Of a stretch of 64,000 bases of DNA, positions 1 to 64,000 are shown piece by piece. The translations under genes and the position numbers were made by a program. Positions within the stretch are counted from its first letter, which is position 1. Each line of letters starts with the position of its first letter. Origin of the DNA: an uncultured Candidatus Sumerlaeota bacterium (GTDB lineage: Bacteria; Sumerlaeota; Sumerlaeia; SLMS01); contig CAYTGM010000013.1 of NCBI GenBank assembly GCA_964437365.1, positions 22,815 through 86,814 of the forward strand, given 5' to 3'. The notes under the pieces are model-generated. The model searched no databases. It was not told the origin of the DNA and saw only the letters and a list, made by a program, of their open reading frames with translations.

Positions 1-664
1 CCTGTGCATAGCTTTCGTAGAGTGCAGCAACAGCCGTATTACCACCAAGTTCTCCCAGAGCTTTGATCGCCTCTCTTTTAACATCCGAATTAGATACGAG
101 CAGGAGCTTGTCTATATAATATGCGGCAACCTGGTCTCCGCGTTCTGCCAGAGAATCAATACAACCAGCGACAATTCTTGGATCGCTTGCAGTCAGTCCC
201 TGGATCAGAGCCTCTGTTGCAGAATTGCCATCTATTGCAGTCAAGGCACGGCGCGCCGCTTCCGAAGTCTGTGGAACGAAAAGTGCATTTTGCAGTAGCG
301 GAACTTCGTTCTCGCTCGCGAGTCTCTCCAGAATTTCGCCTGCAAAACCAATTGCTTCAAGGTTGTTTGAGTTCTGGAGATAATCCATCGATTCCTGGAT
401 CATTTGTGTTTTCAGTTCTTCAGTAACTGGCGCCTCGCGCAGTTGAGTTTTGTAAACCTTAAGCTTTTCCAGTATAGTGATTTCTTCTGGATTTGTTGAT
501 TCCAGGCTTGCAAGCGGGGTTTCGACACTCGTCTCTTCGTAGGCAATCTGAGCATAGTCAGGTATAGACGTCGGTTTGCTGACTTTTGATCCTTCGTTTA
601 CAGTTGAGCAGGAAGAAAGGCCAGCGATAGCCCCAGCCAGAATGATTGTACTAAACTTATTCAT
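1..664 (-). CDS. HEAT-repeat-like lipoprotein (partial, runs off the left edge; absent from the ORF track)
   Basis: Manual translation from ATG at 664: MNKFSTIILAGAIAGLSSC (lipobox), then helical repeats such as AARRALTAIDG..EALIQGL..DPRIVAGCIDSLAERG..VKREAIKALGELGG. SD-like GAGGA upstream. Confidence 0.7.
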   Translation of the reverse strand, partial: MNKFSTIILAGAIAGLSSCSTVNEGSKVSKPTSIPDYAQIAYEETSVETPLASLESTNPEEITILEKLKVYKTQLREAPVTEELKTQMIQESMDYLQNSNNLEAIGFAGEILERLASENEVPLLQNALFVPQTSEAARRALTAIDGNSATEALIQGLTASDPRIVAGCIDSLAERGDQVAAYYIDKLLLVSNSDVKREAIKALGELGGNTAVAALYESYAQ

Positions 665-679
665 TGATATATTCCTCAT

Positions 680-1945
680 TTAAAGAAGGTTCCATGGTGC
701 GCGCTGAGTGGTTGATAACATTCGGTTAGCTTCAGGGTCATTGATGAACTCCTCTTTCGCAGGATCCCACTGCAGAGGACGCCCAAGGCGCATTGATATA
801 TTACCAATGTGACAAACGGTAGCAGAGCGATGTCCCTTTTCTGCTGTCACGATAGGCTGCTGACCGCTACGCATACACGCAAAAAAGTTTTCAAGATGCC
901 CCGGGCTTTCTTCCAGATGGATCTCGTTTGGTCCAATACGCGTGTTAATGAGGTTTCCAGGAAAACTTTCGAACCTCTCACGGCTGACAAAAATCCAGCC
1001 ATCGGTGCCCTCAAACCTGATACCATTCTCAATACTTTCCGTTGCGACCATTTCTATTCCATTATCGTACTTGAATGAGACGTTGAAGGACATTGGTACA
1101 TCGAATATACCCGTTTTGTGAAAAACACCTTTTCCATCAACATACACAGGCCCGGAATCATCTTTATCCAGTGCCCATTGAACAATATCAAAGTGATGAG
1201 CACCCCAGTCAGAAAAGTAGCCCCCTGAGTAGTCGAAAATCCCTCGAAAATGAACAACACGCTCCCATGAATAGACCTTCTGAGGTGCAGGTCCTAACCA
1301 GCGATTGTAATCCAGATAGTCTGGAATGGGCTGAGGACTCTCAATAGCAGGCTGGTCATTATATGGCTTCTCAAGTCCGACTTCTATTCTTTTGACTTCA
1401 CCGATATATCCGTTACGAACAAGTTCAGCTGCCAGTCTGAAGTTTCTACTCGACCGCTGCTGAGAACCAACTTGAAGCACATTACCCAACATCTTCTGAA
1501 CATTGCTCAAGGCTCGACCTTCTCCGACGGTCACAGATACCGGCTTTTGAAGATAGACAGCCTTCCCTGCTTTCATCGCTGCAATGGCCAATGGTGTGTG
1601 CCAGTGATCGGGAGTGGCGATATAGATGGCATCAATGTCTTTTCTGGGAAGCAGCTCAAGGAAGTCTCGTGTAGTTGATTCCCATGGAAGGTTGAGAATC
1701 TCACAGGCCTCTTGCCGCCTTTGATCATTTACATCACAAACAGAAACAACTTCACATTCTGAACTCAGAGCTTTGAGAGCTCCAAGGTGATACTTTCCCA
1801 TGTTTCCCGCACCAACCATGGCGATGGTGATCTTGTTCGATGGAGCATCCTTACCCAGAAGGCGCGAAGGAATAATCATAGGAGCTGCAACAAGAGCAGA
1901 GGCTCCTTTCAGGAAACTTCGTCTGTTAATACTTTTCTTATTCAT
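680..1945 (-). CDS. Gfo/Idh/MocA-family oxidoreductase with Tat signal
   Basis: NRRSFLK twin-arginine motif, VGAGNMG Rossmann motif, IATPDHWH, YLQKP, DWGAHHFD. Confidence 0.9.
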   Translation of the reverse strand: MNKKSINRRSFLKGASALVAAPMIIPSRLLGKDAPSNKITIAMVGAGNMGKYHLGALKALSSECEVVSVCDVNDQRRQEACEILNLPWESTTRDFLELLPRKDIDAIYIATPDHWHTPLAIAAMKAGKAVYLQKPVSVTVGEGRALSNVQKMLGNVLQVGSQQRSSRNFRLAAELVRNGYIGEVKRIEVGLEKPYNDQPAIESPQPIPDYLDYNRWLGPAPQKVYSWERVVHFRGIFDYSGGYFSDWGAHHFDIVQWALDKDDSGPVYVDGKGVFHKTGIFDVPMSFNVSFKYDNGIEMVATESIENGIRFEGTDGWIFVSRERFESFPGNLINTRIGPNEIHLEESPGHLENFFACMRSGQQPIVTAEKGHRSATVCHIGNISMRLGRPLQWDPAKEEFINDPEANRMLSTTQRAPWNLL

Positions 1946-1975
1946 GATTCATAGACTTCCTATCTGAATTTTGAT

Positions 1976-4009
1976 TTAAGGTTTTCTGAAGGCTATTGTT
2001 GAAAGTCGTTCATTGTATTCAGGGTCAACAAACCGCATCCAGGCCGCGGAGTTTCTTTCAAGACCCTGCCCGACATACTCATGGTGATATACAATTGTCA
2101 ATGTGCTTTCACCTGAAGGAAATTCCCCATTGAATCCTTCTACTTTTTCTCCATTGATGAAGATCCCTCTAATATCATCCTCAAAGCAAAGTAGTTTAAA
2201 TGGAGTCTTTTCATGCGCTGTCACGATTGACTGGAGGACAAAGACGTTCGTGAAAATATCATACCAGTTGCAGTTCGTAAAAACAATTTCTGGATCAAGA
2301 AAGACAGGATCGAATTTACAGTCACTTTCCGGATCTCTTGGCTGTACGGTCGCATCCCCAGTAGGAATTCCTCCATCGAAAGGGCCAATAGATCCACTCA
2401 TCCATCCTGCGAAAGCCTCATGGTTAAAACTTGGTCCATCCATAGGTCCATAGACCTCAAACTTTCCTCCAGGCAATGAATCGTCACTTTGCATCCCTCT
2501 ATAGACCGTTGAATAGATCCGCCCTCCTGTATCAGCATGTTGAAAATCAAGCTGAGCTACCGCATAACCCATTCCGTACTGATACTTTGGGTCTGCTGTA
2601 GTGATCGAAGGAACAAACTTTACAGTCTGTACATCTCCTGGACCTATATCAGGAATATCATATACCTTCACACCTTCTGTCCATGGAATAGGGAGTCTGA
2701 AAGTTAACGTCACATTGGTTAGAGTGTTGTCAGAGGTGTTCTCCAGTGTATAGTTTAAAGTATTACTATCCCAGTATACGAGCCCTTTGACACCCGGGAA
2801 ATCAGTTGAATCAGAGACATCGTTTAAATCGTCAGAGTTATCTGGGTTATGAGAAGAGTCGATCAGATCTGGAAGAAATTGTTCTTTATTGTGTGGAAGG
2901 TTATAGACAAGAATATTATCCAGCGAACGATCGCTTTTAGGGACCGCAGAATCTTGTACCTGAACCTGTGCATTTTCTGGTATTGCTCCCAATCCTTCAC
3001 CTTCTATTAGCAAAGTGAGAGGGGTTGGATCATTTAGCCAGGTCAAAGCAGGTCTTTCCAGAAGAAGAGAAACTGTATCACCAGCGACCGTCTGGTCGAG
3101 AACTCTGCTGTGTTCATACTGATAACGATAGGCAGCATACTGGTTCTGATTGCATTGCCAGAAATTCCCAAACTGGTTAAGATAATCTAACCTCTTCACT
3201 AGCTCATCGAAACCGAATTCCAAAGCTGGAGTTCCATACCATGCGTGCATAGAATGCGAAATAAGTGGTCGTTCTTCTCTTAAAACTTCTGAGCTAACCG
3301 CCCAATCAACAGCCTTTTTGAATTCTTCAAATGATTGATTCTCGGGGGGCATAATCACCGATTCAATGAAATCGGAAGGCAACTCTTCCTCAAAGTTGTT
3401 AAATACCGGCGCATGATAGAGTCCTGCCCTCTCCAGTGAACGAAGAATATCCCGGTGAATAACATCCCCCTCGACCTGATTGCGGTAGTTGATAAACGAG
3501 AAGGCGTGAGAATTTATGAGAGAATCGGTTGCAGACTCCCATTCGACTCTTCCGCCAACAAGCTCTTCCAGCATTCGATCACGGCTTATATACGTAAGAT
3601 ACGGATGGGTCAGTCCATGACTGCCAATTGAGTGCCCGCCCTCAAGTAGAGTCATTGCTGTTTCAGTGTAATCGTAATTCTCATCTGTTAGATAGAAGAT
3701 ATCATTGGAGTTGAGATAAAAGGTTGCCTTGATACCCCTTTCATCCAATCGTTGCTTAGCTTCAAGGTTCTGAGCGATATTGTCATCCCAACGACAAGAG
3801 ACAGCTCTCTCATAATTATCAAACAAAGGAGCCAGCTTGATTGTCGCCAATGACGCAGTATCTTCATCCGGAAACTGAATAACAATTTCCTGTAAATAGG
3901 TTGGATGGGGGAAGTCGAACGAAACGTATTCAACTTCATCAGAGATCATCCCATGAAGACTTCCATGCGAAAGGAGAAAGGCTCCTAACAGGTAGTATGC
4001 TTTTTTCAT
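1976..4009 (-). CDS. Secreted polysaccharide deacetylase (NodB-like) domain protein
   Basis: N-terminal signal peptide; VSCRWDD (motif 1-like), KATFYLN and HSIGSHGLTHP (metal-binding His motif); C-terminal beta-rich domains. Confidence 0.65.
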   Translation of the reverse strand: MKKAYYLLGAFLLSHGSLHGMISDEVEYVSFDFPHPTYLQEIVIQFPDEDTASLATIKLAPLFDNYERAVSCRWDDNIAQNLEAKQRLDERGIKATFYLNSNDIFYLTDENYDYTETAMTLLEGGHSIGSHGLTHPYLTYISRDRMLEELVGGRVEWESATDSLINSHAFSFINYRNQVEGDVIHRDILRSLERAGLYHAPVFNNFEEELPSDFIESVIMPPENQSFEEFKKAVDWAVSSEVLREERPLISHSMHAWYGTPALEFGFDELVKRLDYLNQFGNFWQCNQNQYAAYRYQYEHSRVLDQTVAGDTVSLLLERPALTWLNDPTPLTLLIEGEGLGAIPENAQVQVQDSAVPKSDRSLDNILVYNLPHNKEQFLPDLIDSSHNPDNSDDLNDVSDSTDFPGVKGLVYWDSNTLNYTLENTSDNTLTNVTLTFRLPIPWTEGVKVYDIPDIGPGDVQTVKFVPSITTADPKYQYGMGYAVAQLDFQHADTGGRIYSTVYRGMQSDDSLPGGKFEVYGPMDGPSFNHEAFAGWMSGSIGPFDGGIPTGDATVQPRDPESDCKFDPVFLDPEIVFTNCNWYDIFTNVFVLQSIVTAHEKTPFKLLCFEDDIRGIFINGEKVEGFNGEFPSGESTLTIVYHHEYVGQGLERNSAAWMRFVDPEYNERLSTIAFRKP

Positions 4010-4043
4010 TTCTATCTACTTCTTTCTATTAACATATTATATA

Positions 4044-5087
4044 TTAACGCTTCTCCGGAATAAATTCCTCACCGAACATCGTGTTCCTCTTAAAGACCTC
4101 CAGCTCTCTTTTTTCGGTTAGCAAACGATAGTGATCATGGCGTCTAAATGCATTCCCCCAAATAGTGGTACTTCTATATTGCCTATTAAATGGAAGATCG
4201 AAAAGTGCTGAATAGATGCCTTCTTCTTCACCTGCTTCGTAGTTTGCCTGACCAGCAGCATTAAATGCAACTGACCTGCCTTTCAGAACGGAATAATTTG
4301 TCATCACGCACATCATTGCGTTCTCATGAGCTCTTACCTGAAACTGATGAATTCTTAAATCATCGAGCAAGCAGGCATTCGGTACGATCATCAGCTCTGC
4401 TCCTTGAAGCATAAGGCTTCGCGCGGCCTCGGGGAACTCTCGATCAAAACAGATAATCGAGCCAGTCTTGACAATACCCTTAGCTGTATCGAGGGTAACG
4501 ACTGGAAAGTCTTCACCAGGAGTTGTAGCTGCTTCGAATGCAAAGTCGCATGTGTGAACTTTGGCATAGGTAAGGGCCTCTTTTCCTTTTCTATCGAAAA
4601 GAGTCAGGGAGTTTCTTGGAGCTCCATCCCATTTCTCAAGATAAGTCATTGCTATAGCCATGTCCAGTTCCTGTGCAAGGTTCGCAAACCTCTTCATCGG
4701 AGCACTATCTCTTGCTATAGCCTGAGCCTGCCATTCTCTGACACTCTTTTCATCATTTTCCTGAAAAGCTGTATATCCAATGTTATACATCTCAGGGAGG
4801 AGTGCAATGTCTGCTCCACGTTCCCTGGCCCAGCGACAGTACTGCTCTGCCTTATTAAAGTTAGACTCCTGGTTGTTCTGATCGGCATTAATCTGAAGCA
4901 TCGCAACATGGAGATGGTCAGGGCTCGTCTTTGCCAGCTCCTGTTTCTTCGCATTCTCTTTATTGACGGATTCATCCGCGTTTGCGGGGCGACTTGTCTG
5001 TCCCTTGGCGACAGCTCCCATGGCCATCACTCCTCCTGCACTGATCGCTGTTGCCTTTAAGAAATGCCTTCTACTTTGATCTTCCAT
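4044..5087 (-). CDS. Carbon-nitrogen hydrolase (nitrilase superfamily) with Tat signal
   Basis: SRRHFLK Tat motif; catalytic triad in LLPEM, YAKVH and ICFDREFPE. Confidence 0.9.
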   Translation of the reverse strand: MEDQSRRHFLKATAISAGGVMAMGAVAKGQTSRPANADESVNKENAKKQELAKTSPDHLHVAMLQINADQNNQESNFNKAEQYCRWARERGADIALLPEMYNIGYTAFQENDEKSVREWQAQAIARDSAPMKRFANLAQELDMAIAMTYLEKWDGAPRNSLTLFDRKGKEALTYAKVHTCDFAFEAATTPGEDFPVVTLDTAKGIVKTGSIICFDREFPEAARSLMLQGAELMIVPNACLLDDLRIHQFQVRAHENAMMCVMTNYSVLKGRSVAFNAAGQANYEAGEEEGIYSALFDLPFNRQYRSTTIWGNAFRRHDHYRLLTEKRELEVFKRNTMFGEEFIPEKR

Positions 5088-5126
5088 TTTCTGTTCCTTT
5101 ATACACTATTCTATAGATCGAGGTCT

Positions 5127-6173
5127 TTACGTCGTACTTCTTGCCTGCAAGAGGGCATAATCAACAAGTTCATGGACGGGGCCTGTTACTTTGCCTCCAA
5201 TAAGGTCAGTGGTTATTTGGCCAACGAGCTTACCAATGTCATCAATAGGCTCAGAGCATGTGCTCAACCCCATGATTCCTGATTCACCGACGTCACCCAA
5301 ACCCATGACGGCAATATCTTCCGGGATTTTATACCCAAGCTCATCACGCAGGATTGATATACATGTGCACGCCAGAGCATCAGTTGATGCGAGTATCGCA
5401 TCTGGGTGGTCTCCCCCACTCATAAAGGCATCCCTCAACTTAGACCCATAACCGACAACTTTGGCTTCACCTGGTACTTCTTCAAGTACATATCTCTTAT
5501 CCAGATAAATCCACGAGGACTTAACAGTCAGTCCGTGATGGCGCAGGCAGTAGCGAAATGATCGATAGCGCTGGTGTTCTTCTTCTGTCCCTCGGTCAAC
5601 ACCGAAGTAGCCAATCTTCTTTCTGCCTCTTTCCATCAGGTGTTCAACACTCAATCGAACAGCTTTTCGGGCATCCCACATAACATAACTGAACTCTTCG
5701 CACCCTTTCGGCTGATCGAGTAATATGAGAGGAATGCCACGATCATTTATCTGTCTATATATATCAACATTCTCTGGATGAGGTCGCGTAATGATGGCTG
5801 CCTTTTTCTCCTCGATGAATGTCTGAAGCTCTTTTCTTTCCCTTTGTGGGTCCCAGAAATGCACCGTAATGACTGTCGAAAGCCCTGCTTGATCAAAAGA
5901 CGATAGCATGCCTTTCAATAGTCGATTTGCCCACCCTCTCTCAAGATCTGAAACAATAATCCCCACCGTATTCGTTCTTTTTTGTCTGAGAGAGCTTGCA
6001 AGTGCATTTCTGACATAACCAAGTTCTTCTGCTTTCGCCAGGACAGCTTTTGTCGTTTTCTCTGAGAGATGCCTTTCCTTGGCTCTTCCATTCAGTATAT
6101 AAGAAACTGTGGGTATAGAGACGCCAGTCTCGCGAGCGATGTCGGCCATCGTAGTCGTATTTCTTTTCTTCAT
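5127..6173 (-). CDS. LacI-family transcriptional regulator
   Basis: TMADIARETGVSIPTVSYILNG helix-turn-helix, NALASSL hinge, sugar-binding-like core. Start moved to ATG 6173. Confidence 0.92.
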   Translation of the reverse strand: MKKRNTTTMADIARETGVSIPTVSYILNGRAKERHLSEKTTKAVLAKAEELGYVRNALASSLRQKRTNTVGIIVSDLERGWANRLLKGMLSSFDQAGLSTVITVHFWDPQRERKELQTFIEEKKAAIITRPHPENVDIYRQINDRGIPLILLDQPKGCEEFSYVMWDARKAVRLSVEHLMERGRKKIGYFGVDRGTEEEHQRYRSFRYCLRHHGLTVKSSWIYLDKRYVLEEVPGEAKVVGYGSKLRDAFMSGGDHPDAILASTDALACTCISILRDELGYKIPEDIAVMGLGDVGESGIMGLSTCSEPIDDIGKLVGQITTDLIGGKVTGPVHELVDYALLQARSTT

Positions 6174-6240
6174 GACGCCCTCTTGCATAATCGATTATTC
6201 ATACAGGTTGTCTTCTATCTTATGAACTAATAACTTCCAT

Positions 6241-7104
6241 TTATGGACTTCTTCCCGGATCTGATTTCTTTAAATCAAGGTGCTCGAACATCTTCCCAAA
6301 CGCTTCTGAAATTCCACGATCAAAGAGCAGGTATCCTCGCCTTGAAACAGTCTGGCCATTATCGATCCTCCCAAATCCGGGACGGCTGTGAATACAATGA
6401 TGCGAGTCAGCGTTGGCGGCTCCTGCATCTGCCCCTTGAAATCCGACGGCGACGGCCTTGTTTCCTTCATGGGACTCCATACCAAGTATAACAGGCACAT
6501 CAGGCTGAAGGGAACTTCTTCCCCAGAAGTATTCACCTTCATCAAGCGGTGGTTGCTCATACTCCCTTTGATCTGATACATAGAGGCAACGAACCGGAAT
6601 GCTTCGATCTATACGAGCGAGTGAACGAGGTTTTCCAGAAACAGCGATGAAAGTACGCTCTATTTCACCTTCCCCTGCAAATGGATCACCAAGAGCCTGA
6701 AGACACCCTCCGTCGCAAGAGACTCCATGCAATGCCTTACCGGATTGATTGGTGATGGAGAGGTCCATTTTCAGTCCTTCTTCTATGATGCTGATCTTTG
6801 CCTCAACTGTCACACCGGGAATGAACTTCTTTTCAGTCATTTCAGGATTAGCTGCTCTTAATTCTTTTTGCTCCCGAACATAATCATTATCGGAGGTCCA
6901 GCTGTAATTCCAGCTGCCATCTTCAGCCTGTTTCCAAGATGGTCGAATTTCCTGGCAATCCATGATCCAACCTTCTCGACAACCGATCGATTCTGGCCAT
7001 TGATACTTCCAGGAAAGATCCCAACCAGTGTGAAGAATATCAACGTACCGGGTCTTCGTTGGTTTTATCGACAGATTCTTCTGGTTTTCAACTATCGCTT
7101 CCAT
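6241..7104 (-). CDS. Hypothetical protein, distant paralog of 12227..13090
   Basis: Long ORF; likely start ATG 7104 overlaps the upstream stop; C-terminal IHSRPGFGRIDNGQTV motif resembles 12227..13090. Confidence 0.7.
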   Translation of the reverse strand: MEAIVENQKNLSIKPTKTRYVDILHTGWDLSWKYQWPESIGCREGWIMDCQEIRPSWKQAEDGSWNYSWTSDNDYVREQKELRAANPEMTEKKFIPGVTVEAKISIIEEGLKMDLSITNQSGKALHGVSCDGGCLQALGDPFAGEGEIERTFIAVSGKPRSLARIDRSIPVRCLYVSDQREYEQPPLDEGEYFWGRSSLQPDVPVILGMESHEGNKAVAVGFQGADAGAANADSHHCIHSRPGFGRIDNGQTVSRRGYLLFDRGISEAFGKMFEHLDLKKSDPGRSP

Positions 7105-10100
7105 GACGGACTCCAAGGAGCTTAAAGACAATCGTAGCTGGAACGGTCGGGGCCTTATCGTAAGCTGTTCCTTCCACACCGAGAATACCCTCTACAAATG
7201 CCCAGTCTTCTTCCACCCGATATACGACCTTAGCATTACTTTGGAGTGCGAGTCCCTTTTCATAGACCGTATCTTCGATGGTAATGGGATCTCCCTCATC
7301 TAACTCGTCTAGAAAGAGTTCCTTCACGGTTTGTATATGAGAAAGGGGTTCAATTGAAGAAAGAGGAACTCGAGTTCCGTCTTTCATAACAACGTGAGCG
7401 TCAGCGAAATTCGCGAGGTCATTCCATGGACCATCACCTCCATCTTCTACGATGACCTGAAACTCTTCATAATCCTGTACGGAAACCTTTACAATTTGAG
7501 GCCGGGTAAAACTCGTCATTAAGCCCGTATCCACAAGCACATCATAGACGTGATAGTCGCGCTGTGCTTCTTCACCGGTACGTCTTCCGTCTTGAAAAGC
7601 CTGGACTCTAAGATTCGAATCATCACTTATCTTGATCGGGTGTCTGTATATTTCTGACTTTGGAGAAACCCGAGATCCATCAGTTGTATAGCGGATCTCA
7701 ACATTCTTCATCAAAGAAGAGATAATGACTTGTTTATCAGAGTTCAATTCTCCAGAAGCTGGGTAGATGTGAATTGAGTCATCCGGATCAACTGCTGAAG
7801 GCTCGAGGAGGTAGTGTCTTCCTTCTTTTGAAGTTTGGAAATCGATGGTTTCAGAAAGTGATGTGCTCAAAAGTATACGACGTTTCTGACCAACTTCATC
7901 GAGTTCCCAAAGAGTGACAGAGCCCGACCTGTCCCAACCAGTGAGTTCTGCAACATCGATTGAGTAGTAGCGACTTGGCTGAAGTACAAGTCCCCACTCA
8001 TTTCCCGGCGTCCAATGAAAAGCTTTGAAGGTCCCTTCGTAAGAAACGCCATGCAGCTCTTCCCGAATTGGAGAGCGGAATTCCCGATACCCTGAGCCGA
8101 CGATTTGCTTTTTCTCCATACCGTTTTCCAGAACGAGAAACTGTGTATAGTCGTTTGCTTCTGTAAAGTACCCAAGAGCTGCGAGCTCGACAGACTGACC
8201 ATTCTCCAGAGTCACTTCACGAGGATTGCGGTCGAAGTTTACTGTAATCACCGTATCATTTGAAAAATGGGAGCGTTGAACCATGCGATCTTCAGAAAGG
8301 AACTCGTGATTTGTCATCTTCTGACCAACGACATAGTAGTTGAAGTGTGCCGTGTCATGGTAAGACTGCATGAAACGTTCTCTATCATCTGGCCAGCGGT
8401 ACCCGCGGCGATCCCGCCATAGCATCGGGTTCCCTCCATACAACAGAACGAACAGATCTTTCGTATCACTGATTTCTGGTGCCGCTTCGTAGTGGAAGCC
8501 AGGCGTATCGCCCCAGTAGTATGTTGAGAAGGTACTGTCCTGATAGACAAGCTGCCAAATAGGAATACTGGTGGCTGGGTTCACCCCAAAGTGTAAATAT
8601 TCTTCTCGGTAATCATCGCTATTCGTCGGACGCTGAAGCATTCCTGAGTTCCAGGTCCCCTGCGTCTTCCAGTGAAACGGCCCACCTACGGAGCCTTCAA
8701 AGAAGTCAACGAGATCGACTCCCCAGTCATTACCATGTTCAGTCCCAAGAGGAAGATTCAAATCATTAGCAAGATAGGAAAAAGCGTCTCGACGATAGGC
8801 AAGGTCCTGACGTCTATCAAAGGTATGTTCGGGATGCCAGTCTTCATGTAGGCTGATTGCCATGGAGACATCAACGAATCGCGAGTTAAAACCCCACTGT
8901 TCTATTTGCTCAGGGACATAGGTTTTGAGAGCACGAAGAGCAAAAGCGGATGAACGGTCAGAATAGCGAAACCCGTCGGCTGTCACCCAGCCTCCCTTTG
9001 GTCCCAAGCCTGGCCGTGCGTGATAGGCAGTCTCATCAACATCGTCGGTCTGGAAGCCGGTTGGCCCATCGTAAATATCACTAAAGCTGTCGTAGGGGCC
9101 GGTCAGGTAACCTAAGGAGTTTGCCTCCTCAATAGGTTCGCTGTCTCTCACACCATGATGAGGATTACCGAAAAAGGCACGTGTCAGCCCTTCTGGCCTG
9201 ACTTCATATAGAAAGGCCATTAAATCTCGCGCCCCCCAGATGATTGCAGCTCCTCTCAGACGTTCCAGTAATGGCTTATCTGCCAAACGCTCATCGTAAG
9301 TGAGTGAAAGTCCGATTTCTTCTATATACTCCCGATACATTTTCGAGAGCGCCACATAGCCGCCTTGATGAACGAAGCGGTAAGACATCTCCCGCTGATA
9401 TCCAAACTTATCCATCGATGGAAGCCATCTAAGCTGAGGACGTATATGCTCATCCTCGTTCAGACGCATTGCGAAGTGACCATCGGTAGGAGTTTCGGCC
9501 AGGGTCATGACCCCATCACCATCCTCCATATCGAAAAGTCCGACCCACGGCATGTCAGCGCATTGTGTATTGCCATAAATAGTCAGCTCACGATCTGCAT
9601 AGTACAGATGATCGTCCTGTGCCAGCAATGTCCCACTTGAACGGTCAGCGAAGACAATCTGTCCCTCATCGAGGTCAGCATCAATACGTGGAGGCCAGGC
9701 TCGAAGGGCCCAGAAGTACTCCTGAGGATCTCCGGTGTTCAGCGAGAAGTGCAGAATACCTTCTCCCTTGAGTGTCGCCACACTTGTATAGACAGATCGG
9801 GTTGCCTGATCCCACAACTCGAAGGAGAGCGTTGACGAATCAGTCTTCTCCACGCCTGTGACATAAGCCTGCATGGAAGAGCCATCAAGAAACCATTCTC
9901 TACCCGACCTCTTATCCGTAATAGAGAACCGACTGCCTTCCGAGGCAAAACTTACGTCAAGTGTCTCATTGCTGATGGATATTTCTTCAGGCAACGAGCT
10001 AATCTTTTCCATGATGTCTTTGGAAAGTGGATCATGCACCACTTTAATCCAGTCAATTTCAAAAAGGCCCGGCTTCCAACCCAGGTCCATCCGGATGTAG

Positions 10101-10498
10101 GCAGGAGCATCGGTAATGGGGAGTCCAAAATCGTACTCGCGCCACTCCATGTCATGTATATAGTGGTACATCGAAGCTTTATCCTGGCTAAACTTCTCAC
10201 CAGACTGATCTTTCCAGAAGATCTCTGCGCGACCGAAAGCCCCTTCGCCGCTGCGGATCCTGGCAAGAACTCTGACCGGTCCTTTTGCAACAAGGGGAAA
10301 GTGCAAAGCGACATCGTTTCCGGTTGCCTCAGCTATAAGGATTCCATTTTGGACTGAAAGATCACAGTCTTCAACTTCGATGAAAGGCAATTCTTCTGAA
10401 TCAAAGTCCCAGTGGTAAAGAATCTCTTCCGCATTCGTGTACGTATATGTGCCACCAAGTATAGATGCAGCAAGAACTGCCCAAAAAGATGATTTCAT
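7088..10498 (-). CDS. Large secreted glycoside hydrolase, GH101/GH129-like, with Fn3-associated and NPCBM-like domains
   Basis: Signal peptide; core with FNSRFVDV, LGTEHG, PIWQLVYQD..YWGD and VQRSHFSND recognised by eye as GH101/129-related; IRYTTDGS (Fn3-associated) and EDGGDG..D.ANFADA (NPCBM) motifs. Confidence 0.6.
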   Translation of the reverse strand: MKSSFWAVLAASILGGTYTYTNAEEILYHWDFDSEELPFIEVEDCDLSVQNGILIAEATGNDVALHFPLVAKGPVRVLARIRSGEGAFGRAEIFWKDQSGEKFSQDKASMYHYIHDMEWREYDFGLPITDAPAYIRMDLGWKPGLFEIDWIKVVHDPLSKDIMEKISSLPEEISISNETLDVSFASEGSRFSITDKRSGREWFLDGSSMQAYVTGVEKTDSSTLSFELWDQATRSVYTSVATLKGEGILHFSLNTGDPQEYFWALRAWPPRIDADLDEGQIVFADRSSGTLLAQDDHLYYADRELTIYGNTQCADMPWVGLFDMEDGDGVMTLAETPTDGHFAMRLNEDEHIRPQLRWLPSMDKFGYQREMSYRFVHQGGYVALSKMYREYIEEIGLSLTYDERLADKPLLERLRGAAIIWGARDLMAFLYEVRPEGLTRAFFGNPHHGVRDSEPIEEANSLGYLTGPYDSFSDIYDGPTGFQTDDVDETAYHARPGLGPKGGWVTADGFRYSDRSSAFALRALKTYVPEQIEQWGFNSRFVDVSMAISLHEDWHPEHTFDRRQDLAYRRDAFSYLANDLNLPLGTEHGNDWGVDLVDFFEGSVGGPFHWKTQGTWNSGMLQRPTNSDDYREEYLHFGVNPATSIPIWQLVYQDSTFSTYYWGDTPGFHYEAAPEISDTKDLFVLLYGGNPMLWRDRRGYRWPDDRERFMQSYHDTAHFNYYVVGQKMTNHEFLSEDRMVQRSHFSNDTVITVNFDRNPREVTLENGQSVELAALGYFTEANDYTQFLVLENGMEKKQIVGSGYREFRSPIREELHGVSYEGTFKAFHWTPGNEWGLVLQPSRYYSIDVAELTGWDRSGSVTLWELDEVGQKRRILLSTSLSETIDFQTSKEGRHYLLEPSAVDPDDSIHIYPASGELNSDKQVIISSLMKNVEIRYTTDGSRVSPKSEIYRHPIKISDDSNLRVQAFQDGRRTGEEAQRDYHVYDVLVDTGLMTSFTRPQIVKVSVQDYEEFQVIVEDGGDGPWNDLANFADAHVVMKDGTRVPLSSIEPLSHIQTVKELFLDELDEGDPITIEDTVYEKGLALQSNAKVVYRVEEDWAFVEGILGVEGTAYDKAPTVPATIVFKLLGVRHGSDS

Positions 10499-10537
10499 AT
10501 TTACCTCAATACAGTAATTATTTATAGAGTTGCTTAA

Positions 10538-11560
10538 TTATTCTGATTTAGAAACTTCTTCACTTACCATTTCAACAAGCTTATTTCTTGTTTCAAGGTC
10601 CGGTTCAGGAATAACATCTTCGACTTCCCGACCGTAGAACTCCCATACGGGCCAGTCTTGCAGGATTTCCTTGTACGTTTCTGGAACACGCTGGTGGAAC
10701 TCTCTTGCCTTAACGCGTGATTCTCGGAGGTGGTCTAGATGTAAATCTGAAACGATATAGGCATCCTCTGCTTCATCAACATGTTCTTCGATGCGATTGG
10801 GCCATGCGGCAATCATCGTTCCCGCTCCAACTGCCTTGTTTGTGGTTATCATATGTACATAGTTGTATTGCATCGTCGCTTGTACCAGGTGTTTTTCTAT
10901 AGAGCCTCCTCGAGCATTCGGCCAGATAATGATTTCTGCGCCTTTGAGTGCCAGAATACGGGGGATCTCAGGAAAATAGCCATCGTAACAGGTCATGATA
11001 CCAACACGACCAAAGTCCAGATCGAAAGTTGGAAATTCGTTTCCAGCTGTCATCATCCATTCGGGATCATTGGCTTTTGGTGGCCAACCTCGGGGTCCTT
11101 CACCTACAGCAGGAGCGGCCTTGAAGTATCGGCCGATGATTTCGCCTTCACGGTCAAAAATGAGCGTACTGTTTCCGTAGTTTCCTTCTTCGTCTATAAT
11201 CTCAAAGCATCCAACCATCACGTTGATATTGTGAGCAGCTGCTGCTTGTGAGACCGTTTCTGTTTGAGGGGAAGGTACGCGAAACATTCCCAGGTACAGC
11301 TCTGGGAAAACGACAAGATCAGCGTTATCCTCAGCTGCCTGCTCGATATACGGAAGCATTTTGTCTGCGGGATCATTTTCCGGATCGATGGGTGCCCAGA
11401 AATTCCAGGGGCTGTCGAGTTGTACGGCGGCGACGGTAATCTGATCTCTTGAGAGTTGTCCTTCTGTGAGAGGTTTGATTCGAGAATCTGCTTTTTCGGT
11501 TTCTGCGATGGAACCAGTCGCGCAACTTAAGGCTGCGATGAGTGAGAGAGTCTTCTTCAT
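10538..11560 (-). CDS. Secreted carbon-nitrogen hydrolase (nitrilase superfamily)
   Basis: Sec-type signal MKKTLSLIAALSCATGSIA; triad in VFPELY, YFKAAP and TCYDGYFPE. Confidence 0.85.
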   Translation of the reverse strand: MKKTLSLIAALSCATGSIAETEKADSRIKPLTEGQLSRDQITVAAVQLDSPWNFWAPIDPENDPADKMLPYIEQAAEDNADLVVFPELYLGMFRVPSPQTETVSQAAAAHNINVMVGCFEIIDEEGNYGNSTLIFDREGEIIGRYFKAAPAVGEGPRGWPPKANDPEWMMTAGNEFPTFDLDFGRVGIMTCYDGYFPEIPRILALKGAEIIIWPNARGGSIEKHLVQATMQYNYVHMITTNKAVGAGTMIAAWPNRIEEHVDEAEDAYIVSDLHLDHLRESRVKAREFHQRVPETYKEILQDWPVWEFYGREVEDVIPEPDLETRNKLVEMVSEEVSKSE

Positions 11561-11925
11561 ACAGGTGTATCCGATAGAGAAAGTTCGAGGGGATTTATAA
11601 TCCCTCGAGAAGGTTGGTACTTAATCAATTAAGCTTTGCGCTAATGCAATCCTTTTTTGCAGTCAAAATAGCCATGGTCAGGCCTCCCAGGTCATATCCT
11701 TCCATCAGGAAGACTGAATTTATTCATCTTATGGGACGAATTCAATACATGATGAATCACTGCTGCGACGATTTCGAAACTCATATCAATGCTCCATACA
11801 ACTTAACAGTGGTTAAAATGTACGTTAACCTCTTCAGAAAGGATGACTCCAGGTACGATTGATTGGATCCGCAGGCTGTTCGGTGATTAAAGGCCTCAAC
11901 CTTAACTCGTTGAATCCTCGTTCAA

Positions 11926-11996
11926 GCCTCGCTCGAGGCTCAGTCCATTCCGATGGTCTGAGCATGGTCTCAACATCGAGCGAGCATCGAGCGAGG
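11926..11996. repeat. Intergenic element of 11-bp units with inverted symmetry
   Basis: GCTCAGTCCAT-TCCG-ATGGTCTGAGC inverted repeat followed by units GAGCATGGTCT/CAACATCGAGC/GAGCATCGAGC; related copy at 63318-63392. Confidence 0.7.
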
Positions 11997-12035
11997 TCGT
12001 TAGTGGATTCTCATCCTCACCTTAGGACATGACAC

Positions 12036-12066
12036 CGTCATTCAGGGCCTGAAGCCCGAAAATCCC
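12036..12066 (+). repeat. GTCATT-type REP-like hairpin
   Basis: CGTCATTCAGGGCCTGAAGCCCGAAAATCCC resembles the widespread GTCATTCC...GGAATCC palindromic repeats; single copy in this window. Confidence 0.4.
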
Positions 12067-12226
12067 AAAACATCTTCTCAGGTATCGTGGAATTCACTTC
12101 CAAGACCGTCTTCCGTTGAGTCTTTTATGATGCGAACTGTTAATTTCTTCATCTTTGTTTAACTTTTCCCTTTTCATCGGAGATGACTCATGTTGAGAAA
12201 TAGGCAACTTAATCATTTAACTACCT

Positions 12227-13090
12227 ATGCATAAAACTCTCACTCTTATCGCTCAATTTACTGTCTTATCCTTTCTCCTGGTTGGCTGTCACACCACCCG
12301 TCGATCATCGTCCCCCTTTGAATCAAGGCCATACACGCAGCTCATTAAGCCGATTCCCGATGAAGATTCGATGGTCGTTCATCTCTATCTGCCGAAGTGG
12401 AATGATGAACATTTTCTCTTTATGACCCCTAAAACAGTGGGGACGCGACGCATGGCGATGGTGAATTTCACCGATAAGAATGTTCGCTGGACCGGACCGA
12501 ATGAACAATGGAGAACGAAATCACTCTTCAATACGGGTACCATGGTGGAGTACGAAATCAGCCTGCTCCCTACCGAGGATTCCGTCGAAGCAATTTATCG
12601 ATTGGCGAATCGATCTGGCCTGAAGTGGGAATCTCCCTGGTTTTTTACACTACTCGCACCAGCACCTGAATCAGAATTCAGGACCGAAGACTGCAGTGAT
12701 CGTATCTTTCTGGAATCAGACGGAGAACTGGTTCCTGCATCCTCTTTTCTGGAAGCAGACTCTAACAAGGTAACGTGGTTGCATGAAACCAAAGGTTTGG
12801 AAGGTGAGCCACACTTCATGAAACAGGTCGGTGCCACCAGTTCGTCTCTCGCCACGAGCAATTGGATGGTTGGAATGAATGGGGAAGGCAACCGATGGTA
12901 CGCTCTGACGGCAGAGACACCCCTTTTCCTATTCCATAATCGTGATATCTGTTCCATTCATGTAGCCCCGGATTTTGGAGATTTGGATCCCGGTCAGAAA
13001 GTTACCATCAGTACCTTTATATACTTCGGCGAGGGAAGCCTCGCAGACGCCATGGAGTTTCTAAAGGGGAAAGCGGATCTCAATGAGTAA
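12227..13090 (+). CDS. Hypothetical lipoprotein
   Basis: Signal peptide ending LLVGC; first gene of the rightward operon. Confidence 0.8.
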   Translation: MHKTLTLIAQFTVLSFLLVGCHTTRRSSSPFESRPYTQLIKPIPDEDSMVVHLYLPKWNDEHFLFMTPKTVGTRRMAMVNFTDKNVRWTGPNEQWRTKSLFNTGTMVEYEISLLPTEDSVEAIYRLANRSGLKWESPWFFTLLAPAPESEFRTEDCSDRIFLESDGELVPASSFLEADSNKVTWLHETKGLEGEPHFMKQVGATSSSLATSNWMVGMNGEGNRWYALTAETPLFLFHNRDICSIHVAPDFGDLDPGQKVTISTFIYFGEGSLADAMEFLKGKADLNE

Positions 13091-14126
13091 GCGGTACAAA
13101 GTGGCCCTGGCCGGTTGCGGAGGCATGGGACGATATTGGACAGAGATGATGTCGAAAATCCCCGAAGTAGAGCTTTGTGGATTTATGGACATATGCAAGG
13201 AATCAGCCGACGCTCTTGTTAGTGACTTCCAAATACCTAATGCATATACAACTGATTCAATTGATGACTTACTCGGATACTGTAAGCCCGACATCCTCAT
13301 CGATGCGAGTATGCCGGGCGCTCACAAAGAGAATACAATCAAAGCGCTGCGGGCAGGTGTTAATGTTCTCGGCGAGAAACCTATCTCAGAGAACCTCGCT
13401 GACGCTCTCGAAATGGTTCGCGTCGCTGAAGAATCAGGTCGCGTCTATGCAGTAATGCAGAACCGTCGCTATGATAAAAACATCCGGCGCTTTAAAGATT
13501 TTATACACAGCGGTGCCATCGGCGAAGTAAATTCTCTCTATGCTGACTTTTTCACAGCTCCAAGATTTGAAGGATTCAGGCTTGAAATGGATCATGTCCT
13601 TTTATTGGACATGGCTATTCATCATTTTGATGCTGCTCGTTATATACTTCAGGATGAGGCTGTATCAGTACAATGCACCGAATGGAATCCAAAGGGGTCT
13701 ATTTACAAGGATGGGGCTTCCATCTGTGCCACCTTCCGGATGAAAAGTGGTGTTGTTTTCAACTACCGTGGGTCCTGGTGGTCTGAAGGTTACCCGACTA
13801 CCTGGGAGTGTCAGTGGAGAGCCGTTGCTGGGAAGGGAAGCTCGCTTTGGGATGGAGCGAACGAGATCAAAGCAGAAAAGCTGGATTCAGAGGAAGGCTT
13901 CAATGCTACGTACAAACGATTAGAAATCAATACACAAGGTGATGGCAAAGACGGGGGACACCATGGCTGCTTCCTGGATTTCCTTCGGTGCCTGGATGAA
14001 GGTGTTGAGCCTGAGACCATTGCACGGGATAACCTGAAGAGTCTCATCATGGTGTTCGGATCCCTCGCGAGCATTAAGCACGGGAAGACAATCATGGTAG
14101 AAGACCTCATGAAGGAGATTGTGTAA
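13083..14126 (+). CDS. Gfo/Idh/MocA-family oxidoreductase (cytoplasmic)
   Basis: LAGCGGMG, VLGEKP, DMAIHHFD; overlaps the upstream gene by 8 nt. Confidence 0.92.
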   Translation: MSKRYKVALAGCGGMGRYWTEMMSKIPEVELCGFMDICKESADALVSDFQIPNAYTTDSIDDLLGYCKPDILIDASMPGAHKENTIKALRAGVNVLGEKPISENLADALEMVRVAEESGRVYAVMQNRRYDKNIRRFKDFIHSGAIGEVNSLYADFFTAPRFEGFRLEMDHVLLLDMAIHHFDAARYILQDEAVSVQCTEWNPKGSIYKDGASICATFRMKSGVVFNYRGSWWSEGYPTTWECQWRAVAGKGSSLWDGANEIKAEKLDSEEGFNATYKRLEINTQGDGKDGGHHGCFLDFLRCLDEGVEPETIARDNLKSLIMVFGSLASIKHGKTIMVEDLMKEIV

Positions 14127-15039
14127 ATTGACTAGAATTGACCACGAAGATATTCGAATCGGTACCATCGTACCCTGGGATTCAAACACTCCAGAGTATA
14201 TACGCCAGATTCTTCCTCATGGATTTGAATGCTTTCAATTATCTGCATCAACCACACTCCTTGAAATGAATGTCGAAGAAGAAGCAGAAAAGATTCTGAA
14301 GGTACTTGATGATAGTGGAGCTTTTATCAGCTCTTTTTTCCATGGAGCCAACGTCCTTGGAGAAAAAGAAGAAGACCAGAAATCACGAGAAGTTTTTGAG
14401 AAACTTATTCAGTATGCGGATCTTCTCGACGTCAGTACAATCTGTGGATTCTCTGGAAGAGTGAGGGGAAAACCAATACCTGAATCAATTGATCGTCTGA
14501 AAGAAGTATGGAGTCCTTTACTTGATCTAGCAGGAGAAAAAGGTTCCACAATTGCCTTTGAGAATTGCAGTATGGGCGGCACCTGGCAGAATGGTGATTG
14601 GAATATTGCACACAGCCCTTCGGCCTGGGAATTGATTTTTGATGCTCTCCCCCACCAGAATCTTGGCCTGGAATGGGAACCGTGTCACCAGATGGTTCTC
14701 TTAATGGATCCGATGCCGCAGATTCGCGAGTGGGGACACAAATTCTTCCATATACACGGTAAAGATGCGACAATTCACAGGGACACCATCGACCGCTATG
14801 GAATCGAGGGCGGAAGACCTTTTGCTTTTCACCGAACTCCTGGTTTTGGGGATAGTAACTGGACTGAAATTATCGGTGAACTTCGTCGAATTGGATACAA
14901 GGGAACAATCGATATAGAAGGTTGGCATGATCCCGTCTATGTAAATGAACTTGAAATGACAGGTCAAGTCCATGCCTTGAACTACCTTAAGAATTGCCGT
15001 GGTGGTTCGTATATCTCAAACCCTGTATTTGGAGAATAA
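14119..15039 (+). CDS. Sugar phosphate isomerase/epimerase (xylose isomerase-like TIM barrel)
   Basis: IAFENC, GLEWEPCH, FHIHGKD and IDIEGWHD metal-binding pattern. Confidence 0.88.
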   Translation: MCKLTRIDHEDIRIGTIVPWDSNTPEYIRQILPHGFECFQLSASTTLLEMNVEEEAEKILKVLDDSGAFISSFFHGANVLGEKEEDQKSREVFEKLIQYADLLDVSTICGFSGRVRGKPIPESIDRLKEVWSPLLDLAGEKGSTIAFENCSMGGTWQNGDWNIAHSPSAWELIFDALPHQNLGLEWEPCHQMVLLMDPMPQIREWGHKFFHIHGKDATIHRDTIDRYGIEGGRPFAFHRTPGFGDSNWTEIIGELRRIGYKGTIDIEGWHDPVYVNELEMTGQVHALNYLKNCRGGSYISNPVFGE

Positions 15040-15045
15040 GAAATT

Positions 15046-15939
15046 ATGACAATGCCAACTCCTGATATTAAACATGAAGAATTTTCGGGGATTAAGCTGG
15101 GTCTCTGCCAGGTGGAAACAAAACATTGGGATTTAGAGGGGAACTTTCAAAGAACCGAAGATGCGTTAAGGGATGTCGCGAAAGCTGGAGCAGAGTTGGC
15201 AATTACCCCCGAAAACGTTCTGCAGGGGTACCCTCCACCAAACACAGACAAGGATCGCCAACACCTGAGAGAAGTATCAGAGCCCTTGGATGGGAAATAT
15301 ATAGCCCGGCTTAAAAACCTGGTAAGAGAGCTCTCAATCGACATTGTTTTCGGTTTCGCTGAAGTATCTGAAACAGGCCACTACCATAACAGTTGTCTGT
15401 ACATGGATTGCCGGGGAGATTTAAAAGCTGTTTATCGGAAAGTACACTGCCGACCTTTTGAAGATATTAATCACGATGGACTGTATACACCTGGATCTGA
15501 ATTTCGTGTGGCCACTTTCAAACGTGGCGATCGAGAGTTCAAAATTGGCATGATGATTTGCTTTGATCGTGAAATTCCTGAATCTGTTCGATGCTTGAGA
15601 AGCCTTGGAGCGCAGCTTATAGCCTGTCCCCTGGCCACGAATACAGCCAGAGTGGATCAGTACTTTGAGAAAGCCGACAACGAGTTGTTGACTCGAGCAA
15701 GATCGGCCGAAAATGAACTCTTTATCGCTGTCGTGAATCATTCCGGTACATATAATGGAGGTACCTTTGTGACAGGTCCTTCCGGGGAAATGATAACACA
15801 GTTGGGCGAGGGCTCAGAAACGGAGGTACTCCAGGTTCCTGTGGGAATTGTCCCTGAGAAGTTCCATGCCGATCCGCTGGGCTGGGCAGGATGGGGCTAT
15901 AGACGGCCTAATATTTACAAGCCCTACCTTGAAGCATAA
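15046..15939 (+). CDS. Carbon-nitrogen hydrolase (nitrilase superfamily), cytoplasmic
   Basis: Triad in ITPENV, YRKVHC and ICFDREIPE; no signal peptide. Confidence 0.9.
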   Translation: MTMPTPDIKHEEFSGIKLGLCQVETKHWDLEGNFQRTEDALRDVAKAGAELAITPENVLQGYPPPNTDKDRQHLREVSEPLDGKYIARLKNLVRELSIDIVFGFAEVSETGHYHNSCLYMDCRGDLKAVYRKVHCRPFEDINHDGLYTPGSEFRVATFKRGDREFKIGMMICFDREIPESVRCLRSLGAQLIACPLATNTARVDQYFEKADNELLTRARSAENELFIAVVNHSGTYNGGTFVTGPSGEMITQLGEGSETEVLQVPVGIVPEKFHADPLGWAGWGYRRPNIYKPYLEA

Positions 15940-15975
15940 ATACAAAGATATCTATTATAAAAGGAAACCTATAGT

Positions 15976-16677
15976 ATGGTTAATAAACCCTGGGGACAAT
16001 ACGAGCGTTTAAAGCCAAACGAAATTGATTCTATCAAGGAGAAACATCCAATTGCCTATATTCCATGGGGAGCCCTCGAATGGCATTCCTACCACAACCC
16101 CATCGGTCTTGATTGTCTCAAAGCACATGGGATTTTGTGCGAATTAGCGAAAGCCGAAGGTGGAATTGTTATTCCTTCTGTCTATATTGGTGCGGATACA
16201 ATAAAGCCATTCAAGGGGTTTCCTCACACTCTTGATTTTCCAGAAGAGCTGGTCGGTCAGTTAGCCATGCAATTCCTCAATCAGCTTAAAGATGAAAATT
16301 TCAAGGTGATTGTGCTGTTCACGGGACACTACGGTGGAAGGCATCTGGAAGTTCTCAAGAACACCGCTGAGACATTCAATAAGGCGAATGAGGATGTCTA
16401 TGCCTGGTTTACGTCTGATTATTATTTGCTTGAAGGAATCTTTGAACCGAACCACGCAGCCTGGGGTGAAACTTCTTTCCAGATGTATTTTGAGGAAGAA
16501 CTGGTAGATTTGAAGAAGCTTCCTCACGATCGTCAGACCACGCTTGAAGAAGATGGGGTTATGGGTAGAGATCCTCGTGAAGCAACAAAAGCGGGCGGGA
16601 AAGAACAATTAGAAGCTCTCTTGAAGAATGCCAGAGGGAAAATCAGTGAGCTTCGCTCTAAGTACATTTACCGGTGA
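15976..16677 (+). CDS. Creatininase / creatinine amidohydrolase family protein
   Basis: PWGALEWHSYHNPIGLD, FTGHYGG and HAAWGETS match the E-x-H-x-x-H...D, GH and H..E creatininase pattern. Confidence 0.85.
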   Translation: MVNKPWGQYERLKPNEIDSIKEKHPIAYIPWGALEWHSYHNPIGLDCLKAHGILCELAKAEGGIVIPSVYIGADTIKPFKGFPHTLDFPEELVGQLAMQFLNQLKDENFKVIVLFTGHYGGRHLEVLKNTAETFNKANEDVYAWFTSDYYLLEGIFEPNHAAWGETSFQMYFEEELVDLKKLPHDRQTTLEEDGVMGRDPREATKAGGKEQLEALLKNARGKISELRSKYIYR

Positions 16678-16747
16678 AAAGCAGGCAGTATATATCATCT
16701 AAGTCAAAATAGCAGGATATAACTAATAACAGGAAGGGCAGGTAATT

Positions 16748-19700
16748 ATGAAGTATCTTACGAAGGCGCTAGTTGCATCATTATCCTTTGGCTCTGTGGC
16801 ATCTTACGGAGCTCCGGATGATGAGCGCTACATGGATAATCACTATTTCTTTCCGATCGGTGGCTGGAACCGAGCTTCAATCGATCAGTTTCGAGAAAGT
16901 GCTCTCGTCCAGACGAATGGGGAAGAACCAGAAAATATTAAGCTGGGAACAGTTGAAGTAGTGAACTGGTTCATGAACCATACTCAGGGGTCCTATTACG
17001 ACTATATTTATGAGCCCTGGTATCCTGACTTTGGTCTGGGGGGAGGATTTGCTGATCGAGGCTGGGAAATAAACCGAGCGATGGAGCTTTCCATAGACAA
17101 GAACATAAGGTTTGGTTCGTCTGCAAACGGAACTCCCTGGGGAGATACGACAGATCAGTCACTTGATGTTTTGATTAACTATCTTGAAATAGCCGATGGA
17201 CCCGATGGTCCTGGGAGTTATTTGCAGCGCGACCGCACAGGAAACTTTCGATTTAGCGGAACGACACAGGATCCAACGATCGACGAGGGAGTTCCAGCTG
17301 GCGAAGTGAATTCGGGAATTCCTGCCCAATTAGAAATGCAGCTGACGTTGTCAAGGAATGCAGAATTTGTTCAAGAGTACTGGAAAAGAAATCTGCTGCA
17401 GTCCATGCGTATTTTCCAATGGTATCGTGAGCAACACCCTGATCTAACAGTCTTTGTCAGCGGGTCTTCAGAAGTTGCACAGAATATTCACATGAATATA
17501 GACTTTGCGGATTACAGCCGCTGGTCAGAGCAGGAGTTCCGTGATTGGCTTCAGGGAACGGGCCTGTATGGAGATGAGGCACAATTTGCAACAATAGGGG
17601 ATCTAAACTCTCAGTACGGAACGAGTTTTCCGGACTTTGATAGCATCACTCCCCCAACGACCGTTAACTGGTCAAACGGATCGTGGTGGAGAAAGTGGCA
17701 TGAGTTCAGAATCAACCAGGTCTATGAACTTGTTCAACTTCAGAATACGCTAGCCGTAGAAGCTGGGATCTCCCCGGATAGAGTTTATGGACATCAACAA
17801 CCAGGGCCTCTGAACGACCCTGGCAATGACACTTATGCCAAATACGCTGCTCCTTACAGCGCCACTTTCACACATTCCAGTGGCGATGGGATCACGACAT
17901 ACCTGGAAGATGCTTCTGACCGTGATCTCTTTGAAGCAATGAGAGAAAGTGATCCCAATTGGGGTATCTTCGAATATAATCCTATTCAGCTGGATAACAA
18001 TGGGCTTCGTAAGGCAACTCTTGAAGAAGCACGTGAGGCCCTCTCAGCAGCGTGGGACTATACATGCCGAATCCTGAGTCCCTACCTGTGGGATGGCGGA
18101 GGCCCTTCTTCTCCTATAGGCGTCTATACAGTAGTAGGGGCTCCGTTTGAGCAGGCGATTCAAGAGTGGATCAAAGAACATGAGAATGATGATCTCACAG
18201 ACGGCTTTGACCATCAGTGGCATCCAGAATCACGAGACCTTGTCTGGGAAATGAATGATGAAAATGATGTAGAGTCGACAGACTTTCTTGAACCTGTCGA
18301 CTATAGTGGAGGACGATTGAGTGCTGTAACGCGTTCTGAGTACTCCCGGATTTCTCTACTCCTGACTGAGGACAACCCCGCATCCCTTGACTCAAGCAAA
18401 TTTCATGAGTTCGGTTTTCGCATGAAATACGCAAATCGTACAAACTATGGGACGGGGAAACTACTCTGGAGGACAGAATCAGGTTCGGTCCATTACCTTG
18501 ATTTTGAACCTCTCTCCGGAGAGCATCTATACAGATTCAATCTTGCTCATCACCCAGGCTGGCAACATGAGAAAATTACTGAGATTTCGATCATCCCTGC
18601 AGGAAAAGGGAATGTTGAGTTTAATCTTTACTGGGCAGCACTTGTAGCCAGCCATAGCTGGACCTTCGACAATCCAGAAGAAGTCTATGGCGCAAGTAAC
18701 TTTGAAAGCTGGACTGTTTCAAATGGGTATTTTCAAGGAGTTAGCTCAGACGCTCCTGGAGATTCATTTTTCGGCCTGAGTACGGACAGGAATGATTTCC
18801 TGGAAGACGCAGACCGCGTTGTGATAGATGCTGATCGTCGAAAAATTGTTAAAGTGAAGATAAACTCCTCTTCCGCTGGGTTCTGCGAGCTCTTCTGGTG
18901 GCATCGGGAAGATGAGTTCGGCGATTTTAACATGCAGGGAAACATCCCCGTAATTGAAGGCGACCAAACACTGGAGATTGATTTAAGCAATCACCCGGAA
19001 TGGACAGGTAAAATCACACGTCTCAGAATAGATCCCGTAAATGTTGCGAACGCAGAGTTTGAAATAGATTCTATCCTGATCGTTCCTGACCTGCTCTCTC
19101 CCCGACCGATGGTTGATGAAATGATATTAAATACATCATCTCCCTATTTCGAGTGGGACGCTCCGATGGACTCTGCAGGCGAACAGGTTTTCTACGAGGT
19201 ACAAGTTGGCGAAGATTTCGAATTCTCCACTTTGATCTATACGGCTGATGAGTTGGACAGTGCCTCCCATATAGCTGATCTTCAAACTTTTGATGGAGCT
19301 GCGTGGTGGAGAGTCAGATCTTATACCGTTTCAGGAAGAAAATCAGATTGGTGCCACCCGATGCCCATCTTTATCAGGCCCTGGACGATGGATCGATCTA
19401 ACGATGTACGAGCGGCGTTTGACTTTCAGTTTTCCGGGACTGAAAACGGTGTGTGGTCTGGATCGGGGGGACTTGGAACGGAGCGGGTCTACTTCAACAA
19501 CGGATCTGACCGCGGAGCTCGCTTGAACGCAGAAATCTATCGCCAGATCCGTATAGACGGCTTTGTCTCTGTTGATAACCCATCTGTCGATGCGACACTT
19601 TTCTGGACCAATGCAGCGGATAAGCAGTTTGCAGACCGTCGAACACACAGCCTCCGATTTCAGCTTCCCGGTAGAAATGAAACACCGGTTACGATTATCG

Positions 19701-20302
19701 ACCTGAGCAATCTTCGCGAATGGGATGGAGAGATTTCCGACTTCTGGATTGAACCTTCGATTGGCTTTCTTCAGACACTCAACCTCGACCGAGTGGAACT
19801 CCTGCCTGGTGAAAAACCAGAAGACTGGGCGGAAGGCGTTTGGGAATATAACAGCAACTTCGACAAGGAAGGCTGGATATCAGTGGAAGGAACTCTGCTG
19901 GATGCCGTAGATTCTGGAAACTTTATTATTGTTCCCTCAGGGAATGGGCTCCTTCAGCAACAGAGTCCACGCATACGCGTCAATGCAGCGACTCATCCGT
20001 TTATTTCTATTCGCATGAAGAATATGTCGTCTTCAACTTCCGCAAGGTTATTCTGGACGACGGATAACGAGTTTCTCTTCGACGAACAGAATCAATTTAC
20101 TTTTGCAATCAGCAGTAATGATGAAGAAATGCAGGAGTACCATCTGGACCTGAGCCAGGTTCCAGGGTGGAAGGGTTTTGTCCGTGAAGTCTCTATACGT
20201 CCTCACTTAGACGTTTCTGGAGTCGTTGAAATTGATCGCATTGCTCTTGAGGTCGATGAAAGTCTGACTGTTACGGGATCGGACTCATTCTTTATATACT
20301 GA
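16748..20302 (+). CDS. Large secreted GH42-like protein with four repeated accessory modules
   Basis: Signal peptide; DYSRWSEQEFRDWL...IGDLNSQYGTSFPDFDSITPP is GH42-like; candidate nucleophile in WGIFEYNP; four W-start modules and one Fn3-like domain; ends TGSDSFFIY. Confidence 0.6.
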   Translation: MKYLTKALVASLSFGSVASYGAPDDERYMDNHYFFPIGGWNRASIDQFRESALVQTNGEEPENIKLGTVEVVNWFMNHTQGSYYDYIYEPWYPDFGLGGGFADRGWEINRAMELSIDKNIRFGSSANGTPWGDTTDQSLDVLINYLEIADGPDGPGSYLQRDRTGNFRFSGTTQDPTIDEGVPAGEVNSGIPAQLEMQLTLSRNAEFVQEYWKRNLLQSMRIFQWYREQHPDLTVFVSGSSEVAQNIHMNIDFADYSRWSEQEFRDWLQGTGLYGDEAQFATIGDLNSQYGTSFPDFDSITPPTTVNWSNGSWWRKWHEFRINQVYELVQLQNTLAVEAGISPDRVYGHQQPGPLNDPGNDTYAKYAAPYSATFTHSSGDGITTYLEDASDRDLFEAMRESDPNWGIFEYNPIQLDNNGLRKATLEEAREALSAAWDYTCRILSPYLWDGGGPSSPIGVYTVVGAPFEQAIQEWIKEHENDDLTDGFDHQWHPESRDLVWEMNDENDVESTDFLEPVDYSGGRLSAVTRSEYSRISLLLTEDNPASLDSSKFHEFGFRMKYANRTNYGTGKLLWRTESGSVHYLDFEPLSGEHLYRFNLAHHPGWQHEKITEISIIPAGKGNVEFNLYWAALVASHSWTFDNPEEVYGASNFESWTVSNGYFQGVSSDAPGDSFFGLSTDRNDFLEDADRVVIDADRRKIVKVKINSSSAGFCELFWWHREDEFGDFNMQGNIPVIEGDQTLEIDLSNHPEWTGKITRLRIDPVNVANAEFEIDSILIVPDLLSPRPMVDEMILNTSSPYFEWDAPMDSAGEQVFYEVQVGEDFEFSTLIYTADELDSASHIADLQTFDGAAWWRVRSYTVSGRKSDWCHPMPIFIRPWTMDRSNDVRAAFDFQFSGTENGVWSGSGGLGTERVYFNNGSDRGARLNAEIYRQIRIDGFVSVDNPSVDATLFWTNAADKQFADRRTHSLRFQLPGRNETPVTIIDLSNLREWDGEISDFWIEPSIGFLQTLNLDRVELLPGEKPEDWAEGVWEYNSNFDKEGWISVEGTLLDAVDSGNFIIVPSGNGLLQQQSPRIRVNAATHPFISIRMKNMSSSTSARLFWTTDNEFLFDEQNQFTFAISSNDEEMQEYHLDLSQVPGWKGFVREVSIRPHLDVSGVVEIDRIALEVDESLTVTGSDSFFIY

Positions 20303-20338
20303 TACTTTGCTGACTCATGAATGACTGAAATTGATGAT

Positions 20339-21145
20339 TTAGACGTGGCGCCAACCAGCAGGGCGCCCCGTCTTTATCTCTTTACAGTCCTTGCAGATAA
20401 TGGCATCCAGTTCCCAAAGCTCAGCTCGCTGCCTTGAGTAGCGGATGATGAGCTTATCGTCCTTTGTCATGGTTTTCGGATGCACAAAGTTGTCGGCGAG
20501 CACACTCGCTGGACCTCGCAGGACTCGAATTTCAATCTCAGAAGTTTCATTGAGGACAAGGTGGTTGGTGGACTCAGTTGAGTTGTTGAAGGCCAGTCCT
20601 ATTCCAACCCGTGTCACGGAATTCGTAATGGATCGATAGTAAGCAGAAGACCCAAACGGAGTTGCGACAACAACCCCATCTCCAACAATCTCTGAGCTAT
20701 ATACGATACCATCAATTGTTACGCTATACCGGACGGCGCTCGCAGCGTTTGAGTTATGAAAGACGATATCGTTAATGGCGTAAAGTTTTTCGTCATTAAA
20801 TTCAGCCGTGAGACGAGGAAGCTGGGTGATCTGATAGGTGCCACCCTGAAGTTTAGCGATAACCTTATCGAGTTTATGCTGCTCGCATTTCTGATACGAT
20901 TCGCATCTGCGGATAGGCAGTTTAGGAATATTTGGAAAATCTCTGTCTGAACCAATAAGAGAACCATCCCCGCCATAAGTAATAATAAGGTCCGGAGAAT
21001 CGCTGACGTTGACCAGCTGAAACCCGCCCTCTTCAAGGGCAGTTTCCACTCTTGGTGAGCTATCACCTAAAAGAGCAATCCTTCTGGGCTTCTTATGAGG
21101 TCCGGTACTTCCGCGGTCGACGTCGCTGGTTTGAATCGAGCTCAT
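20339..21145 (-). CDS. nadK: NAD(+) kinase
   Basis: GGDGS motif, AIND, GDGVVVATPFGSSAY. Confidence 0.88.
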   Translation of the reverse strand: MSSIQTSDVDRGSTGPHKKPRRIALLGDSSPRVETALEEGGFQLVNVSDSPDLIITYGGDGSLIGSDRDFPNIPKLPIRRCESYQKCEQHKLDKVIAKLQGGTYQITQLPRLTAEFNDEKLYAINDIVFHNSNAASAVRYSVTIDGIVYSSEIVGDGVVVATPFGSSAYYRSITNSVTRVGIGLAFNNSTESTNHLVLNETSEIEIRVLRGPASVLADNFVHPKTMTKDDKLIIRYSRQRAELWELDAIICKDCKEIKTGRPAGWRHV

Positions 21146-21154
21146 ATCGGCTCA

Positions 21155-21295
21155 TTAAAGGAGCTTAGTAGCCGCCAATGCGATCGTTGCGATAATAGCG
21201 ATCACAATTCCCGCAACCCAGGCGCTGTTCATTGCTGACTTTGCTAATTTAGCTCGGCGTTCAAGTTCACTACCGTTTTCTTGTGTTTCAGACAT
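21155..21295 (-). CDS. 46-aa single-pass membrane protein (absent from the ORF track)
   Basis: MSETQENGSELERRAKLAKSAMNSAWVAGIVIAIIATIALAATKLL; SD-like AAGGTGA upstream; fills the rne-nadK gap in the same orientation. Confidence 0.65.
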   Translation of the reverse strand: MSETQENGSELERRAKLAKSAMNSAWVAGIVIAIIATIALAATKLL

Positions 21296-21339
21296 ATCCG
21301 ATCACCTTTCCTGTCAGACGGATTGAAAAAGTGGAGAAG

Positions 21340-23985
21340 CTATTCTTCGGTCTTCTTTTTCCGAGTCGTTTTGCGAGGCGATGAAGACCTGGTCCTTTTT
21401 GTGGTACTGGAGGTCCCAGAGGCACTAGTTTTTTTTGCTCTTGTTGTCTTTTTTCCAGCTGGTTCTTCCTGTTCGGAGTCTGCCTTCTTGCGGGCAGGAG
21501 CCTTGGAAGCACTCTTTCTGGCGGTTGAACTCGTAGTGGTAGCAGGCTTCCGGGTAGTCTTGCGTGGCCGACCTGCGGGTTTCTTTTCTGCCGCTTTACT
21601 AGAGGGTTTATCGGCTGTTTCTTTCGAAGCGTCTGAATCGGCCGGTTCAGTGGCCGTTGTGCTTTCTTTGGCTGCGTCTGCCTTTGTCTTTCTCGCTCGA
21701 GTTGTCGTCGAAGTTTTCTTCGTTCTTCTCGTTTGACGTTTCTTGGGCTTTTCTTCTGATTCTTTCTTATCGGGTTCTTCGATCGTTGATGGTGTCTCTT
21801 TACTGGCTGTGTCGGATTCGATCTTCGGCTGGGGAATCCCCTTAATTTGTTCTTCGATCTGATCCAGCATCGATTCCAGGTAGTCCAGCTTACCACCGGT
21901 ATTCTTCTTGGGAAGAGTTAACTTTGGAAGTGAAGCCAGTTCTTCTGCTTTCTTTTCACTAAGCTCCAGATGCTTTTTCGAAGCATCGGAACCAGGATTG
22001 GCTGACACTTCTTGAGACTCCTGCTGTTCGGATGTTTGCCGACGTCTATCACGTCCTCCGCGACTTCCGCGTCTCGTTCTTCTTCGAGAACCCTTCTCTT
22101 TTTCATCGGACCCTTCTTTTGGATCCTGCACGGGCTCTTCAGGCTCTACTTTTAACTGAGTGGATTCAGGTTTATCTTTGACTCGTGAACCACGTTGGCC
22201 ACGGCGCCTTGAGGGGCGTTTGCCCGAGTTGTTCTTGCGATCATTTTTCTCATCAAGAAGCTCTGATTCCGGTATGATCGCATCATCTTCCAGATCATCC
22301 TGAACTTCTTGCAGATCAACTACATCGAGGAGGTCTTCTGCGAGTGCTTCTGGTTCTTCGATGTTTTCCTGCATCGGAAGTTCCTGATCAAGTACAGCTG
22401 AAGACGGGAGACGTAGTGGCTCTGAAGAGTCGATCTTAATCGGAGTGAGTGCAAATTCTTCGAGGTGCAGATCGGCATCACTCCTGAAGATAATATCGCA
22501 GTGATGTTCTACCTTAACCGTTTCGAAATATAGACGATATTTTGAATTCAGCCTTTCTACGACTCTTGGGTGTGCTGAAACAACAACACCTTTAGACTTG
22601 TCGCTGGAAGCAAGGCTCTTCAGCACCTCATACTTAATTCTTCTAAAGACCTCTGCAAGCTTGAGAACCATTCCCTCACCTTTACAGTAGGGGCACTCAT
22701 CATAAACCTGGTTTTTCAGGCTCATTTTTCGTCGCTTGCGCGTGAGCATCATCAGGCCAAAGTCGCCGATGCGACCAACAGCATACTTCGCACGGTCCTT
22801 CCGAATCTGTCTTCTCAACTCCTCAGCAACTCGTTCCTGATTTTGTCGGGAGAGCATATCGATAAAATCGATGACAATGATTCCGCCGATATCGCGAAGT
22901 CGGATCTGTTCAGCAATCGCCTCGCAGGCTTCAAGATTGGTTTTGAGGCTGGTTTTTTCTTGATCTTTCTTTCCGGTAAAGCGTCCGGTATTTACGTCTA
23001 TAGCGCTAAGAGCTTCGTTCTCATCAACAATCAGATACCCACCGCTCTTCAGCCAGTATTTTCTGGAAAGCGATTTTTCGATCTGTTTCTCAGCTCCGTA
23101 GTACTCGAGAATATTCTCTGTTTTCGAGTAGACTTTAACACTCCCCTGCTTTTCTGGCATAATTTCACTGAGGTGAAGCCTGACCTCTGCAGCATCGGCG
23201 GAGTTATCGCAAATAACTTCCTCAAAGTCGGCAGGAAAAGCATCTCTTACGAGCCGCGTAATCAAATCATGGTCGTTATAGACAAGACCGGGAGCTCGAA
23301 GCTTCTTGTATTTCTCAAGAATGCTTTGCCAGATATGCTCAAGATTACTTGCATCCTTCTGCAGGGCGGTTTCATTCTGGTCAATGCCGGCAGTTCGAAT
23401 GATGAACGAGTGATCTTTTGATTTAAGGCTGGAAAGGAGTTTTTTGAGGCGAAAGCGATCCTGGCCAACAGCGATCTTCCGGGAAACACCTCCGTCCTGG
23501 CCCGGGAAGGGTAACATAACCAGGTAGCGTCCCGCTATAGACAGGTTACCGGTGACTCTTGGGGCCTTGCCACCTATTTCATCTTTAACGACTTGAACTA
23601 TAATATCATCCCCCTTTTTTAATGGGGGCGCGGCCTGTGGAGCCGAAGGATCCTGGCGAGGCCTTCTTCCTTTTCGTTCTATACGGCCGGTTGAGACCGT
23701 TTTCTCAGAGGCTGTCCGCATAGCGGAGAGTTGATCTTTCGATCCTAGAACGAGTGATTCTGCTCGGACATCCATAAAATGGAGAAAGAGGTTTCTCTCA
23801 AGCCCGACGTCAACGAAAGCGGCCTGAAGTCCAGGGACTACGTCCTGTACTTTTCCTCGGTAGATGTTATTAACGATGGACTGTTCATCGAATTTTTCGG
23901 TGTGTAATTCAACGAGCTTCTGCCCTTCAAGAAAGGCAACTCGTAATCCTGATTCTTCGCGGTTGATCAAAATGCGATATGGCAT
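21340..23985 (-). CDS. rne: RNase E/G family ribonuclease with long disordered C-terminal tail
   Basis: NIYRGKVQDVVPGLQAAFVDVG (S1), IDVNTG, GGIIVIDFIDM, CPYCKGEG zinc link; Arg-rich and Lys/Thr-rich tail. Confidence 0.9.
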   Translation of the reverse strand: MPYRILINREESGLRVAFLEGQKLVELHTEKFDEQSIVNNIYRGKVQDVVPGLQAAFVDVGLERNLFLHFMDVRAESLVLGSKDQLSAMRTASEKTVSTGRIERKGRRPRQDPSAPQAAPPLKKGDDIIVQVVKDEIGGKAPRVTGNLSIAGRYLVMLPFPGQDGGVSRKIAVGQDRFRLKKLLSSLKSKDHSFIIRTAGIDQNETALQKDASNLEHIWQSILEKYKKLRAPGLVYNDHDLITRLVRDAFPADFEEVICDNSADAAEVRLHLSEIMPEKQGSVKVYSKTENILEYYGAEKQIEKSLSRKYWLKSGGYLIVDENEALSAIDVNTGRFTGKKDQEKTSLKTNLEACEAIAEQIRLRDIGGIIVIDFIDMLSRQNQERVAEELRRQIRKDRAKYAVGRIGDFGLMMLTRKRRKMSLKNQVYDECPYCKGEGMVLKLAEVFRRIKYEVLKSLASSDKSKGVVVSAHPRVVERLNSKYRLYFETVKVEHHCDIIFRSDADLHLEEFALTPIKIDSSEPLRLPSSAVLDQELPMQENIEEPEALAEDLLDVVDLQEVQDDLEDDAIIPESELLDEKNDRKNNSGKRPSRRRGQRGSRVKDKPESTQLKVEPEEPVQDPKEGSDEKEKGSRRRTRRGSRGGRDRRRQTSEQQESQEVSANPGSDASKKHLELSEKKAEELASLPKLTLPKKNTGGKLDYLESMLDQIEEQIKGIPQPKIESDTASKETPSTIEEPDKKESEEKPKKRQTRRTKKTSTTTRARKTKADAAKESTTATEPADSDASKETADKPSSKAAEKKPAGRPRKTTRKPATTTSSTARKSASKAPARKKADSEQEEPAGKKTTRAKKTSASGTSSTTKRTRSSSPRKTTRKKKTEE

Positions 23986-24305
23986 TGCGTATAAAATTTC
24001 CTTTTAGATCCAACACGTCTATAATTTGAGCGCATCTTCCTTCTCTCGAATTCTGAGAGAAAGGTGCTGCCCATCGGTTGGATAAAATGTTTGGTCTCAA
24101 AGTGATGACTGAATTAACTTTTAATTGCTTCATTCAAATCTCTTAAACTTCAAGAACTGGTAGAACATGATCTTCTAATTGCCAGTTCACATTGGGAGTT
24201 AAGGGTTTCCAGGCAAGGCGCTGCAATAACAAACTTCCCTTAATTCAATCAAACAGATGGAATTTATCAGAACTGAACCGGAAACTTTCGAGCTTGAGAG
24301 AGAAT

Positions 24306-25178
24306 TCACTCGGGCTTTCCTGCTGGTGAAGGTGAAGATGAAACACCAAACTGCTCAAGAGATAGCCCTCCGAAAGTATTGCTCTGGGATCGAGCGCGCA
24401 AGCGGTCCATATACTCAGATTCATCTTCCCGTGCCGTTGTTAGAAGGTATCGACGTCCCTTTTCCAAGAGCTGGGGCGGATAAATCTGCTCAATGAACGC
24501 ATTCTCGAGATCCGTTCTCCATACGCGACGCTCTAGAAACCAGCGCCCGGGAGGGAGAACGAATTGTTCTACCATTCCGGGTGAATGCAGGACTGTAAGA
24601 TCGCTGATCTCACTGCCTTTACCATCAGGATCATCAACCAGAACAAACCGATACGCAGTCCTCAATTGGTTGAAAGTTGTCTGGAGTTCTATTAACGCAC
24701 CCGATGATGACTGAACACTGGAGATGAGGCCTCGGTCATCGAGACCAGGTTGGTTAACGAAACGAGGATCTTTTCGCGGAAGAACTCGGAGCTTATCAAG
24801 TCCTTCAAGCCCTGCGAGCTTTTCATAAGCAATATTAGCAACTTCGTCCTTTGCGTCATCGTCAGCAGGGGGTGTGCGCCAGTTTGAAGTCGTCGGAATT
24901 AGAATCGTCGATCCAGATGTGAAAGGTTGGGCCGGTCGTTCAATCACACTACCTTCTTCGGGCTGAAGGCTGAATATTTCACCGATTTGAAGAGAAGGCT
25001 CCTGCGCCTGACCTGCATAGGCAATTGCGAGTATTGTGGCTGTAAGGCTGATGAAGTACTTCCAGCTGACTTTTGAGAAATGGGGCCCAAATTGGGCGCT
25101 TTTAGACAAATGAATCATGGAATGCTCTTCAAGTTCCGATCCCCTGTAAACTTCAGGGAGCTTATGTAATAATCTCAA
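24306..25178 (-). CDS. Hypothetical exported protein (true start uncertain, probably downstream of the ORF-track start)
   Basis: Long ORF with a signal-like stretch YFISLTATILAIAYAGQA; no recognised family. Confidence 0.6.
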   Translation of the reverse strand: MRLLHKLPEVYRGSELEEHSMIHLSKSAQFGPHFSKVSWKYFISLTATILAIAYAGQAQEPSLQIGEIFSLQPEEGSVIERPAQPFTSGSTILIPTTSNWRTPPADDDAKDEVANIAYEKLAGLEGLDKLRVLPRKDPRFVNQPGLDDRGLISSVQSSSGALIELQTTFNQLRTAYRFVLVDDPDGKGSEISDLTVLHSPGMVEQFVLPPGRWFLERRVWRTDLENAFIEQIYPPQLLEKGRRYLLTTAREDESEYMDRLRARSQSNTFGGLSLEQFGVSSSPSPAGKPE

Positions 25179-25263
25179 GATAACCTCTTGCGATAGAATT
25201 TAGGATGTGCTGGTTTGTGGTCAAAGAAGAATCTCTACCGAAACAAACTATCAGGGGTCTTAA

Positions 25264-27114
25264 ATGTCTGCGTTGGATATTAATGGAATTCTTAAAGAGG
25301 CAGCGGAAAAAGGTGCGTCGGATATCTACCTTGCAGCCGATGCTGCTCCGTGCATGGCGAAGGATGGTAGCTACTATGGGCTATCCTCCGGTGGCAATCG
25401 TCGCCTGAGCGAAGAGGATACTGTAGAACTTGCTAAGCAAATCACCTCGAATCGGCAGTGGAAAGAGTTTGAAGAGCGACTCGAGCTCAACATGGCATAT
25501 AGCAATGACAATGTTGGCAGATTTCGTGTAAATATATTCTGGCAGCGAGGCACTGTAGCGCTCGTTTGTCGAAGGGTAACTTTGGACATTCCTACTCTGA
25601 GAGACCTTGGCCTGCCACCTAAGTTACGAGAGATTGCTCTGATGGATCGTGGCATTGTCTTGATCACCGGTGCAACCGGACAGGGAAAATCTTCGACTCA
25701 AGCCAGCATGATAGACTATCGGAACCACATCACCTCGGGACACATTGTGACGATTGAAGACCCTGTGGAATTCATTTATCGCCACCGCCGATCTATTGTA
25801 ACCCAAAGAGAAGTGGGTATAGACACACTGAGTTTCCACGAAGCACTTCGAAATACTATGAGACAAGCACCTCAAGTTATTTGTATCGGTGAGCTTCGTG
25901 ACGATGAAACGGTAAAATTCGCTCTCCATGCGGCAGAGACAGGACACCTTGTGTTTGCAACCCTGCACTCGACGAATTCCAGGCAGGCTATCGAAAGAAT
26001 TCTAAACTTCTACCCCACTTCTTCCCATGAACAGATCCTGAAACAGCTCTCTATTAACCTGAATGCAATCATCTGCCAAAGGCTTGTTCCCTCCACAAAA
26101 GGTGGACGGGCGCTTGCCATCGAAATTCTTCTGAATACTCCTCGTATGCAAGATCTTATTGGAAAGGGGCAGCTTGGAACGATTCCGCAGGCTTTGGCGG
26201 CAGAGAATCAGGATGGTATCGTCAACTTTGATAGATCTCTATACAAGCTTGTCAAACGTGGCATTATCACTGAAGAGGATGCGATACAAGCATCAGAATC
26301 GCAGAATGACCTGCAGATGAAATTTCGGGGTATTGGAATCCAGTCCGGTTCCTCTTGGGAAGACACGAGTGATCCCTGGAAGTCTATAGAGGGACCCTAT
26401 GAACCTCCCGAGAATCAGGCGGCGCTTCGTCGATTTGATCGTGCCCAGCAGCAATACCGAAATGAAACACAATACAGAGATCCTGAGCCAACATCTGCGA
26501 GAAAACAACAGATCAGTCCCGGAATGAACCCTCAGGTGCAGGAACCCCAGAAAGTTCCTGCCGCCCACGAGCCCCAACGACCCTCTGAGCCTTCTCCACC
26601 TGCAGCACATCATAGGGAGGTCCCGAAGTCCGGAAATATCGTTGTCACCCCGCCCCCTCCTCAAGTTTCAAGACCCGCTCCAGAGGAAGCAGCGTCTGAA
26701 AATCAGGTTTCAGTACAGAAAAAAGTAAAGCCGGCGACAAGTTCTCGCATTCAAAACGAAACTCGCGAAAGGCTCCCCGGTGACAGGCGAGGTCTGGCGC
26801 CTCTATCAGGAGGTGAGGCCAAACCGCTTACACCACCAAGTCATCAGAAACCCCAGGTACCAGGGAACCCGGCTGCGCGCCAGCCCACCGGTTTTTCTCA
26901 GCCACGGCCAGGATCAGCGCCTGCCCCTTTCAAGGGTCGTTCTCGATCGCCAGAGTCGCAACCGGCTCCATTCAATAAAGCCCAGGATCAGTCGTCCAGT
27001 TCAGGAAACCCTCTAGATGATTTGTCTGATTTCGACTATGAGGAAGATGTTAGACCCCCTAAGGCAAGTGATCTGAAAAAACATATACAACCTCCTCCGG
27101 ATGCAGATCATTAA
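25264..27114 (+). CDS. pilU: PilT/PilU-family type IV pilus ATPase with Pro-rich C-terminal extension
   Basis: ASDIYL, RFRVNIF, GATGQGKSST Walker A, TIEDPVE, QREVG, GELRD, ETGHLVFATLH. PilU versus PilT is tentative. Confidence 0.8.
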   Translation: MSALDINGILKEAAEKGASDIYLAADAAPCMAKDGSYYGLSSGGNRRLSEEDTVELAKQITSNRQWKEFEERLELNMAYSNDNVGRFRVNIFWQRGTVALVCRRVTLDIPTLRDLGLPPKLREIALMDRGIVLITGATGQGKSSTQASMIDYRNHITSGHIVTIEDPVEFIYRHRRSIVTQREVGIDTLSFHEALRNTMRQAPQVICIGELRDDETVKFALHAAETGHLVFATLHSTNSRQAIERILNFYPTSSHEQILKQLSINLNAIICQRLVPSTKGGRALAIEILLNTPRMQDLIGKGQLGTIPQALAAENQDGIVNFDRSLYKLVKRGIITEEDAIQASESQNDLQMKFRGIGIQSGSSWEDTSDPWKSIEGPYEPPENQAALRRFDRAQQQYRNETQYRDPEPTSARKQQISPGMNPQVQEPQKVPAAHEPQRPSEPSPPAAHHREVPKSGNIVVTPPPPQVSRPAPEEAASENQVSVQKKVKPATSSRIQNETRERLPGDRRGLAPLSGGEAKPLTPPSHQKPQVPGNPAARQPTGFSQPRPGSAPAPFKGRSRSPESQPAPFNKAQDQSSSSGNPLDDLSDFDYEEDVRPPKASDLKKHIQPPPDADH

Positions 27115-27289
27115 ATGTGAGATTTATAATCAGAGAGCTGGTGAAGAAAGCTACCTCCCCTTGGTCCGGTGATGCATCAGTAGTCCAGGCGGCAAATTAG
27201 TGGTTGAGCCCCCCAGAGTTGAATCCGCTAGGTTCAACATTCGTTGCAGCGAATGAGCATAGATAAGCACTCAAAGATGGAGAGAGACT

Positions 27290-28228
27290 TTGGCCTCGAA
27301 CGGAAAAAAACTGGTTATTGGAGTAGATGGGGGCGGTACGAAGACACATGGTATCCTGTACCTTGAAGATGGGACAACGCTCGCTGAAGATCACTTCGGC
27401 AGCTCAAACCCGCATTCAAACTCTGAGGATGTCGTCAGGAAAAACCTTCACGGATTGTTTGATTCACTGATAAAGAAAGCAGATGAATCTTTTGACAATA
27501 TCGATGGTGTTTGTCTTGGTATGGCAGGTTGCGATCGACCCGCTGATAAGAAGTTCATCGAAGACATCGTGAAGGAAAAAGTCGGTGAAGAAAAGCGGCT
27601 TCTGGTTGTTAATGATGCCGTTGTTGCGATGGTCGCCGTGCTTGAGAAGTTACACGGAATTCTGATCATTTCGGGCACAGGATCTATATGCTTCGGCTTC
27701 AATAACCGAACAGGTGAACGAGGCCGATGTGGTGGATGGGGGCATATTCTTGCCGATGAGGGGTCAGGGTATAAGATCGGCCTGCGTGCGATCCAGGAAA
27801 TCATGAAATCCTATGATGGGCGAATCGGAAGTACTTCTCTGACAAAGCGGTTCCTCAAGCACCTTGACTTAAACGACCCTTCTGATTTCATCGGATGGAC
27901 TTATATGGGAGGAAATGGCAAAACCGAGATTGCAGACCTCGGCAAAATTGTACATGAAGAAGCAGAGTTGGGTGATGAAGTTGCACAAGGAATTATCCTT
28001 GAGCAGGCTGAGGAACTCTCTCAGATAGTAGCTCCTGTATATAAAAAGCTCTTCGATGAAGGTGAAGTTGTTGAGTTAGCGCTCTGGGGAGGCAATTTGC
28101 TGAATGTCCAAAACTTTCAAAACGCCTTCAAAGAAAAACTTGCTGAGCACAATCTCCCACTTAAACCAGTCACAAGAGAAGCAAAGGCAGTCGTAGGTGC
28201 AGCAAAGCACATTTTAAACAGTCTGTGA
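27290..28228 (+). CDS. BadF/BadG/BcrA/BcrD-family ATPase (N-acetylglucosamine kinase-like)
   Basis: GVDGGGTKT, VVNDA, ISGTGS, GGWGHILADEGSG. Confidence 0.88.
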   Translation: MASNGKKLVIGVDGGGTKTHGILYLEDGTTLAEDHFGSSNPHSNSEDVVRKNLHGLFDSLIKKADESFDNIDGVCLGMAGCDRPADKKFIEDIVKEKVGEEKRLLVVNDAVVAMVAVLEKLHGILIISGTGSICFGFNNRTGERGRCGGWGHILADEGSGYKIGLRAIQEIMKSYDGRIGSTSLTKRFLKHLDLNDPSDFIGWTYMGGNGKTEIADLGKIVHEEAELGDEVAQGIILEQAEELSQIVAPVYKKLFDEGEVVELALWGGNLLNVQNFQNAFKEKLAEHNLPLKPVTREAKAVVGAAKHILNSL

Positions 28229-29424
28229 ATGGCGAAACCGGGCATGGTGTCTTGAAACAATTCAGCAAGAACAAAATCGTTTGTTTCTCAACCGCCGACT
28301 GGGACACGCTCCTGCCGACAAACAAGCATCAGTTAATGACGCGGTTCGCAAAAATGCAGAACCGCGTACTTTTTATTGAAACGCTTGGCACACGAAAACC
28401 GAGAGCAACTTCTTCAACTGACATTAGACGGATCTTCAATCGATTCAGCAGAGGCTTTGAAGGACCGGTAAAGAGAAGAAAGAACCTCTATACTCTCTCT
28501 CCGATCGTCTCTCCTGACTGGTCCTCAAAACCCAGGATAACACTCAACAGGAAGATCTTCAAGTTACAACTCGGAAGAACACTTCAACAGTATAGACAAA
28601 GCATTGTATGGTGCTATAACCCCTATGCTGTCTATCTTCTTGATTATTTCCGACCTGAAAAAATCGTCTATCATATGGTTGATGATTTAGCAGAGGTACC
28701 CGGAGCTGACAAACTTGCACTGAAGGAAGCCGAAGCTCAATTACTTGCGAAAGCAGATATGGTTTTTTGCACCGAGCGTTCGCTTTATGACCGGGCGAAG
28801 CGTATAACAGATTCATGTATGCACTTGCCAAATGTCGCGGATTTTCGCCACTTCTCTCGTATTAACTCAGAATTAAAAACAACCCTCCTCGCTCGCCTTG
28901 AGGCATTACCTCGACCTAGAATTGTTTTTTCAGGCAACCTCGCACCCCATAAAGTGGACTTCGATCTATTACTTAAGGTGGCTCAGAGCAGGCCTGAATG
29001 GAATCTGGTGCTGATGGGGCCTTTGTGGGAGGGGTCCGAGGTTCCTCGGAGTGTTCAAAGATTGAAAGAAAAAAGAAATGTGATCCTGACAGGGCATATT
29101 CCGTATAGAGATTTGCCGACATATTTGCATACGGGAGATGTACTTGTTATTCCATACCTGCTGAACGACGTGACTCGTGCTGTTTCACCGCTCAAGCTCT
29201 TCGAATACCTTGGAACAGGAAAACCTGTCGTTTCAACTCCCCTGCCCTCGGTCCTTCCTTACGGCGCGGCGATTAGCGTGGCAGAAGGACCAGACGAGTG
29301 GATCAGATCGATCGAACAGAGTCTGGTCCACAATCATCGCCTTGAGCTTCAGAGGCGTGCACTGGCCAAACGTCATACCTGGGAAAGACGAATCCATGAA
29401 ATGACCGAAGCACTTCGAGACTAA
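28225..29424 (+). CDS. GT-B glycosyltransferase (GT4-like)
   Basis: YHMVDD, HLPNVADF and SPLKLFEYLGTGKPVVST motifs. Confidence 0.88.
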   Translation: MNGETGHGVLKQFSKNKIVCFSTADWDTLLPTNKHQLMTRFAKMQNRVLFIETLGTRKPRATSSTDIRRIFNRFSRGFEGPVKRRKNLYTLSPIVSPDWSSKPRITLNRKIFKLQLGRTLQQYRQSIVWCYNPYAVYLLDYFRPEKIVYHMVDDLAEVPGADKLALKEAEAQLLAKADMVFCTERSLYDRAKRITDSCMHLPNVADFRHFSRINSELKTTLLARLEALPRPRIVFSGNLAPHKVDFDLLLKVAQSRPEWNLVLMGPLWEGSEVPRSVQRLKEKRNVILTGHIPYRDLPTYLHTGDVLVIPYLLNDVTRAVSPLKLFEYLGTGKPVVSTPLPSVLPYGAAISVAEGPDEWIRSIEQSLVHNHRLELQRRALAKRHTWERRIHEMTEALRD

Positions 29425-30773
29425 TTGCCAATCGCGCGATAAACAGGCTTTTCCGGGAGCTTCAGATTGATCGGTTCAGCGTTTGAAATGAAGGTTCGAA
29501 TTTCCATCGGATCGGGAATTTTTTCAGGTGGTATACCGCGCATATTCGAAATTACTTTGTGAGACCCAGCTTCTCTCAGGAGCTGCGTGACGTTGGCTTT
29601 TGCGATCTCAATCATTGCTCTTCGCATGGTCGGAAGAGCAGATTCAAAGGTCATTCCTGTAGCCTCTCGCTTCTCCACAATCTTCACAACATGAATCGAC
29701 GATATCACGATATCGCCTGATTTAAGGCGCTTTTTCTGGAGCAATACATCGCTTGTCTCCCCTAGCTCAAGATCCCTTGCACGGTGCTCAACGAGCTTCG
29801 GAAGATGCCCCTCGTAGAATGTGAACCACCCGAGTTCATTGCCATATATCCCGTTTTGAAAGTCATTGTATTCCGGTCTAGAGAAGATTATTTCAGGTTC
29901 TTTACCATCTTTCAGCTCTTCTCTGACTTCTCCCGCCAACCTCCGCAAATCTCTTACTTCACTATCCGCCCTATCTTCAACGGCCGAGATCGTAAAGTGA
30001 GCAATTTTGAACTTTTCAGGTTCGTAGTACAAGTGAGGCTTATTATTATAGGCCGCTTCAAAATAATCTAAGTCGTAATTCAGATCAATATACTGATTCA
30101 AAAGCTTTTCTATCAGGAGCGCATCATACACGTAGCGCTCATAGTCTGCACGCTGCATCTTCATAGCTGACAAGAACTTTTCGACTTCTGTTTCAACGAG
30201 CTGATTCTGTGTTTCAGCTTCTCTCAGTCTGGCTCGAAACTCGGAATCTGAAATAATGATTCCTTGTCTTCTGGCCTCATCGGCAAGCATCGAGTGATTA
30301 ATCCAGTCATATAGCGCTTCTTCTTCAGCTCGCCGAATCACACGCTCCAGCTGAACCTTCTGCTCTTCAAGAACCATCTCATCCTCGAATTCACTATAGA
30401 GCGGGGGAACAGCAAGCTCCTCTGTCTGTCCACTCTCAAATTCAGCAACGATACCTCCATATTGAGCCTGAACCTCTTGAACAAGATCATCGTATCTTCT
30501 GGAAACGCGCACATTAATTTCTTCCAGAGTCAATACGCGAGCATTCACGATGGCTACAATGACTTGCGATGGATCTACGACTTCTTGAGATGGCTTTGGA
30601 ACTAACACGTTCTCTTCAAGTTCTTCAGGTTTTTTGCCAGTTCTAACCTGAACCTGGCCTTCATCCTCTTCGAGAATGAGTTCAAATTCATCGTCCTGTC
30701 CGAAAACAAATGAACTGCTAAGAAAGCAAAACAGGGTAAAGGCAACGAATGATCTACTGATCTTTAAAGTCAT
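29421..30773 (-). CDS. Exported SurA/PrsA-like parvulin peptidyl-prolyl isomerase
   Basis: Signal peptide, VAIVNARVLT, LLIEKLL, GNELGWF, GETSDV, HVVKIVEK. Start set at ATG 30773. Confidence 0.75.
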   Translation of the reverse strand: MTLKISRSFVAFTLFCFLSSSFVFGQDDEFELILEEDEGQVQVRTGKKPEELEENVLVPKPSQEVVDPSQVIVAIVNARVLTLEEINVRVSRRYDDLVQEVQAQYGGIVAEFESGQTEELAVPPLYSEFEDEMVLEEQKVQLERVIRRAEEEALYDWINHSMLADEARRQGIIISDSEFRARLREAETQNQLVETEVEKFLSAMKMQRADYERYVYDALLIEKLLNQYIDLNYDLDYFEAAYNNKPHLYYEPEKFKIAHFTISAVEDRADSEVRDLRRLAGEVREELKDGKEPEIIFSRPEYNDFQNGIYGNELGWFTFYEGHLPKLVEHRARDLELGETSDVLLQKKRLKSGDIVISSIHVVKIVEKREATGMTFESALPTMRRAMIEIAKANVTQLLREAGSHKVISNMRGIPPEKIPDPMEIRTFISNAEPINLKLPEKPVYRAIGN

Positions 30774-31032
30774 GAACTGCAACCGTCCTCTCTGATGAAC
30801 TTTGCTTCTCAAGTTAAGGTACTGATTGGCAAGCCGTAATCACCGAGGCATCTCTAAAATGTTCCAGCTGAAGGCTGGATTGACGTGACTCTGATCAATC
30901 GCAAATTGTTTGTTTATCAAACAATCGCCTGAAAAACGATCTCGACCCTTGACAGGGCAGCCGATGAAGGGTTGTTAAAGGTCCAAGAGCATTACAGGAA
31001 GACTCTAGTGCTCTTACCACATAGTGATTACC

Positions 31033-31252
31033 GGCTGTGATGTGGACTAGTAGGGTATGTTTGCTGATCCAGAGAGAAAGATCCCTTTAGGCTGTGAGGA
31101 TCTGATAGTATCTTCCCGAACTGACCACTGAGCCTCGGATGCGAAAAGGGAATTACCCCTGAGTAGAGTTTGACGGGTTGGCCCCCTCCGTAAACGGGGA
31201 ATTAAAGTAATAAATCGGGGTGGTAACGCGCCCGTTTGAAAAAGCGCCCCCG
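31033..31252 (+). promoter_or_regulatory. T-box riboswitch, Leu specifier (CUG)
   Basis: Stem I with AGUA/GAA loop-E, AGAGA bulge and GCUGUGA distal loop; specifier GAA-CUG-A at 31121-31123; T-box GGGG-UGGU-AAC-GCG at 31217-31230; antiterminator pairs with 31244-31252. Confidence 0.92.
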
Positions 31253-31298
31253 GTAGATCGGATAAATCCCACTGATCTATCGGGGGATATTTATTTTT
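31247..31298 (+). terminator. Intrinsic terminator of the T-box leader
   Basis: CCCCCGGTAGATCGG ... CTGATCTATCGGGGG stem followed by a T-rich tract; its 5' arm overlaps the antiterminator. Confidence 0.85.
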
Positions 31299-31345
31299 AT
31301 CCGTTCAACTTGAAGGAATGGAAACCTACAAACAGGAGGCCAAAA

Positions 31346-32941
31346 ATGGCAACCCAGGATCAAGTCTTGATCTTCGACACCACATTGCGCGACGGCGAAC
31401 AGTCACCAGGATGCAGCATGACTCTCAAAGAGAAGCTGGAAGTAGGCAGGCAGCTAGCCCGACTCGGTGTCGATGTGATCGAGGCAGGTTTTCCGATCAG
31501 CTCTCAAGGAGACTTTGAGAGTGTCCGGGAAATAGCAAATACCGTAGGCAATATGGTTGTTGGTGATCTCGAGCCTCCGATTATAGCAGGCCTCGCAAGA
31601 GCCAAGGAACTTGATATCGATCGGTGTGCAGACGCCGTTAAGGGAGCTAAGCGCCCTCGTATACACACCTTCATTGCAACTTCACCTATCCATCGAGAAC
31701 ACAAGCTTCGCATGTCTCGTGATCAGGTGATTGATATGGCTGTTAAAGCTGTGAAAATGGCCAAAGATCGTATCGATGATGTCGAATTTTCACTCGAAGA
31801 CGCCGGTCGGACAGAGTTCGACTTCATGGTTGAAGTGACCCAGGCTGCAATTGAAGCGGGAGCAACGACTATCAATATACCAGATACCGTTGGATATTGT
31901 CAGCCCAGTCAATACTCTGAAAGAATCAAGCACCTTTTTGAGAACGTATCAAATATAGACAAAGCCGTCATCAGTGTCCATTGCCATAATGACCTCGGAC
32001 TTGCCGTCGCAAACTCCCTTGCTGCGGTTCAAGAAGGTGCACGCCAGGTTGAATGCACCATCAATGGCATTGGCGAAAGAGCTGGCAACACGTCTCTTGA
32101 AGAAATTGTCATGAACCTGAAAGTCAGAAGAGATTATTTTGGCTTGGATACACGGATTAAGACGAACGAAATTTACCCAACCTCTCGCATCGTCACACAA
32201 GTGACAGGGTCGCGGGTCCAGGCGAATAAGGCGATCGTTGGGGCGAATGCCTTTGCTCACGAATCGGGAATTCACCAGGACGGCATGCTTAAGTCCAAAG
32301 AGACTTATGAAATCATGACTCCAGAATCTGTTGGCTGGAAAGGTGAGAACCTCGTCATGGGGAAACATTCAGGGCGTCATGCTTTCACGCGCCGCCTCGC
32401 CAGTCTTGGATATGAACTTGAAGGGGAAAACCTCGAAAAGGCATTTACTCGCTTCAAGGAACTTGCCGATAAGAAGAAAGAGGTCTTTGACGACGATCTA
32501 GTAGCAATCGCTGGGGAGATCCTTTTCAAAGAAAATCAGCAAAGCTGGGACCTCGCCTATATGCAAGTAACAACGGGAACCACGGCGCTTCCTACTGCTA
32601 CAGTAAAACTGACTTACAACGAAGAAGAATTTGTCGATGCGGCAATGGGAGATGGCCCTGTAGATGCCGTCTTCCGAGCTATTGATCGCATCACAGCGAA
32701 TCCTCTTAAGGTTCACAAATACTCGATCGAAGCAGTTACAGAGGGACAGGATGCTCTCGGCCGCGTCACCCTTGAGGTAACACGTGAGGAAAATGAGAAA
32801 CATAAGGTAAAGGGCCGTGGCGTCTCCACCGACGTAGTTCTTGCATCAGCGAAAGCCTACGTGAATGCACTCAACGCACTGGACAGGCTCGAAAAAATGA
32901 AAGAATCTGACCAGAAGGAACTCATCGAGGATACGCCTTAA
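31346..32941 (+). CDS. leuA: 2-isopropylmalate synthase
   Basis: IFDTTLRDGEQ, SVHCHNDLG, GIGERAGN, HESGIHQDG and the regulatory domain. Start ATG 31346 follows AGGAGG. Confidence 0.96.
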   Translation: MATQDQVLIFDTTLRDGEQSPGCSMTLKEKLEVGRQLARLGVDVIEAGFPISSQGDFESVREIANTVGNMVVGDLEPPIIAGLARAKELDIDRCADAVKGAKRPRIHTFIATSPIHREHKLRMSRDQVIDMAVKAVKMAKDRIDDVEFSLEDAGRTEFDFMVEVTQAAIEAGATTINIPDTVGYCQPSQYSERIKHLFENVSNIDKAVISVHCHNDLGLAVANSLAAVQEGARQVECTINGIGERAGNTSLEEIVMNLKVRRDYFGLDTRIKTNEIYPTSRIVTQVTGSRVQANKAIVGANAFAHESGIHQDGMLKSKETYEIMTPESVGWKGENLVMGKHSGRHAFTRRLASLGYELEGENLEKAFTRFKELADKKKEVFDDDLVAIAGEILFKENQQSWDLAYMQVTTGTTALPTATVKLTYNEEEFVDAAMGDGPVDAVFRAIDRITANPLKVHKYSIEAVTEGQDALGRVTLEVTREENEKHKVKGRGVSTDVVLASAKAYVNALNALDRLEKMKESDQKELIEDTP

Positions 32942-32963
32942 CCCTCTGACGATTTAGCTCATT

Positions 32964-32996
32964 GAGGTCGGTAGTTATAAATTAGCTACCGACCTC
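32964..32996. terminator. Hairpin / probable terminator after leuA
   Basis: GAGGTCGGTAGTTA-TAAAT-TAGCTACCGACCTC; no clear U-tract. Confidence 0.65.
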
Positions 32997-33027
32997 GTCT
33001 ATACTCAAAATAGACGGGGGAATTAAA

Positions 33028-34134
33028 ATTCAAACTGTAAATTGTGCTATACTAGGCGGAGGTGTCATTGGACTCAGTATCGCCCTGCACCTGAAAGACC
33101 TCCGACCGAACGATCGAATTGTTGTTTTCGACACACCCAACAAACCGGGAATCGCTTCAAAAGCGGCAGCTGGGATGCTTGCTCCCTATGCAGAGTTCAA
33201 AGAAGATTCTGAGCTTTTTGCATTAGCTCGTGAAGGTCTAGAGTACTTCGAGTCATTTCTTTCTCACTTTGGTCTCAATGATTCCTCACAGGGACCAGAA
33301 TTATTAAACACGGGTATGCTTGTTCCAGCTGTGGGACTTCATAAAGAGAGGGCCGAACGTATTCTGGAAACCTCCAGCAAATACGTGAAGGTCGAAAAAC
33401 TTACCGCTGAAGATATTAAACAGGAAGATCCAAACGTATCTTTACCAGGATCTGGAGAATGCTACCGAGTGCCGGGTTGCGTTATCGATCCAAGAAAACT
33501 ACATAAAGCTCTGACCCGAAAAGCTCAAGATTCTTCTATAGAAATCTATAACGACAGAGTGAAGAGAGTAAGCTACAGCGAAGACGGCTGTGAACTAAGT
33601 ACAGAATCAAAACGAGAGATAAAGTCTGAGCACCTCGTTGTTGCAATCGGAGCCTGGTCAAGAGCTGTCGGAGACCTGGTAGGCCTTGAACTGGATGTCG
33701 TGCCCGTTAAAGGCCAGGTTGCTCGTTTTCAGGTTCCCGATGGCACTTTACACCATGTTGTTCACACCCACGAAGTCTATCTAGCTCCCAGACCTGGCGC
33801 CGGCATCATTATCGGGGCTACAGTTGAGGACGTTGGGTTTAACGATGAAATTGTGAATGAAGAGATCAACAAACTTCACCAATCTGCCCAGGCGTTTATG
33901 CCATCTCTAGCAGAGCTCTCAGCCTCAGAGACCTGGTGCGGCTTCCGACCGAAGCTTCCAGATGGCTATCCGGCTCTCGGGTGTTCACCATCGAATCCAA
34001 ACTTATGGCTGGCAACAGGACATTATCGCAACGGTATCCTTCTTTCAGCTATTTCAGGCAAAATTATGGCTGAAAAAATTGTGTCTGGATCCAGCTCCTC
34101 TTACTCCGCCTTTAATCCCGCCAGACTTTTCTGA
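33028..34134 (+). CDS. FAD-dependent glycine oxidase (ThiO/DadA-like); inferred non-canonical ATT start
   Basis: Frame upstream of the ORF-track start reads QTVNCAILGGGVIGLSIA; ASKAAAGML, PVKGQ, WCGFRP, TGHYRNGILL. No in-frame ATG/GTG/TTG before the Rossmann motif. Confidence 0.8.
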   Translation: MQTVNCAILGGGVIGLSIALHLKDLRPNDRIVVFDTPNKPGIASKAAAGMLAPYAEFKEDSELFALAREGLEYFESFLSHFGLNDSSQGPELLNTGMLVPAVGLHKERAERILETSSKYVKVEKLTAEDIKQEDPNVSLPGSGECYRVPGCVIDPRKLHKALTRKAQDSSIEIYNDRVKRVSYSEDGCELSTESKREIKSEHLVVAIGAWSRAVGDLVGLELDVVPVKGQVARFQVPDGTLHHVVHTHEVYLAPRPGAGIIIGATVEDVGFNDEIVNEEINKLHQSAQAFMPSLAELSASETWCGFRPKLPDGYPALGCSPSNPNLWLATGHYRNGILLSAISGKIMAEKIVSGSSSSYSAFNPARLF

Positions 34135-34198
34135 GCTGTGCGCGCGTCTTGCTCTGCATATTTTATAGCGCCAAATAGTTCCAATTGAGAGGATCTTT

Positions 34199-34573
34199 AT
34201 GCGAAAAGCACTAAATGTATTCGGCGAAGAATTGAAACCGTGTGGAACCGATCCTATGACTGGTTTCTATCGCGATGGATGTTGTAATACAGGAAGTGAA
34301 GACGCCGGAGCTCATATCGTTTGCGCAGTTATGACAGAAGAGTTTCTTGAGTTTTCGAAAATGAAAGGAAATGACCTTTCTACTCCCCGACTCGAATACC
34401 TCTTTCCAGGTCTAGTCCCCGGTGACAGGTGGTGTCTCTGTGCTCTCCGCTGGTTGGAAGCTTACGAAGCTGGCGCTGCCCCCGAAGTTGTTCTTGAATC
34501 CACACATATTGCAACATTGGAATTTGTCAGTCTGAAAGTCCTTAAGGAATTCGAAGCTCAGCAGAAAAATTAA
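34199..34573 (+). CDS. DUF2237 family protein
   Basis: LNVFGEELKPCGTDPMTGFYRDGCC and PGDRWCLCALRW. Confidence 0.88.
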   Translation: MRKALNVFGEELKPCGTDPMTGFYRDGCCNTGSEDAGAHIVCAVMTEEFLEFSKMKGNDLSTPRLEYLFPGLVPGDRWCLCALRWLEAYEAGAAPEVVLESTHIATLEFVSLKVLKEFEAQQKN

Positions 34574-35589
34574 GTGGGGAAGTCGTCTCCGACAACAAGA
34601 CTTACAGCTCTTTCATGAATCTCAAGCTTGAGCTCGCTGGCTTCAAATGGCTCGCCATCAAGATTCACGGCAATAACGGCTTCTGATGTAAGATGGAACC
34701 AGCTGGATTGTTCCCTCACAAGCAACGGCTCGATTTCAAGCAGTCTTGAATCCATCACTTCTGCTGCTTTCCTCTCATGCTCACCGAGAGGTGCTCGAAT
34801 GAATGCAAGGTCAATCAAACCATCATTGAGTCTCGCCTCGGGTGCCACTGGCAACCCGCCAGAAGCTGTTCTTCCATTCATGAACGCCGCCCCAATGAAT
34901 TCCCCTTCCCATGAGAAGTTCTCACCTCGGATTTTGGCCTCAATGGGTTCAATATTTCCAACAGCTCGAATACCTGAAAGAAAATAAGCGAACCGACCGA
35001 GTGAATCCTTTCTTCCACGATCCGTGGAAGCTGTAATCTCTGCACCTGCCCCCAATGAGCATGAGTTCACAAAGACACCAAGATTCGAGGAGATCAAGTC
35101 CAGTGATGCCGCCTTGTTGTTAAGTGCCACTTTAAAGCATAGCGCTAAGTCGTTTGTTATCAGACCCAAGGAGCGGGCGAGATCGTTTCCTGTTCCGATT
35201 GGGAGGAGGGCCAGTTCTATTTGTGAAAGCAAATCGTTCTGATGAAGTATCCTGACGGCTTGATGAATCGTGCCATCTCCCCCCGCAATGATGAGTCGCC
35301 GATTTTCCGCGTCTCCTGCGAGCGACTTAAGAATCTCGCCAAAATGCCCCAAACTACTGGATTTAATGAGGTTAACCCCAGCCCCTTCGCGACCAACCTG
35401 GTCACACAACGAAGCTACCTCATCCAGCCTGTCATGAGACTCAGCGATCAAGACCCTTAAATTGCCCTTTTCACCTAAGTTTCCAGCTTCCACCTGAAGA
35501 TGATTCCTTTCCAATTTGCTCAAAACCTTCCAACCCGAAAGCCACGAAGTTGTCAAAAACAGCATTCTGAACGATTGACAGACTGCCAC
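34570..35589 (-). CDS. YegS/DAGK-family lipid kinase (start uncertain)
   Basis: IAGGDGT, LPIGTGNDLAR, NGRTASGG, DGLIDL, NLDGE. Confidence 0.85.
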   Translation of the reverse strand: MAVCQSFRMLFLTTSWLSGWKVLSKLERNHLQVEAGNLGEKGNLRVLIAESHDRLDEVASLCDQVGREGAGVNLIKSSSLGHFGEILKSLAGDAENRRLIIAGGDGTIHQAVRILHQNDLLSQIELALLPIGTGNDLARSLGLITNDLALCFKVALNNKAASLDLISSNLGVFVNSCSLGAGAEITASTDRGRKDSLGRFAYFLSGIRAVGNIEPIEAKIRGENFSWEGEFIGAAFMNGRTASGGLPVAPEARLNDGLIDLAFIRAPLGEHERKAAEVMDSRLLEIEPLLVREQSSWFHLTSEAVIAVNLDGEPFEASELKLEIHERAVSLVVGDDFPT

Positions 35590-35729
35590 CTATTGAAGTT
35601 ATTGATCGGTGTCTGTGGCTGAAGATTATCAGAGTGAAGCGAATCAGCGCAATGCCACTCATCGTTGTATAACAACAGAGCTGTAAGGAAAGACCGGCTC
35701 TGATCAGAGACTATCGGGATTGATTGTAC

Positions 35730-36350
35730 ATGGCAGATAACAAAAAGGTCTTAAGGAAGGGAAGACGCATCTTTCTGAGGAGATTCTTAAGAAACCCGGG
35801 TCGTGTTGCGTATCTCGTCCCTAGCTCGCCAATGCTGGTCAACGATGTCGTTGGTGAAATGGACCTGACCAAGCCGAGAATTATCGCTGAGTTTGGCCCT
35901 GGAGAAGGTTGTCACACGCGAGAGATTTTGAAGCGAGCTCATCCGGAAACTCGTATCATTCTCTTTGAGCTCGACCGTGAACTTGCCGATTTTCTCAAAG
36001 ACCTTTTTGAGGATGAGCCGCGTGTACAGGTGCTGCACCGCAACTGTTGTGAAATTCTTGATGTGATGAGCGAGCTGGAAATAGAGGAATTCGATTATAT
36101 TTTCTCTGGTATACCTTTCAGCCTGATGGACAAACCCACCAAGCAGTCGTTAATGAGAGACGTTTATAAGGCCCTGAAACCCGGTTCACGTTTTGTCATT
36201 TATCAGGTAACCAATGAATTAGCCCGCTATGGTTCTCATTTTGATGAACTAAAGACCAAAAGATGCCTGTTGAACCTTCCTCCTATGGTTGTCACGTCTT
36301 ATTTAAAAAACGGGATTTCCAGCCTCCCGGAAGAGACAGCAGCAGGCTGA
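35730..36350 (+). CDS. Class I SAM-dependent methyltransferase, phospholipid N-methyltransferase-like
   Basis: FLRNPGRVAYLVPSS, EFGPGEG, SGIPFS, LNLPP. Confidence 0.82.
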   Translation: MADNKKVLRKGRRIFLRRFLRNPGRVAYLVPSSPMLVNDVVGEMDLTKPRIIAEFGPGEGCHTREILKRAHPETRIILFELDRELADFLKDLFEDEPRVQVLHRNCCEILDVMSELEIEEFDYIFSGIPFSLMDKPTKQSLMRDVYKALKPGSRFVIYQVTNELARYGSHFDELKTKRCLLNLPPMVVTSYLKNGISSLPEETAAG

Positions 36351-36423
36351 TCAACGCTGTATAGAACCAACTCTAAGTAAATGACAATTGACCCCTCGAA
36401 GCACTTGGGTCACCCTCTCACGC

Positions 36424-36604
36424 ATTGCTGGTATGCTTAGTTTCGACGAAGCATCTTGAGGGAATTCAGTGAAAATCTGAAACTGCCCCGCAGCGGTAAA
36501 CCGGAACGAACGTCGGAAGATACCACTGGAGATTGAAGGATTTCCGGGAAGGTTCGACAAGTAGGCTTTTTCTTCGCCGGTAAGTCCGAAGACCTGTCAG
36601 CAAT
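36424..36604 (+). promoter_or_regulatory. Cobalamin (B12) riboswitch
   Basis: AGGGAA, TTCAG-TGAAAAT-CTGAA (P4), ACTGCCCCGCAGCGGTAA, CCACTG, GGGAAGG and B12-box AAGTCCGAAGACCTG; P1 ATTGCTG/CAGCAAT. Confidence 0.93.
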
Positions 36605-36669
36605 ACTGAGCAGAACATTCCTCTGCCAGATAATCTATAGACTGCCTTCGAGGGAAAGGTCCGTCCCAC

Positions 36670-38079
36670 ATGAATGTCCCACGCGATCGAAATTATTCGA
36701 TCTGTAGAAACAAGTCTGTAACCATCAAACATGCGCAAGTCGTCTGCATATCCACATTTTTTACAGCCGTAACATGTCTGAACGTATCAGCACAGGAAAT
36801 AGACTTTTCTCCCCCTGAAGAGATACTCCCAGGATCCTCTGAAAACTATTTCATGCCGAGGAACCCAAGCAAGAGCCTCGTCGCCGACTCCAACGGACAG
36901 GCTCACTTCACCTACTGGGGTGGCATGGATGGTTTCACCGTCAATGATCAGACCTTTGTTCAATACCTGAAATTCACAAGTACCAGTGGCTGGGAGGCTC
37001 CGATAACTGTCAATGAAACAGCACTGGTGACGACTTCCTCCGGGACGGTGAGTTTCGAAGGGGCTCGCCATCCATCACTGGCCCTTGACGAAGCAGAATC
37101 CCCCTGGGTTGTCTGGCATGATAGACGGCACTGCAACATGGAAGCGCCCGGAAATGGTGTAGACAATTATGAAATCTATGTGAAGCCAATGGATGGAAGC
37201 GGAGGTTTCAGCGGCTCAGACATACGCATCACAGAGACTGCCACAGGAAACCTGTTTGATAATGGATATCAGGCAAAAGCAGCCATCGAACCAAATGGAC
37301 GTATATCTATCCTCTGGTATGATTTTCACTTCGAAGCTGAGATTTCAGACCTTTTTTTCCTGCGCTCCTCACTCTCAAAAGTCTTCCCTGACCCAACCGA
37401 CATGTCTTCCTATAGAATCACAAATTACAATGATCGAGGCGGCATGTCGGCGCCAGCATACTCCAACATCGATTTGACTTCACCTGAGGCAGACACTTAC
37501 GTAGCAACCTGGACCGAAGGGTTTCTTCCACCCTCCCCACTCTACGTTAGTGTTTTCTCAGAGACAACTTCCACCCTCAGCCCGACAGTAGTTGACGCTC
37601 AGACCGAATGTGGAGGTGAACCTGCGCGAACGACTGTTGGACCAGACGGAAGCACATGGATTGTCTACACACGCAGAGTTGGCGCCGAGCGAGACGTTTA
37701 TGCTGCAAGAGTCCGTCCCGGAAACACTTCCGCCGACTCTCCAATACAGCTGGCAGCAACCCCATCAGTTCGCGAGTCCTCCCCGGACATCGAAGTTGAC
37801 TCAGACAACAACCTTCACGTTGTCTGGAATGACCAGCGCTCGGGACAGCATATATACTATGGATACTTCTCTGGCGAGACAGGAGAGTTGATCGCTGAAA
37901 AACGGATCACTGAAACGTCTTCCACATGGACAAAGCCAGCCATCACAGTTCTTCAAGATGGGGAGATTCTAATTGTCTTCGAAGAAATCATCATTGCGAC
38001 CAGTACACATAAATTATGGTATGCTGAGGGAAGTCTTCAGCTACCAATGAGCGCTGAAGCGTGGAGGATGTATCCATGA
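36670..38079 (+). CDS. Secreted beta-propeller/BNR-like repeat protein
   Basis: Signal-like N-terminus (..NVSA-QE); repeats of P-x-hydrophobic-x-hydrophobic-D-x-x-G/N-x-x-hydrophobic-V-W (e.g. SPDIEVDSDNNLHVVWND); ends SAEAWRMYP. Confidence 0.7.
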   Translation: MNVPRDRNYSICRNKSVTIKHAQVVCISTFFTAVTCLNVSAQEIDFSPPEEILPGSSENYFMPRNPSKSLVADSNGQAHFTYWGGMDGFTVNDQTFVQYLKFTSTSGWEAPITVNETALVTTSSGTVSFEGARHPSLALDEAESPWVVWHDRRHCNMEAPGNGVDNYEIYVKPMDGSGGFSGSDIRITETATGNLFDNGYQAKAAIEPNGRISILWYDFHFEAEISDLFFLRSSLSKVFPDPTDMSSYRITNYNDRGGMSAPAYSNIDLTSPEADTYVATWTEGFLPPSPLYVSVFSETTSTLSPTVVDAQTECGGEPARTTVGPDGSTWIVYTRRVGAERDVYAARVRPGNTSADSPIQLAATPSVRESSPDIEVDSDNNLHVVWNDQRSGQHIYYGYFSGETGELIAEKRITETSSTWTKPAITVLQDGEILIVFEEIIIATSTHKLWYAEGSLQLPMSAEAWRMYP

Positions 38080-38747
38080 AGAAGCATGCCTTTACATTGA
38101 TTGAGCTCCTCATTGTAGTAACCATTATCGCAATCCTCGCTGCCATTGCTCTGGTTAACCTTCGTCTGGCGATGGAAAGATCCATGAAATCAGCAGACAT
38201 GGCGAACATGAAGGTGATTGGCTCGGGGTTGCAGATGTACTTTGTAGACTACGGGACATTGCCTCCTGCTGATAGAGAAGCGGCTCCTTATCCTTCCTTT
38301 GGTAGCTCCTTCACGACCATTGGAAATGGGCCAGCTGCCGGAGGCTCGTGGGACGGCGTCCCCTGGATACTTGTAGACAAGGGATATATCTCCGACTGGC
38401 GAACTCTTTTCAATCCCAAGTATCTCAAACGGTATGGTTCAGGCACCACGATAAAGGGAGACTATCCACGGTTTCACAACTTTCGCTACGCATATAATGC
38501 TTCAGCCATATCTTCTGGCGGCGTAACTGGTGGTACTGGCAACATCAACTCCGGTGAAGTCTGGATTCTCCGAAATCTCTGGATCGACCCGGAAGCTGGA
38601 TGGTATGGCTCCTCTTACCCGAATTACCCGGCTGACTACGACTTTCCATGGAGTGACGCAGAATACACAGATCGACTGGAGCATGTCCTCTTCGCTGATA
38701 TGGCCGTCAAAACAGTTGTAGGCGGCACTGATGAGATTGTCAGGTGA
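38076..38747 (+). CDS. Prepilin-type N-terminal cleavage/methylation domain protein
   Basis: MKKHA|FTLIELLIVVTIIAILAAIA (Ala-1, Phe1, Glu5); ATGA overlap with the upstream gene; C-terminal HVLFADMAV. Confidence 0.9.
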   Translation: MKKHAFTLIELLIVVTIIAILAAIALVNLRLAMERSMKSADMANMKVIGSGLQMYFVDYGTLPPADREAAPYPSFGSSFTTIGNGPAAGGSWDGVPWILVDKGYISDWRTLFNPKYLKRYGSGTTIKGDYPRFHNFRYAYNASAISSGGVTGGTGNINSGEVWILRNLWIDPEAGWYGSSYPNYPADYDFPWSDAEYTDRLEHVLFADMAVKTVVGGTDEIVR

Positions 38748-38764
38748 AGGACAACGACTAAATC

Positions 38765-39670
38765 ATGATTTGTCGATTGTACTTTCTCGTTTTAACCTTC
38801 CTCCTGACAACTCAGACTCTACTTGGATCTGAATCAGGACAGTCCGATAGCCACGATACTAAAAGCACATCTACCCTAAGAATCATCTCTCTAACTCCAT
38901 CTATCACGGAAACGCTCTTCACCATAGGAGCGGGAGAACAGGTTATCGGCCGTACGAAGTATTGTCTATACCCTCCAGAGGCAAAGACCCTTCAGACACT
39001 TGGTGGTTATTTTGACCTTGAACTGGAAAAAGTGCTGAAAATGAAGCCCGACCTGGTGGTCATGATGAAAGGTGCTCACTCCGTCGAAGCGCAGCTTAAA
39101 CAATTGAACATCAACGTCCTTTCCTATCAAATGGAAAGTATCAGTGATATACGAGAAGTTATCAAGGAGCTCTCATCTGAACTACAGACTGGGGAAAACG
39201 GAGAAAGAGCACTTCGAAACTTCGACCAGGAGATCAACACAGTAAAAGAGAACTCGAAGTCAGTTTCGAAGAAAGGTCTTTCTGCGCTCCTTGTGATGGA
39301 CCGACAAATCGGTAACTTTGATGAAATGTTCAGCACAGGCCCAGGAACATTCCTCGAAGAGCTGATCCTTCTCATGGGGCTTTCAAATTCAACAAACGAC
39401 GCTGATGCCCCCTACCCTACTGTATCGCTCGAATCCATTATCAAGAAGAAGCCTGAAGTAATCATAGAAGTGCGTACTGGTACACTCAATAATATGAATA
39501 TATCAGAAGCTTCCGTTACGAGAGAATGGACTGACTTGTACGAGACCTTTGGATTAACACCTCCCAAAGTTATCCTTATCGAGGATCCTCACCTTACGAT
39601 TCCGGGACCGGGCATCACGGAGAGCCTCAAGTCGCTTCAACACAAGCTGAACGAAAAGCTTTCTCAATGA
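38765..39670 (+). CDS. BtuF-like ABC transporter substrate-binding protein
   Basis: RIISLTPSITETLFTIGAG, LELEKVLKMKPDLVV, SLESIIKKKPEVII, PGP; downstream of the B12 riboswitch. Confidence 0.88.
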   Translation: MICRLYFLVLTFLLTTQTLLGSESGQSDSHDTKSTSTLRIISLTPSITETLFTIGAGEQVIGRTKYCLYPPEAKTLQTLGGYFDLELEKVLKMKPDLVVMMKGAHSVEAQLKQLNINVLSYQMESISDIREVIKELSSELQTGENGERALRNFDQEINTVKENSKSVSKKGLSALLVMDRQIGNFDEMFSTGPGTFLEELILLMGLSNSTNDADAPYPTVSLESIIKKKPEVIIEVRTGTLNNMNISEASVTREWTDLYETFGLTPPKVILIEDPHLTIPGPGITESLKSLQHKLNEKLSQ

Positions 39671-40470
39671 AGGAGAGCGATTTCATCTATACTTTATCAG
39701 AAGTAAACTTCTGCTATCCTGGAACAGCAAGTAAAGCTCTTAGTGATATTGATCTAAACCTTCCGGCCGGTAAGTTTTTTGGAATCATCGGTCCCAACGG
39801 CTCAGGAAAATCAACGCTGCTGAAAATCTTGTCAGGTTGGAACCAACCGGACACAGGAAACGTTCTATATAGCCATAAACCCATTCAATCCTTTCAAAGA
39901 CGCCAACTTGCTTCTAGAATCTCTTTCCTGTCTCAATCAGAAACGCACCCTTTTGCCTATCGTGTAAAAGAGATCGTAGCGATGGGCCTTCTTCCCCAGC
40001 GATTAAACACCGGTAAGAAAGAAGAAAGAGCTCTTATCGATGAAGAGGCAATGATCTCTAAAATCCTGCAATGGGTCGGCGTGGAACAACATCTGGATCG
40101 ATATACAAGCAGTCTATCGGGCGGCGAAAGGCAGAGGGTTCTCCTAGCAAGAACTCTTGCTCAGAACCCGGAAACCCTGCTGCTGGATGAACCAACAACA
40201 TACCTTGATCCAGAGGGTCAGAAACGGTGCCTGTCATTGATAAGATCACTTGTGGATGAGGAACGATTGACGGCCATTGGAGTGTTTCATGATATTAATC
40301 TCGCATCTGCCTTCTGTGACCATCTTATTATGCTCAAGGAAGGCAAAGTCTTTCAATCTGGTCCTCTCAGTGAAGTACTAACAAAAGAGAACTTGAAAGG
40401 TCTCTTCCAGGTGGATTTTCATCTTAGCGAAGATTCCAAAGGTAGACCGTGGGCGAGGATGGAATTGTGA
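39667..40470 (+). CDS. BtuD/FecE-like ABC transporter ATP-binding protein
   Basis: GPNGSGKST, LSGGERQRV, LLLDEPT, HDINLA. Confidence 0.92.
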   Translation: MKESDFIYTLSEVNFCYPGTASKALSDIDLNLPAGKFFGIIGPNGSGKSTLLKILSGWNQPDTGNVLYSHKPIQSFQRRQLASRISFLSQSETHPFAYRVKEIVAMGLLPQRLNTGKKEERALIDEEAMISKILQWVGVEQHLDRYTSSLSGGERQRVLLARTLAQNPETLLLDEPTTYLDPEGQKRCLSLIRSLVDEERLTAIGVFHDINLASAFCDHLIMLKEGKVFQSGPLSEVLTKENLKGLFQVDFHLSEDSKGRPWARMEL

Positions 40471-41528
40471 CAATCCACACACGTATTTTTAAGGAAATCT
40501 CTTCCTCAACGGAGATGCCTGACCAGTCACCTGCGAAAAGGCAGGACGGCAATCGATTGGTTGTCTGTTTAGCCTCATTTGCCTTTCTACTTCTCGCTCT
40601 TGCGCTTTGTCCCTTTGTAGGATATGCAGATGTTGGTATCGACATTCTCTGGAATTCTGAGAATTACGCGGAAACAGACCGTCAGATCTTTTTTCTACTA
40701 CGCCTTCCAAGAGTTCTCTTTGCTGCTCTCGCTGGGGCCGCTCTCTCTATCGCCGGGGTTGTCTATCAGGCAACACTGAGAAACGATCTGGCAGAGCCAT
40801 TCTCCCTGGGAGTCGCAGGAGGTGCAGCCCTGGGCGCTGTTCTTGGTATGCAAGTCAGCTTTCTATCTTCCTATGCTGCTTCGGTCCCGCTTCTTGCCTT
40901 CACAGGATCAATAGCTGCTATATTTATCGTATACACAATTTCCATGAGGAGAGGTGGAACGCTTTCACCCGAAACACTCATTCTGGCCGGAGTTGCCCTG
41001 AACCTGTTCTTTGGAGCAATCATTCTTGTTGTACAGTATCTGACCGATCCGTATCAAACAGTCCAGATCATTCGCTGGATGATGGGTGGAATTCCAGTTG
41101 TCGGCAAAGCACAACTCTTTGTCGGTATCGCTATCCTTCTTGTTTCATGGCTCACGCTCATGACCCTTTCGAAACAAATCGATATACTGACCCTCGGCGA
41201 GTTTCCCGCTTTTCACTTGGGAGTGTCCGTAGGAAAACTACGCCTCATAACACTTACAATTGGGTCAGTTCTGACGGCAGCTGTTGTATCTGTGGCAGGA
41301 CCAATCGGATTTGTCGGGCTGATTATTCCTCATATCATGAGACGCATCGGCGGAGCGACTCACGGTTACCTGCTGATAGCTGCACCACTGGCCGGAGGGG
41401 CATTTCTTGTCTGTTGTGACACTCTTGCCAGGACACTCCTCGACGGAACCGAGTTACCAGTCGGCATTCTGACGGCAGCTCTCGGATCTCCATTCTTCAT
41501 TTGGATTCTCTGGAGGAAGAAAAAGTAA
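40449..41528 (+). CDS. BtuC/FecD-like ABC transporter permease (start may be ATG 40514)
   Basis: LRLPRV, QATLRNDLAEPFSLGVAGGA, GPIGFVGLIIPH, ELPVGILT. Confidence 0.92.
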   Translation: MGEDGIVTIHTRIFKEISSSTEMPDQSPAKRQDGNRLVVCLASFAFLLLALALCPFVGYADVGIDILWNSENYAETDRQIFFLLRLPRVLFAALAGAALSIAGVVYQATLRNDLAEPFSLGVAGGAALGAVLGMQVSFLSSYAASVPLLAFTGSIAAIFIVYTISMRRGGTLSPETLILAGVALNLFFGAIILVVQYLTDPYQTVQIIRWMMGGIPVVGKAQLFVGIAILLVSWLTLMTLSKQIDILTLGEFPAFHLGVSVGKLRLITLTIGSVLTAAVVSVAGPIGFVGLIIPHIMRRIGGATHGYLLIAAPLAGGAFLVCCDTLARTLLDGTELPVGILTAALGSPFFIWILWRKKK

Positions 41529-41529
41529 G

Positions 41530-42612
41530 TTATCTGACCTTGAAGCGATGAATACCATAGGGAGCTTCTGGATTAGCTCCTTCGTGTATCCGAGCAGTCG
41601 TGAAGTAAATCGAGTCGTTTGGCCCGAGACTGAATGAATCCGGCCAGCTGATAGCCTCGCCCGAAACAACAGTTTCTACTTCTCCTGAGCTGGTAGTGCG
41701 TCGGATCGCGTTATGTTCAAGAGCTGAGATATATACCTTACCGTCAGGACCAAAAATAAGGCCATCGGAAGCCCCTGTTTCTCCAACTACTTGAACACGA
41801 CTTGCGAGTTCTGAAGACGTAAGTGACCCATTTCTCAAGTCAGCGCCGCTAATGCTATACATGGTCCGGCCTGTCAGCGCCTGATAAAAGACCGTATCTG
41901 AAGCAGCATCATAAGCAATCCCGTCTGCATGGACCTCGCGTTTTTCTCCATTCTGAAGCCATTGGTCCCCCTCGATAGTAAGGATGACATCTTCCGCTTC
42001 TGTCGAGGGATGATCGTCCAGGAGACGTCGAATGACGCCTGTATTCATATCAGCAACGATTAGTGCGCCATCGCCGGAATCTGTGATATAGGCGACTTCT
42101 CTCGCTGTATCGATACGCACATCGTTCAAATAACTTGTTTCTTTTGTAATATTTGAGGGGAAGAGAATGGATTGTTCTATTTCACCAGACTCAAGATTGA
42201 TCTGAAGAAGTTTTGCTCCACCCGAGACGACGCCTTGAAATTTCGGGTTCGCGGGATCAAGTATCCAAAGACGATTTTTGTCGTCGATAAAGACAGACTG
42301 AACACAGACGAAATGGCTGTAGGGATCTTTTCCTTCATCCCAGCTGTTCATAGCTGCATTCGGATAAGGGACTGGCTTTCCATCAACAAGTTCTGCGACG
42401 GAGATGGGTACATCATCAGACCAGCGAGGGTAATTAACGAAGATGCGATTGTCCTGTGAAACCGCAATACCCGTCCATTGACGATCTGAGGTCGCCACTG
42501 TTTCCAGTTCAGGAGCCGTGTAGGTATTGATTGTTTCCTGCACAGTGGCGCAAGAGGTGAGGAGAATAGTGGTCGAGACTAAAAACGTCGACGTTATCTT
42601 AGCTGGCTTCAT
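41530..42612 (-). CDS. Major royal jelly protein/SMP-30-like beta-propeller lipoprotein
   Basis: LLTSC lipobox from ATG 42612; WTGIAVS..RIFVNYPRW, RLWILD, YLNDVRID, AYITDSG, ADGIA, WPDSF. Confidence 0.85.
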   Translation of the reverse strand: MKPAKITSTFLVSTTILLTSCATVQETINTYTAPELETVATSDRQWTGIAVSQDNRIFVNYPRWSDDVPISVAELVDGKPVPYPNAAMNSWDEGKDPYSHFVCVQSVFIDDKNRLWILDPANPKFQGVVSGGAKLLQINLESGEIEQSILFPSNITKETSYLNDVRIDTAREVAYITDSGDGALIVADMNTGVIRRLLDDHPSTEAEDVILTIEGDQWLQNGEKREVHADGIAYDAASDTVFYQALTGRTMYSISGADLRNGSLTSSELASRVQVVGETGASDGLIFGPDGKVYISALEHNAIRRTTSSGEVETVVSGEAISWPDSFSLGPNDSIYFTTARIHEGANPEAPYGIHRFKVR

Positions 42613-42694
42613 ATTTTTGTCCGTCCTGAGAAATGTGGTTGGATTCCTGTCATTATTTACGGGCGAGCAAAATCCGGGCAAGACCCGCGGAGGG

Positions 42695-42980
42695 AACGGT
42701 TAAAACCGTGGGGGGATGGGGGAATATCAGGTGCGCAGGTTAAAACCCGCGCCTCGGCTAAAGCCTCGCTACGCTCGAAGTGAATAGCCCCTTGAAACTG
42801 TGCTGCGCGGAACAACAGCAGTTGCGAATCCTTAGAAATGAATCTGCGTCTCGGAATCACCTTCCATCATAAGGCCCCTCTCAACCCCTCCGAGCGAAGC
42901 GAGACTTTAGCCGAGGCTCGTACTTTAGTACGAGCACACCTCCCCGTCCCTCAACACCCCATCAACCGTTTCAACGGTTT
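42695..42980. repeat. Composite REP/REPIN-like element, copy A
   Basis: Outer hairpins AACGGT-TAAA-ACCGT and AACCGTT-TCA-ACGGTT enclose inverted REP units at 42731-42777 and 42891-42935. Confidence 0.85.
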
Positions 42981-43491
42981 CTAGATCCTCGAAGTACGCA
43001 CCTTCGAAGTCGTATGGAGCCTCATCCTCTTCAATGAAACCATCGCCCTCCGCTATATCTTTCAATCCAGCCCTTTCCATCATGATGACAAACTCTTCTC
43101 GAAAGGACAGATTTCGATGATGGACTTTCTGATTATCGATATACGAACACACCTGAGGTAACTTATCGTAAGAGACAGAAAAAACCGCATACGACCTCTG
43201 CCAGCGAAATTTTTCATGCGATATTTGATGCTTATTGATCCAATAAGAACTTGACCCTTTGAAGTACTTCACAAGTTCCTCAAGTGTATAGTTTGTTGGC
43301 ATATTAATGAGAATATGAACGTGATCCGGATTTACATAGAGCGTCAGAAGTTCAACCCCTTTCTCCTTCAGATATACCTGAAGAAAACCTGCTACTCGGC
43401 GCCCTCCTTCATCGTTTAGAGATGCACGGCGGTCTTTTGTCGACCAGACAAAGTGCTGGTAGGATTGAACATGGGTTCGTTTAGACATCAT
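42925..43491 (-). mobile_element. tnpA: IS200/IS605-type Y1 (HUH) transposase, RAYT-like
   Basis: HFVWSTK, DHVHIL (HUH), FKGSSS, WQRSYAVFSVS and YIDNQ..HH (catalytic Tyr); flanked by REP-like hairpins; no tnpB. Confidence 0.9.
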
Positions 43492-43606
43492 CGCTGCCTT
43501 GAAGGAGATAGTTCAAATGTGTTTTGAGCGGAATAATGACGAAAGAAGATGGGCAGTCAATACAGATCCTATCCCGAATACATAGCGATACGTCGAAAAC
43601 GGCGAA

Positions 43607-43693
43607 AACGGTTAAAACCGTTATAATGAGGGTGGGACGACATCAGGTGCGCAGGTTAAAACCTGCGCCTCGGCTAAAGTCTCGCTACGCTCG
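43607..43693. repeat. Half REP element, copy B
   Basis: AACGGTTAAAACCGTT followed by GTGCGCAGGTTAAAACCTGCGCCTCGGCTAAAGTCTCGCTACGCTCG, upstream of tnpA. Confidence 0.85.
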
Positions 43694-43822
43694 GAGAGAA
43701 CTTCCCTATGAAATTTTGTAATATCAGGAACCATCATTGGGAAAATCTGAGGCGGAATGCACGCTTCGAATTCTTCTGCTGATAACGAACCTCTTTCTTC
43801 CCCCTTTGATTTACCATTGGAA

Positions 43823-44102
43823 AACGGTTAAAACCGTTCGGGGATGTGGGCCACATTAGACGTGCGCAGGTTAAAACCCGCGCCTCGACTAAAGCCTCGC
43901 TGCGCTCGGAGCGAACTGCGCCATTCAATTGTACTCCGAATAGCAAGAGTAGCTGTGAGTCCTGAAAGTGAATTCGCGTCTCGGAATCACCTTCCATCAA
44001 AAGGCCTATCAAAACCCTTCCGAGCGAAGCGAGACTTTAGCCGAGGCTCGCACTTCAGTGCGAGCATGCATCGAAACTCCCCCCCAACCGTTTCAACGGT
44101 TT
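43823..44102. repeat. Composite REP/REPIN-like element, copy C
   Basis: Same architecture as copy A; shares the identical 24-bp inner core GCGTCTCGGAATCACCTTCCATCA. Confidence 0.85.
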
Positions 44103-44106
44103 CTCC

Positions 44107-44814
44107 CTACACCACCTCAATCCGTCGCCAAACCACCTTTTCTCCGGGCGTATAGCCAGGACTTAACCCGAGGATTTCCAACCCGAGCGTATCTCCCACC
44201 TCATAAGTGAATTTCGTTTGAATCTGTATAGACTCGTCAAATTCCTGGCCCGAGTGGTAGCTCTCCTGTGGGAAATCGCTCGCCGACGTAATCGTGCTTT
44301 TCTCTGCTTTCATCGCGGCAGATCGGAGAGGTGGCGACACATGGACGCGCCACATCGCTTTCCCCTGACCATACCCATGGGAGAAACGAATCCTCAAGGC
44401 GTCATTGCTGATATGCTCAACAACTGGCTCTGGGTCAGGCACACGAACGACCTCAGCCTCAGGCGCAGCAAGAACGACCGTCTGCCCTGCAATTAACCGA
44501 TGAATGTTTACCTGCTGAAAGGCACCGTAAACTCGACGTGGAGCCCGATATAAACAACTCCCCCGTTTCCTTAGAAAGGCAGTGTATGCCTCCCAATCTC
44601 GCACCTGTGCGAGTGTGAGCTTTTTATACTCACGAGAAACACGCTGCATCGCTGCGCGATAGGCAAGCTGAAGCGGTGTTTCCGGGTCATTAACATTCGC
44701 GGAACTCTTGATGAATGCTCGACCTTCAACCTCATATATGACGGGAGAATTTTCGTCGGGTCCGATCTTGCCTCGTAGTGAAGCAATCGGTGGAGTAAGT
44801 TTAACTTTAGCCAT
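44107..44814 (-). CDS. Hypothetical protein with DUF6266-like N-terminus
   Basis: MAKVKL..IASLRGKIG...IY...G..FIK....NDPET..Q..YR recognised by eye; GAGGA SD-like sequence upstream. Confidence 0.65.
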   Translation of the reverse strand: MAKVKLTPPIASLRGKIGPDENSPVIYEVEGRAFIKSSANVNDPETPLQLAYRAAMQRVSREYKKLTLAQVRDWEAYTAFLRKRGSCLYRAPRRVYGAFQQVNIHRLIAGQTVVLAAPEAEVVRVPDPEPVVEHISNDALRIRFSHGYGQGKAMWRVHVSPPLRSAAMKAEKSTITSASDFPQESYHSGQEFDESIQIQTKFTYEVGDTLGLEILGLSPGYTPGEKVVWRRIEVV

Positions 44815-45003
44815 AGCTGTCTATATCCTCATCACCTCCCGCGTGTAACCCGGGAGATCGTATTCTGATCACATGAAAACCAAGTGAGGAGAAGAACGTA
44901 CAGCGAAGTCAGTTTGCTGTCAAGATGGTGACAGTAATTTTACATGAAGTTTACCCGGATACAACCTGTGTATCGTCAGGCTCTATCCTCGATAAGCAAC
45001 GAG

Positions 45004-45036
45004 GCAGAATGCAGCCAGAATGCAGGCAGGAAGCAG
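45004..45036. repeat. Degenerate 11-bp tandem repeat, three units
   Basis: GCAGAATGCAG CCAGAATGCAG GCAGGAAGCAG. Confidence 0.55.
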
Positions 45037-45107
45037 GAGGGAGAAGGGTTGTTGAAGCTTATGTTCTTGGAGATTTAGCGGCTCATCAGCTATAAAATAA
45101 AAGGAAA

Positions 45108-45138
45108 GCGGCTTCCGGTGAGAGAGGTCGGAAGCCGC
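45108..45138 (-). terminator. Intrinsic terminator of the pilin-like gene
   Basis: GCGGCTTCCG...CGGAAGCCGC stem with an A-rich tract on its left (U-tract on the minus strand). Confidence 0.8.
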
Positions 45139-45171
45139 GTTATTACCTAAGATGGAAGGAATCGAATTTGA

Positions 45172-45834
45172 TTAGTTATTAGCCATACCAGCTTCGCTTG
45201 GAACTTCACCACCGGAGCGGATAATGTCACCACGGCTGATTGTTCCGTTTGTTGGGTCGTAAACACCCTCAACAATGTGTGAATCGGGCTGGTTACCAAC
45301 TGCCACGTTATAGACGCGCCAGTTAATCGCGTCCTGAAGCTTGTCTGGACCCAGACTCCAGGAAATCCAACCTGCGTAATCTTGTGGTGCTCCTGAACCG
45401 TAGTCCTGAGTGAAAGTCTGAAATGTCTGATAGCTGATATAGTCTTGATCATAAACGGTACCTGCGCCGGGAATACCTGGCGCGTTTGTAATCTGACCCT
45501 TTTCGATGAAGATATCGAGCATCATATCCACTGAAGTCAAATACGCGATGGGCGTCGTCAAACGATAGAGGCATTTGTTGGCTTCAAGATAGATACCACC
45601 AGACTGTCCCTGCCAGCTATAATGAGGTGGATACCGGTTATTATCAACAAAATAGGTTTCAATGCCGGTGGCCATAGACCGCATGTCAGCTTTCATCCGT
45701 GAGACTTTACTTCTTGTTTGAGCCTCAAGGAAGTTTGGAACTGCGATCGCAGCGAGAATGGCGATGATGGCTACAACGATGAGCAGTTCGATGAGCGTAA
45801 ACGCCTTGTTTGGTTTGGGGGTAAATGTACGCAC
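45172..45834 (-). CDS. Prepilin-type N-terminal cleavage/methylation domain protein
   Basis: NKA|FTLIELLIVVAIIAILAAIAVPNFLEAQTRSKVSRMKADMRS; C-terminal WSLGPD and YDPTNGTISRGDI. Confidence 0.92.
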   Translation of the reverse strand: MRTFTPKPNKAFTLIELLIVVAIIAILAAIAVPNFLEAQTRSKVSRMKADMRSMATGIETYFVDNNRYPPHYSWQGQSGGIYLEANKCLYRLTTPIAYLTSVDMMLDIFIEKGQITNAPGIPGAGTVYDQDYISYQTFQTFTQDYGSGAPQDYAGWISWSLGPDKLQDAINWRVYNVAVGNQPDSHIVEGVYDPTNGTISRGDIIRSGGEVPSEAGMANN

Positions 45835-46366
45835 TTTAAATCTCCTTAACGAGTGTCCCTTGCTTAATGGTTTAAGAAGAACAGAAACCGATGCTCTTGT
45901 CGAGCATTTTTTTCATCCTCTGACATAAATATCTCGAGCACTGACGATTCGATCTAACGACGAAACCCTCTGTGCTTGAGTGACATTCGCCAACCGTAGC
46001 GGTCCAAACCACCTGACCGAAATATAATTCATCCGCCATCTTAAGGTCAGAATAATGTCAATCCTCCTCATACAGATGGAGCATTATCAGGTTAAACTTC
46101 GAAATCAACATTCACACGAGCGGTACAAAGGTCCTGCAGAAGGAAGAGCAAATCCAGACAGATTCTGTGTAGTAAACAAGAATCGCTAAACAGAAATGTC
46201 TCTCGTTCTTTCGCCGAAACGGCGAGAGCTCTTGGAACTCCCCTCGTGCGAAAATCCTTAATTTCAGAATAAAATGGCTTGAGAATCGTTTAAGTAGCAC
46301 TTCTACTCTCAACCGAGGCAGGTAAATCTGAGGATTTTTCTGCCTTAGCAATGAAGGAACGAAACT

Positions 46367-47248
46367 GTGGCTCGACTGAACCGAAATAATAACCACCAAC
46401 CCACCCTTCGTCATGATCTCAGCTTTATCTCGCTGATCGATCTTCCAACATGGAGTACTGGTCCCATCAATCTGCCAGAAATAGAGCAGCTGCAGGCCAT
46501 TAAGGCAGCAGGATATGAAGGGGTGCAGGGAGCTGATGCAAAACTCGCCCGACAGGTTGGCCTTGTCCCTACCGCCATGGGAAACATCCAACTCCCCGGC
46601 CAGATGAAAGAGGTCTGTCTGAAACATCGTGATGAAGGATATGAATGCATCACGATCCATATGGGGAGCGGCCTTGAATCCGCCTCGGAAGCTGCCAGAT
46701 TGACGGAGGATGTGCTGAAAGCCTCTGTTGAAACAGGTTTTCCTGTCTATATTGAAACACACCGTGCAACACTGACTCAGGATATATGGCGCACTGTTGA
46801 ACTGATCAAAGAATTCCCTGAGATAGAATTAAACATCGATTTTTCCCACTGGTACTCAGGACTGGAAATGCCCAATGGAAATTGGGAGCGCAAAATGGAG
46901 TTTATGCAGCCAGTATTTGAACGGGCCGCATACATGCACGGTCGTATTGGAAATTCAAGCCACATGCAGGTAAATATTGGAGATGGTCAAGGCTTCGTTT
47001 TTGTAGAACATTTTCGGGACCTGTGGACACGAACTTTCAGAGCCTTTCTTGCATCAGCAAAGCCGGGCGACATTCTGCCTTTTGCACCGGAGTTACTTTG
47101 GCCCGGTATTTTCTACGCCAGAGAATTTCCAGATGAGAAGGGTCATCTTCGAGAAGAATCAGATCGATGGGAGCAGTCCCTGGTTTTACGGCAGATTGCT
47201 CAAGAGTGTTTTGATCAAGCTCAAGAATCACTCCAGCTAACCGCATAG
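46367..47248 (+). CDS. Xylose isomerase-like TIM-barrel protein
   Basis: AGYEGVQ, YIETHRATLTQD, DFSHW, HGRIG, PELL. Confidence 0.75.
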   Translation: MARLNRNNNHQPTLRHDLSFISLIDLPTWSTGPINLPEIEQLQAIKAAGYEGVQGADAKLARQVGLVPTAMGNIQLPGQMKEVCLKHRDEGYECITIHMGSGLESASEAARLTEDVLKASVETGFPVYIETHRATLTQDIWRTVELIKEFPEIELNIDFSHWYSGLEMPNGNWERKMEFMQPVFERAAYMHGRIGNSSHMQVNIGDGQGFVFVEHFRDLWTRTFRAFLASAKPGDILPFAPELLWPGIFYAREFPDEKGHLREESDRWEQSLVLRQIAQECFDQAQESLQLTA

Positions 47249-47273
47249 AGACAGGAAGAAGAAAGAAAGACTC

Positions 47274-48299
47274 ATGGCAGCAATTGCGATCGAAAAGCGC
47301 TATCTGAGCCTTGGACAGGAAAAGCTTTCTGTTTTTCCCATCGGACTGGGCACGGCGCTATTTGGATCAACTATCCCTGCAGATGATGCTTTTTCTATCA
47401 TGGACTGCTATATCGAGCAGGGGGGCAACTATATCGATACCGCCCATGTCTATGCGGACTGGATGCCCGAAGGCAAAGGAGCAAGTGAGAAAACCGTTGG
47501 GAGATGGCTGGCCCAGTCAGGGCTGCAAGATCAAGTGATCCTCGGAACGAAGGGTGGACACCCTCCCATCAATGATTTTTCGGTTTCGCGGATCAAACCA
47601 GAACTTATTAAGCAGGATCTGGAAGAAAGTCTGGAGCGATTGCAGGTTGATCATATTGATCTCTACTGGCTTCACCGCGATGATGCATCTGTCGGTGTTG
47701 ATGAACTGATAGATGCTTTAAATGATGCCATTGATGAAGGCAAGATCTCAGCGTTCGGCGGATCAAACTGGACAGGCCAACGTCTACACGAAGCAAATGT
47801 TTACGCTCACAAAAACGGGAAGGCTGGATTCATTGCAAGTCAGCCCGCATGGTCACTGGCATCCGCCAGACCCGAGGTACAGGGATCCATGGGAGGTTGT
47901 CTGTATATGACGAAAGACGAACTTGATTTTTATGAACAGAACAAACAGATGGTGGTGTTTGCATGGTCTGCTCAAGGTGGTGGTTTCTTCTCTCCCCGAC
48001 TGAACTGGTTTGATGAGGACAGGAGTGAAGAAATACCTGATCATTTAATTTCCACCTATAAGACGGAAGCGAATATGAAGAAGGTTAAGATACTCCAGAA
48101 GATGAGCGACACATCCGATCAGACCGTTGGCGAGCTTGCGCTGTCCTGGTTATTGAACCACCGGGTATCTCCGGTTGCCTTGATCGGCCCGAAATCCGTC
48201 GAGCAGCTGAGGAGCAGCCTGCGCTCCCTGGAGTATAATTGGGAAGGCGAGGATTGGCATCGTCTGGATTTGTTGCATTCAGATAAAGATTTTGGGTGA
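47274..48299 (+). CDS. Aldo/keto reductase
   Basis: IGLGT, GGNYIDTAHVY, TKGG, DHIDLYWLHRDD, GGSNW. Confidence 0.93.
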   Translation: MAAIAIEKRYLSLGQEKLSVFPIGLGTALFGSTIPADDAFSIMDCYIEQGGNYIDTAHVYADWMPEGKGASEKTVGRWLAQSGLQDQVILGTKGGHPPINDFSVSRIKPELIKQDLEESLERLQVDHIDLYWLHRDDASVGVDELIDALNDAIDEGKISAFGGSNWTGQRLHEANVYAHKNGKAGFIASQPAWSLASARPEVQGSMGGCLYMTKDELDFYEQNKQMVVFAWSAQGGGFFSPRLNWFDEDRSEEIPDHLISTYKTEANMKKVKILQKMSDTSDQTVGELALSWLLNHRVSPVALIGPKSVEQLRSSLRSLEYNWEGEDWHRLDLLHSDKDFG

Positions 48300-48393
48300 C
48301 ATCAAGCTTACTTAAAGGATAAAGGTTTATCTAAATACGGATAATTACCCCTCCAAATACATCATAAATCTCTCACACAAGAAGGATCTAAGC

Positions 48394-49788
48394 ATGGAAG
48401 ACAACAAGGAAATCAAACAGGAATCGGCTCAAAGCCACGACTTTTCGACGATCGAGGGCCTGAAAGAAAAGCTTTCCATGAGCCGAAGAACGTTTCTCGC
48501 CAACAGCATGATGGCAGGAGCGGCTCTTACAATGCCACGCTTCAGCGTCGGGCAAATGTCCTCGGCCAGTGATGAGATCCAGATCGGTCTCATCGGGGCA
48601 GGCAGCCAGGGTCGCGTTCTTATGAATGCTGTTTTGAAGATCCCCAACGTGCGCTTTAAAGCTGTTTGTGATATCTGGGAGTATTCGCAACTCTATGCTT
48701 CCAAGGTCCTTGAAAAATTTGATCAACCGGTCAACGTCTATGCACGCTATCAAGAGATGCTCGAGAAAGAAAATCTCGATGCGGTCCTGATTGCGACTCC
48801 TGACTGGCTCCATGCACCAATGACCGTTGATTGCTTGAAGGCTGGTATGGATGTCTATTGTGAGAAAGAGATGTCCAACACGGTTGAGGGCGCACAAAGT
48901 ATGGTCAAGGCAGCGCGCGAATCAGGGAAGCTTCTTCAGATCGGACACCAGCGCCGCTCAAACCCTCGCTATAAACATGCACTTAAGGTTATTACCAAAG
49001 ATAATCTTCTTGGAAGAATCACCACGATCAACGGTCAGTGGAACAGACCTGTTCAGCCATCAATAGGATGGCCCGAGAAATATACAATGGAAGACAGCTA
49101 CCTTCAACAGTTCGGCTACAAGAACATGGATCAGTTCAGAAACTGGCGATGGTACAAGAAGTATGCTGGCGGTCCCATCGTTGACCTTGGATCTCATCAG
49201 ATCGAAGTCTTCAACTGGTTTCTCGGAGCTAATCCAACATCAGTTATGGCGAGTGGTGGTATAGACTACTACGAAGATGGGCGTGAGTGGTACGATAATG
49301 TCATGACAATCTATAAGTATGATACAGATAAAGGTCCAGCGCGCGCTTTCTACCAGGTTCTAAACACAACCTCCTATGGCGGTTTTCATGAAACCTTCAT
49401 GGGCGACGAAGGCACCATGGTTATTTCGGAAGATAAATCGAAAGGCTATGTGTTCCGCGAAGCTCGTGCGAAACGTCGTGAATGGGAAGACCTTTCAGAG
49501 AAAGTTGATTCCATGGGTCGCGAAGCAATTGAACTCAAGATTGGCGAAACACGCCGTCAAACAGGTGAAGCATCTCCTGAAGTTCTTAAGGCTGAAGCAG
49601 ATCTGGAGAAACCGGAGCATCAGCCGCACCTTGAGAACTTCTTCGCAGCGATGCGTAAAGAAGAGGAGCTTAACTGCGACGCAGAAGTGGCTTACGAAAC
49701 TTGTGTAACGGTTCTCAAAGTAAATGAGGCCGTTAAATCCAAGTGCACCCTTGAGTTTGCTAAAGACGAGTTCCACGTTAAAGCCTGA
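48394..49788 (+). CDS. Gfo/Idh/MocA-family oxidoreductase with Tat signal
   Basis: SRRTFLA after a long n-region (alternative start ATG 48478); IGAGSQG, IATPDWLH, YCEKEM, DLGSHQ. Confidence 0.9.
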   Translation: MEDNKEIKQESAQSHDFSTIEGLKEKLSMSRRTFLANSMMAGAALTMPRFSVGQMSSASDEIQIGLIGAGSQGRVLMNAVLKIPNVRFKAVCDIWEYSQLYASKVLEKFDQPVNVYARYQEMLEKENLDAVLIATPDWLHAPMTVDCLKAGMDVYCEKEMSNTVEGAQSMVKAARESGKLLQIGHQRRSNPRYKHALKVITKDNLLGRITTINGQWNRPVQPSIGWPEKYTMEDSYLQQFGYKNMDQFRNWRWYKKYAGGPIVDLGSHQIEVFNWFLGANPTSVMASGGIDYYEDGREWYDNVMTIYKYDTDKGPARAFYQVLNTTSYGGFHETFMGDEGTMVISEDKSKGYVFREARAKRREWEDLSEKVDSMGREAIELKIGETRRQTGEASPEVLKAEADLEKPEHQPHLENFFAAMRKEEELNCDAEVAYETCVTVLKVNEAVKSKCTLEFAKDEFHVKA

Positions 49789-49815
49789 TCGACTATATCT
49801 TAAGAAGAGCCCTCC

Positions 49816-51696
49816 ATGCGCCTGCCACCCTTTGACTGCCTTACTTCGCTGCTTGTGATTCTGACATCATGGACCTTTGTATCAGCAAGTGAGACCGGCG
49901 GGCGCCTGGAAACGGGTAGCCAAAGCACCTTTATACACGAAATTGGAATTTATGATTCAGAAGGTGCGATTATAGACCCCGCCTCTGATTCCCCTTCACC
50001 ATTTTCCACCGAACAAACATGTGGGAAGTGCCACGACTATAAAGCTATCTCATCAGGATGGCATTTTAACAGTCGAATGGAGGAGGTTGATCATGGTCGC
50101 CCCGGTGAACCGTGGGTTATCACTGATGAAAAGTCGGCGACACAAATTCCCGTCTCTTACAGGAACTGGCCCGGTCTCTGGCAGCCAAAAGATATCGGGC
50201 TCTCCGATTGGGAATTCCTCCAGACATTTGGTCGTCATATGCCTGGTGGCACATTCAAAGACTCAGGTACACACGACCCTGAGGAATTCAAGGAGCTCTG
50301 GGAAGGAGCTGGTACCTACCAGATTGACTGCATGTCTTGCCATTCACTGGATCGGACACAAAATCAGACTCTCAGACATGATCAAATTGAAAAACACAAT
50401 CTCCAGTATATATCCATCACTACGATGGGAATAGGATCTGTTGAAGGAGCTATCAAAGACGCCGACTCAGGAGGCGGGTTAGACGAGTCTGATCCTTTCG
50501 CAGCCTTTGATCCTGCGTTTGAAGAAACGGCAGCAGGACCTGCCGCGTTATCGATTACTTATGACATGAGCAAGTTTGATGAAAATGACCGAACTTTCTT
50601 TGATGTCTCGAGGAAAGGCAAAATTGATAACTGTTTTTTCTGCCACAGCAACAGAACAATGTCCAATGGCAGCGCCACTCCTGAGTGGCACAATGACCAG
50701 GACGTTCATATCTCAGCTGGTCTTTCCTGTACCGATTGCCACCGCAACGGGATCGATCATGATATTGCTCGGGGTTATCTATACAACAGTGAAGAGGTCT
50801 CCATTTCAGAACTTTCACTCTCCTGTCAGGGTTGCCATTATGGAGTAGAGGAAGAAGCTGTCCCTACCTCGAACGGAATGGCGGGCAGGCTAGGTTCTCC
50901 CCTGCCAGCACACGCCGGGATCCCACCTATACACTTTGATGAAATGTCGTGTACTTCATGCCACTCTGGCCCATATCCGAAGAATGATCTGAGCGTCGTC
51001 CAAACATCTTTGGGACATGCCCTGGGTCTTGCGAAGTTCGCTAATGAAAGGTCACAGCTTCCTTTTGTTCAATATCCAGTCTATGCGCGTGGCCACGACG
51101 GAAAGATCGCTCCCCATAAGATTCTCTGGCCAGCATTCTGGGCCAGAATAAATGACAACGGCGAATCACTCCCCATACTTCCCTCTGAGTTAGCTCCTCA
51201 TCTGCCAGAAGAAGAACTCGACTTTCAGGATTTTATTAAAGCTGGGCTGAAAAACCTTTCAGAGAAAGATAAGGAGACTGGCTTTGCCTATATCGCAGGT
51301 GGAATGAAGTATACACTCGAAGGTGAAAGTCTGATTTCATCAGAAGATCCTACAGCGGAACCTTATCTCTGGGCTTTTGCTCATGATGTGCGACCAGCCA
51401 GTCAATCAATCGGCGCCAAGAGCTGCCAGGAGTGCCATTCACCGGACTCTCCCTTCCTGTTTGCCAGCTTCAGTTCTCTTTCGCCACGAAGCGATGCTCT
51501 GACAATAACGCGCAAGATGACGGACCTGATGAAGATAGACGAATCGGAACAACTTCGATTCGCTGGTACCTTTGCCTACAGACCAGTCTTTAAGGTCTTC
51601 CTAATCGCGATGATCACTTTGCTCTTTATTCTTTTCATTATGATTGCGGGACTGCTGGGGCACCGTCTATTTGAAGGAGGTCGTCGTTCGGTATGA
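49816..51696 (+). CDS. Membrane-anchored multiheme cytochrome c (7 CxxCH)
   Basis: Signal peptide; CGKCH, CMSCH, CFFCH, CTDCH, CQGCH, CTSCH, CQECH; C-terminal TM helix. Confidence 0.9.
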   Translation: MRLPPFDCLTSLLVILTSWTFVSASETGGRLETGSQSTFIHEIGIYDSEGAIIDPASDSPSPFSTEQTCGKCHDYKAISSGWHFNSRMEEVDHGRPGEPWVITDEKSATQIPVSYRNWPGLWQPKDIGLSDWEFLQTFGRHMPGGTFKDSGTHDPEEFKELWEGAGTYQIDCMSCHSLDRTQNQTLRHDQIEKHNLQYISITTMGIGSVEGAIKDADSGGGLDESDPFAAFDPAFEETAAGPAALSITYDMSKFDENDRTFFDVSRKGKIDNCFFCHSNRTMSNGSATPEWHNDQDVHISAGLSCTDCHRNGIDHDIARGYLYNSEEVSISELSLSCQGCHYGVEEEAVPTSNGMAGRLGSPLPAHAGIPPIHFDEMSCTSCHSGPYPKNDLSVVQTSLGHALGLAKFANERSQLPFVQYPVYARGHDGKIAPHKILWPAFWARINDNGESLPILPSELAPHLPEEELDFQDFIKAGLKNLSEKDKETGFAYIAGGMKYTLEGESLISSEDPTAEPYLWAFAHDVRPASQSIGAKSCQECHSPDSPFLFASFSSLSPRSDALTITRKMTDLMKIDESEQLRFAGTFAYRPVFKVFLIAMITLLFILFIMIAGLLGHRLFEGGRRSV

Positions 51697-52277
51697 TTGG
51701 ACTTCTTCTTTCCCTTCTTGCAGGTATACTGGCACTTGTTCTCTCGGTGCTCTTGTTTAAAAAAACGAACAGGGATTTGTTGAACACGCTCGGAATTTGC
51801 CTCGTTGGCTTCTGCGGCGCTTTGATGATGATCTCCGGATGGACAGGGTGGTCTGCAGAAGCGCTATATGGATCTAAGATGGGACATTGGGACATTATGC
51901 TGCATATCCCTTCAGGTTCTGCGCTCCTGGCTTCTGCATTTATTCTGACTCTTACTCTCCTTGTCTATAACCGGCGGTGCCAGAGTCAGGTAGAAAAGAA
52001 CGGGCAACCGAGAGCTCTGAAGTCAACGGCTCTGATATCTCTAAGTCTGCTCCTACTCTTTCTTTCACTGGCCACTCTCAGCATTCTGCTTGCCATGTTT
52101 CCAATATTCGGAACTCAAGGTCAGAAGCTCCTGTTTGAATTGCATGCTTTATCTGCAATTGCATCCATCATCATGTTTTCCCTGCTGTGCATCGTATTGT
52201 TCAAGCAGGGGTTTAAGACGACCATGTCAAACACTCTCACTCAAAATAGTAATCTCACTGAAGGAGAAGTCTCGTGA
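51693..52277 (+). CDS. Polytopic membrane protein, possible cytochrome b-like partner
   Basis: About 5 hydrophobic segments; His in DIMLH and FELH; ATGA-coupled to the cytochrome gene. Confidence 0.7.
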   Translation: MIGLLLSLLAGILALVLSVLLFKKTNRDLLNTLGICLVGFCGALMMISGWTGWSAEALYGSKMGHWDIMLHIPSGSALLASAFILTLTLLVYNRRCQSQVEKNGQPRALKSTALISLSLLLLFLSLATLSILLAMFPIFGTQGQKLLFELHALSAIASIIMFSLLCIVLFKQGFKTTMSNTLTQNSNLTEGEVS

Positions 52278-52993
52278 AGAAGACTCTTATTACAACTGCA
52301 TTCATTTTCTCTGCACTATCCATTTCTTCTGTATATGCGCAGGAAGAAACGGCTTCGGAAGCAAAAAACTACGAAAAGCCTGCTGCACCTGAAGGCCAGA
52401 AGGAACTTGAGCTTGAGCTGCCACAACCTCTCTTTGTAGGCACACCGCAGAACATCATGTCCGACAACCTTGAAGAAGCGAATATCCAAAGAGACCCGGT
52501 ATATATTCCAGAGGAAGCAGAACTACTCTCAGTAGACACATGGGTAACATCCAGTGATTCTGCACCGATCATCGGCGAACTGGAAATGGTAACGGATGGA
52601 GACAAAGACGGCAATGAAGGAAGCTACGTTGAGCTTGGACCAGGGAAACAGTGGATCCAGATTGAGCTTGATGAACCAGCTGAAATCCATGCGATCGCTA
52701 TCTGGCATTTCCATAGTCAGGCAAGAGCTTACCAGGACGTTGTGGTGCAGATTGCCTCAGACCCCGATATCCTGGAAAATGTATCCGTCCCATTCAATAA
52801 TGATCATGATAACAGCCTTGGCCTCGGAATCGGCAAAGACAAGGAATGGATTGAAACTTATGAAGGACGCATGATCGACGTTGACGGAGTAAAGGGTCAG
52901 TATATTAGGCTCTACAGCGATGGAAGCACATCCAACCCAATGAACCACTATATTGAAGTTGAGATTTACGGTGTTCCAGCAACGGATGAATGA
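52274..52993 (+). CDS. Secreted discoidin/F5-8 type C-like domain protein
   Basis: Signal peptide; VTDGDK, QWIQIEL, GQYIRLY, IEVEIYG. Confidence 0.72.
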   Translation: MKKTLITTAFIFSALSISSVYAQEETASEAKNYEKPAAPEGQKELELELPQPLFVGTPQNIMSDNLEEANIQRDPVYIPEEAELLSVDTWVTSSDSAPIIGELEMVTDGDKDGNEGSYVELGPGKQWIQIELDEPAEIHAIAIWHFHSQARAYQDVVVQIASDPDILENVSVPFNNDHDNSLGLGIGKDKEWIETYEGRMIDVDGVKGQYIRLYSDGSTSNPMNHYIEVEIYGVPATDE

Positions 52994-54615
52994 CAGATAG
53001 ATTAGACAGCAAAAGAGATTTTGAAAGGTGGGCCTCTGTGGGGGCCCTTCTTTTCATTTTAATCCCTCTCGCTGTCTGGTTACGCCTTCCAGGCCTTTCG
53101 CAGCGCCCCATGCATACAGATGAGGCTGTTCAGGGGTGGAAGACAGTCGCACTCATCGAAGAGAACTCATACAAGTATGACCCAACGGAGCATCATGGCC
53201 CCCTTCTTTACTATTATACAGCATCTCTCTTAAAACTATCTGGAGCGAGTGATTCAACACAGCCACAAAAAGAACACCTCAGGCTGGCAATTCTCATTCC
53301 CTCAATACTTCTTGTTTTTCTTCCTTATCTTATTCCACGTGTAACGGGATATGCAGCCCTCATTTCATCAACAATGTTGGCCGTATCACCCATGATTGTA
53401 TTTTACTCGACTTACTATATCCAAGAAATTCTCTTTGTTCTCTTCAGCTGGCTTTTCGTAATCAGTCTATACCTGTTACTCCAGCCTTCAAGTTCAAGAA
53501 AGCAAATCTATGGAGGCCTTGTTTTCAGCTCTTTTATTCTGGGAGGAGTCATTTGTTTAAAGGAGACCTTTGTGTTACTCCTTCTATCAACAGTGTCTGT
53601 TGTTGCTTTACAACTCCTGCTTTTCAGCTCCCGTAGAAAACTTTATCAGAAGTTTATGCGACGCATAGGAATCGGTCTGCCAATCGTCTTCATGATCATT
53701 CCGTCCCTGCTCATGGTCTTTTTATTCTACAGTAGCTTTGGTAGCAATTTAGCCGGAATTTGGGATTTTATCACAAGCTGGACAACCTACCTTGAACGAG
53801 CGGGCGGGGCTGGAAGCGTAGCTGATCACACACAACCCTGGTGGTTCTATGTGCAAAGAACTTTGTATTTCAGTTCAGGCAATGGAATCAGCTGGTCTGA
53901 GTGGCCGGTCTATGTAATTCTGGCCAGTGGAAGTGTGTGGCTTATTCTCTCAAAACGAAAAGATCATAGAACGCTCTTTAACTCCCTGGGAATTCTAGGC
54001 ATATCCAGTTTACTGTTTCTTCTATACAGCTTGATCCCCTACAAAACTCCCTGGCTGACCTTAAATTTTCATGTGGGCTTTATTCTCTCGATTGCTGGAC
54101 TACTTTCTGTGAGCAGGATCTCGATTACTGCAAAGGGCGTCGTTACTCTCGCAGCTTGCGGAGCTCTGATCATCTTTCTTGTTCCATTAGCTCAACGCAC
54201 AAACGCGACATACTTCTCTACGGACCAGCGAAATCCCTGGGTCTATGCACACAGTGTTCCAGCAGTTGAGAAACTTTCGGATCGTATTCATTCCCTCTCA
54301 GCTTTTCAGAAACAGGTTTCCAACAACAATCAGGAACTGACTGTTATTGTCATTGCAGCTGATTACTGGCCACTCCCCTGGTACTTGCGAGACATTGAAC
54401 AAACGGGCTACTGGAATACGATGCTGGAAGATCTTCCTGTGTCGGAAATCATCGTCGCCTCTGCAGAGTATGAAGGCGACATCGAAGAACAACAGGGAAG
54501 AGAATACATCTCCTCTTTCTACGGTATTTTGCCTGAGAGACCAGTCCTCCTCATGGTGGAGAAGAAGCTTTGGCAATCCTGGCTGGACTCGCAATCCAGA
54601 GAAATGAAGAAGTGA
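52990..54615 (+). CDS. PMT-like (GT-C) membrane glycosyltransferase, TIGR03663/Agl23-like
   Basis: MHTDEAVQG, YKYDPTEHHGPLLYY, YYIQE, PYKTPW, DYWPLPWYLR; many TM helices. Confidence 0.75.
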   Translation: MTDRLDSKRDFERWASVGALLFILIPLAVWLRLPGLSQRPMHTDEAVQGWKTVALIEENSYKYDPTEHHGPLLYYYTASLLKLSGASDSTQPQKEHLRLAILIPSILLVFLPYLIPRVTGYAALISSTMLAVSPMIVFYSTYYIQEILFVLFSWLFVISLYLLLQPSSSRKQIYGGLVFSSFILGGVICLKETFVLLLLSTVSVVALQLLLFSSRRKLYQKFMRRIGIGLPIVFMIIPSLLMVFLFYSSFGSNLAGIWDFITSWTTYLERAGGAGSVADHTQPWWFYVQRTLYFSSGNGISWSEWPVYVILASGSVWLILSKRKDHRTLFNSLGILGISSLLFLLYSLIPYKTPWLTLNFHVGFILSIAGLLSVSRISITAKGVVTLAACGALIIFLVPLAQRTNATYFSTDQRNPWVYAHSVPAVEKLSDRIHSLSAFQKQVSNNNQELTVIVIAADYWPLPWYLRDIEQTGYWNTMLEDLPVSEIIVASAEYEGDIEEQQGREYISSFYGILPERPVLLMVEKKLWQSWLDSQSREMKK

Positions 54616-54618
54616 TCG

Positions 54619-55587
54619 ATGAGTGTGAATGCTCAAAATAGAGGCGAGGGATGGTATAGATATAGCCATCAGGCCATGGCCACAGAATTCACAATTCTTA
54701 TATCGCATGCCTCAAAGGACCACGCCAGACAAGCTGCAAGAGCAGCGTTTGAACTTCTGGATAAACTTGAATCCGAGATGAGTCGTTATCGATATGCAAG
54801 TGATATACGGCGACTCGAAAAAGCTCCAGAAGGTACATGGGTCACGGTAGGGCTTGATACTTGCCTGTGCGTGATGAAGGGTGTACTGGCCGGTGAAATC
54901 ACTTCTGACATTTTCAATATATGCGTTGGACCGCTCGTAGATTTCTGGAAAGAGACGGATCAACCTCTCAACGATCAACAGGCGATTCAGCTCCAGCAAG
55001 TTCGATTGCTCTGTCAGACCACGAACCTTTTAATAGATCCTGACCGGTCTCGACTATTGAAAAAAGTGGAGGGAGTAAAGATTGACCTGGGAGGTATTGG
55101 AAAAGGCCATGCGCTTGATCGCCTGGTAACATTCCTGAAAGAGGATTGGGGAATCGCGGATGGGATTCTTGATAGTGGCGACAGCTCTGTGCTTGTTTGG
55201 AACGACAACACAACAGTTCAAGCAGATCCCTGGTCTTTCTCCATGATTAACCCTCATGACGAGAGCAAGTTACTTGGCCGAATTCAACTCAGGCAAGGAT
55301 CCGTTAGCGGGTCTGGTACTTATAGAAAAGGGCAGCATATCATTGATCCAGAGACCGGCAAACCAGTCAGTCCAAAGTTCGCCTGCTGGGCATACGCACC
55401 TGAAGCTTCGTGGAGCGATGTTCTCTCGACGGCCGCGATGCTCTGTGATTCAACAGTTCTCGCGTCTGCTGTGCACGAATTGCCTGATACCGGAGTGTTG
55501 AGAATTCCTCTCGAGGAGATCGGAGAAGTGATGGACACAGACAAGATCGAAATCATCGGAAATTTCCCTGAGTTCAAGACCACCTGA
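54619..55587 (+). CDS. apbE: FAD:protein FMN transferase
   Basis: AMATEF, IDLGGIGKG, HIIDPETG, DVLSTA. Confidence 0.88.
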   Translation: MSVNAQNRGEGWYRYSHQAMATEFTILISHASKDHARQAARAAFELLDKLESEMSRYRYASDIRRLEKAPEGTWVTVGLDTCLCVMKGVLAGEITSDIFNICVGPLVDFWKETDQPLNDQQAIQLQQVRLLCQTTNLLIDPDRSRLLKKVEGVKIDLGGIGKGHALDRLVTFLKEDWGIADGILDSGDSSVLVWNDNTTVQADPWSFSMINPHDESKLLGRIQLRQGSVSGSGTYRKGQHIIDPETGKPVSPKFACWAYAPEASWSDVLSTAAMLCDSTVLASAVHELPDTGVLRIPLEEIGEVMDTDKIEIIGNFPEFKTT

Positions 55588-55797
55588 ATCTCAAATGATT
55601 CCCCTTTATAGCACCTTTCTTCAAATGCACCCAATTCGATTTGACGGACAATGCCCGTATACTTACTAGATAAATCAAGGTCTTTCAGGCATCATACTGG
55701 AGCACATCTGAGAGTCTTCTCCCAATTCTTCAGAATAAGAGCTCAGCTCCAAAGACCTCAATTGATCATATAATTTATTGTAACGGTAGAATAACAA

Positions 55798-56841
55798 ATG
55801 AATGTAAAACTGAAAGAGAAGCCGCATATACGTTTTAATGCTTTGTCCGGTGAATGGATTTTAGTCAGCCCCCACAGACTTAAGCGTCCATGGCAAGGAA
55901 AGCAGGAAGAAGTTCAGCCTGATACACGTCCTCAGTATGATCCCAAGTGTTATCTTTGTCCCGGCAATGAACGTTCCGGTGGCGAGCAAAACCCTAAGTA
56001 CGAAGAGACCTTCTGCTTTACTAATGACTTCGCCGCTCTTCTTCCCGAAGGAGATTCGGAAGAGATTGAGGAACACGAGCTTCTAAAAGCTCAGACTCTC
56101 AGTGGCATCTGCCGAGTCATCTGTTTCTCACCGCGTCACGACTTAACAATTCCTCGTCTATCGCGAGAAGAAATTGGAAGAGTGATTCAAACCTGGCAGA
56201 GTGAATTCAAAGAACTCTCTGCGCGGGATGATATCAGCTATGTGACGATCTTCGAAAACAAAGGGGCGATCATGGGCTGTAGTAATCCACATCCCCACGG
56301 TCAGATCTGGGCGACACAGATTGTTCCAATGGAGCCGATGAAAGAAGATGTCCAGCTTCGTAACCATTTCGAGAAGCACGGAAATACCCTTCTGGAAGAT
56401 TATATAGCTGTTGAGAAAGAAAAGAACGAGCGTATAGTTGTTGAGAATGAGACCTGGATTGCCCTCGTTCCTTACTGGGCCAAATGGCCGTATGAGACGA
56501 TTGTCATTCCTAAGAGCCCGAAGAAAAATGTACTGGAACTCTCAGAACAGGAAGAAACCGATCTGGCAGATATTCTGAAAGTCCTGACAACAAAGTACGA
56601 CAATCTATTTACCTGCTCCTTCCCTTACACGATGGGATTCCATCAGGCACCGTGTGATGGGGAAGAATATCCTCACTGGCATATGCACCTTCATTTCTAT
56701 CCACCACTTCTAAGATCTGCAACAGTACAGAAATTCATGGTTGGCTTTGAAATGCTGGCCTGCCCTCAGCGTGATATCACAGCAGAGATGGCTGCTGACA
56801 CCATCAAGAATCTATCTGATACCCATTACCTGGAGAAATAA
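55798..56841 (+). CDS. galT: Galactose-1-phosphate uridylyltransferase
   Basis: [33 protein letters not shown]. Confidence 0.96.
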
Positions 56842-56845
56842 GAGC

Positions 56846-57985
56846 GTGCAAGATATCGTATTAAATGCCTATAGAGATAAATATGCGATCGACCCATCAT
56901 TCGTTTCAAGAGGGCCGGGACGCGTAAATCTTATCGGAGAGCACACTGACTATAACGATGGGTTTGTGTTTCCGATGGCGATAGAGAGGGCTTCATGGAT
57001 TGCCTTCACGCCTCGAGAAGACTCTATCGTTGAAATCACATCTCTCCTTCACAAGCAAACCATTTCGATCGATCTTGAAAATCTGGAAAAAGAAAATGGT
57101 TGGGGCGAGTATATAAAGGGAGTCGCCTTTGCTCTGAAGCAACGTGGCTACGCGCTCAAAGGTTTTAATGGAATTGTGACAGGAAATGTGCCTCTCGGAT
57201 CTGGCCTTTCTTCATCGGCCGCTTTTGAATTGGCTCTCGCTCATGTCTTTGCGGTTTCCTCCAATCTTTCTATAGACGGTAAAGAGATGGCACTTATTGG
57301 GCAGGAAGCGGAGAACAACTGGGTAGGAGTGAGTTGTGGCATCATGGACCAACTCGTCTCTTCGCTTGGTGAAGAAGGTAAGGCGATCCTCCTTGATTGT
57401 CGTTCTTTAGAATGTAAATCTGCTCCCCTGCCAGACAATGTCAGAGTCGTCATCCTTGATACGATGACCCGTCGCGAGCTTCATAACTCTGCCTATAACG
57501 AAAGACGTTCAGAATGTGAAGAAGGGGCAAAGACTCTTGGCTATAAGGCACTCCGTGACGTTCCCGAGTCAGAGATTTCAACATTGGAAGAAAAGCTATC
57601 AGGCAATGTTCTCAAGCGAGCTCGCCACGTCATTACAGAATGCTATCGAACTTTGAAAGCTGCAGAGGTTTTGAATCAAGGTGATGCGAAAGCCTTTGGC
57701 GAACTCATGGACGAAAGCCATGAAAGCCTTCGTGATGATTTCGAGGTTTCATCTGAGGCTCTGAATACCATTGTTGAGATTGCGCGAAGTCAGACCGGTT
57801 GTCTTGGAGCACGAATGACCGGTGCTGGCTTTGGTGGATGCGCGGTTGCTCTTGTCGAGGCAAAGAATGTAGATACATTCATCGAAGGCGTTAAGTCGTA
57901 TTATAAATCAAAGACTGATCTGGATGCAGACATCTTCAGTTCGACTCCTGCGGCTGGTGCAGGCATCATCTGGACGAAAGGCTAA
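56846..57985 (+). CDS. galK: Galactokinase
   Basis: PGRVNLIGEHTDYNDG, PLGSGLSSSAA, GARMTGAGFGG. Start GTG 56846 follows the galT stop. Confidence 0.95.
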   Translation: MQDIVLNAYRDKYAIDPSFVSRGPGRVNLIGEHTDYNDGFVFPMAIERASWIAFTPREDSIVEITSLLHKQTISIDLENLEKENGWGEYIKGVAFALKQRGYALKGFNGIVTGNVPLGSGLSSSAAFELALAHVFAVSSNLSIDGKEMALIGQEAENNWVGVSCGIMDQLVSSLGEEGKAILLDCRSLECKSAPLPDNVRVVILDTMTRRELHNSAYNERRSECEEGAKTLGYKALRDVPESEISTLEEKLSGNVLKRARHVITECYRTLKAAEVLNQGDAKAFGELMDESHESLRDDFEVSSEALNTIVEIARSQTGCLGARMTGAGFGGCAVALVEAKNVDTFIEGVKSYYKSKTDLDADIFSSTPAAGAGIIWTKG

Positions 57986-59424
57986 GCTTCTTTCGCTTCC
58001 TGCCTTGTGTTAATCGGCGCTTTCTTTGTCGTCTCAAACTCGTATATATTGTGAGCACGATTAGAGAAATCTCGCATCATCTGCTGCCAGCATGCATATG
58101 ACCAGGCGATAAGAATGACCTGGGGAGCGAGAAAGACGAAAACGCTTCCCTCGTCCGATGCAGATTGTATCAAAGAGTAGAATCCCAGGCCGATCGCCAG
58201 CAGTTCCATTCCAAGGAGTTCGAGAAAGACCCGAAGTTCGCCCATACCGACCGATTTGTAGGTCATCGAACTCTTCATTTGTGGGCCAGCGAGGAAGACT
58301 GTTATAAGAACCCACACAATCGGTAATATGAACAATGAACCAAATGCACCTCCGTATGAATTTATAAATAAAGGGTTAAGCCCGGTCTGGAGAGAAAACG
58401 ACCAATCAATATTAGGATGAAAGATTAGAAAGATAGCTTGCAGGGAAACTACGATAATCATTGTACATACTAAAGGTGCTAATCCCTTTTTCAGAATCGA
58501 AATCAGGATTTCTGGAGAACGCAGCGGCGTAAGCAGCAACTCTGATAAGATGCCCGTAGTCAGCAGCTTTCTCAATCCCCGGCCGTAGTCTATCCCAACT
58601 AGAACAATTGATATCCACCCTGTAAGTAATGGTAAGCCATACAATACAAGAAGCATACGCATCTGATTCGACATATTCACCATCCATAGCGTTGCTGATG
58701 AAAGTACGATCACCAAGGGCATAATGGCGAACCAGTATGATGAGCGAGGAACAACCTTTTTCAGATGAAGAAGGAAATCCCGATCTAGGTTAGAAGATCG
58801 ATTGATTCCTCGAAGCACTTCATCCCGAATTCCACACGCTGCTAGTCCTTGTTTCCAGTGTGACTCGATCGTCAGCCCCCAGCAAACCATGGCGCAGACT
58901 TTAATGAGAACGCCAAAAGCATCAACTCTGGCCCAGTTCTCAAAACTAGCTTCGTGCTGAATCAATCTCAAGGCAACTTCGAGAACAAGAAAGGAAACAA
59001 GAAATCTCGTTTGGGAAACACATGCCAGTCTTGCAAGATTTCCAATACCAACATTGAGAACAATCGATCCAAGAGCAACAGCCAACGATGAATAGACAAA
59101 GTAGTCCCCGGGATTGTTTTGATACGATTCCCAGAACGAAAGTGCTCCGAGGACAAAAAGCGGGATGGCTTCTTTTCTCAAAAGTGTGAAAGTTCTCATC
59201 ATCGCTTCTGTTAGAACTCGAGGACCATCTTCATCATGTTCAGGAACCTGTTCGTTCATGACACGGATGAAGAGTATGAATCCATAGATTGAGATGGGGA
59301 AAAAGAACCAGTCCACTGAACGGAGATTCACTCCCGGTAAAAGCAGAACCAAGACCGCATAGACAATGAGTGCGAAAAAGGCTCCTCTTTGAAAAATGAA
59401 ATCGAGGCTTCTACTCTTCATCAT
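57982..59424 (-). CDS. Polytopic membrane protein with ABC-2 permease-like motif
   Basis: Many TM segments; ELLLTPLRSPEIL. Confidence 0.6.
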   Translation of the reverse strand: MMKSRSLDFIFQRGAFFALIVYAVLVLLLPGVNLRSVDWFFFPISIYGFILFIRVMNEQVPEHDEDGPRVLTEAMMRTFTLLRKEAIPLFVLGALSFWESYQNNPGDYFVYSSLAVALGSIVLNVGIGNLARLACVSQTRFLVSFLVLEVALRLIQHEASFENWARVDAFGVLIKVCAMVCWGLTIESHWKQGLAACGIRDEVLRGINRSSNLDRDFLLHLKKVVPRSSYWFAIMPLVIVLSSATLWMVNMSNQMRMLLVLYGLPLLTGWISIVLVGIDYGRGLRKLLTTGILSELLLTPLRSPEILISILKKGLAPLVCTMIIVVSLQAIFLIFHPNIDWSFSLQTGLNPLFINSYGGAFGSLFILPIVWVLITVFLAGPQMKSSMTYKSVGMGELRVFLELLGMELLAIGLGFYSLIQSASDEGSVFVFLAPQVILIAWSYACWQQMMRDFSNRAHNIYEFETTKKAPINTRQEAKEA

Positions 59425-61600
59425 CCACCTCATCTTCGGCTGGTGATACTTCTTCTGGATACCATAAGAGCGGAGAGCCGTCGTATAGGTTAATTCTAAA
59501 GGGGGTTTGAGGGCCTTTTCTCATGATCTCAAATCCACGGCCACTTGGATTGGAGATCGCAGTTAAAAGGTCTGTCATGACGGTCGCTGTCATTGGATGA
59601 ATCGTTGATTTTCCGAAACTCCGAGTAAACTCAAGAAGCTCTTCACTATCCTTGGGAGGACGTCGATTATGTTGCAGAAAGTAGACAAATCGAAGCGTAT
59701 CTCTTTGTAAGAGATAATCGGGATAGGTCGCATTCCAATGAGCTTCATAATTGTCATTTTCTCGGTCACTCTCAAGGAGAACAATCCAATTGGGTCGCTG
59801 GGGACCTTTCATATAAAGTGAAGGAGGATTCTCAAATTTAGAAAGGTCTGGCAAAGATCTGTAAAACGCTTCGATCTGTTCTAAAGGTTGGGATTCGTTC
59901 TTCAGTTGAACGATATAATAGCTGAGAAGACTATTACTCGTGGAGATGATTCCATAGTTTGGAATGGCCTCATCTCCTGAAAACAGTTGGGCTAATCTAT
60001 AATCAAACTCGAATGCTTCTGATATATACTTCGCAGCGCCAACGAAATCATTTTTTGCAATCAAATGAGTAGCCTTTACTTGAAAAGGATTCGTAAGGCG
60101 GCTCTTAAACAACCATTCAGTTGGATATCTTTCATCTGTATATTTCCTGAGACTGTAAATTCTCGTGTTTTCAGGAAGTCCGGAGAATAGCTGTCTGTTT
60201 TTTTCGATTTCGCCATCGAGTACCTCGATAACTTCGTCAGAAATCTCATCTATGAAAACCTGCCCTGCACCGTTCCATCTCAATGTATTTACATTGTCAG
60301 ACCTGTTTCTTTGGGCTGAAGAATAGGCGACATTAACCAATGCCTGTATTGCCGCTTCTGCCTCTTGTGAATTTGCCTTTCTCACTTCAGTTTTGCCTCT
60401 TGAGTATCCATCAGACTTTAGGCTGTAACACGCAAAAATGATTGCATTAAGGTTGAGGGAAATGAAAGAAAAGAGAATAAATACTAGAACAATCAGACGG
60501 GATACGTTGGTTGACTCAGGGAAGATCCTTTGTTTCAGAGCATAGAAAGAAACAAGAATTAGACTGACAATGACAGGAATACAATAAAAGGGCTGAAGTG
60601 GTGTTGGGCTCAAGCCTGGTGATTGTGCAGTTCCCCAGTACCTTCGAGAATCGATATTGGGAATATCTCCTGGAATCAGAAATGAATTTGCCACTTGGGG
60701 AAGAGCTATAAGTGGAAGAAGCAGAAAAATGAGAATAAGTACCACACCCCAAATCCGCAAATTTCGCAGGGTTAGAAGAAATCCACCAAGCAAAACGCCT
60801 ACAGGCAATGCAACAATAGAGCTATAGAGCTGTATATCGCGGAATTCGTTTAGGATAGAATTGTGGCTGATCCGTCCCGTATGCCCAAGCATTTCTCCAC
60901 TGTAAACAGGAACAGAAAAAACCAACACAAAGCGCTCAATGGTTCCGAATATACCGAACAACGCGACCAGAAAGTACTCTCCGAAAAGAGTTTGCCTGAT
61001 CGTCCAATTCGATAACAAAATGAAACACCCGGCAAGCAACCACATAACACGGACGAATCCGAAACTCTTGAATTCATCCCGCGAGTTAAGAAGTGCTCCC
61101 AGGTGAAGAAGCATAACGGCAAGGGGAAGCTCCAGCAACATGAGCGAATGCCTGAAGATCCACGAGTAGATAGCTATGCACAGAATGAGAAGAGGGATAT
61201 GTTTTGGGTACTCGACTCCCCCCTTGGGAAGGCACACGGAAAGTAGCCAAAAGGAAAGAAGGGAAAAAGCCAGAGTCAATTGACTGCCTTCGAAAAGCAA
61301 ATTCAAAGTAAATATAGTGAGAAAGGGGAAGATAAGTACAAATGGCCAAAAAACGGAGTTTAAGAAAGCCCCTCTTAATCGACCGTGTATCGTGATTGCC
61401 AGAAACGGCAAAAGGATAAGCAGCTGGGAAACTCGAATTATAGACCCAATGCCTTGAAGGGTTTCTTGACTGTTAGTAGAAGGTTGAAAGATGGATAGCC
61501 AGAGGCATGCGCTGACAGCAATCGTCGCATGCGAGATCAACCAGACCTTTTGAGTTTGCGTATACTCAAGTTCACCCTGTTCCTCCAGAAGAGGTTTCAA
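59411..61600 (-). CDS. Polytopic membrane protein with C-terminal soluble domain
   Basis: TTG start after GGAGG; N-terminal ~390 aa hydrophobic, remainder hydrophilic. Confidence 0.7.
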   Translation of the reverse strand: MKPLLEEQGELEYTQTQKVWLISHATIAVSACLWLSIFQPSTNSQETLQGIGSIIRVSQLLILLPFLAITIHGRLRGAFLNSVFWPFVLIFPFLTIFTLNLLFEGSQLTLAFSLLSFWLLSVCLPKGGVEYPKHIPLLILCIAIYSWIFRHSLMLLELPLAVMLLHLGALLNSRDEFKSFGFVRVMWLLAGCFILLSNWTIRQTLFGEYFLVALFGIFGTIERFVLVFSVPVYSGEMLGHTGRISHNSILNEFRDIQLYSSIVALPVGVLLGGFLLTLRNLRIWGVVLILIFLLLPLIALPQVANSFLIPGDIPNIDSRRYWGTAQSPGLSPTPLQPFYCIPVIVSLILVSFYALKQRIFPESTNVSRLIVLVFILFSFISLNLNAIIFACYSLKSDGYSRGKTEVRKANSQEAEAAIQALVNVAYSSAQRNRSDNVNTLRWNGAGQVFIDEISDEVIEVLDGEIEKNRQLFSGLPENTRIYSLRKYTDERYPTEWLFKSRLTNPFQVKATHLIAKNDFVGAAKYISEAFEFDYRLAQLFSGDEAIPNYGIISTSNSLLSYYIVQLKNESQPLEQIEAFYRSLPDLSKFENPPSLYMKGPQRPNWIVLLESDRENDNYEAHWNATYPDYLLQRDTLRFVYFLQHNRRPPKDSEELLEFTRSFGKSTIHPMTATVMTDLLTAISNPSGRGFEIMRKGPQTPFRINLYDGSPLLWYPEEVSPAEDEVDDEE

Positions 61601-61633
61601 TATCTGCCTCCGTTATCGATCAACTGCCCAGAC

Positions 61634-62029
61634 TCACCCTTTTTTCGTTGCTGACTTCTTCATCATTTTCTTGAGAGCTTTATTCTCGCGATCCAGCTTT
61701 TCAAGCCGCCGAAGTGTAATTTCCAGCACGCGCCTCACGACTCGAAACTTTCTGATGAGGTACTCAAAGCAGATGAGTGTGATAATCAGGAAGCCTCCCC
61801 CCCACAAAAGCCAGATGTAATAGATATGGTCTTCCTCCTGAGGAAGGGCGAAGACCATCGTCAGGGCTAAACCAAGACCGAATGTAAAGAGCGTTGCCAG
61901 TAACGTCAGATCATAGAATCGAGGAACGAGAGTTTCCTTCAGCTTACTCTCTTCCCTGATTTCGCTCAAGCGTATTGAAAGATCAATTTCCTTGGCAATC
62001 TTATCGGGATCTTTATCTACGGGCGTCAT
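61634..62029 (-). CDS. Two-TM protein with C-terminal coiled coil
   Basis: Two hydrophobic helices followed by RRLEKLDRENKALKK. Confidence 0.7.
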   Translation of the reverse strand: MTPVDKDPDKIAKEIDLSIRLSEIREESKLKETLVPRFYDLTLLATLFTFGLGLALTMVFALPQEEDHIYYIWLLWGGGFLIITLICFEYLIRKFRVVRRVLEITLRRLEKLDRENKALKKMMKKSATKKG

Positions 62030-62040
62030 TGGTGTCTATA

Positions 62041-63156
62041 CTAGGCTCCTACTTTAAATTTCTCTGCGAGCTTACCCAGAACTTCAACTCCCTGCTGGAG
62101 CTTTTCCATATTCGTCGCAAAGCTGATGCGGAAGTGTGTCTTCTTTTCACTGAAAACACTTCCGGGAACAATGATCAGATTTTCCTTCACCGCTTCTTCG
62201 ATAAACTTGTTCCCATCTCCGTTTGGCGCTTCGGGGAAAATATAAAAGGCACCGCCGGGTTTCTGGACATTATATCCTGCATCAACAAGTCCCTGGTAGA
62301 TCAAGTCACGACGTTTCGTGAACTCTTCCCGGTGAGGAGTCGTGTCATACTCAAGGGCTGTCAGTGCTGCTTCCTGAGCCATTGAAGGGCTACAGACGAA
62401 TGTATATTGCTGGAATTCCGTACATGCTTGAACAACATCTGAAGGCCCAGCCACCCACCCGACACGCCAGCCGGTCATGGCAACAGACTTTGAAAAACCA
62501 TTAATAACGATAGTTTTGTCGTAGAACTCGGCTGGAGAAGAAAGCTTTCCTTCGAAGCAGAAGTCCTCGTAGATTTCGTCAGAGATGAGCCAGAGATCAT
62601 GCTTCTTTGCAAACTCTGCCAGCATCTTGCATTCTTCAGGAGTATAGACAATCCCTGTTGGATTTGATGGGGAGTTCACAACAAGAACACGGGTCTTATC
62701 GGTCAGACAGGCATTCAGGCGCTCTTCCGTCAATCGAAAGTCTGGGTAGGTGTCGACAAAGACAGGTTTGGCTCCAACCATGTTGACCAAGTGCTTATAC
62801 ATCACGAAATAAGGGTCCGCGGCGAGCACCTCTTCACCGGGATCAAGCAGAACATTGAAGAGTAGTACAAGCGCACCAGAAGTCCCTGAGGAGATCATCA
62901 CATCTTCCACGTTAATACCGCGATCGTGGTAGCGTTTCTTTACGGCTTCACGGAGCGGCGGAATACCAGCGGAGAGAGTGTAACGGTTCTTGCCTCCCTG
63001 GATAGCCGTGATCGCTCCACCTTTCACAACTTCCGGAACATCATAGTCAGGAAGACCAATGCTTAGGTTGATGGGATCTTTCAGTTTTGCAGCGAGATCA
63101 AAAGCTTTTCTAATGCCTGAGGAATCAATGAGATAACGACGGTCTGCGAGCTTCAT
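62041..63156 (-). CDS. PLP-dependent aminotransferase class I/II
   Basis: INLSIGLPD, NSPSNPTG, ISDEIY, GFSKSVAMTGWRVG, PGGAFY. Confidence 0.94.
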   Translation of the reverse strand: MKLADRRYLIDSSGIRKAFDLAAKLKDPINLSIGLPDYDVPEVVKGGAITAIQGGKNRYTLSAGIPPLREAVKKRYHDRGINVEDVMISSGTSGALVLLFNVLLDPGEEVLAADPYFVMYKHLVNMVGAKPVFVDTYPDFRLTEERLNACLTDKTRVLVVNSPSNPTGIVYTPEECKMLAEFAKKHDLWLISDEIYEDFCFEGKLSSPAEFYDKTIVINGFSKSVAMTGWRVGWVAGPSDVVQACTEFQQYTFVCSPSMAQEAALTALEYDTTPHREEFTKRRDLIYQGLVDAGYNVQKPGGAFYIFPEAPNGDGNKFIEEAVKENLIIVPGSVFSEKKTHFRISFATNMEKLQQGVEVLGKLAEKFKVGA

Positions 63157-63317
63157 AGGAACCTTTCCAGAGGGACGATTTTTGTAGAGAAAAGCTTATT
63201 AAGATAGGGACAGGCAAGGGAGAATCTCTCTCAGGCTCCTGAGAAAATGTGATTGGTGCGCTAATAGAGAGACATGGGGACGCATCGTAGGCTCACCCGT
63301 GTTCAAATCATCCTCGC

Positions 63318-63392
63318 AGCATGCTGAGACCAGTGTCAGTCGATGGCGATGGTCTGAGCATCGAGCGAGCATGGTCCGAGCATGGTCTGAGG
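63318..63392. repeat. Second copy of the 11-bp-unit intergenic element
   Basis: GCTGAGACCA ... TGGTCTGAGC inverted pair; CGATGGTCTGAGCAT identical to 11951-11965; units GAGCATCGAGC/GAGCATGGTCC/GAGCATGGTCT. Confidence 0.7.
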
Positions 63393-63539
63393 TCCGGTTT
63401 TGAGGCAGAATCAGGAACCATGGACTTCTCCCCCACCAGATCTTCCCTAACATCAATAAAATCATTGCTTGAGAACCACGATCTATGAATGATCCACGAC
63501 ACAAGTCGCACTATTTCATTTTTTCAGGAGTTCTCTCAT

Positions 63540-64000
63540 ATGGAAAACGTGAACAATAAGCGCCGGGGGTTTCTCGGCCTCTTCACAAAGAAAGGCTTCA
63601 GCTATGTGCTGGCCGGATCAGTTCTTTTCTCTTCGATGGTTGGCTGCTACGGGCGCTTCCCGATCACCAACGCGATTTATGACTGGAATGGAGACGTGAC
63701 AGACAATCACATTATTAATTCCGTGATCATGGTCGTTCTCGCAATCATTCCTGTTTATGGTCTGGCAATCTTTGTCGATGCACTGATCATCAATTCCATC
63801 GAATTCTGGTCAGGAGATGATGTTGAGCTGTCACAGACGCATATCCAGGAAGATGGCACTGTCGTTACATTCGCTCCCGGGGAAAACCCAGGCGAAGCGA
63901 TCCTGACGATGGAAAAGAATGGTTCCACGCTCCTGAAGCGTTATTACTATCGCCTCGACAACGGCAACACAGAGATCTATACGGAAGAGATGGAACTGGT
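63540..64000 (+). CDS. DUF3332-like protein (partial, runs off the right edge; absent from the ORF track)
   Basis: ATG 63540 after AGGAG; MVGCYGRFPITNAIYDWNGDV...IPVYGLAIFVDALIINSIEFWSG. Confidence 0.82.
   Translation, partial: MENVNNKRRGFLGLFTKKGFSYVLAGSVLFSSMVGCYGRFPITNAIYDWNGDVTDNHIINSVIMVVLAIIPVYGLAIFVDALIINSIEFWSGDDVELSQTHIQEDGTVVTFAPGENPGEAILTMEKNGSTLLKRYYYRLDNGNTEIYTEEMEL

Follow-up and report, generated by a model that had tools for sequence, protein, structure and literature searches.

In Bacteroides, the Btu loci encode surface accessory binders, BtuG, BtuH and BtuJ, which feed BtuB and BtuFCD (PMC13616437, PMC10404256, PMC6143338), and BtuG is a seven-bladed beta-propeller that binds B12 (PMC13616437). 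A locus of Candidatus Sumerlaeota, detected in a 64-kb stretch of DNA (the window, by which we mean the whole stretch that was analysed), is organized on similar lines, with riboswitch control of putative corrinoid uptake, a conserved ABC importer combined with lineage-specific extracytoplasmic accessory proteins, and multiple unrelated accessory folds, one of which is a 7-bladed beta-propeller (BtuG in Bacteroides and a secreted protein, PROP, here). The Sumerlaeota locus differs in having no BtuB or other TonB-dependent partner, in the common C-terminal tail carried by its accessory proteins and in encoding a pilin-like protein, PIL, for which the Bacteroides loci have no equivalent. Furthermore, no sequence homology between PROP and BtuG could be detected, leaving only the fold class in common, and PROP, unlike BtuG, is not a lipoprotein.

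The BtuB-BtuFCD system of E. coli shares with this locus control by a cobalamin riboswitch and an importer composed of BtuF-, BtuC- and BtuD-like components (binding protein, permease and ATPase, respectively), but the Sumerlaeota operon is without the outer-membrane step and has the PROP and PIL genes in addition. PIL resembles type IV pilins and the pseudopilins of type II secretion systems (T2SS), such as PilA and GspG, in its N-methylation motif, in a helix that is some 50 residues long and in having glutamate as the fifth residue of the mature protein. Unlike these proteins, it has no conserved disulfide and no assembly genes nearby, is encoded by a single-copy gene under riboswitch control and is far better conserved. 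The C-terminal (H/N)VL(F/Y)AD..VR strand of PIL is similar to that of DUF1559 proteins (PF07596, the PVC-type 'H-X9-DG' family).

At the tip of type IV pili, the beta-propeller protein PilY1 is presumed to ride on the minor pilins with which it is genetically paired. PROP and PIL likewise represent a propeller protein encoded with a pilin-like partner, but there is one pilin-like gene here as opposed to a set of four or five, and there are no adjacent pilus genes. In the archaeal bindosome, the (sugar-)binding proteins of ABC importers have class III (pilin-type) signal peptides. PIL similarly has a pilin-type signal within an ABC-importer operon, presumably for substrate capture, although the bindosome belongs to another domain of life and has no homology to this locus, in which a conventional BtuF-type protein is also encoded.

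The riboswitch-led operon

The earlier note on this DNA had described a complete cobalamin riboswitch ahead of five co-directional genes, an end of the operon at a convergent gene and the lack of a TonB-dependent receptor, and this observation was confirmed (Table 1). The full aptamer was matched by the Rfam covariance model RF00174 at 99 bits (gathering score, 31.5; E 1.6e-23), and this was the sole Rfam match across the window. An expression platform would fall between the aptamer and the start codon (36616-36669). No terminator-like site was found in this stretch, and the fold of 36596-36690 was no better than those of shuffled sequences (z 0.62).

Matches in Pfam and NCBIfam, together with AF2 models, supported the identities of the five tightly packed genes 3' of the riboswitch, which encode PROP, PIL and BtuF-, ABC-ATPase- and BtuC-like proteins. 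The gene junctions were -4, +17, -4 and about -22 nt, with the last becoming +44 nt if the permease, for which the start is uncertain (GTG 40449 or ATG 40515), begins at the ATG. The ATG of PIL overlaps the TGA of PROP as ATGA. No internal terminator or promoter stood out within the operon when judged against shuffles; there were 10 promoter-like sites (5.9 ± 2.2 in shuffles) and 6 terminator-like sites (4.8 ± 2.2 in shuffles), with no clear excess of either, and none of the promoter-like sites on the + strand was above 9 of 12 matches. TonB-dependent receptor domains were absent from the operon, from 47 window open reading frames (ORFs) of at least 124 aa that were scanned with Pfam and from 10 scanned neighbours.

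Table 1. Features of the riboswitch-led operon and nearby genes in the window
Feature	Coordinates	Strand	Basis or remark
Cobalamin riboswitch aptamer (RF00174), complete	36412..36615	+	Rfam model 1-189
PROP, Sec-secreted 7-bladed beta-propeller, 469 aa, distantly BNR_4/sialidase-like	36670..38079	+	AF2, Pfam
Extreme C-terminal tail of PROP, W-R-M-Y-P, proposed docking motif	38062..38076	+	Shared-tail instance
PIL, pilin-like protein, 223 aa, class III signal HA/FTLIELL (slash, cleavage site)	38076..38747	+	N_methyl, TIGR02532
BtuF-like periplasmic substrate-binding protein, cluster A, Peripla_BP_2	38765..39670	+	PF01497, E 3.9e-20
ABC transporter ATPase, BtuD/HmuV/FecE type	39667..40470	+	ABC_tran PF00005, E 4.3e-33
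BtuC/FecCD-type permease	40449..41528	+	FecCD PF01032, E 1.8e-83
Convergent gene, MRJP/SGL-type propeller	41530-42681	-	Closes the operon run
T2SSE (PilT-like) ATPase	25264-27114		Some 9 kb 5' of the riboswitch, unrelated genes around

A complete BtuFCD-type (type II) ABC importer set, consisting of Peripla_BP_2, FecCD and ABC ATPase components, was thus present in one operon. The top NCBIfam matches were BtuF PRK03379 for the BtuF-like protein (95.8 bits; equivalog cut-off, 234) and BtuC PRK09535 for the permease (227.8 bits; cut-off, 461), which also matched a second BtuC model (222 bits; cut-off, 334). The ATPase scored about 200 to 223 bits against models of heme and corrinoid ABC ATPases and 124 bits against the BtuD equivalog model (cut-off, 281). 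As none of the operon proteins reached the NCBIfam equivalog cut-offs for BtuF, BtuC or BtuD proper, the corrinoid specificity of the importer rests on the riboswitch.

PROP, PIL and the shared tail

The AF2 model of PROP (pLDDT 82, pTM 0.83) contained 27 to 28 strands arranged in seven four-stranded blades, with a signal-like N-terminal helix (residues 21-35) and a C-terminal tail that was disordered and of low pLDDT. The proposal that this protein is a BtuG-like propeller was upheld with respect to the seven blades but not with respect to a sequence relation to BtuG, as a profile of 19 PROP sequences gave 0 matches at E ≤ 10 among PDB sequences. By sequence, PROP was linked to no known B12 binder and to no solved structure. 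BtuG structures are present in the PDB (8BMZ, per PMC13616437) and so were expected in the searched library. BtuG was also not among the 50 Foldseek matches listed for PROP. The nearest structures were GH145/BNR_4-like hydrolases, PL42/PL25 lyases, lectins and sialidases, with TM scores of about 0.5 to 0.57, and hence a carbohydrate-directed role for PROP is possible. Family matches were weak, being limited to BNR_4 in Pfam (E 6e-4) and PDIAV_lipo in NCBIfam; there was no PilY1/PilC Pfam match for PROP at E ≤ 0.01 and no catalytic or lectin family assignment for the propellers of the module. A canonical lipobox, [LVI][ASTVI][GAS]C, was absent by inspection from the PROP N terminus (...FFTAVTCLNVSAQE), and no conserved Cys was present among PROP homologues. 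The export signal appears to be of the Sec type and not a canonical lipobox.

The N-methylation motif of PIL was matched by PF07963 (E 6.7e-8) and TIGR02532 (E 1e-7). Alignment of 35 PIL sequences detected 46 invariant columns, rich in W/Y/H/N/G, and conserved motifs that included GNGPAAGGSWDGVPW, PRYHNFRYAYNS, SSGGHxGG and YPADY. The glutamate at position 5 of the mature protein (E10 of the precursor) was invariant in these sequences, and position -1 of the signal was Ala in the window and Ala or Gly across the family. The AF2 model (pLDDT 74.5) had a long N-terminal helix at residues 8-59 of high confidence and a globular domain of moderate confidence, with two loops (143-156 and 175-186) below 50. 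Resemblance to pilins was confined to the N-terminal helix, and the HMM matches ended at about residue 95. No structural neighbour of the globular domain was detected with Foldseek; the best match for the PIL head (E 0.077, TM 0.39) was not significant against pilin heads. On the basis of the model, the globular domain appears to be novel. Structure and HMM searches detected no similarity of PIL to any known B12-binding fold. PF07596 was matched weakly by 23 of the 35 family members (best E 1.7e-5), while the window PIL itself had no match at E ≤ 1.

A tail of the form W-x-x-[Y/W/L]-[E/D/R/Q/P] closes at least six secreted families encoded between the riboswitch and PIL, which were mutually unrelated in BLASTP comparisons; the PQQ family has the variant W-x-x-[L/W]-E. 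The strict motif was present in 22 of 35 genes located between the riboswitch and PIL. An ending of W..[YF].? was found on 33 of 484 crude gene calls, about 29 of which were in the PIL operon. In the six frames of the window, PROP was the only stop-to-stop segment of at least 100 aa that closes with the shared tail. The TGGAGG codons that specify the tail W-R in the window double as the GGAGG Shine-Dalgarno sequence of PIL, and therefore some of the tail conservation may be at the nucleotide level. The tail is also kept where 41 to 164 nt separate the stop codon from the beginning of the PIL coding sequence, and it is present on genes that precede PROP instead of PIL. The tail is a previously unnoticed feature shared across the secreted partners of the PIL module.

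PIL loci across Candidatus Sumerlaeota

A set of 40 genome loci was retrieved by PIL peptide motifs only, so that the association with the riboswitch is independent of retrieval; gene calls in these loci were crude. All 40 loci belonged to Candidatus Sumerlaeota. A match to RF00174 was present upstream of PIL, on the same strand and within 4 kb, in 30 of the 40 loci, and this association exceeds chance. Three of the other 10 loci were truncated at the contig start, and 7 of the 37 loci with upstream sequence had no riboswitch at the gathering score. The linkage spanned loci of 42 to 68% GC and extended to divergent PIL relatives (38 to 44% identity), for which a riboswitch was found in all 3 loci with upstream DNA.

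Synteny of a propeller, a pilin-like protein and btuF(CD) behind cobalamin riboswitches, as suggested by the earlier note, recurred in many related genomes. Homologues of PROP adjoined PIL in 21 of the 40 loci and a BtuF homologue was located immediately 3' of PIL in 10, with BtuD and/or BtuC following in 6. The riboswitch was found 67 to 179 nt directly 5' of PIL, with a gene-free gap, in 9 loci, and in one locus (L037) the entire unit consisted of riboswitch-PIL-BtuF-BtuC. Identity of PIL to the window protein was 52 to 70% in 39 of the 40 loci and 43% in the other (L074), as compared to 46 to 49% for BtuC, 36 to 40% for BtuD, 24 to 35% for BtuF and 25 to 36% for PROP, making PIL the best-conserved protein of the operon, ahead of the ABC permease. 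The emphasis previously placed on the propeller was hence misplaced: PIL forms the invariant core, and PROP belongs to a set of secreted partners that replace one another among loci. B12-regulated prepilin-like genes had also been said to occur in Planctomycetes; no report of such genes was found in the searched literature, and the PIL loci are those of Candidatus Sumerlaeota.

Models for corrinoid capture

The established features of this locus are the riboswitch, the gene content, the association of PIL with the riboswitch, with tagged secreted proteins and with btuFCD throughout the phylum, the predicted fold of PROP, the pilin-type N terminus of PIL and the common tail. We consider it moderately probable that they represent a module for corrinoid scavenging, repressed by B12 and confined to Candidatus Sumerlaeota, in which tail-tagged capture proteins dock on a PIL hub that feeds BtuFCD. 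At low intracellular cobalamin, the riboswitch would permit expression of the operon, and one or two proteins that are exported by Sec and vary in fold (a 7-bladed BNR-like propeller here and a PQQ/BamB-like propeller or orphan folds in other loci) would capture corrinoid. Co-occurrence of the tail with PIL suggests that this short, flexible segment may dock each capture protein on the PIL globular domain, with the pilin-type helix holding PIL in the envelope as either a membrane-anchored monomer or a short pseudopilus. We infer that PROP or PIL binds corrinoid and that the hub would take the corrinoid and, within the envelope, hand it over to BtuF for delivery to the BtuCD-type importer. No description of such a module was found in the searched literature, and the module points to an undescribed mode of B12 scavenging.

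A rather unlikely alternative is that PIL is itself the corrinoid receptor, namely, a substrate-binding protein with a class III signal that is anchored at the inner membrane or assembles above it. PIL is the sole invariant gene, often stands alone behind the riboswitch (9 loci) and occurs in a cargo-free unit (L037), while a protein that is so extremely conserved, with invariant motifs rich in aromatic residues, His, Asn and Gly, would suit a fixed small-molecule ligand. Such a receptor would have a parallel in the archaeal bindosome, in which sugar-binding proteins with pilin signals supply ABC importers, and PF07596, with which PIL has a weak kinship, is labelled SBP_bac_10 in Pfam. The tagged proteins would then be dispensable, lineage-variable helpers with a tail for, e.g., sorting or stability, a corollary that we find similarly doubtful. 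This reading leaves unexplained why six unrelated partner families have a common tail, and it has to accommodate both a dedicated BtuF that is already encoded and the lack of resemblance of PIL to known B12-binding folds. The interpretation in the earlier note was partly supported. In a model along its lines, a dedicated pilin or pseudopilin would carry the propeller at its tip, on a retractile type IV pilus or T2SS-like fibre, and pull corrinoid through a secretin channel in place of BtuB. PIL sits where btuB stands in many btuBFCD loci, its class III signal with the invariant E10 is bona fide, no TonB-dependent receptor domain was present in the operon, the 47 window ORFs or the 10 neighbours, and the propeller and pilin pair is reminiscent, by analogy, of PilY1 and the minor pilins. 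The PilT-like ATPase of the window had been put forward as a partner, but only one of the 41 loci had a T2SSE homologue near PIL, encoded on the other strand, and no pilus/T2SS platform, secretin or prepilin peptidase was noted beside the module, with the systematic search covering the ATPase. By known rules, a single pilin gene cannot make a tip complex, and the window PIL has Ala at -1, where the canonical residue is Gly. As the window covers 64 kb, btuB or tonB may sit elsewhere in the genome. We regard this model as quite unlikely and passage of corrinoid through a pilus/T2SS channel as speculative. It is also unlikely that corrinoid uptake proceeds without a TonB-dependent BtuB by means of a pilin-like fibre or a plug-in to a type IV pilus/T2SS, with tail-clipped capture proteins and a shuttle to BtuFCD; if true, this would represent a pilus-based route of small-molecule uptake with a new modular docking code, the five-residue C-terminal tail.

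The carbohydrate-related neighbours of PROP, namely, lectins, sialidases and polysaccharide-active enzymes, would fit a role in adhesion induced by B12 starvation, with PIL and lectin- or glycosidase-like partners binding to B12-producing neighbours or glycan surfaces. The cargo set is highly variable, as is typical for surface adhesins, and one cargo family (c9) had a marginal legume-lectin match (E 0.028). The propellers, however, are without a catalytic or lectin family assignment, and a role in transport accounts more simply for the direct genetic coupling to btuF(CD) and for the loci in which the riboswitch controls PIL alone. We consider adhesion very unlikely, and there is a correspondingly small chance that uptake is the task of BtuFCD together with an outer-membrane transporter encoded at an unlinked site. 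Finally, PROP and PIL are both without an assigned function and could be unrelated to B12, with their place behind the riboswitch being incidental to the window genome. This is extremely improbable and is contradicted by the synteny survey, in which the linkage of PIL to the riboswitch was found phylum-wide, in 30 of 40 loci with PIL identities of 43 to 70% and GC contents of 42 to 68%, and extended to the divergent PIL relatives.

The cobalamin riboswitch operon

Rfam, Pfam and NCBIfam scans detected a complete cobalamin riboswitch (RF00174), the sole Rfam family across the 64-kb window, followed by five co-directional genes that encode a secreted propeller protein (PROP), a pilin-like protein (PIL) and three ABC importer components. 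The PROP stop is joined to the PIL start by an ATGA overlap with GGAGG 9 nt upstream, and the next three junctions measure +17, -4 and roughly -22 nt. In consensus scans, candidate promoters and terminators inside the operon did not clearly outnumber those of shuffled sequence. As the riboswitch, gene content, junctions, lack of a standout internal promoter or terminator and convergent end were all in agreement, the earlier note's description of five packed co-directional genes behind a riboswitch and ending at a convergent gene was confirmed as written. The ABC genes are of the ordinary type II importer kind and score below the NCBIfam equivalog cut-offs for Btu proteins. Pfam scans of 47 window ORFs of at least 124 aa detected neither a TonB-dependent receptor nor TonB or ExbBD.

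Features of the window and of the fetched PIL loci (L numbers)
Feature	Location	Strand	Basis or remark
T2SSE/PilT-like ATPase	25264-27114	+	Pfam
Cobalamin riboswitch aptamer, complete	36412-36615	+	RF00174; Rfam, 99 bits vs gathering score 31.5
PROP, 469 aa	36670-38079	+	weak BNR_4 signal only
PIL, 223 aa	38076-38747	+	prepilin N-methylation motif ...KKHA/FTLIELL (cleavage at /)
BtuF-like gene	38765-39670	+	Peripla_BP_2; BtuF top NCBIfam match
ABC ATPase gene	39667-40470	+	ABC ATPase match
BtuC-like permease gene	40449-41528	+	FecCD permease; BtuC top NCBIfam match
MRJP/SGL-type propeller gene	41530-42681	convergent	ends operon run
Transposase region	42695-44104
IS200-like Y1 transposase ORF	42925-43491	-	PF01797
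Second pilin-like gene	45172-45834	-	N_methyl motif
Cytochrome/ApbE cluster	49816-55587	+
c24/c12 repeat proteins	L070 4021-5514; L049 540-1982; L002 459-1787		repeat ends GDVDGW
hemB (ALAD)	L073 5084-6073		after PIL
Glutamine amidotransferase and AAA/Mg-chelatase-like protein	L064 7044-9917		after PIL
1044-aa protein	L054 8582-11716		straight after PIL-BtuF
TPR-protein/divergent PIL loci	L076 3874-6942	-
	L079 6745-11244
	L080 1878-7514
Acido-Lenti-1 sRNA	L060 600-646	-	Rfam
	L064 12242-12288	-	Rfam

Just downstream of the operon, the Y1 transposase ORF is flanked by direct repeats of ~100 nt and, on either side, by two to three copies of palindromes of 30 to 40 nt, and this region looks like a REP/RAYT-type arrangement. 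Elsewhere in the window, a multihaem cytochrome with weak MtrC/MtrF-like domain matches, an F5/8-type C domain protein and an ApbE flavin transferase are encoded in a cluster that may be an extracellular electron-transfer module.

A structural model of PROP based on a 14-sequence alignment (pLDDT 82, pTM 0.83) consisted of a signal-like helix and seven four-stranded blades. Foldseek neighbours were BNR_4/GH145-like hydrolases, PL42/PL25 lyases, Photorhabdus lectins and sialidases, with TM scores of about 0.5 to 0.57 and 10 to 13% identity. PROP and BtuG have the seven-bladed fold class in common (PMC13616437). PROP is nevertheless not a detectable BtuG relative, and homology was rejected, because BtuG was absent from the 50 Foldseek matches listed and a 19-sequence PROP profile had no PDB match at an E value of ≤10. 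PROP also lacks a canonical lipobox.

Conservation of PIL and its linkage to riboswitches

Databases contain thousands of PIL relatives, and the nearest hundred-odd (53 to 70% identical) belong, where named, to Candidatus Sumerlaeota/BRC1. An alignment of 35 sequences had 46 invariant columns and the long motifs GNGPAAGGSWDGVPW, PRYHNFRYAYNS, SSGGHxGG, YPADY and YPWGEG. Only ~25 clusters among 1.84 billion representatives at 50% identity matched PIL over most of its length, indicating a compact and strongly constrained family. Loci were selected by PIL motifs alone, two of which were scanned against one genome per GTDB species, and all 40 loci returned were from Sumerlaeota, which is therefore the most probable source phylum of the window. 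Identity to the window protein was 52 to 70% for PIL in 39 loci and 43% in the other (L074), compared to 46 to 49% for BtuC, 36 to 40% for BtuD and 24 to 35% for BtuF. No other protein of the operon unit is as well conserved as PIL.

An AF model of PIL from the 35 sequences (pLDDT 74.5) had a pilin helix at positions 8 to 59 and a head domain in which the conserved Gly-rich loops were poorly ordered. Similarity to pilins was confined to the helix, both by structure and by profile. PF07596/DUF1559, a pilin-like family expanded in Planctomycetes and relatives, was weakly matched by 23 of the 35 family members. PIL is probably a divergent representative of the DUF1559-type pilin-like proteins. 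DUF1559 was not found in any title or abstract of the literature searched. The second pilin-like gene of the window was joined to PIL by single linkage but was rejected as a family member, as only the N-terminal helix is common; its head domain is unrelated to that of PIL, and it has neither a riboswitch nor a neighbour with the C-terminal tail of the PIL partner proteins.

When all 40 loci were scanned with Rfam, 30 had a same-strand RF00174 match no more than 4 kb before PIL, and 3 of the other 10 are truncated at the contig start. Divergent metagenomic PIL relatives (38 to 44% identity) had RF00174 in front in all three loci with upstream DNA. The riboswitch lay 67 to 179 nt before PIL with no gene between in 9 loci, while one or two secreted-protein genes intervened in 20; gene calls at the fetched loci were a crude ORF selection with approximate starts. 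A BtuF homologue directly followed PIL in 10 of the 40 loci, with BtuD and/or BtuC next in 6, and one locus (L037) had the order riboswitch-PIL-BtuF-BtuC. Hence, across this survey, the synteny of propeller, pilin and btuF(CD) behind B12 riboswitches did recur in related genomes. The propeller had been put forward as the centrepiece; it is a real operon gene, but homologues (25 to 36% identity) adjoin PIL in 21 of the 40 loci, and the invariant core is PIL.

A word-indexed search yielded two full-length PROP relatives (~31% identity), both adjoining a PIL homologue and a BtuF-like gene, and one contig begins inside a cobalamin riboswitch. The apparent rarity of the PROP family was rejected as an artefact of the sensitivity of this search, since BLAST and tblastn on the fetched loci found PROP to be common beside PIL. 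Exact patterns retrieved at most 12 of 32 known riboswitch copies in Sumerlaeota. Two Sumerlaeota loci matched the Acido-Lenti-1 sRNA (44 and 42 bits); in one of them the match is located immediately before the PIL coding sequence but on the other strand.

Partner proteins and their shared C-terminal tail

The genes between riboswitch and PIL comprised at least six families of secreted partner (cargo) proteins without mutual sequence relation. These cargo families were PROP, a PQQ_2/BamB-like propeller (c3), the orphans c6, c9 and c24, c158/u291, and c221, which sits downstream of PIL in L062. Comparison of c6, c9 and c24 with PDB sequences detected nothing meaningful. Families c24 and c12 carry one to three copies of a ~130-aa repeat; a presumed resemblance to DUF4430/transcobalamin beta-domain, a B12-binding module, received no support from Pfam or PDB profile searches and was rejected.

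Nearly all cargo families end in W-x-x-Y-[E/D/R/Q/P], as in WRMYP in the window and WLQYE, WELYQ, WRWYE, WHFYE, WEEYE and WQLY in other loci, with W-x-x-[L/W]-E as a variant in the PQQ family. The strict ending was present in 33 of 484 crude gene calls in ~0.5 Mb, about 29 of them within the PIL operon, and PROP was the only tail-ended stop-to-stop segment of at least 100 aa in six frames of the window. On this coverage of the window and ~0.5 Mb of Sumerlaeota flanks, a general C-terminal signal was rejected, as the tail was restricted to PROP in the window and was rare outside the operon in the flanks.

The window tail codons TGGAGG encode W-R and also form the PIL Shine-Dalgarno sequence, and a nucleotide-level explanation was therefore tested. 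The middle two residues varied freely, the Tyr (TAY) codon was conserved, and the tail was retained where 41 to 164 nt lay between it and the PIL start and where the next gene was PROP or there was none. A by-product of the Shine-Dalgarno sequence was largely rejected on these grounds, and a peptide-level function explains the tail better. The PROP model shows the tail as an extension beyond the final blade, predicted with low confidence. PIL was the only gene always accompanying the tail, and this co-occurrence led us to propose PIL as the putative tail receptor.

A putative role in corrinoid uptake

B12 turns off the genes that cobalamin riboswitches precede, and most such genes function in the uptake or synthesis of B12 or in bypasses that do not need it. 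The recurrent association with btuF(CD) indicated an uptake role, and the locus was rated as riboswitch-controlled corrinoid uptake with an undescribed class of accessory proteins. Sec-exported, tail-tagged capture proteins would bind corrinoid and dock by the tail on PIL. Anchored in the envelope through its pilin-type helix, PIL would hand the corrinoid to BtuF and thence to BtuCD. The whole model of tagged capture proteins, PIL hub and hand-over to BtuFCD has, in our estimation, an even chance of being correct.

Among known systems, the Btu relay of Bacteroides comes closest in logic; it joins a riboswitch and BtuFCD with variable extracytoplasmic binders, a 7-bladed propeller among them, and relies on lipoproteins and BtuB (PMC13616437, PMC10404256, PMC6143338). 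The pilin-like hub and shared tail have no counterpart in that relay. The full-text literature searched contained no description of a link between a B12 riboswitch and a pilin-like protein or of Sumerlaeota B12 uptake, and no source could be traced there for the B12-regulated Planctomycetes prepilin-like genes mentioned in the earlier note.

B12 is a keystone micronutrient scavenged by most microbes, and the known outer steps of its uptake are BtuB and, in Bacteroidota, BtuG/H/J. In the Sumerlaeota, an uncultured, globally distributed phylum, B12 riboswitches are coupled phylum-wide to a pilin-like protein whose conservation exceeds that of the importer and which travels with a changing secreted set bearing a common tail. 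If true, the model would add corrinoid-handling proteins of a new class, give first functional access to the DUF1559-type pilin-like proteins, a large and enigmatic group in PVC-like bacteria, and offer a simple peptide docking motif searchable elsewhere. Although the hosts are uncultured, every component is sufficiently small and soluble to be studied directly by binding and structural methods.

A bindosome-like arrangement with PIL alone as the corrinoid binder was considered rather unlikely, and it is doubtful that the module is a categorically new envelope-crossing route. The BtuB-independent route through a pilus channel favoured by the earlier note would fit the location of PIL at the btuB position and the lack of a TonB-dependent receptor among the window ORFs, but this view of btuB and tonB is limited to the 64-kb window. 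The PilT/PilU-type ATPase invoked for this route is present, with a Pro- and Gln-rich C-terminal extension of ~330 residues, but its neighbours (a BadF-type ATPase and a glycosyltransferase) are unrelated and no linkage of a pilus ATPase to the PIL family was found in other genomes. No linked assembly genes were noted, the ATPase being the only one sought systematically, and we regard the pilus-channel route as improbable. An adhesion module induced by B12 starvation would accord with the lectin- and glycosidase-like structural neighbours of PROP but appears very improbable, and a coincidental position of PROP and PIL behind the riboswitch is contradicted by the synteny survey and is barely credible.

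Other genes found after PIL in the fetched loci included some related to tetrapyrroles or cobamides, namely hemB in L073 and genes encoding a class-I glutamine amidotransferase and an AAA/Mg-chelatase-like protein in L064. The 1044-aa protein of L054 has no Pfam match, ends in ...KWKIF and may represent an outer-membrane protein that has escaped recognition. The divergent riboswitch-linked PIL relatives have very large proteins with TPR repeats (1022 to 1878 aa) as neighbours; TPR domains often bind C-terminal peptides.

Follow-up and report, generated by a model that had tools for sequence, protein, structure and literature searches.

FdnI- and HyaC-type cytochromes b are quinone reductases that work alongside Tat-exported dehydrogenases. 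Membrane-bound sugar dehydrogenases of acetic acid bacteria and relatives have a Tat-exported catalytic part, oxidise their substrates in the periplasm and pass the electrons through a multihaem cytochrome c to the quinone pool. In known periplasmic enzymes of the Gfo/Idh/MocA family (hereafter Gfo), the bound NAD(P)H is re-oxidised by a second substrate or by the keto-intermediate. Redox-neutral Gfo enzymes also exist, for example in GH109 and the 3-keto-glycoside pathway; these need no external acceptor. To our knowledge, no periplasmic Gfo enzyme feeds a cytochrome chain. Fusions of ApbE to a partner protein, e.g. DUF2271, are known, and all known ApbE substrates carry an [S/T]GA[S/T] motif (Meheust et al. 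2021, PMC8238504). The main text of this ApbE survey makes no mention of Gfo proteins, multihaem cytochromes or glycosyltransferases.

Here we describe a gene cluster, conserved in hundreds of bacterial species and apparently undescribed, which encodes a Gfo protein, a seven-haem cytochrome c and an FdnI-like cytochrome b together with a discoidin-like protein, a GT-C glycosyltransferase and an ApbE homologue. No description of this gene system was found in the literature searched; an earlier note on the DNA, made without database searches, had likewise known of no characterised system of such composition.

Gene layout of the locus

The locus spans positions 46367-55587 of the window, the 64,000-nucleotide stretch of Candidatus Sumerlaeota DNA analysed here, and contains eight ORFs, all on the + strand. 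A TIM-barrel-like gene is followed after 25 nt by an aldo/keto reductase gene and after a further 94 nt by the Gfo gene, from which 27 nt lead to the cytochrome c gene. This gene overlaps the cytochrome b gene by 4 nt (ATGA), and further 4-nt overlaps link cytochrome b to the discoidin-like gene (GTGA) and the latter to the GT-C gene (ATGA). The ApbE gene follows after 3 nt in the frame of the GT-C gene, with a TGA and one codon between them. ORF coordinates and junction lengths confirm the co-directional run of eight genes with tight 3' junctions noted before. A scan for consensus promoters and terminators revealed nothing above chance and is uninformative with respect to independent transcription.

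The TIM-barrel-like protein (46367-47248, +) showed only a weak match to AP_endonuc_2 (PF01261; 22.5 bits, cut-off 31.1) and is weakly xylose-isomerase-like. Other AP_endonuc_2 proteins do occur near the module in other loci. The second gene (47274-48299, +) encodes a clear aldo/keto reductase (PF00248, 180.8 bits). Searches in 86 related loci revealed no homologues of either protein (phmmer for the first); both genes are peripheral neighbours outside the conserved core. The eight-gene module proposed initially therefore held only in part: the first two genes are excluded, and the other six, encoding Gfo, cytochrome c, the membrane protein, the discoidin-like protein, GT-C and ApbE, form a real module.

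Conservation across bacterial phyla

For the seven-haem cytochrome family, over 1,400 homologues exist, without a named one among them; the family is present in no fewer than 551 GTDB species genomes, with members in Planctomycetota, Verrucomicrobiota, Kiritimatiellota, Calditrichota, KSB1, Sumerlaeota, Omnitrophota and Marinimicrobia. The gene order Gfo - cytochrome c - cytochrome b is kept across more than 10 phylum-level lineages: Gfo lies directly upstream of cytochrome c in 56 of 68 loci, and the cytochrome b gene adjoins cytochrome c in 66 of 76 loci and is fused to it in five more. The wider cluster, in which these three genes are followed by the discoidin-like, GT-C and ApbE genes, recurs as well. 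Of 43 loci, 33 have ApbE, 30 the discoidin-like gene and 28 GT-C within about 9 kb of the cytochrome; 27 have the complete set, distant phyla included. Neighbouring genes across the loci are sugar-related (3keto-disac_hyd, ThuA, AP_endonuc_2, additional Gfo paralogues and glycoside hydrolases) or encode transporters (MFS, NCS1, ABC sugar transporters) and an FGGY kinase. With regard to neighbourhood conservation in relatives, cross-phylum recurrence and gene fusions came out in favour of the earlier note.

Subunits of the redox core

The Gfo protein (48394-49788, +; 464 aa), an NAD(P)-type dehydrogenase, matches PF01408 (73.7 bits), PF02894 and PF22725. It carries the twin-arginine (Tat) motif SRRTFL; 50 of the 54 orthologues also have an RR motif. 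Its Rossmann and EK-motif regions are conserved. Its relatives in the PDB include inositol dehydrogenases, DgpA, GFOR and glucuronide-3-dehydrogenase. As the scores of all NCBIfam equivalogs are far under their cut-offs (87.6 vs 750 bits), no substrate can be assigned. We propose this protein as the catalytic periplasmic subunit, an inference from sequence alone.

The cytochrome c (49816-51696, +; 626 aa) displays exactly seven CxxCH motifs (C69, C172, C273, C305, C337, C379, C537), a signal-like segment at the N-terminus and one hydrophobic helix at the C-terminus (approximately residues 586-621). In 31 homologues with 36-43% identity (alignment A1) the seven motifs and exactly seven further His are invariant, which is far beyond chance. 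This pattern fits seven bis-His haems; both this assignment and the proposed role as electron wire are inferred from sequence alone. No curated Pfam or NCBIfam family reaches its cut-off, and an AF2 model (pLDDT 76.6) revealed no PDB fold match.

The third subunit (51693-52277, +; 194 aa) has about five hydrophobic TM segments and three His (65, 71 and 151), of which H71 and H151 are conserved. The window protein alone has no Pfam match; PF01292 is matched by 32 of the 37 members of its family, and alignment of the family profile with FdnI (1kqf_C) gave E = 2.4e-11. H71 and H151 lie inside helices and align to FdnI His57 and His155, the haem bP pair. The TM4 His is kept in 72 of 72 members and the TM2 His in 70 of 72. 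All four FdnI His are kept in seven members; the TM1 His is missing from most, and the window copy is without both bC ligands. It is predicted to bind one haem at most, since only the periplasm-side pair H71/H151 is left. Cytochrome c-cytochrome b fusions of approximately 780-850 aa provide a Rosetta-stone link (hhalign probability 99.2%, E = 1.2e-19). Homology thus identifies an FdnI-type cytochrome b; its function as the quinone-facing subunit is inferred, no quinone site having been identified.

The earlier note had described these subunits as a Tat Gfo oxidoreductase and a seven-haem cytochrome with a C-terminal anchor, ATGA-coupled to a protein with about five TM segments. These identities held (PF01408 and SRRTFL for Gfo), while sugar oxidation is still an inference. 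The postulated "cytochrome b-like quinone interface" is now backed by homology because the conserved His are located within helices at the FdnI haem bP positions, which also places them in the membrane as had been supposed. The idea of bis-His haem b held partly, with one haem at most, not two, in the window copy.

Accessory proteins

The secreted discoidin-like (F5/8 type C-like) protein (52274-52993, +; 239 aa) showed sub-threshold matches only (PF22633, E = 1.5e-5; PF00754, E = 3.8e-4), and the same matches recur in its relatives. The family is highly conserved, with LPKPxFxGTP, TDGDK and NNDxDNS common to 48 sequences, and its gene is always located directly upstream of the GT-C gene. The GT-C protein (52990-54615, +; 541 aa) comprises about 11 TM segments and a C-terminal soluble domain and matches TIGR03663 with 157.3 bits (cut-off 126.25); no characterised bacterial member of TIGR03663 was found in the literature searched. 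The best Foldseek matches of its AF2 model (pLDDT 89.9) are ArnT, Pmt4, AglB, ALG12 and ALG9. R-P-x-H-x-D-E in loop 1 and YKTPW are invariant and DYWPLPWYLR is near-invariant. A convergent GT2 gene, the product of which resembles polyprenyl-P-sugar synthases, starts less than 100 bp from the ApbE gene end in approximately 20 loci; beside the window's GT-C copy there is none.

The ApbE-family FAD:protein FMN transferase homologue (54619-55587, +; 322 aa) matches PF02424 (134.9 bits), with TM1553 as top PDB match, followed by ApbEs. The motifs DLGGIGKG, SGSG..QHIIDP and DxLSTA are conserved across 42 ApbEs of the cluster. An N-terminal hydrophobic segment is absent from 44 of 46 cluster ApbEs and the window protein has no signal peptide, so that extracytoplasmic flavinylation cannot be assumed. 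GT-C-ApbE fusions were detected in more than 115 protein clusters. They place ApbE on a GT-C C-terminus predicted to be periplasmic, yet the unfused ApbE lacks a signal peptide, and its compartment is ambiguous. Neither the three redox subunits nor the discoidin-like protein or GT-C showed a conserved [S/T]GA[S/T]. The observation that the neighbours of ApbE contain no D-x-x-[ST]-G-A-[ST] flavinylation site held, and the ApbE target is still unresolved. The previously assumed dedicated flavinylation and glycosylation remain inference; the discoidin-like and GT-C genes are also found as a pair where the cytochrome is absent.

Proposed function

On balance we lean towards reading the core as a periplasmic sugar, glycoside or polyol dehydrogenase:quinone oxidoreductase and the accessory set as its maturation module, a cautious preference as there are no biochemical data for any member. 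The genes at 48394-52277 would encode a membrane-anchored, periplasm-facing core on the three-part plan of formate dehydrogenase-N and [NiFe]-hydrogenase-1. Gfo with bound NAD(P), exported folded via Tat, would be the catalytic subunit. The bis-His seven-haem cytochrome c, with a single C-terminal helix as its membrane anchor, would stand in for the four-cluster FeS protein FdnH, and the FdnI-type cytochrome b would accept electrons at the haem on its periplasmic side and deliver these to quinone. With the outer haem site as the only one left, the window cytochrome b would reduce quinone near the periplasmic face in an electroneutral reaction; a full redox loop could operate in relatives that possess all four His. 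The analysis shows gene content, conservation, fusions, homology and haem-ligand conservation; substrate class, direction of electron flow and quinone as acceptor are all inferred. The periplasmic sugar-oxidation chain into a multihaem cytochrome and a quinone interface, as first envisaged, is supported to this extent, its oxidative function and electron flow being inference.

The genes at 52274-55587, with GT2 in many relatives, may act in the maturation of the complex. The most plausible role of ApbE would be to add covalent FMN, by which the two-electron hydride of bound NAD(P)H could be split into one-electron steps for the haems; this FMN bridge is without an identified acceptor because the module proteins have no conserved [S/T]GA[S/T]. 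For the GT2/GT-C pair, the most plausible role would be glycosylation of a periplasmic component with a lipid-linked sugar as donor. For both ApbE and GT-C, the targets are only weakly inferred.

Alternative explanations

It remains possible that two independent systems are neighbours: a respiratory Gfo-cytochrome c-cytochrome b complex and a module for envelope glycosylation and flavinylation in general (discoidin-like protein, GT-C with GT2, ApbE) that serves other periplasmic proteins, e.g. the many Tat-exported Gfo paralogues of these phyla. In favour of this, the discoidin-like/GT-C pair is found without cytochrome or ApbE at locus L088 and, without cytochrome, next to a different Tat-type Gfo at L089; in 8 of the 43 loci no accessory gene of the three lies within roughly 9 kb of the cytochrome; genes for transporters, a kinase and a cytoplasmic Gfo often separate the two halves; and the redox subunits lack a flavin acceptor motif. 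Against it, all three accessory genes accompany the cytochrome in the majority of loci (27/43) from distant phyla, and 4-nt overlaps chain cytochrome b, discoidin-like and GT-C genes in the window. Moreover, ApbE stays with Gfo and the cytochromes in six loci without discoidin-like and GT-C genes (e.g. L005, L012, L019, L049) and lies directly upstream of Gfo in Verrucomicrobiota (L043, L044, L076).

A reversed or other-ended chain is unlikely. Electrons could run from quinol via cytochrome b and the seven-haem cytochrome to a periplasmic acceptor, for instance an unrelated oxidant or bound NAD(P)+, with a keto-sugar reduced in turn; alternatively, sugar electrons could leave the seven-haem cytochrome for soluble cytochromes and terminal oxidases instead of quinone. 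Membrane-anchored multihaem cytochromes of the NapC/NrfH/CymA type usually oxidise quinol, a cytochrome b with the outer haem only suits either direction, and no quinone site is identifiable from the sequence. However, the architecture matches the FdnI/HyaC quinone-reductase plan, the neighbouring genes are catabolic (glycoside hydrolases, sugar transporters, kinase), and the complete set of four FdnI His is retained in seven members.

Very unlikely is a redox-neutral NAD-dependent Gfo glycosidase or isomerase (GH109/GH4 or 3-keto-glycoside type) with cytochromes that only rescue or poise its bound cofactor, e.g. through re-oxidation of NADH that stays trapped once the product has left, without main respiratory flux: DgpA, glucuronide-3-dehydrogenase and the BT_2158 family are among the PDB/NCBIfam relatives and 3keto-disac_hyd and AP_endonuc_2 genes of the 3-keto-glycoside route recur nearby, but a seven-haem wire plus cytochrome b conserved beside one particular clade of Gfo proteins in no fewer than 551 species genomes would be a costly repair device, and all equivalog scores are far under their cut-offs.

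Comparison with known systems

The preferred reading, a Gfo dehydrogenase feeding quinone, is functionally analogous to the membrane-bound acetic-acid-bacteria-type fructose, sorbitol and gluconate dehydrogenases and FAD glucoside 3-dehydrogenase. These are FAD (GMC-type) or PQQ enzymes whose three-haem cytochrome directly reduces ubiquinone, whereas the module has an NAD(P)-type Gfo, an unrelated seven-haem cytochrome and a separate cytochrome b; family and structure matches detected no homology between them. With Zymomonas glucose-fructose oxidoreductase and 3-keto-glycoside dehydrogenases the module shares the fold, the Rossmann domain and Tat export with bound cofactor, and with the 3-keto-glycoside pathway (BT_2158 family, DgpA, glucuronide-3-dehydrogenase) the 3keto-disac_hyd, ThuA and AP_endonuc_2 context.

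Similar to the ApbE flavinylation systems (NQR, RNF, NosR, PplA, DUF2271, DUF3570), ApbE is found within an extracytoplasmic electron-transfer cluster (PMC8238504); in contrast to them, this ApbE clade has no signal peptide or lipobox, and GT-C is its only fusion partner. ArnC/ArnT, Ppm1/Pmt, PpgS/Rv3779 and GtrB/GtrV resemble the module in the GT-C fold, in the invariant acidic motif of the first outer loop and, in the roughly 20 loci mentioned, in a small adjoining GT2 of the polyprenyl-phosphate-sugar-synthase type; the module GT-C differs in its obligate pairing with the discoidin-like protein and its frequent fusion to ApbE.

The ApbE, GT-C and discoidin-like accessory genes are without counterpart in FdnGHI and HyaABC, the catalytic subunit of the module is a Gfo nicotinoprotein instead of a Mo or NiFe enzyme, and its wire is a seven-haem cytochrome c instead of an FeS protein. 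In common with both systems, the module has a Tat-exported catalytic subunit, a wire anchored by a single C-terminal TM helix and a PF01292 cytochrome b. The latter is homologous to FdnI and keeps its haem bP ligands, and it differs from FdnI in an extra N-terminal TM helix and a TM1 His that is mostly missing.

Gene order in the window

Eight co-directional genes had been proposed in the earlier note, and the called ORFs on the forward strand matched these positions exactly. According to Pfam and NCBIfam models, they encode in order a TIM barrel protein with weak, sub-threshold xylose isomerase-like matches (46367-47248), an aldo/keto reductase (47274-48299), a Gfo/Idh/MocA oxidoreductase with the twin-arginine motif SRRTFL (48394-49788), a cytochrome c showing only local matches to multihaem motifs (49816-51696), a protein without any Pfam or NCBIfam match (51693-52277), a protein with sub-threshold discoidin-type matches (52274-52993), a GT-C glycosyltransferase matching TIGR03663 above the cut-off (52990-54615) and an ApbE homologue (54619-55587). 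The successive junctions measure +25, +94, +27, -4, -4, -4 and +3 nt. Independent transcription of the genes, which would have refuted the idea of a common module, could not be judged, as a scan for promoter and terminator consensus sequences gave results at chance level (13 found versus 12.1 expected, and 11 versus 9.2) and was uninformative.

Several other features were recorded in the window. A cobalamin riboswitch (Rfam RF00174, 99 bits; 36412-36615, forward strand) lies upstream of an unannotated ORF of 469 aa (36670-38079), which is followed by a BtuF/C/D-like ABC transporter (Peripla_BP_2, 38765-39670; ABC_tran, 39667-40470; FecCD, 40449-41528). An IS200-like Y1 transposase is encoded on the reverse strand (42925-43491; PF01797, E = 2.5e-28), and approximately 600 nt beside it (43.5-44.1 kb) contain only short overlapping ORFs. 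A protein with a prepilin-type N-terminal methylation motif (45172-45834, reverse strand) showed weak matches to the 'cassette' proteins C and D of Verrucomicrobia/Chthoniobacter and, because of these matches, may hint at an origin of the window in the PVC group. Downstream of the ApbE gene, after 210 nt, galT (NF008724, 526 bits) and a galK-like ORF were found (55798-57985, forward strand); the listed galK start (TTG, 56741) would give an overlap of 101 nt with galT and is probably placed too far upstream.

Conservation of the module across species

A search of 5.8 billion proteins returned more than 1,459 homologues of the cytochrome c, with lengths of about 610-660 aa. The closest of them is only 43% identical to the window protein, and none bears a functional name. 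Scanning one genome per GTDB species confirmed at least 551 cytochrome loci. The cytochrome occurs in Planctomycetota (Phycisphaerae, Sedimentisphaerales, Pirellulales, Planctomycetales, Gimesia), Verrucomicrobiota, Kiritimatiellota, Calditrichota, KSB1, Sumerlaeota/BRC1, Omnitrophota, Acidobacteriota and others, and direct look-ups added Marinimicrobia and one contig labelled as Nitrospiraceae.

ORFs were called in 86 related loci and classed by profiles seeded with the window proteins. Since fusions otherwise merge iterative HMMs, GT-C and ApbE, as well as cytochrome b and cytochrome c, were told apart by domain tables. A Gfo gene was located directly 5' of the cytochrome c gene in 56 of 68 loci. 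Directly 3' of it, a gene resembling that at 51693-52277 was found in 66 of 76 loci, and in a further 5 of the 76 the corresponding domain was fused to the cytochrome. The accessory genes were counted only in loci with enough flanking sequence (n=43) and within a distance of about 9 kb from the cytochrome gene. ApbE was present in 33 of these loci, the discoidin-like gene in 30 and GT-C in 28; all three occurred together in 27/43, ApbE without GT-C in 6/43 and none of the three in 8/43. Homologues of the TIM barrel protein and of the aldo/keto reductase were found in none of the 86 loci, which places these two genes outside the module.

Three Verrucomicrobiota loci (L043, L044 and L076) have a rearranged gene order, in which ApbE immediately precedes the Gfo, cytochrome c and cytochrome b genes. 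Of the genes 5' of ApbE, the discoidin-like ORF was identified in L043 and L044 and the GT-C ORF in L044 and L076; the module has thus been kept as a single block in another order. The discoidin/GT-C pair was also detected without the cytochrome in one locus (L088) and beside a different Tat-type Gfo gene in another (L089).

Genes with functions similar to those of the TIM barrel protein and the aldo/keto reductase do recur around the module; they encode AP_endonuc_2, 3keto-disac_hyd/DUF1080 and ThuA proteins, additional Gfo paralogues, MFS, NCS1 and ABC sugar transporters, an FGGY kinase and glycoside hydrolases. From the recurrence of these sugar-related genes we infer a context of sugar or glycoside catabolism.

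A seven-haem cytochrome family without a functional name

Besides an N-terminal signal-like segment, the cytochrome c contains seven CxxCH motifs and a single hydrophobic helix at the C-terminus. Among 31 aligned family members all seven CxxCH motifs are invariant, and exactly seven further His residues are invariant as well (H41, H83, H298, H315, H366, H373 and H523). The number of motifs and additional His residues meets the requirement for seven bis-His haems, an assignment which is inferred from the sequence. Comparisons with the named multihaem families (c7/c3, NrfB, MtrC/MtrF, DmsE, NapC/NrfH and octahaem Ttr-type) gave only local matches at the level of the motif, and no stretch passed alone; the NCBIfam models for DmsE, ExtM and octahaem cytochromes scored far under their cut-offs. 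A haem-less AF2 model of the protein (pLDDT 76.6) retrieved nothing from the PDB with Foldseek at E <= 0.001.

Variants of about 780-850 aa carry an FdnI-like domain on the C-terminal anchor of the cytochrome (L027, L032, L039, L062, L081; P0060, P0066). This fused domain aligned with the free cytochrome b family (hhalign 99.2%, E = 1.2e-19), and the fusion thereby provides a Rosetta-stone link between the cytochrome c and the cytochrome b of the window. Profile comparison also aligned the anchor helix of the cytochrome with an additional helix at the N-terminus of the free cytochrome b.

The membrane protein is an FdnI-type cytochrome b

The protein encoded at 51693-52277 has about five hydrophobic segments and three His residues (65, 71 and 151). 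While the window protein alone gave no Pfam match, PF01292 was matched by 32 of its 37 orthologues, with a best E-value of 2.1e-21. The family profile aligned with FdnI, the cytochrome b556 of E. coli formate dehydrogenase-N (1kqf_C), over almost the whole length (residues 7-177, E = 2.4e-11). By homology the protein is an FdnI-type cytochrome b; binding of haem b and reactivity with quinone are inferred.

H71 and H151 of the window protein correspond to His57 and His155 of FdnI, which are the ligands of the periplasm-side haem bP in the published structure. Both residues are conserved throughout the family and are situated at periplasmic helix ends according to hydropathy and the positive-inside rule. 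The equivalents of FdnI His18 and His169, at the inner haem bC, are Ile and Leu in the window protein, which retains only the bP pair and so does not fulfil the criterion of four His for two haems. Among 72 family members, four His were found in 7, three in 39 (mostly with Tyr in place of the TM1 His) and the bP pair alone in 24, including the window. The position equivalent to His18, the bC ligand in TM1, is occupied by Tyr in 45 of 72 homologues, and the equivalent of His169 in TM4 is often kept; possible readings of this combination are a His/Tyr ligation or a loss of the inner haem.

The earlier note had read the cluster as a periplasmic sugar-oxidation chain feeding a multihaem cytochrome and a cytochrome b-like quinone interface. 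It had named a lack of conserved co-occurrence in relatives and a position of the His residues outside the membrane as observations that would refute this reading. The overall interpretation survived both of these tests, the two that can be addressed by sequence: core and accessory genes recur in relatives, and H71 and H151 occupy haem-ligand positions in the membrane.

The dehydrogenase is a predicted Tat substrate of unassigned specificity

The oxidoreductase matched PF01408 (73.7 bits), PF02894 (50.2 bits) and PF22725 (48.7 bits), each above the cut-off, consistent with a Rossmann domain and a C-terminal alpha/beta domain. Downstream of its SRRTFL motif comes a hydrophobic stretch, and 50 of 54 orthologues share the RR pair. 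Export by the Tat pathway is inferred from this signal motif, without export data. The NCBIfam equivalogs scored far under their cut-offs, with 87.6 versus 750 bits for the glycoside 3-dehydrogenase BT_2158 family, 98.7 versus 355 bits for inositol 2-dehydrogenase and 56.7 versus 650 bits for levoglucosan dehydrogenase. The substrate specificity can therefore not be assigned. The nearest solved structures are inositol dehydrogenases, DgpA, GFOR and glucuronide-3-dehydrogenase.

The GT-C glycosyltransferase and its neighbours

The glycosyltransferase scored 157.3 bits with TIGR03663 (cut-off 126.25 bits), and its AF2 model (pLDDT 89.9) displays a high-confidence GT-C fold. Foldseek returned ArnT (5ezm) as the best match (E = 2.6e-8, TM-score 0.58), followed by Pmt4, AglB, ALG12 and ALG9. 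The first outer loop contains the motif R-P-x-H-x-D-E, in which R39, P40, H42, D44 and E45 are invariant (n=40) and which is also found in 41 homologues from the loci; a YKTPW motif is invariant and a DYWPLPWYLR motif nearly so. DSSP helices and charge distribution predict 11 transmembrane helices, an N-terminus inside and a periplasmic C-terminal domain, which is the same topology as in ArnT and PMT. Full-text literature searches on TIGR03663 or Agl23 returned nothing relevant, and no paper on the function of bacterial TIGR03663 proteins.

The discoidin-like protein is secreted and strongly conserved, and its gene always lies directly 5' of the GT-C gene. Its matches to PF22633 (25.9 versus 27.8 bits) and PF00754 (21.0 versus 28.2 bits) remain under the cut-offs, and the same weak matches recur in orthologues. 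A GT2 gene in convergent orientation, encoding approximately 245 aa, starts less than 100 bp past the ApbE end in about 20 related loci. Along its entire length, the GT2 protein resembles polyprenyl-phosphate sugar synthases (PpgS, dolichyl-P-hexose transferase and ArnC), with scores under the cut-offs. No GT2 of this type was detected in the window at E < 1e-10; galT and galK occupy the position. We regard ApbE, GT-C, the discoidin-like protein and GT2 together as the newest and least understood part of the module.

ApbE and its fusion to GT-C

The ApbE homologue matched PF02424 with 134.9 bits and aligned with TM1553 and with solved ApbEs. The motifs DLGGIGKG, SGSG..QHIIDP (including the His of HIIDP) and DxLSTA, which supply the flavin, Mg and catalytic-His motifs expected of the family, are conserved in 42 ApbEs of the cluster type. 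A signal peptide or lipobox is typical, though not universal, for ApbE proteins, and cytosolic ApbEs are known (PMC12052999). The window ApbE has neither, a hydrophobic N-terminal segment is missing in 44 of 46 cluster ApbEs, and the domain begins within the first 30 residues in most of the 150 best ApbE representatives at 50% identity. A second ApbE of the lipoprotein type (signal peptide and Cys lipobox) is encoded away from the module in two loci (L029, 14787-15911; L041, 3870-4916), so that some genomes hold both a canonical exported and a signal-less cluster ApbE.

More than 115 distinct 90% clusters, with identities as low as 39%, contain ApbE fused to the C-terminus of GT-C; the two parts are joined by a polar linker without an additional helix. 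ApbE proteins of 435-530 aa are truncated forms of these fusions. No fusion of ApbE to Gfo or to either cytochrome was found, which leaves GT-C as the sole partner found. Fusion would place ApbE in the periplasm, and ApbE on its own seems to be cytoplasmic.

In unfused loci, the ApbE start mostly overlaps or abuts the GT-C end, typically as ATGA. The two genes of the window share a frame (54613-54621) and are separated by a TGA and one Ser codon (AAG AAG TGA TCG ATG). Readthrough of this TGA would yield a fused GT-C-ApbE protein, the usual form in many Planctomycetota, and is a possibility for the window. As a general route to the fusion, readthrough or frameshifting was rejected, because the frames of ApbE and GT-C differ in 26 of 32 unfused loci and no common slippery site was found. 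An assembly artefact as the source of the fusions was rejected in view of the number of clusters, their divergence and their occurrence on megabase contigs.

The flavinylation target

A [S/T]GA[S/T] site is common to every known ApbE substrate (PMC12052999, PMC8238504). We scanned the cluster proteins, all ORFs of the 86 loci and a six-frame translation of the window for D-x-x-[ST]-G-A-[ST] and the looser [ST]G[AGS][ST]. According to these scans and the alignments, no conserved protein of the cluster bears a [S/T]GA[S/T] site. The absence of a canonical site from the neighbouring proteins, stated in the earlier note, was upheld. Conserved Ser and Thr residues in the cluster-type Gfo, cytochrome b, discoidin-like protein and cytochrome c showed nothing resembling an ApbE site.

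We prefer Gfo as the ApbE target, since as a Tat substrate it would be the sole cluster protein folded on both sides of the membrane; this remains an unproven inference. A covalent flavin on Gfo would bridge the enzyme-bound NAD(P)H, a hydride donor, and the haems, which accept single electrons. Other possibilities are that ApbE itself is exported by Tat hitch-hiking or that a non-canonical acceptor is used. An SGAS sequence in the window GT-C (residues 84-87) was rejected as a target, being unconserved in the alignment, and the remaining [ST]GA[ST] strings of the window belong to a Walker-A loop or to unannotated ORFs, none with an Asp at the canonical position.

Discussion

Planctomycetota, Verrucomicrobiota and their relatives encode many Tat-exported Gfo/Idh/MocA oxidoreductases. 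To our knowledge, there is no explanation for how the tightly bound NAD(P)H of these enzymes is re-oxidised in the periplasm. The dedicated chain of the two cytochromes, c and b, which is conserved in the genomes of at least 551 species, offers a concrete and testable answer. If correct, it would represent a new entry of sugar electrons into the respiratory chains of environmentally abundant glycan degraders. No paper combining Gfo/Idh/MocA proteins with multihaem cytochromes or ApbE was found in the full-text literature searched, and the main text of a systematic survey of ApbE-associated systems (PMC8238504) mentions neither Gfo nor multihaem cytochromes nor glycosyltransferases.

The same survey states that orphan ApbEs with unknown substrates remain. 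An ApbE clade without a recognisable substrate motif and with an unprecedented fusion partner, GT-C, bears on this problem. Furthermore, a structurally uncharacterised seven-haem cytochrome family is now defined, and bacterial TIGR03663 proteins gain their first functional context.

A bolder, less likely reading is possible, in which the module is the missing respiratory outlet for Tat-exported nicotinoproteins and the ApbE clade, as a novel type of flavin transferase, attaches FMN to a non-canonical site. ApbE, either tethered to the periplasmic C-terminus of GT-C or made without a signal peptide, would place FMN on the Tat substrate itself, or perhaps even on a glycan installed by GT-C. This FMN would then convert two-electron into one-electron transfer between the bound NAD(P)H and the seven-haem wire. 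If true, glycosylation and flavinylation would be coupled in a new post-translational maturation route, and the module would amount to a new respiratory dehydrogenase class with a wide distribution over PVC, FCB-related and candidate phyla.

As our best explanation, we propose that the core of Gfo, cytochrome c and cytochrome b probably acts in the periplasm as a dehydrogenase:quinone oxidoreductase for sugars, glycosides or polyols, because its architecture follows the plan of formate dehydrogenase-N and hydrogenase-1. All share a Tat-exported catalytic subunit (predicted for Gfo), an electron wire with a single C-terminal anchor and an FdnI-like cytochrome b. In contrast to these enzymes, the core has a seven-haem cytochrome c in place of the FeS subunit and a nicotinoprotein in place of the metalloenzyme. 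It is best described as a variant of the respiratory module of Tat dehydrogenase, anchored wire and cytochrome b, in which the catalytic class and the cytochrome family are new.
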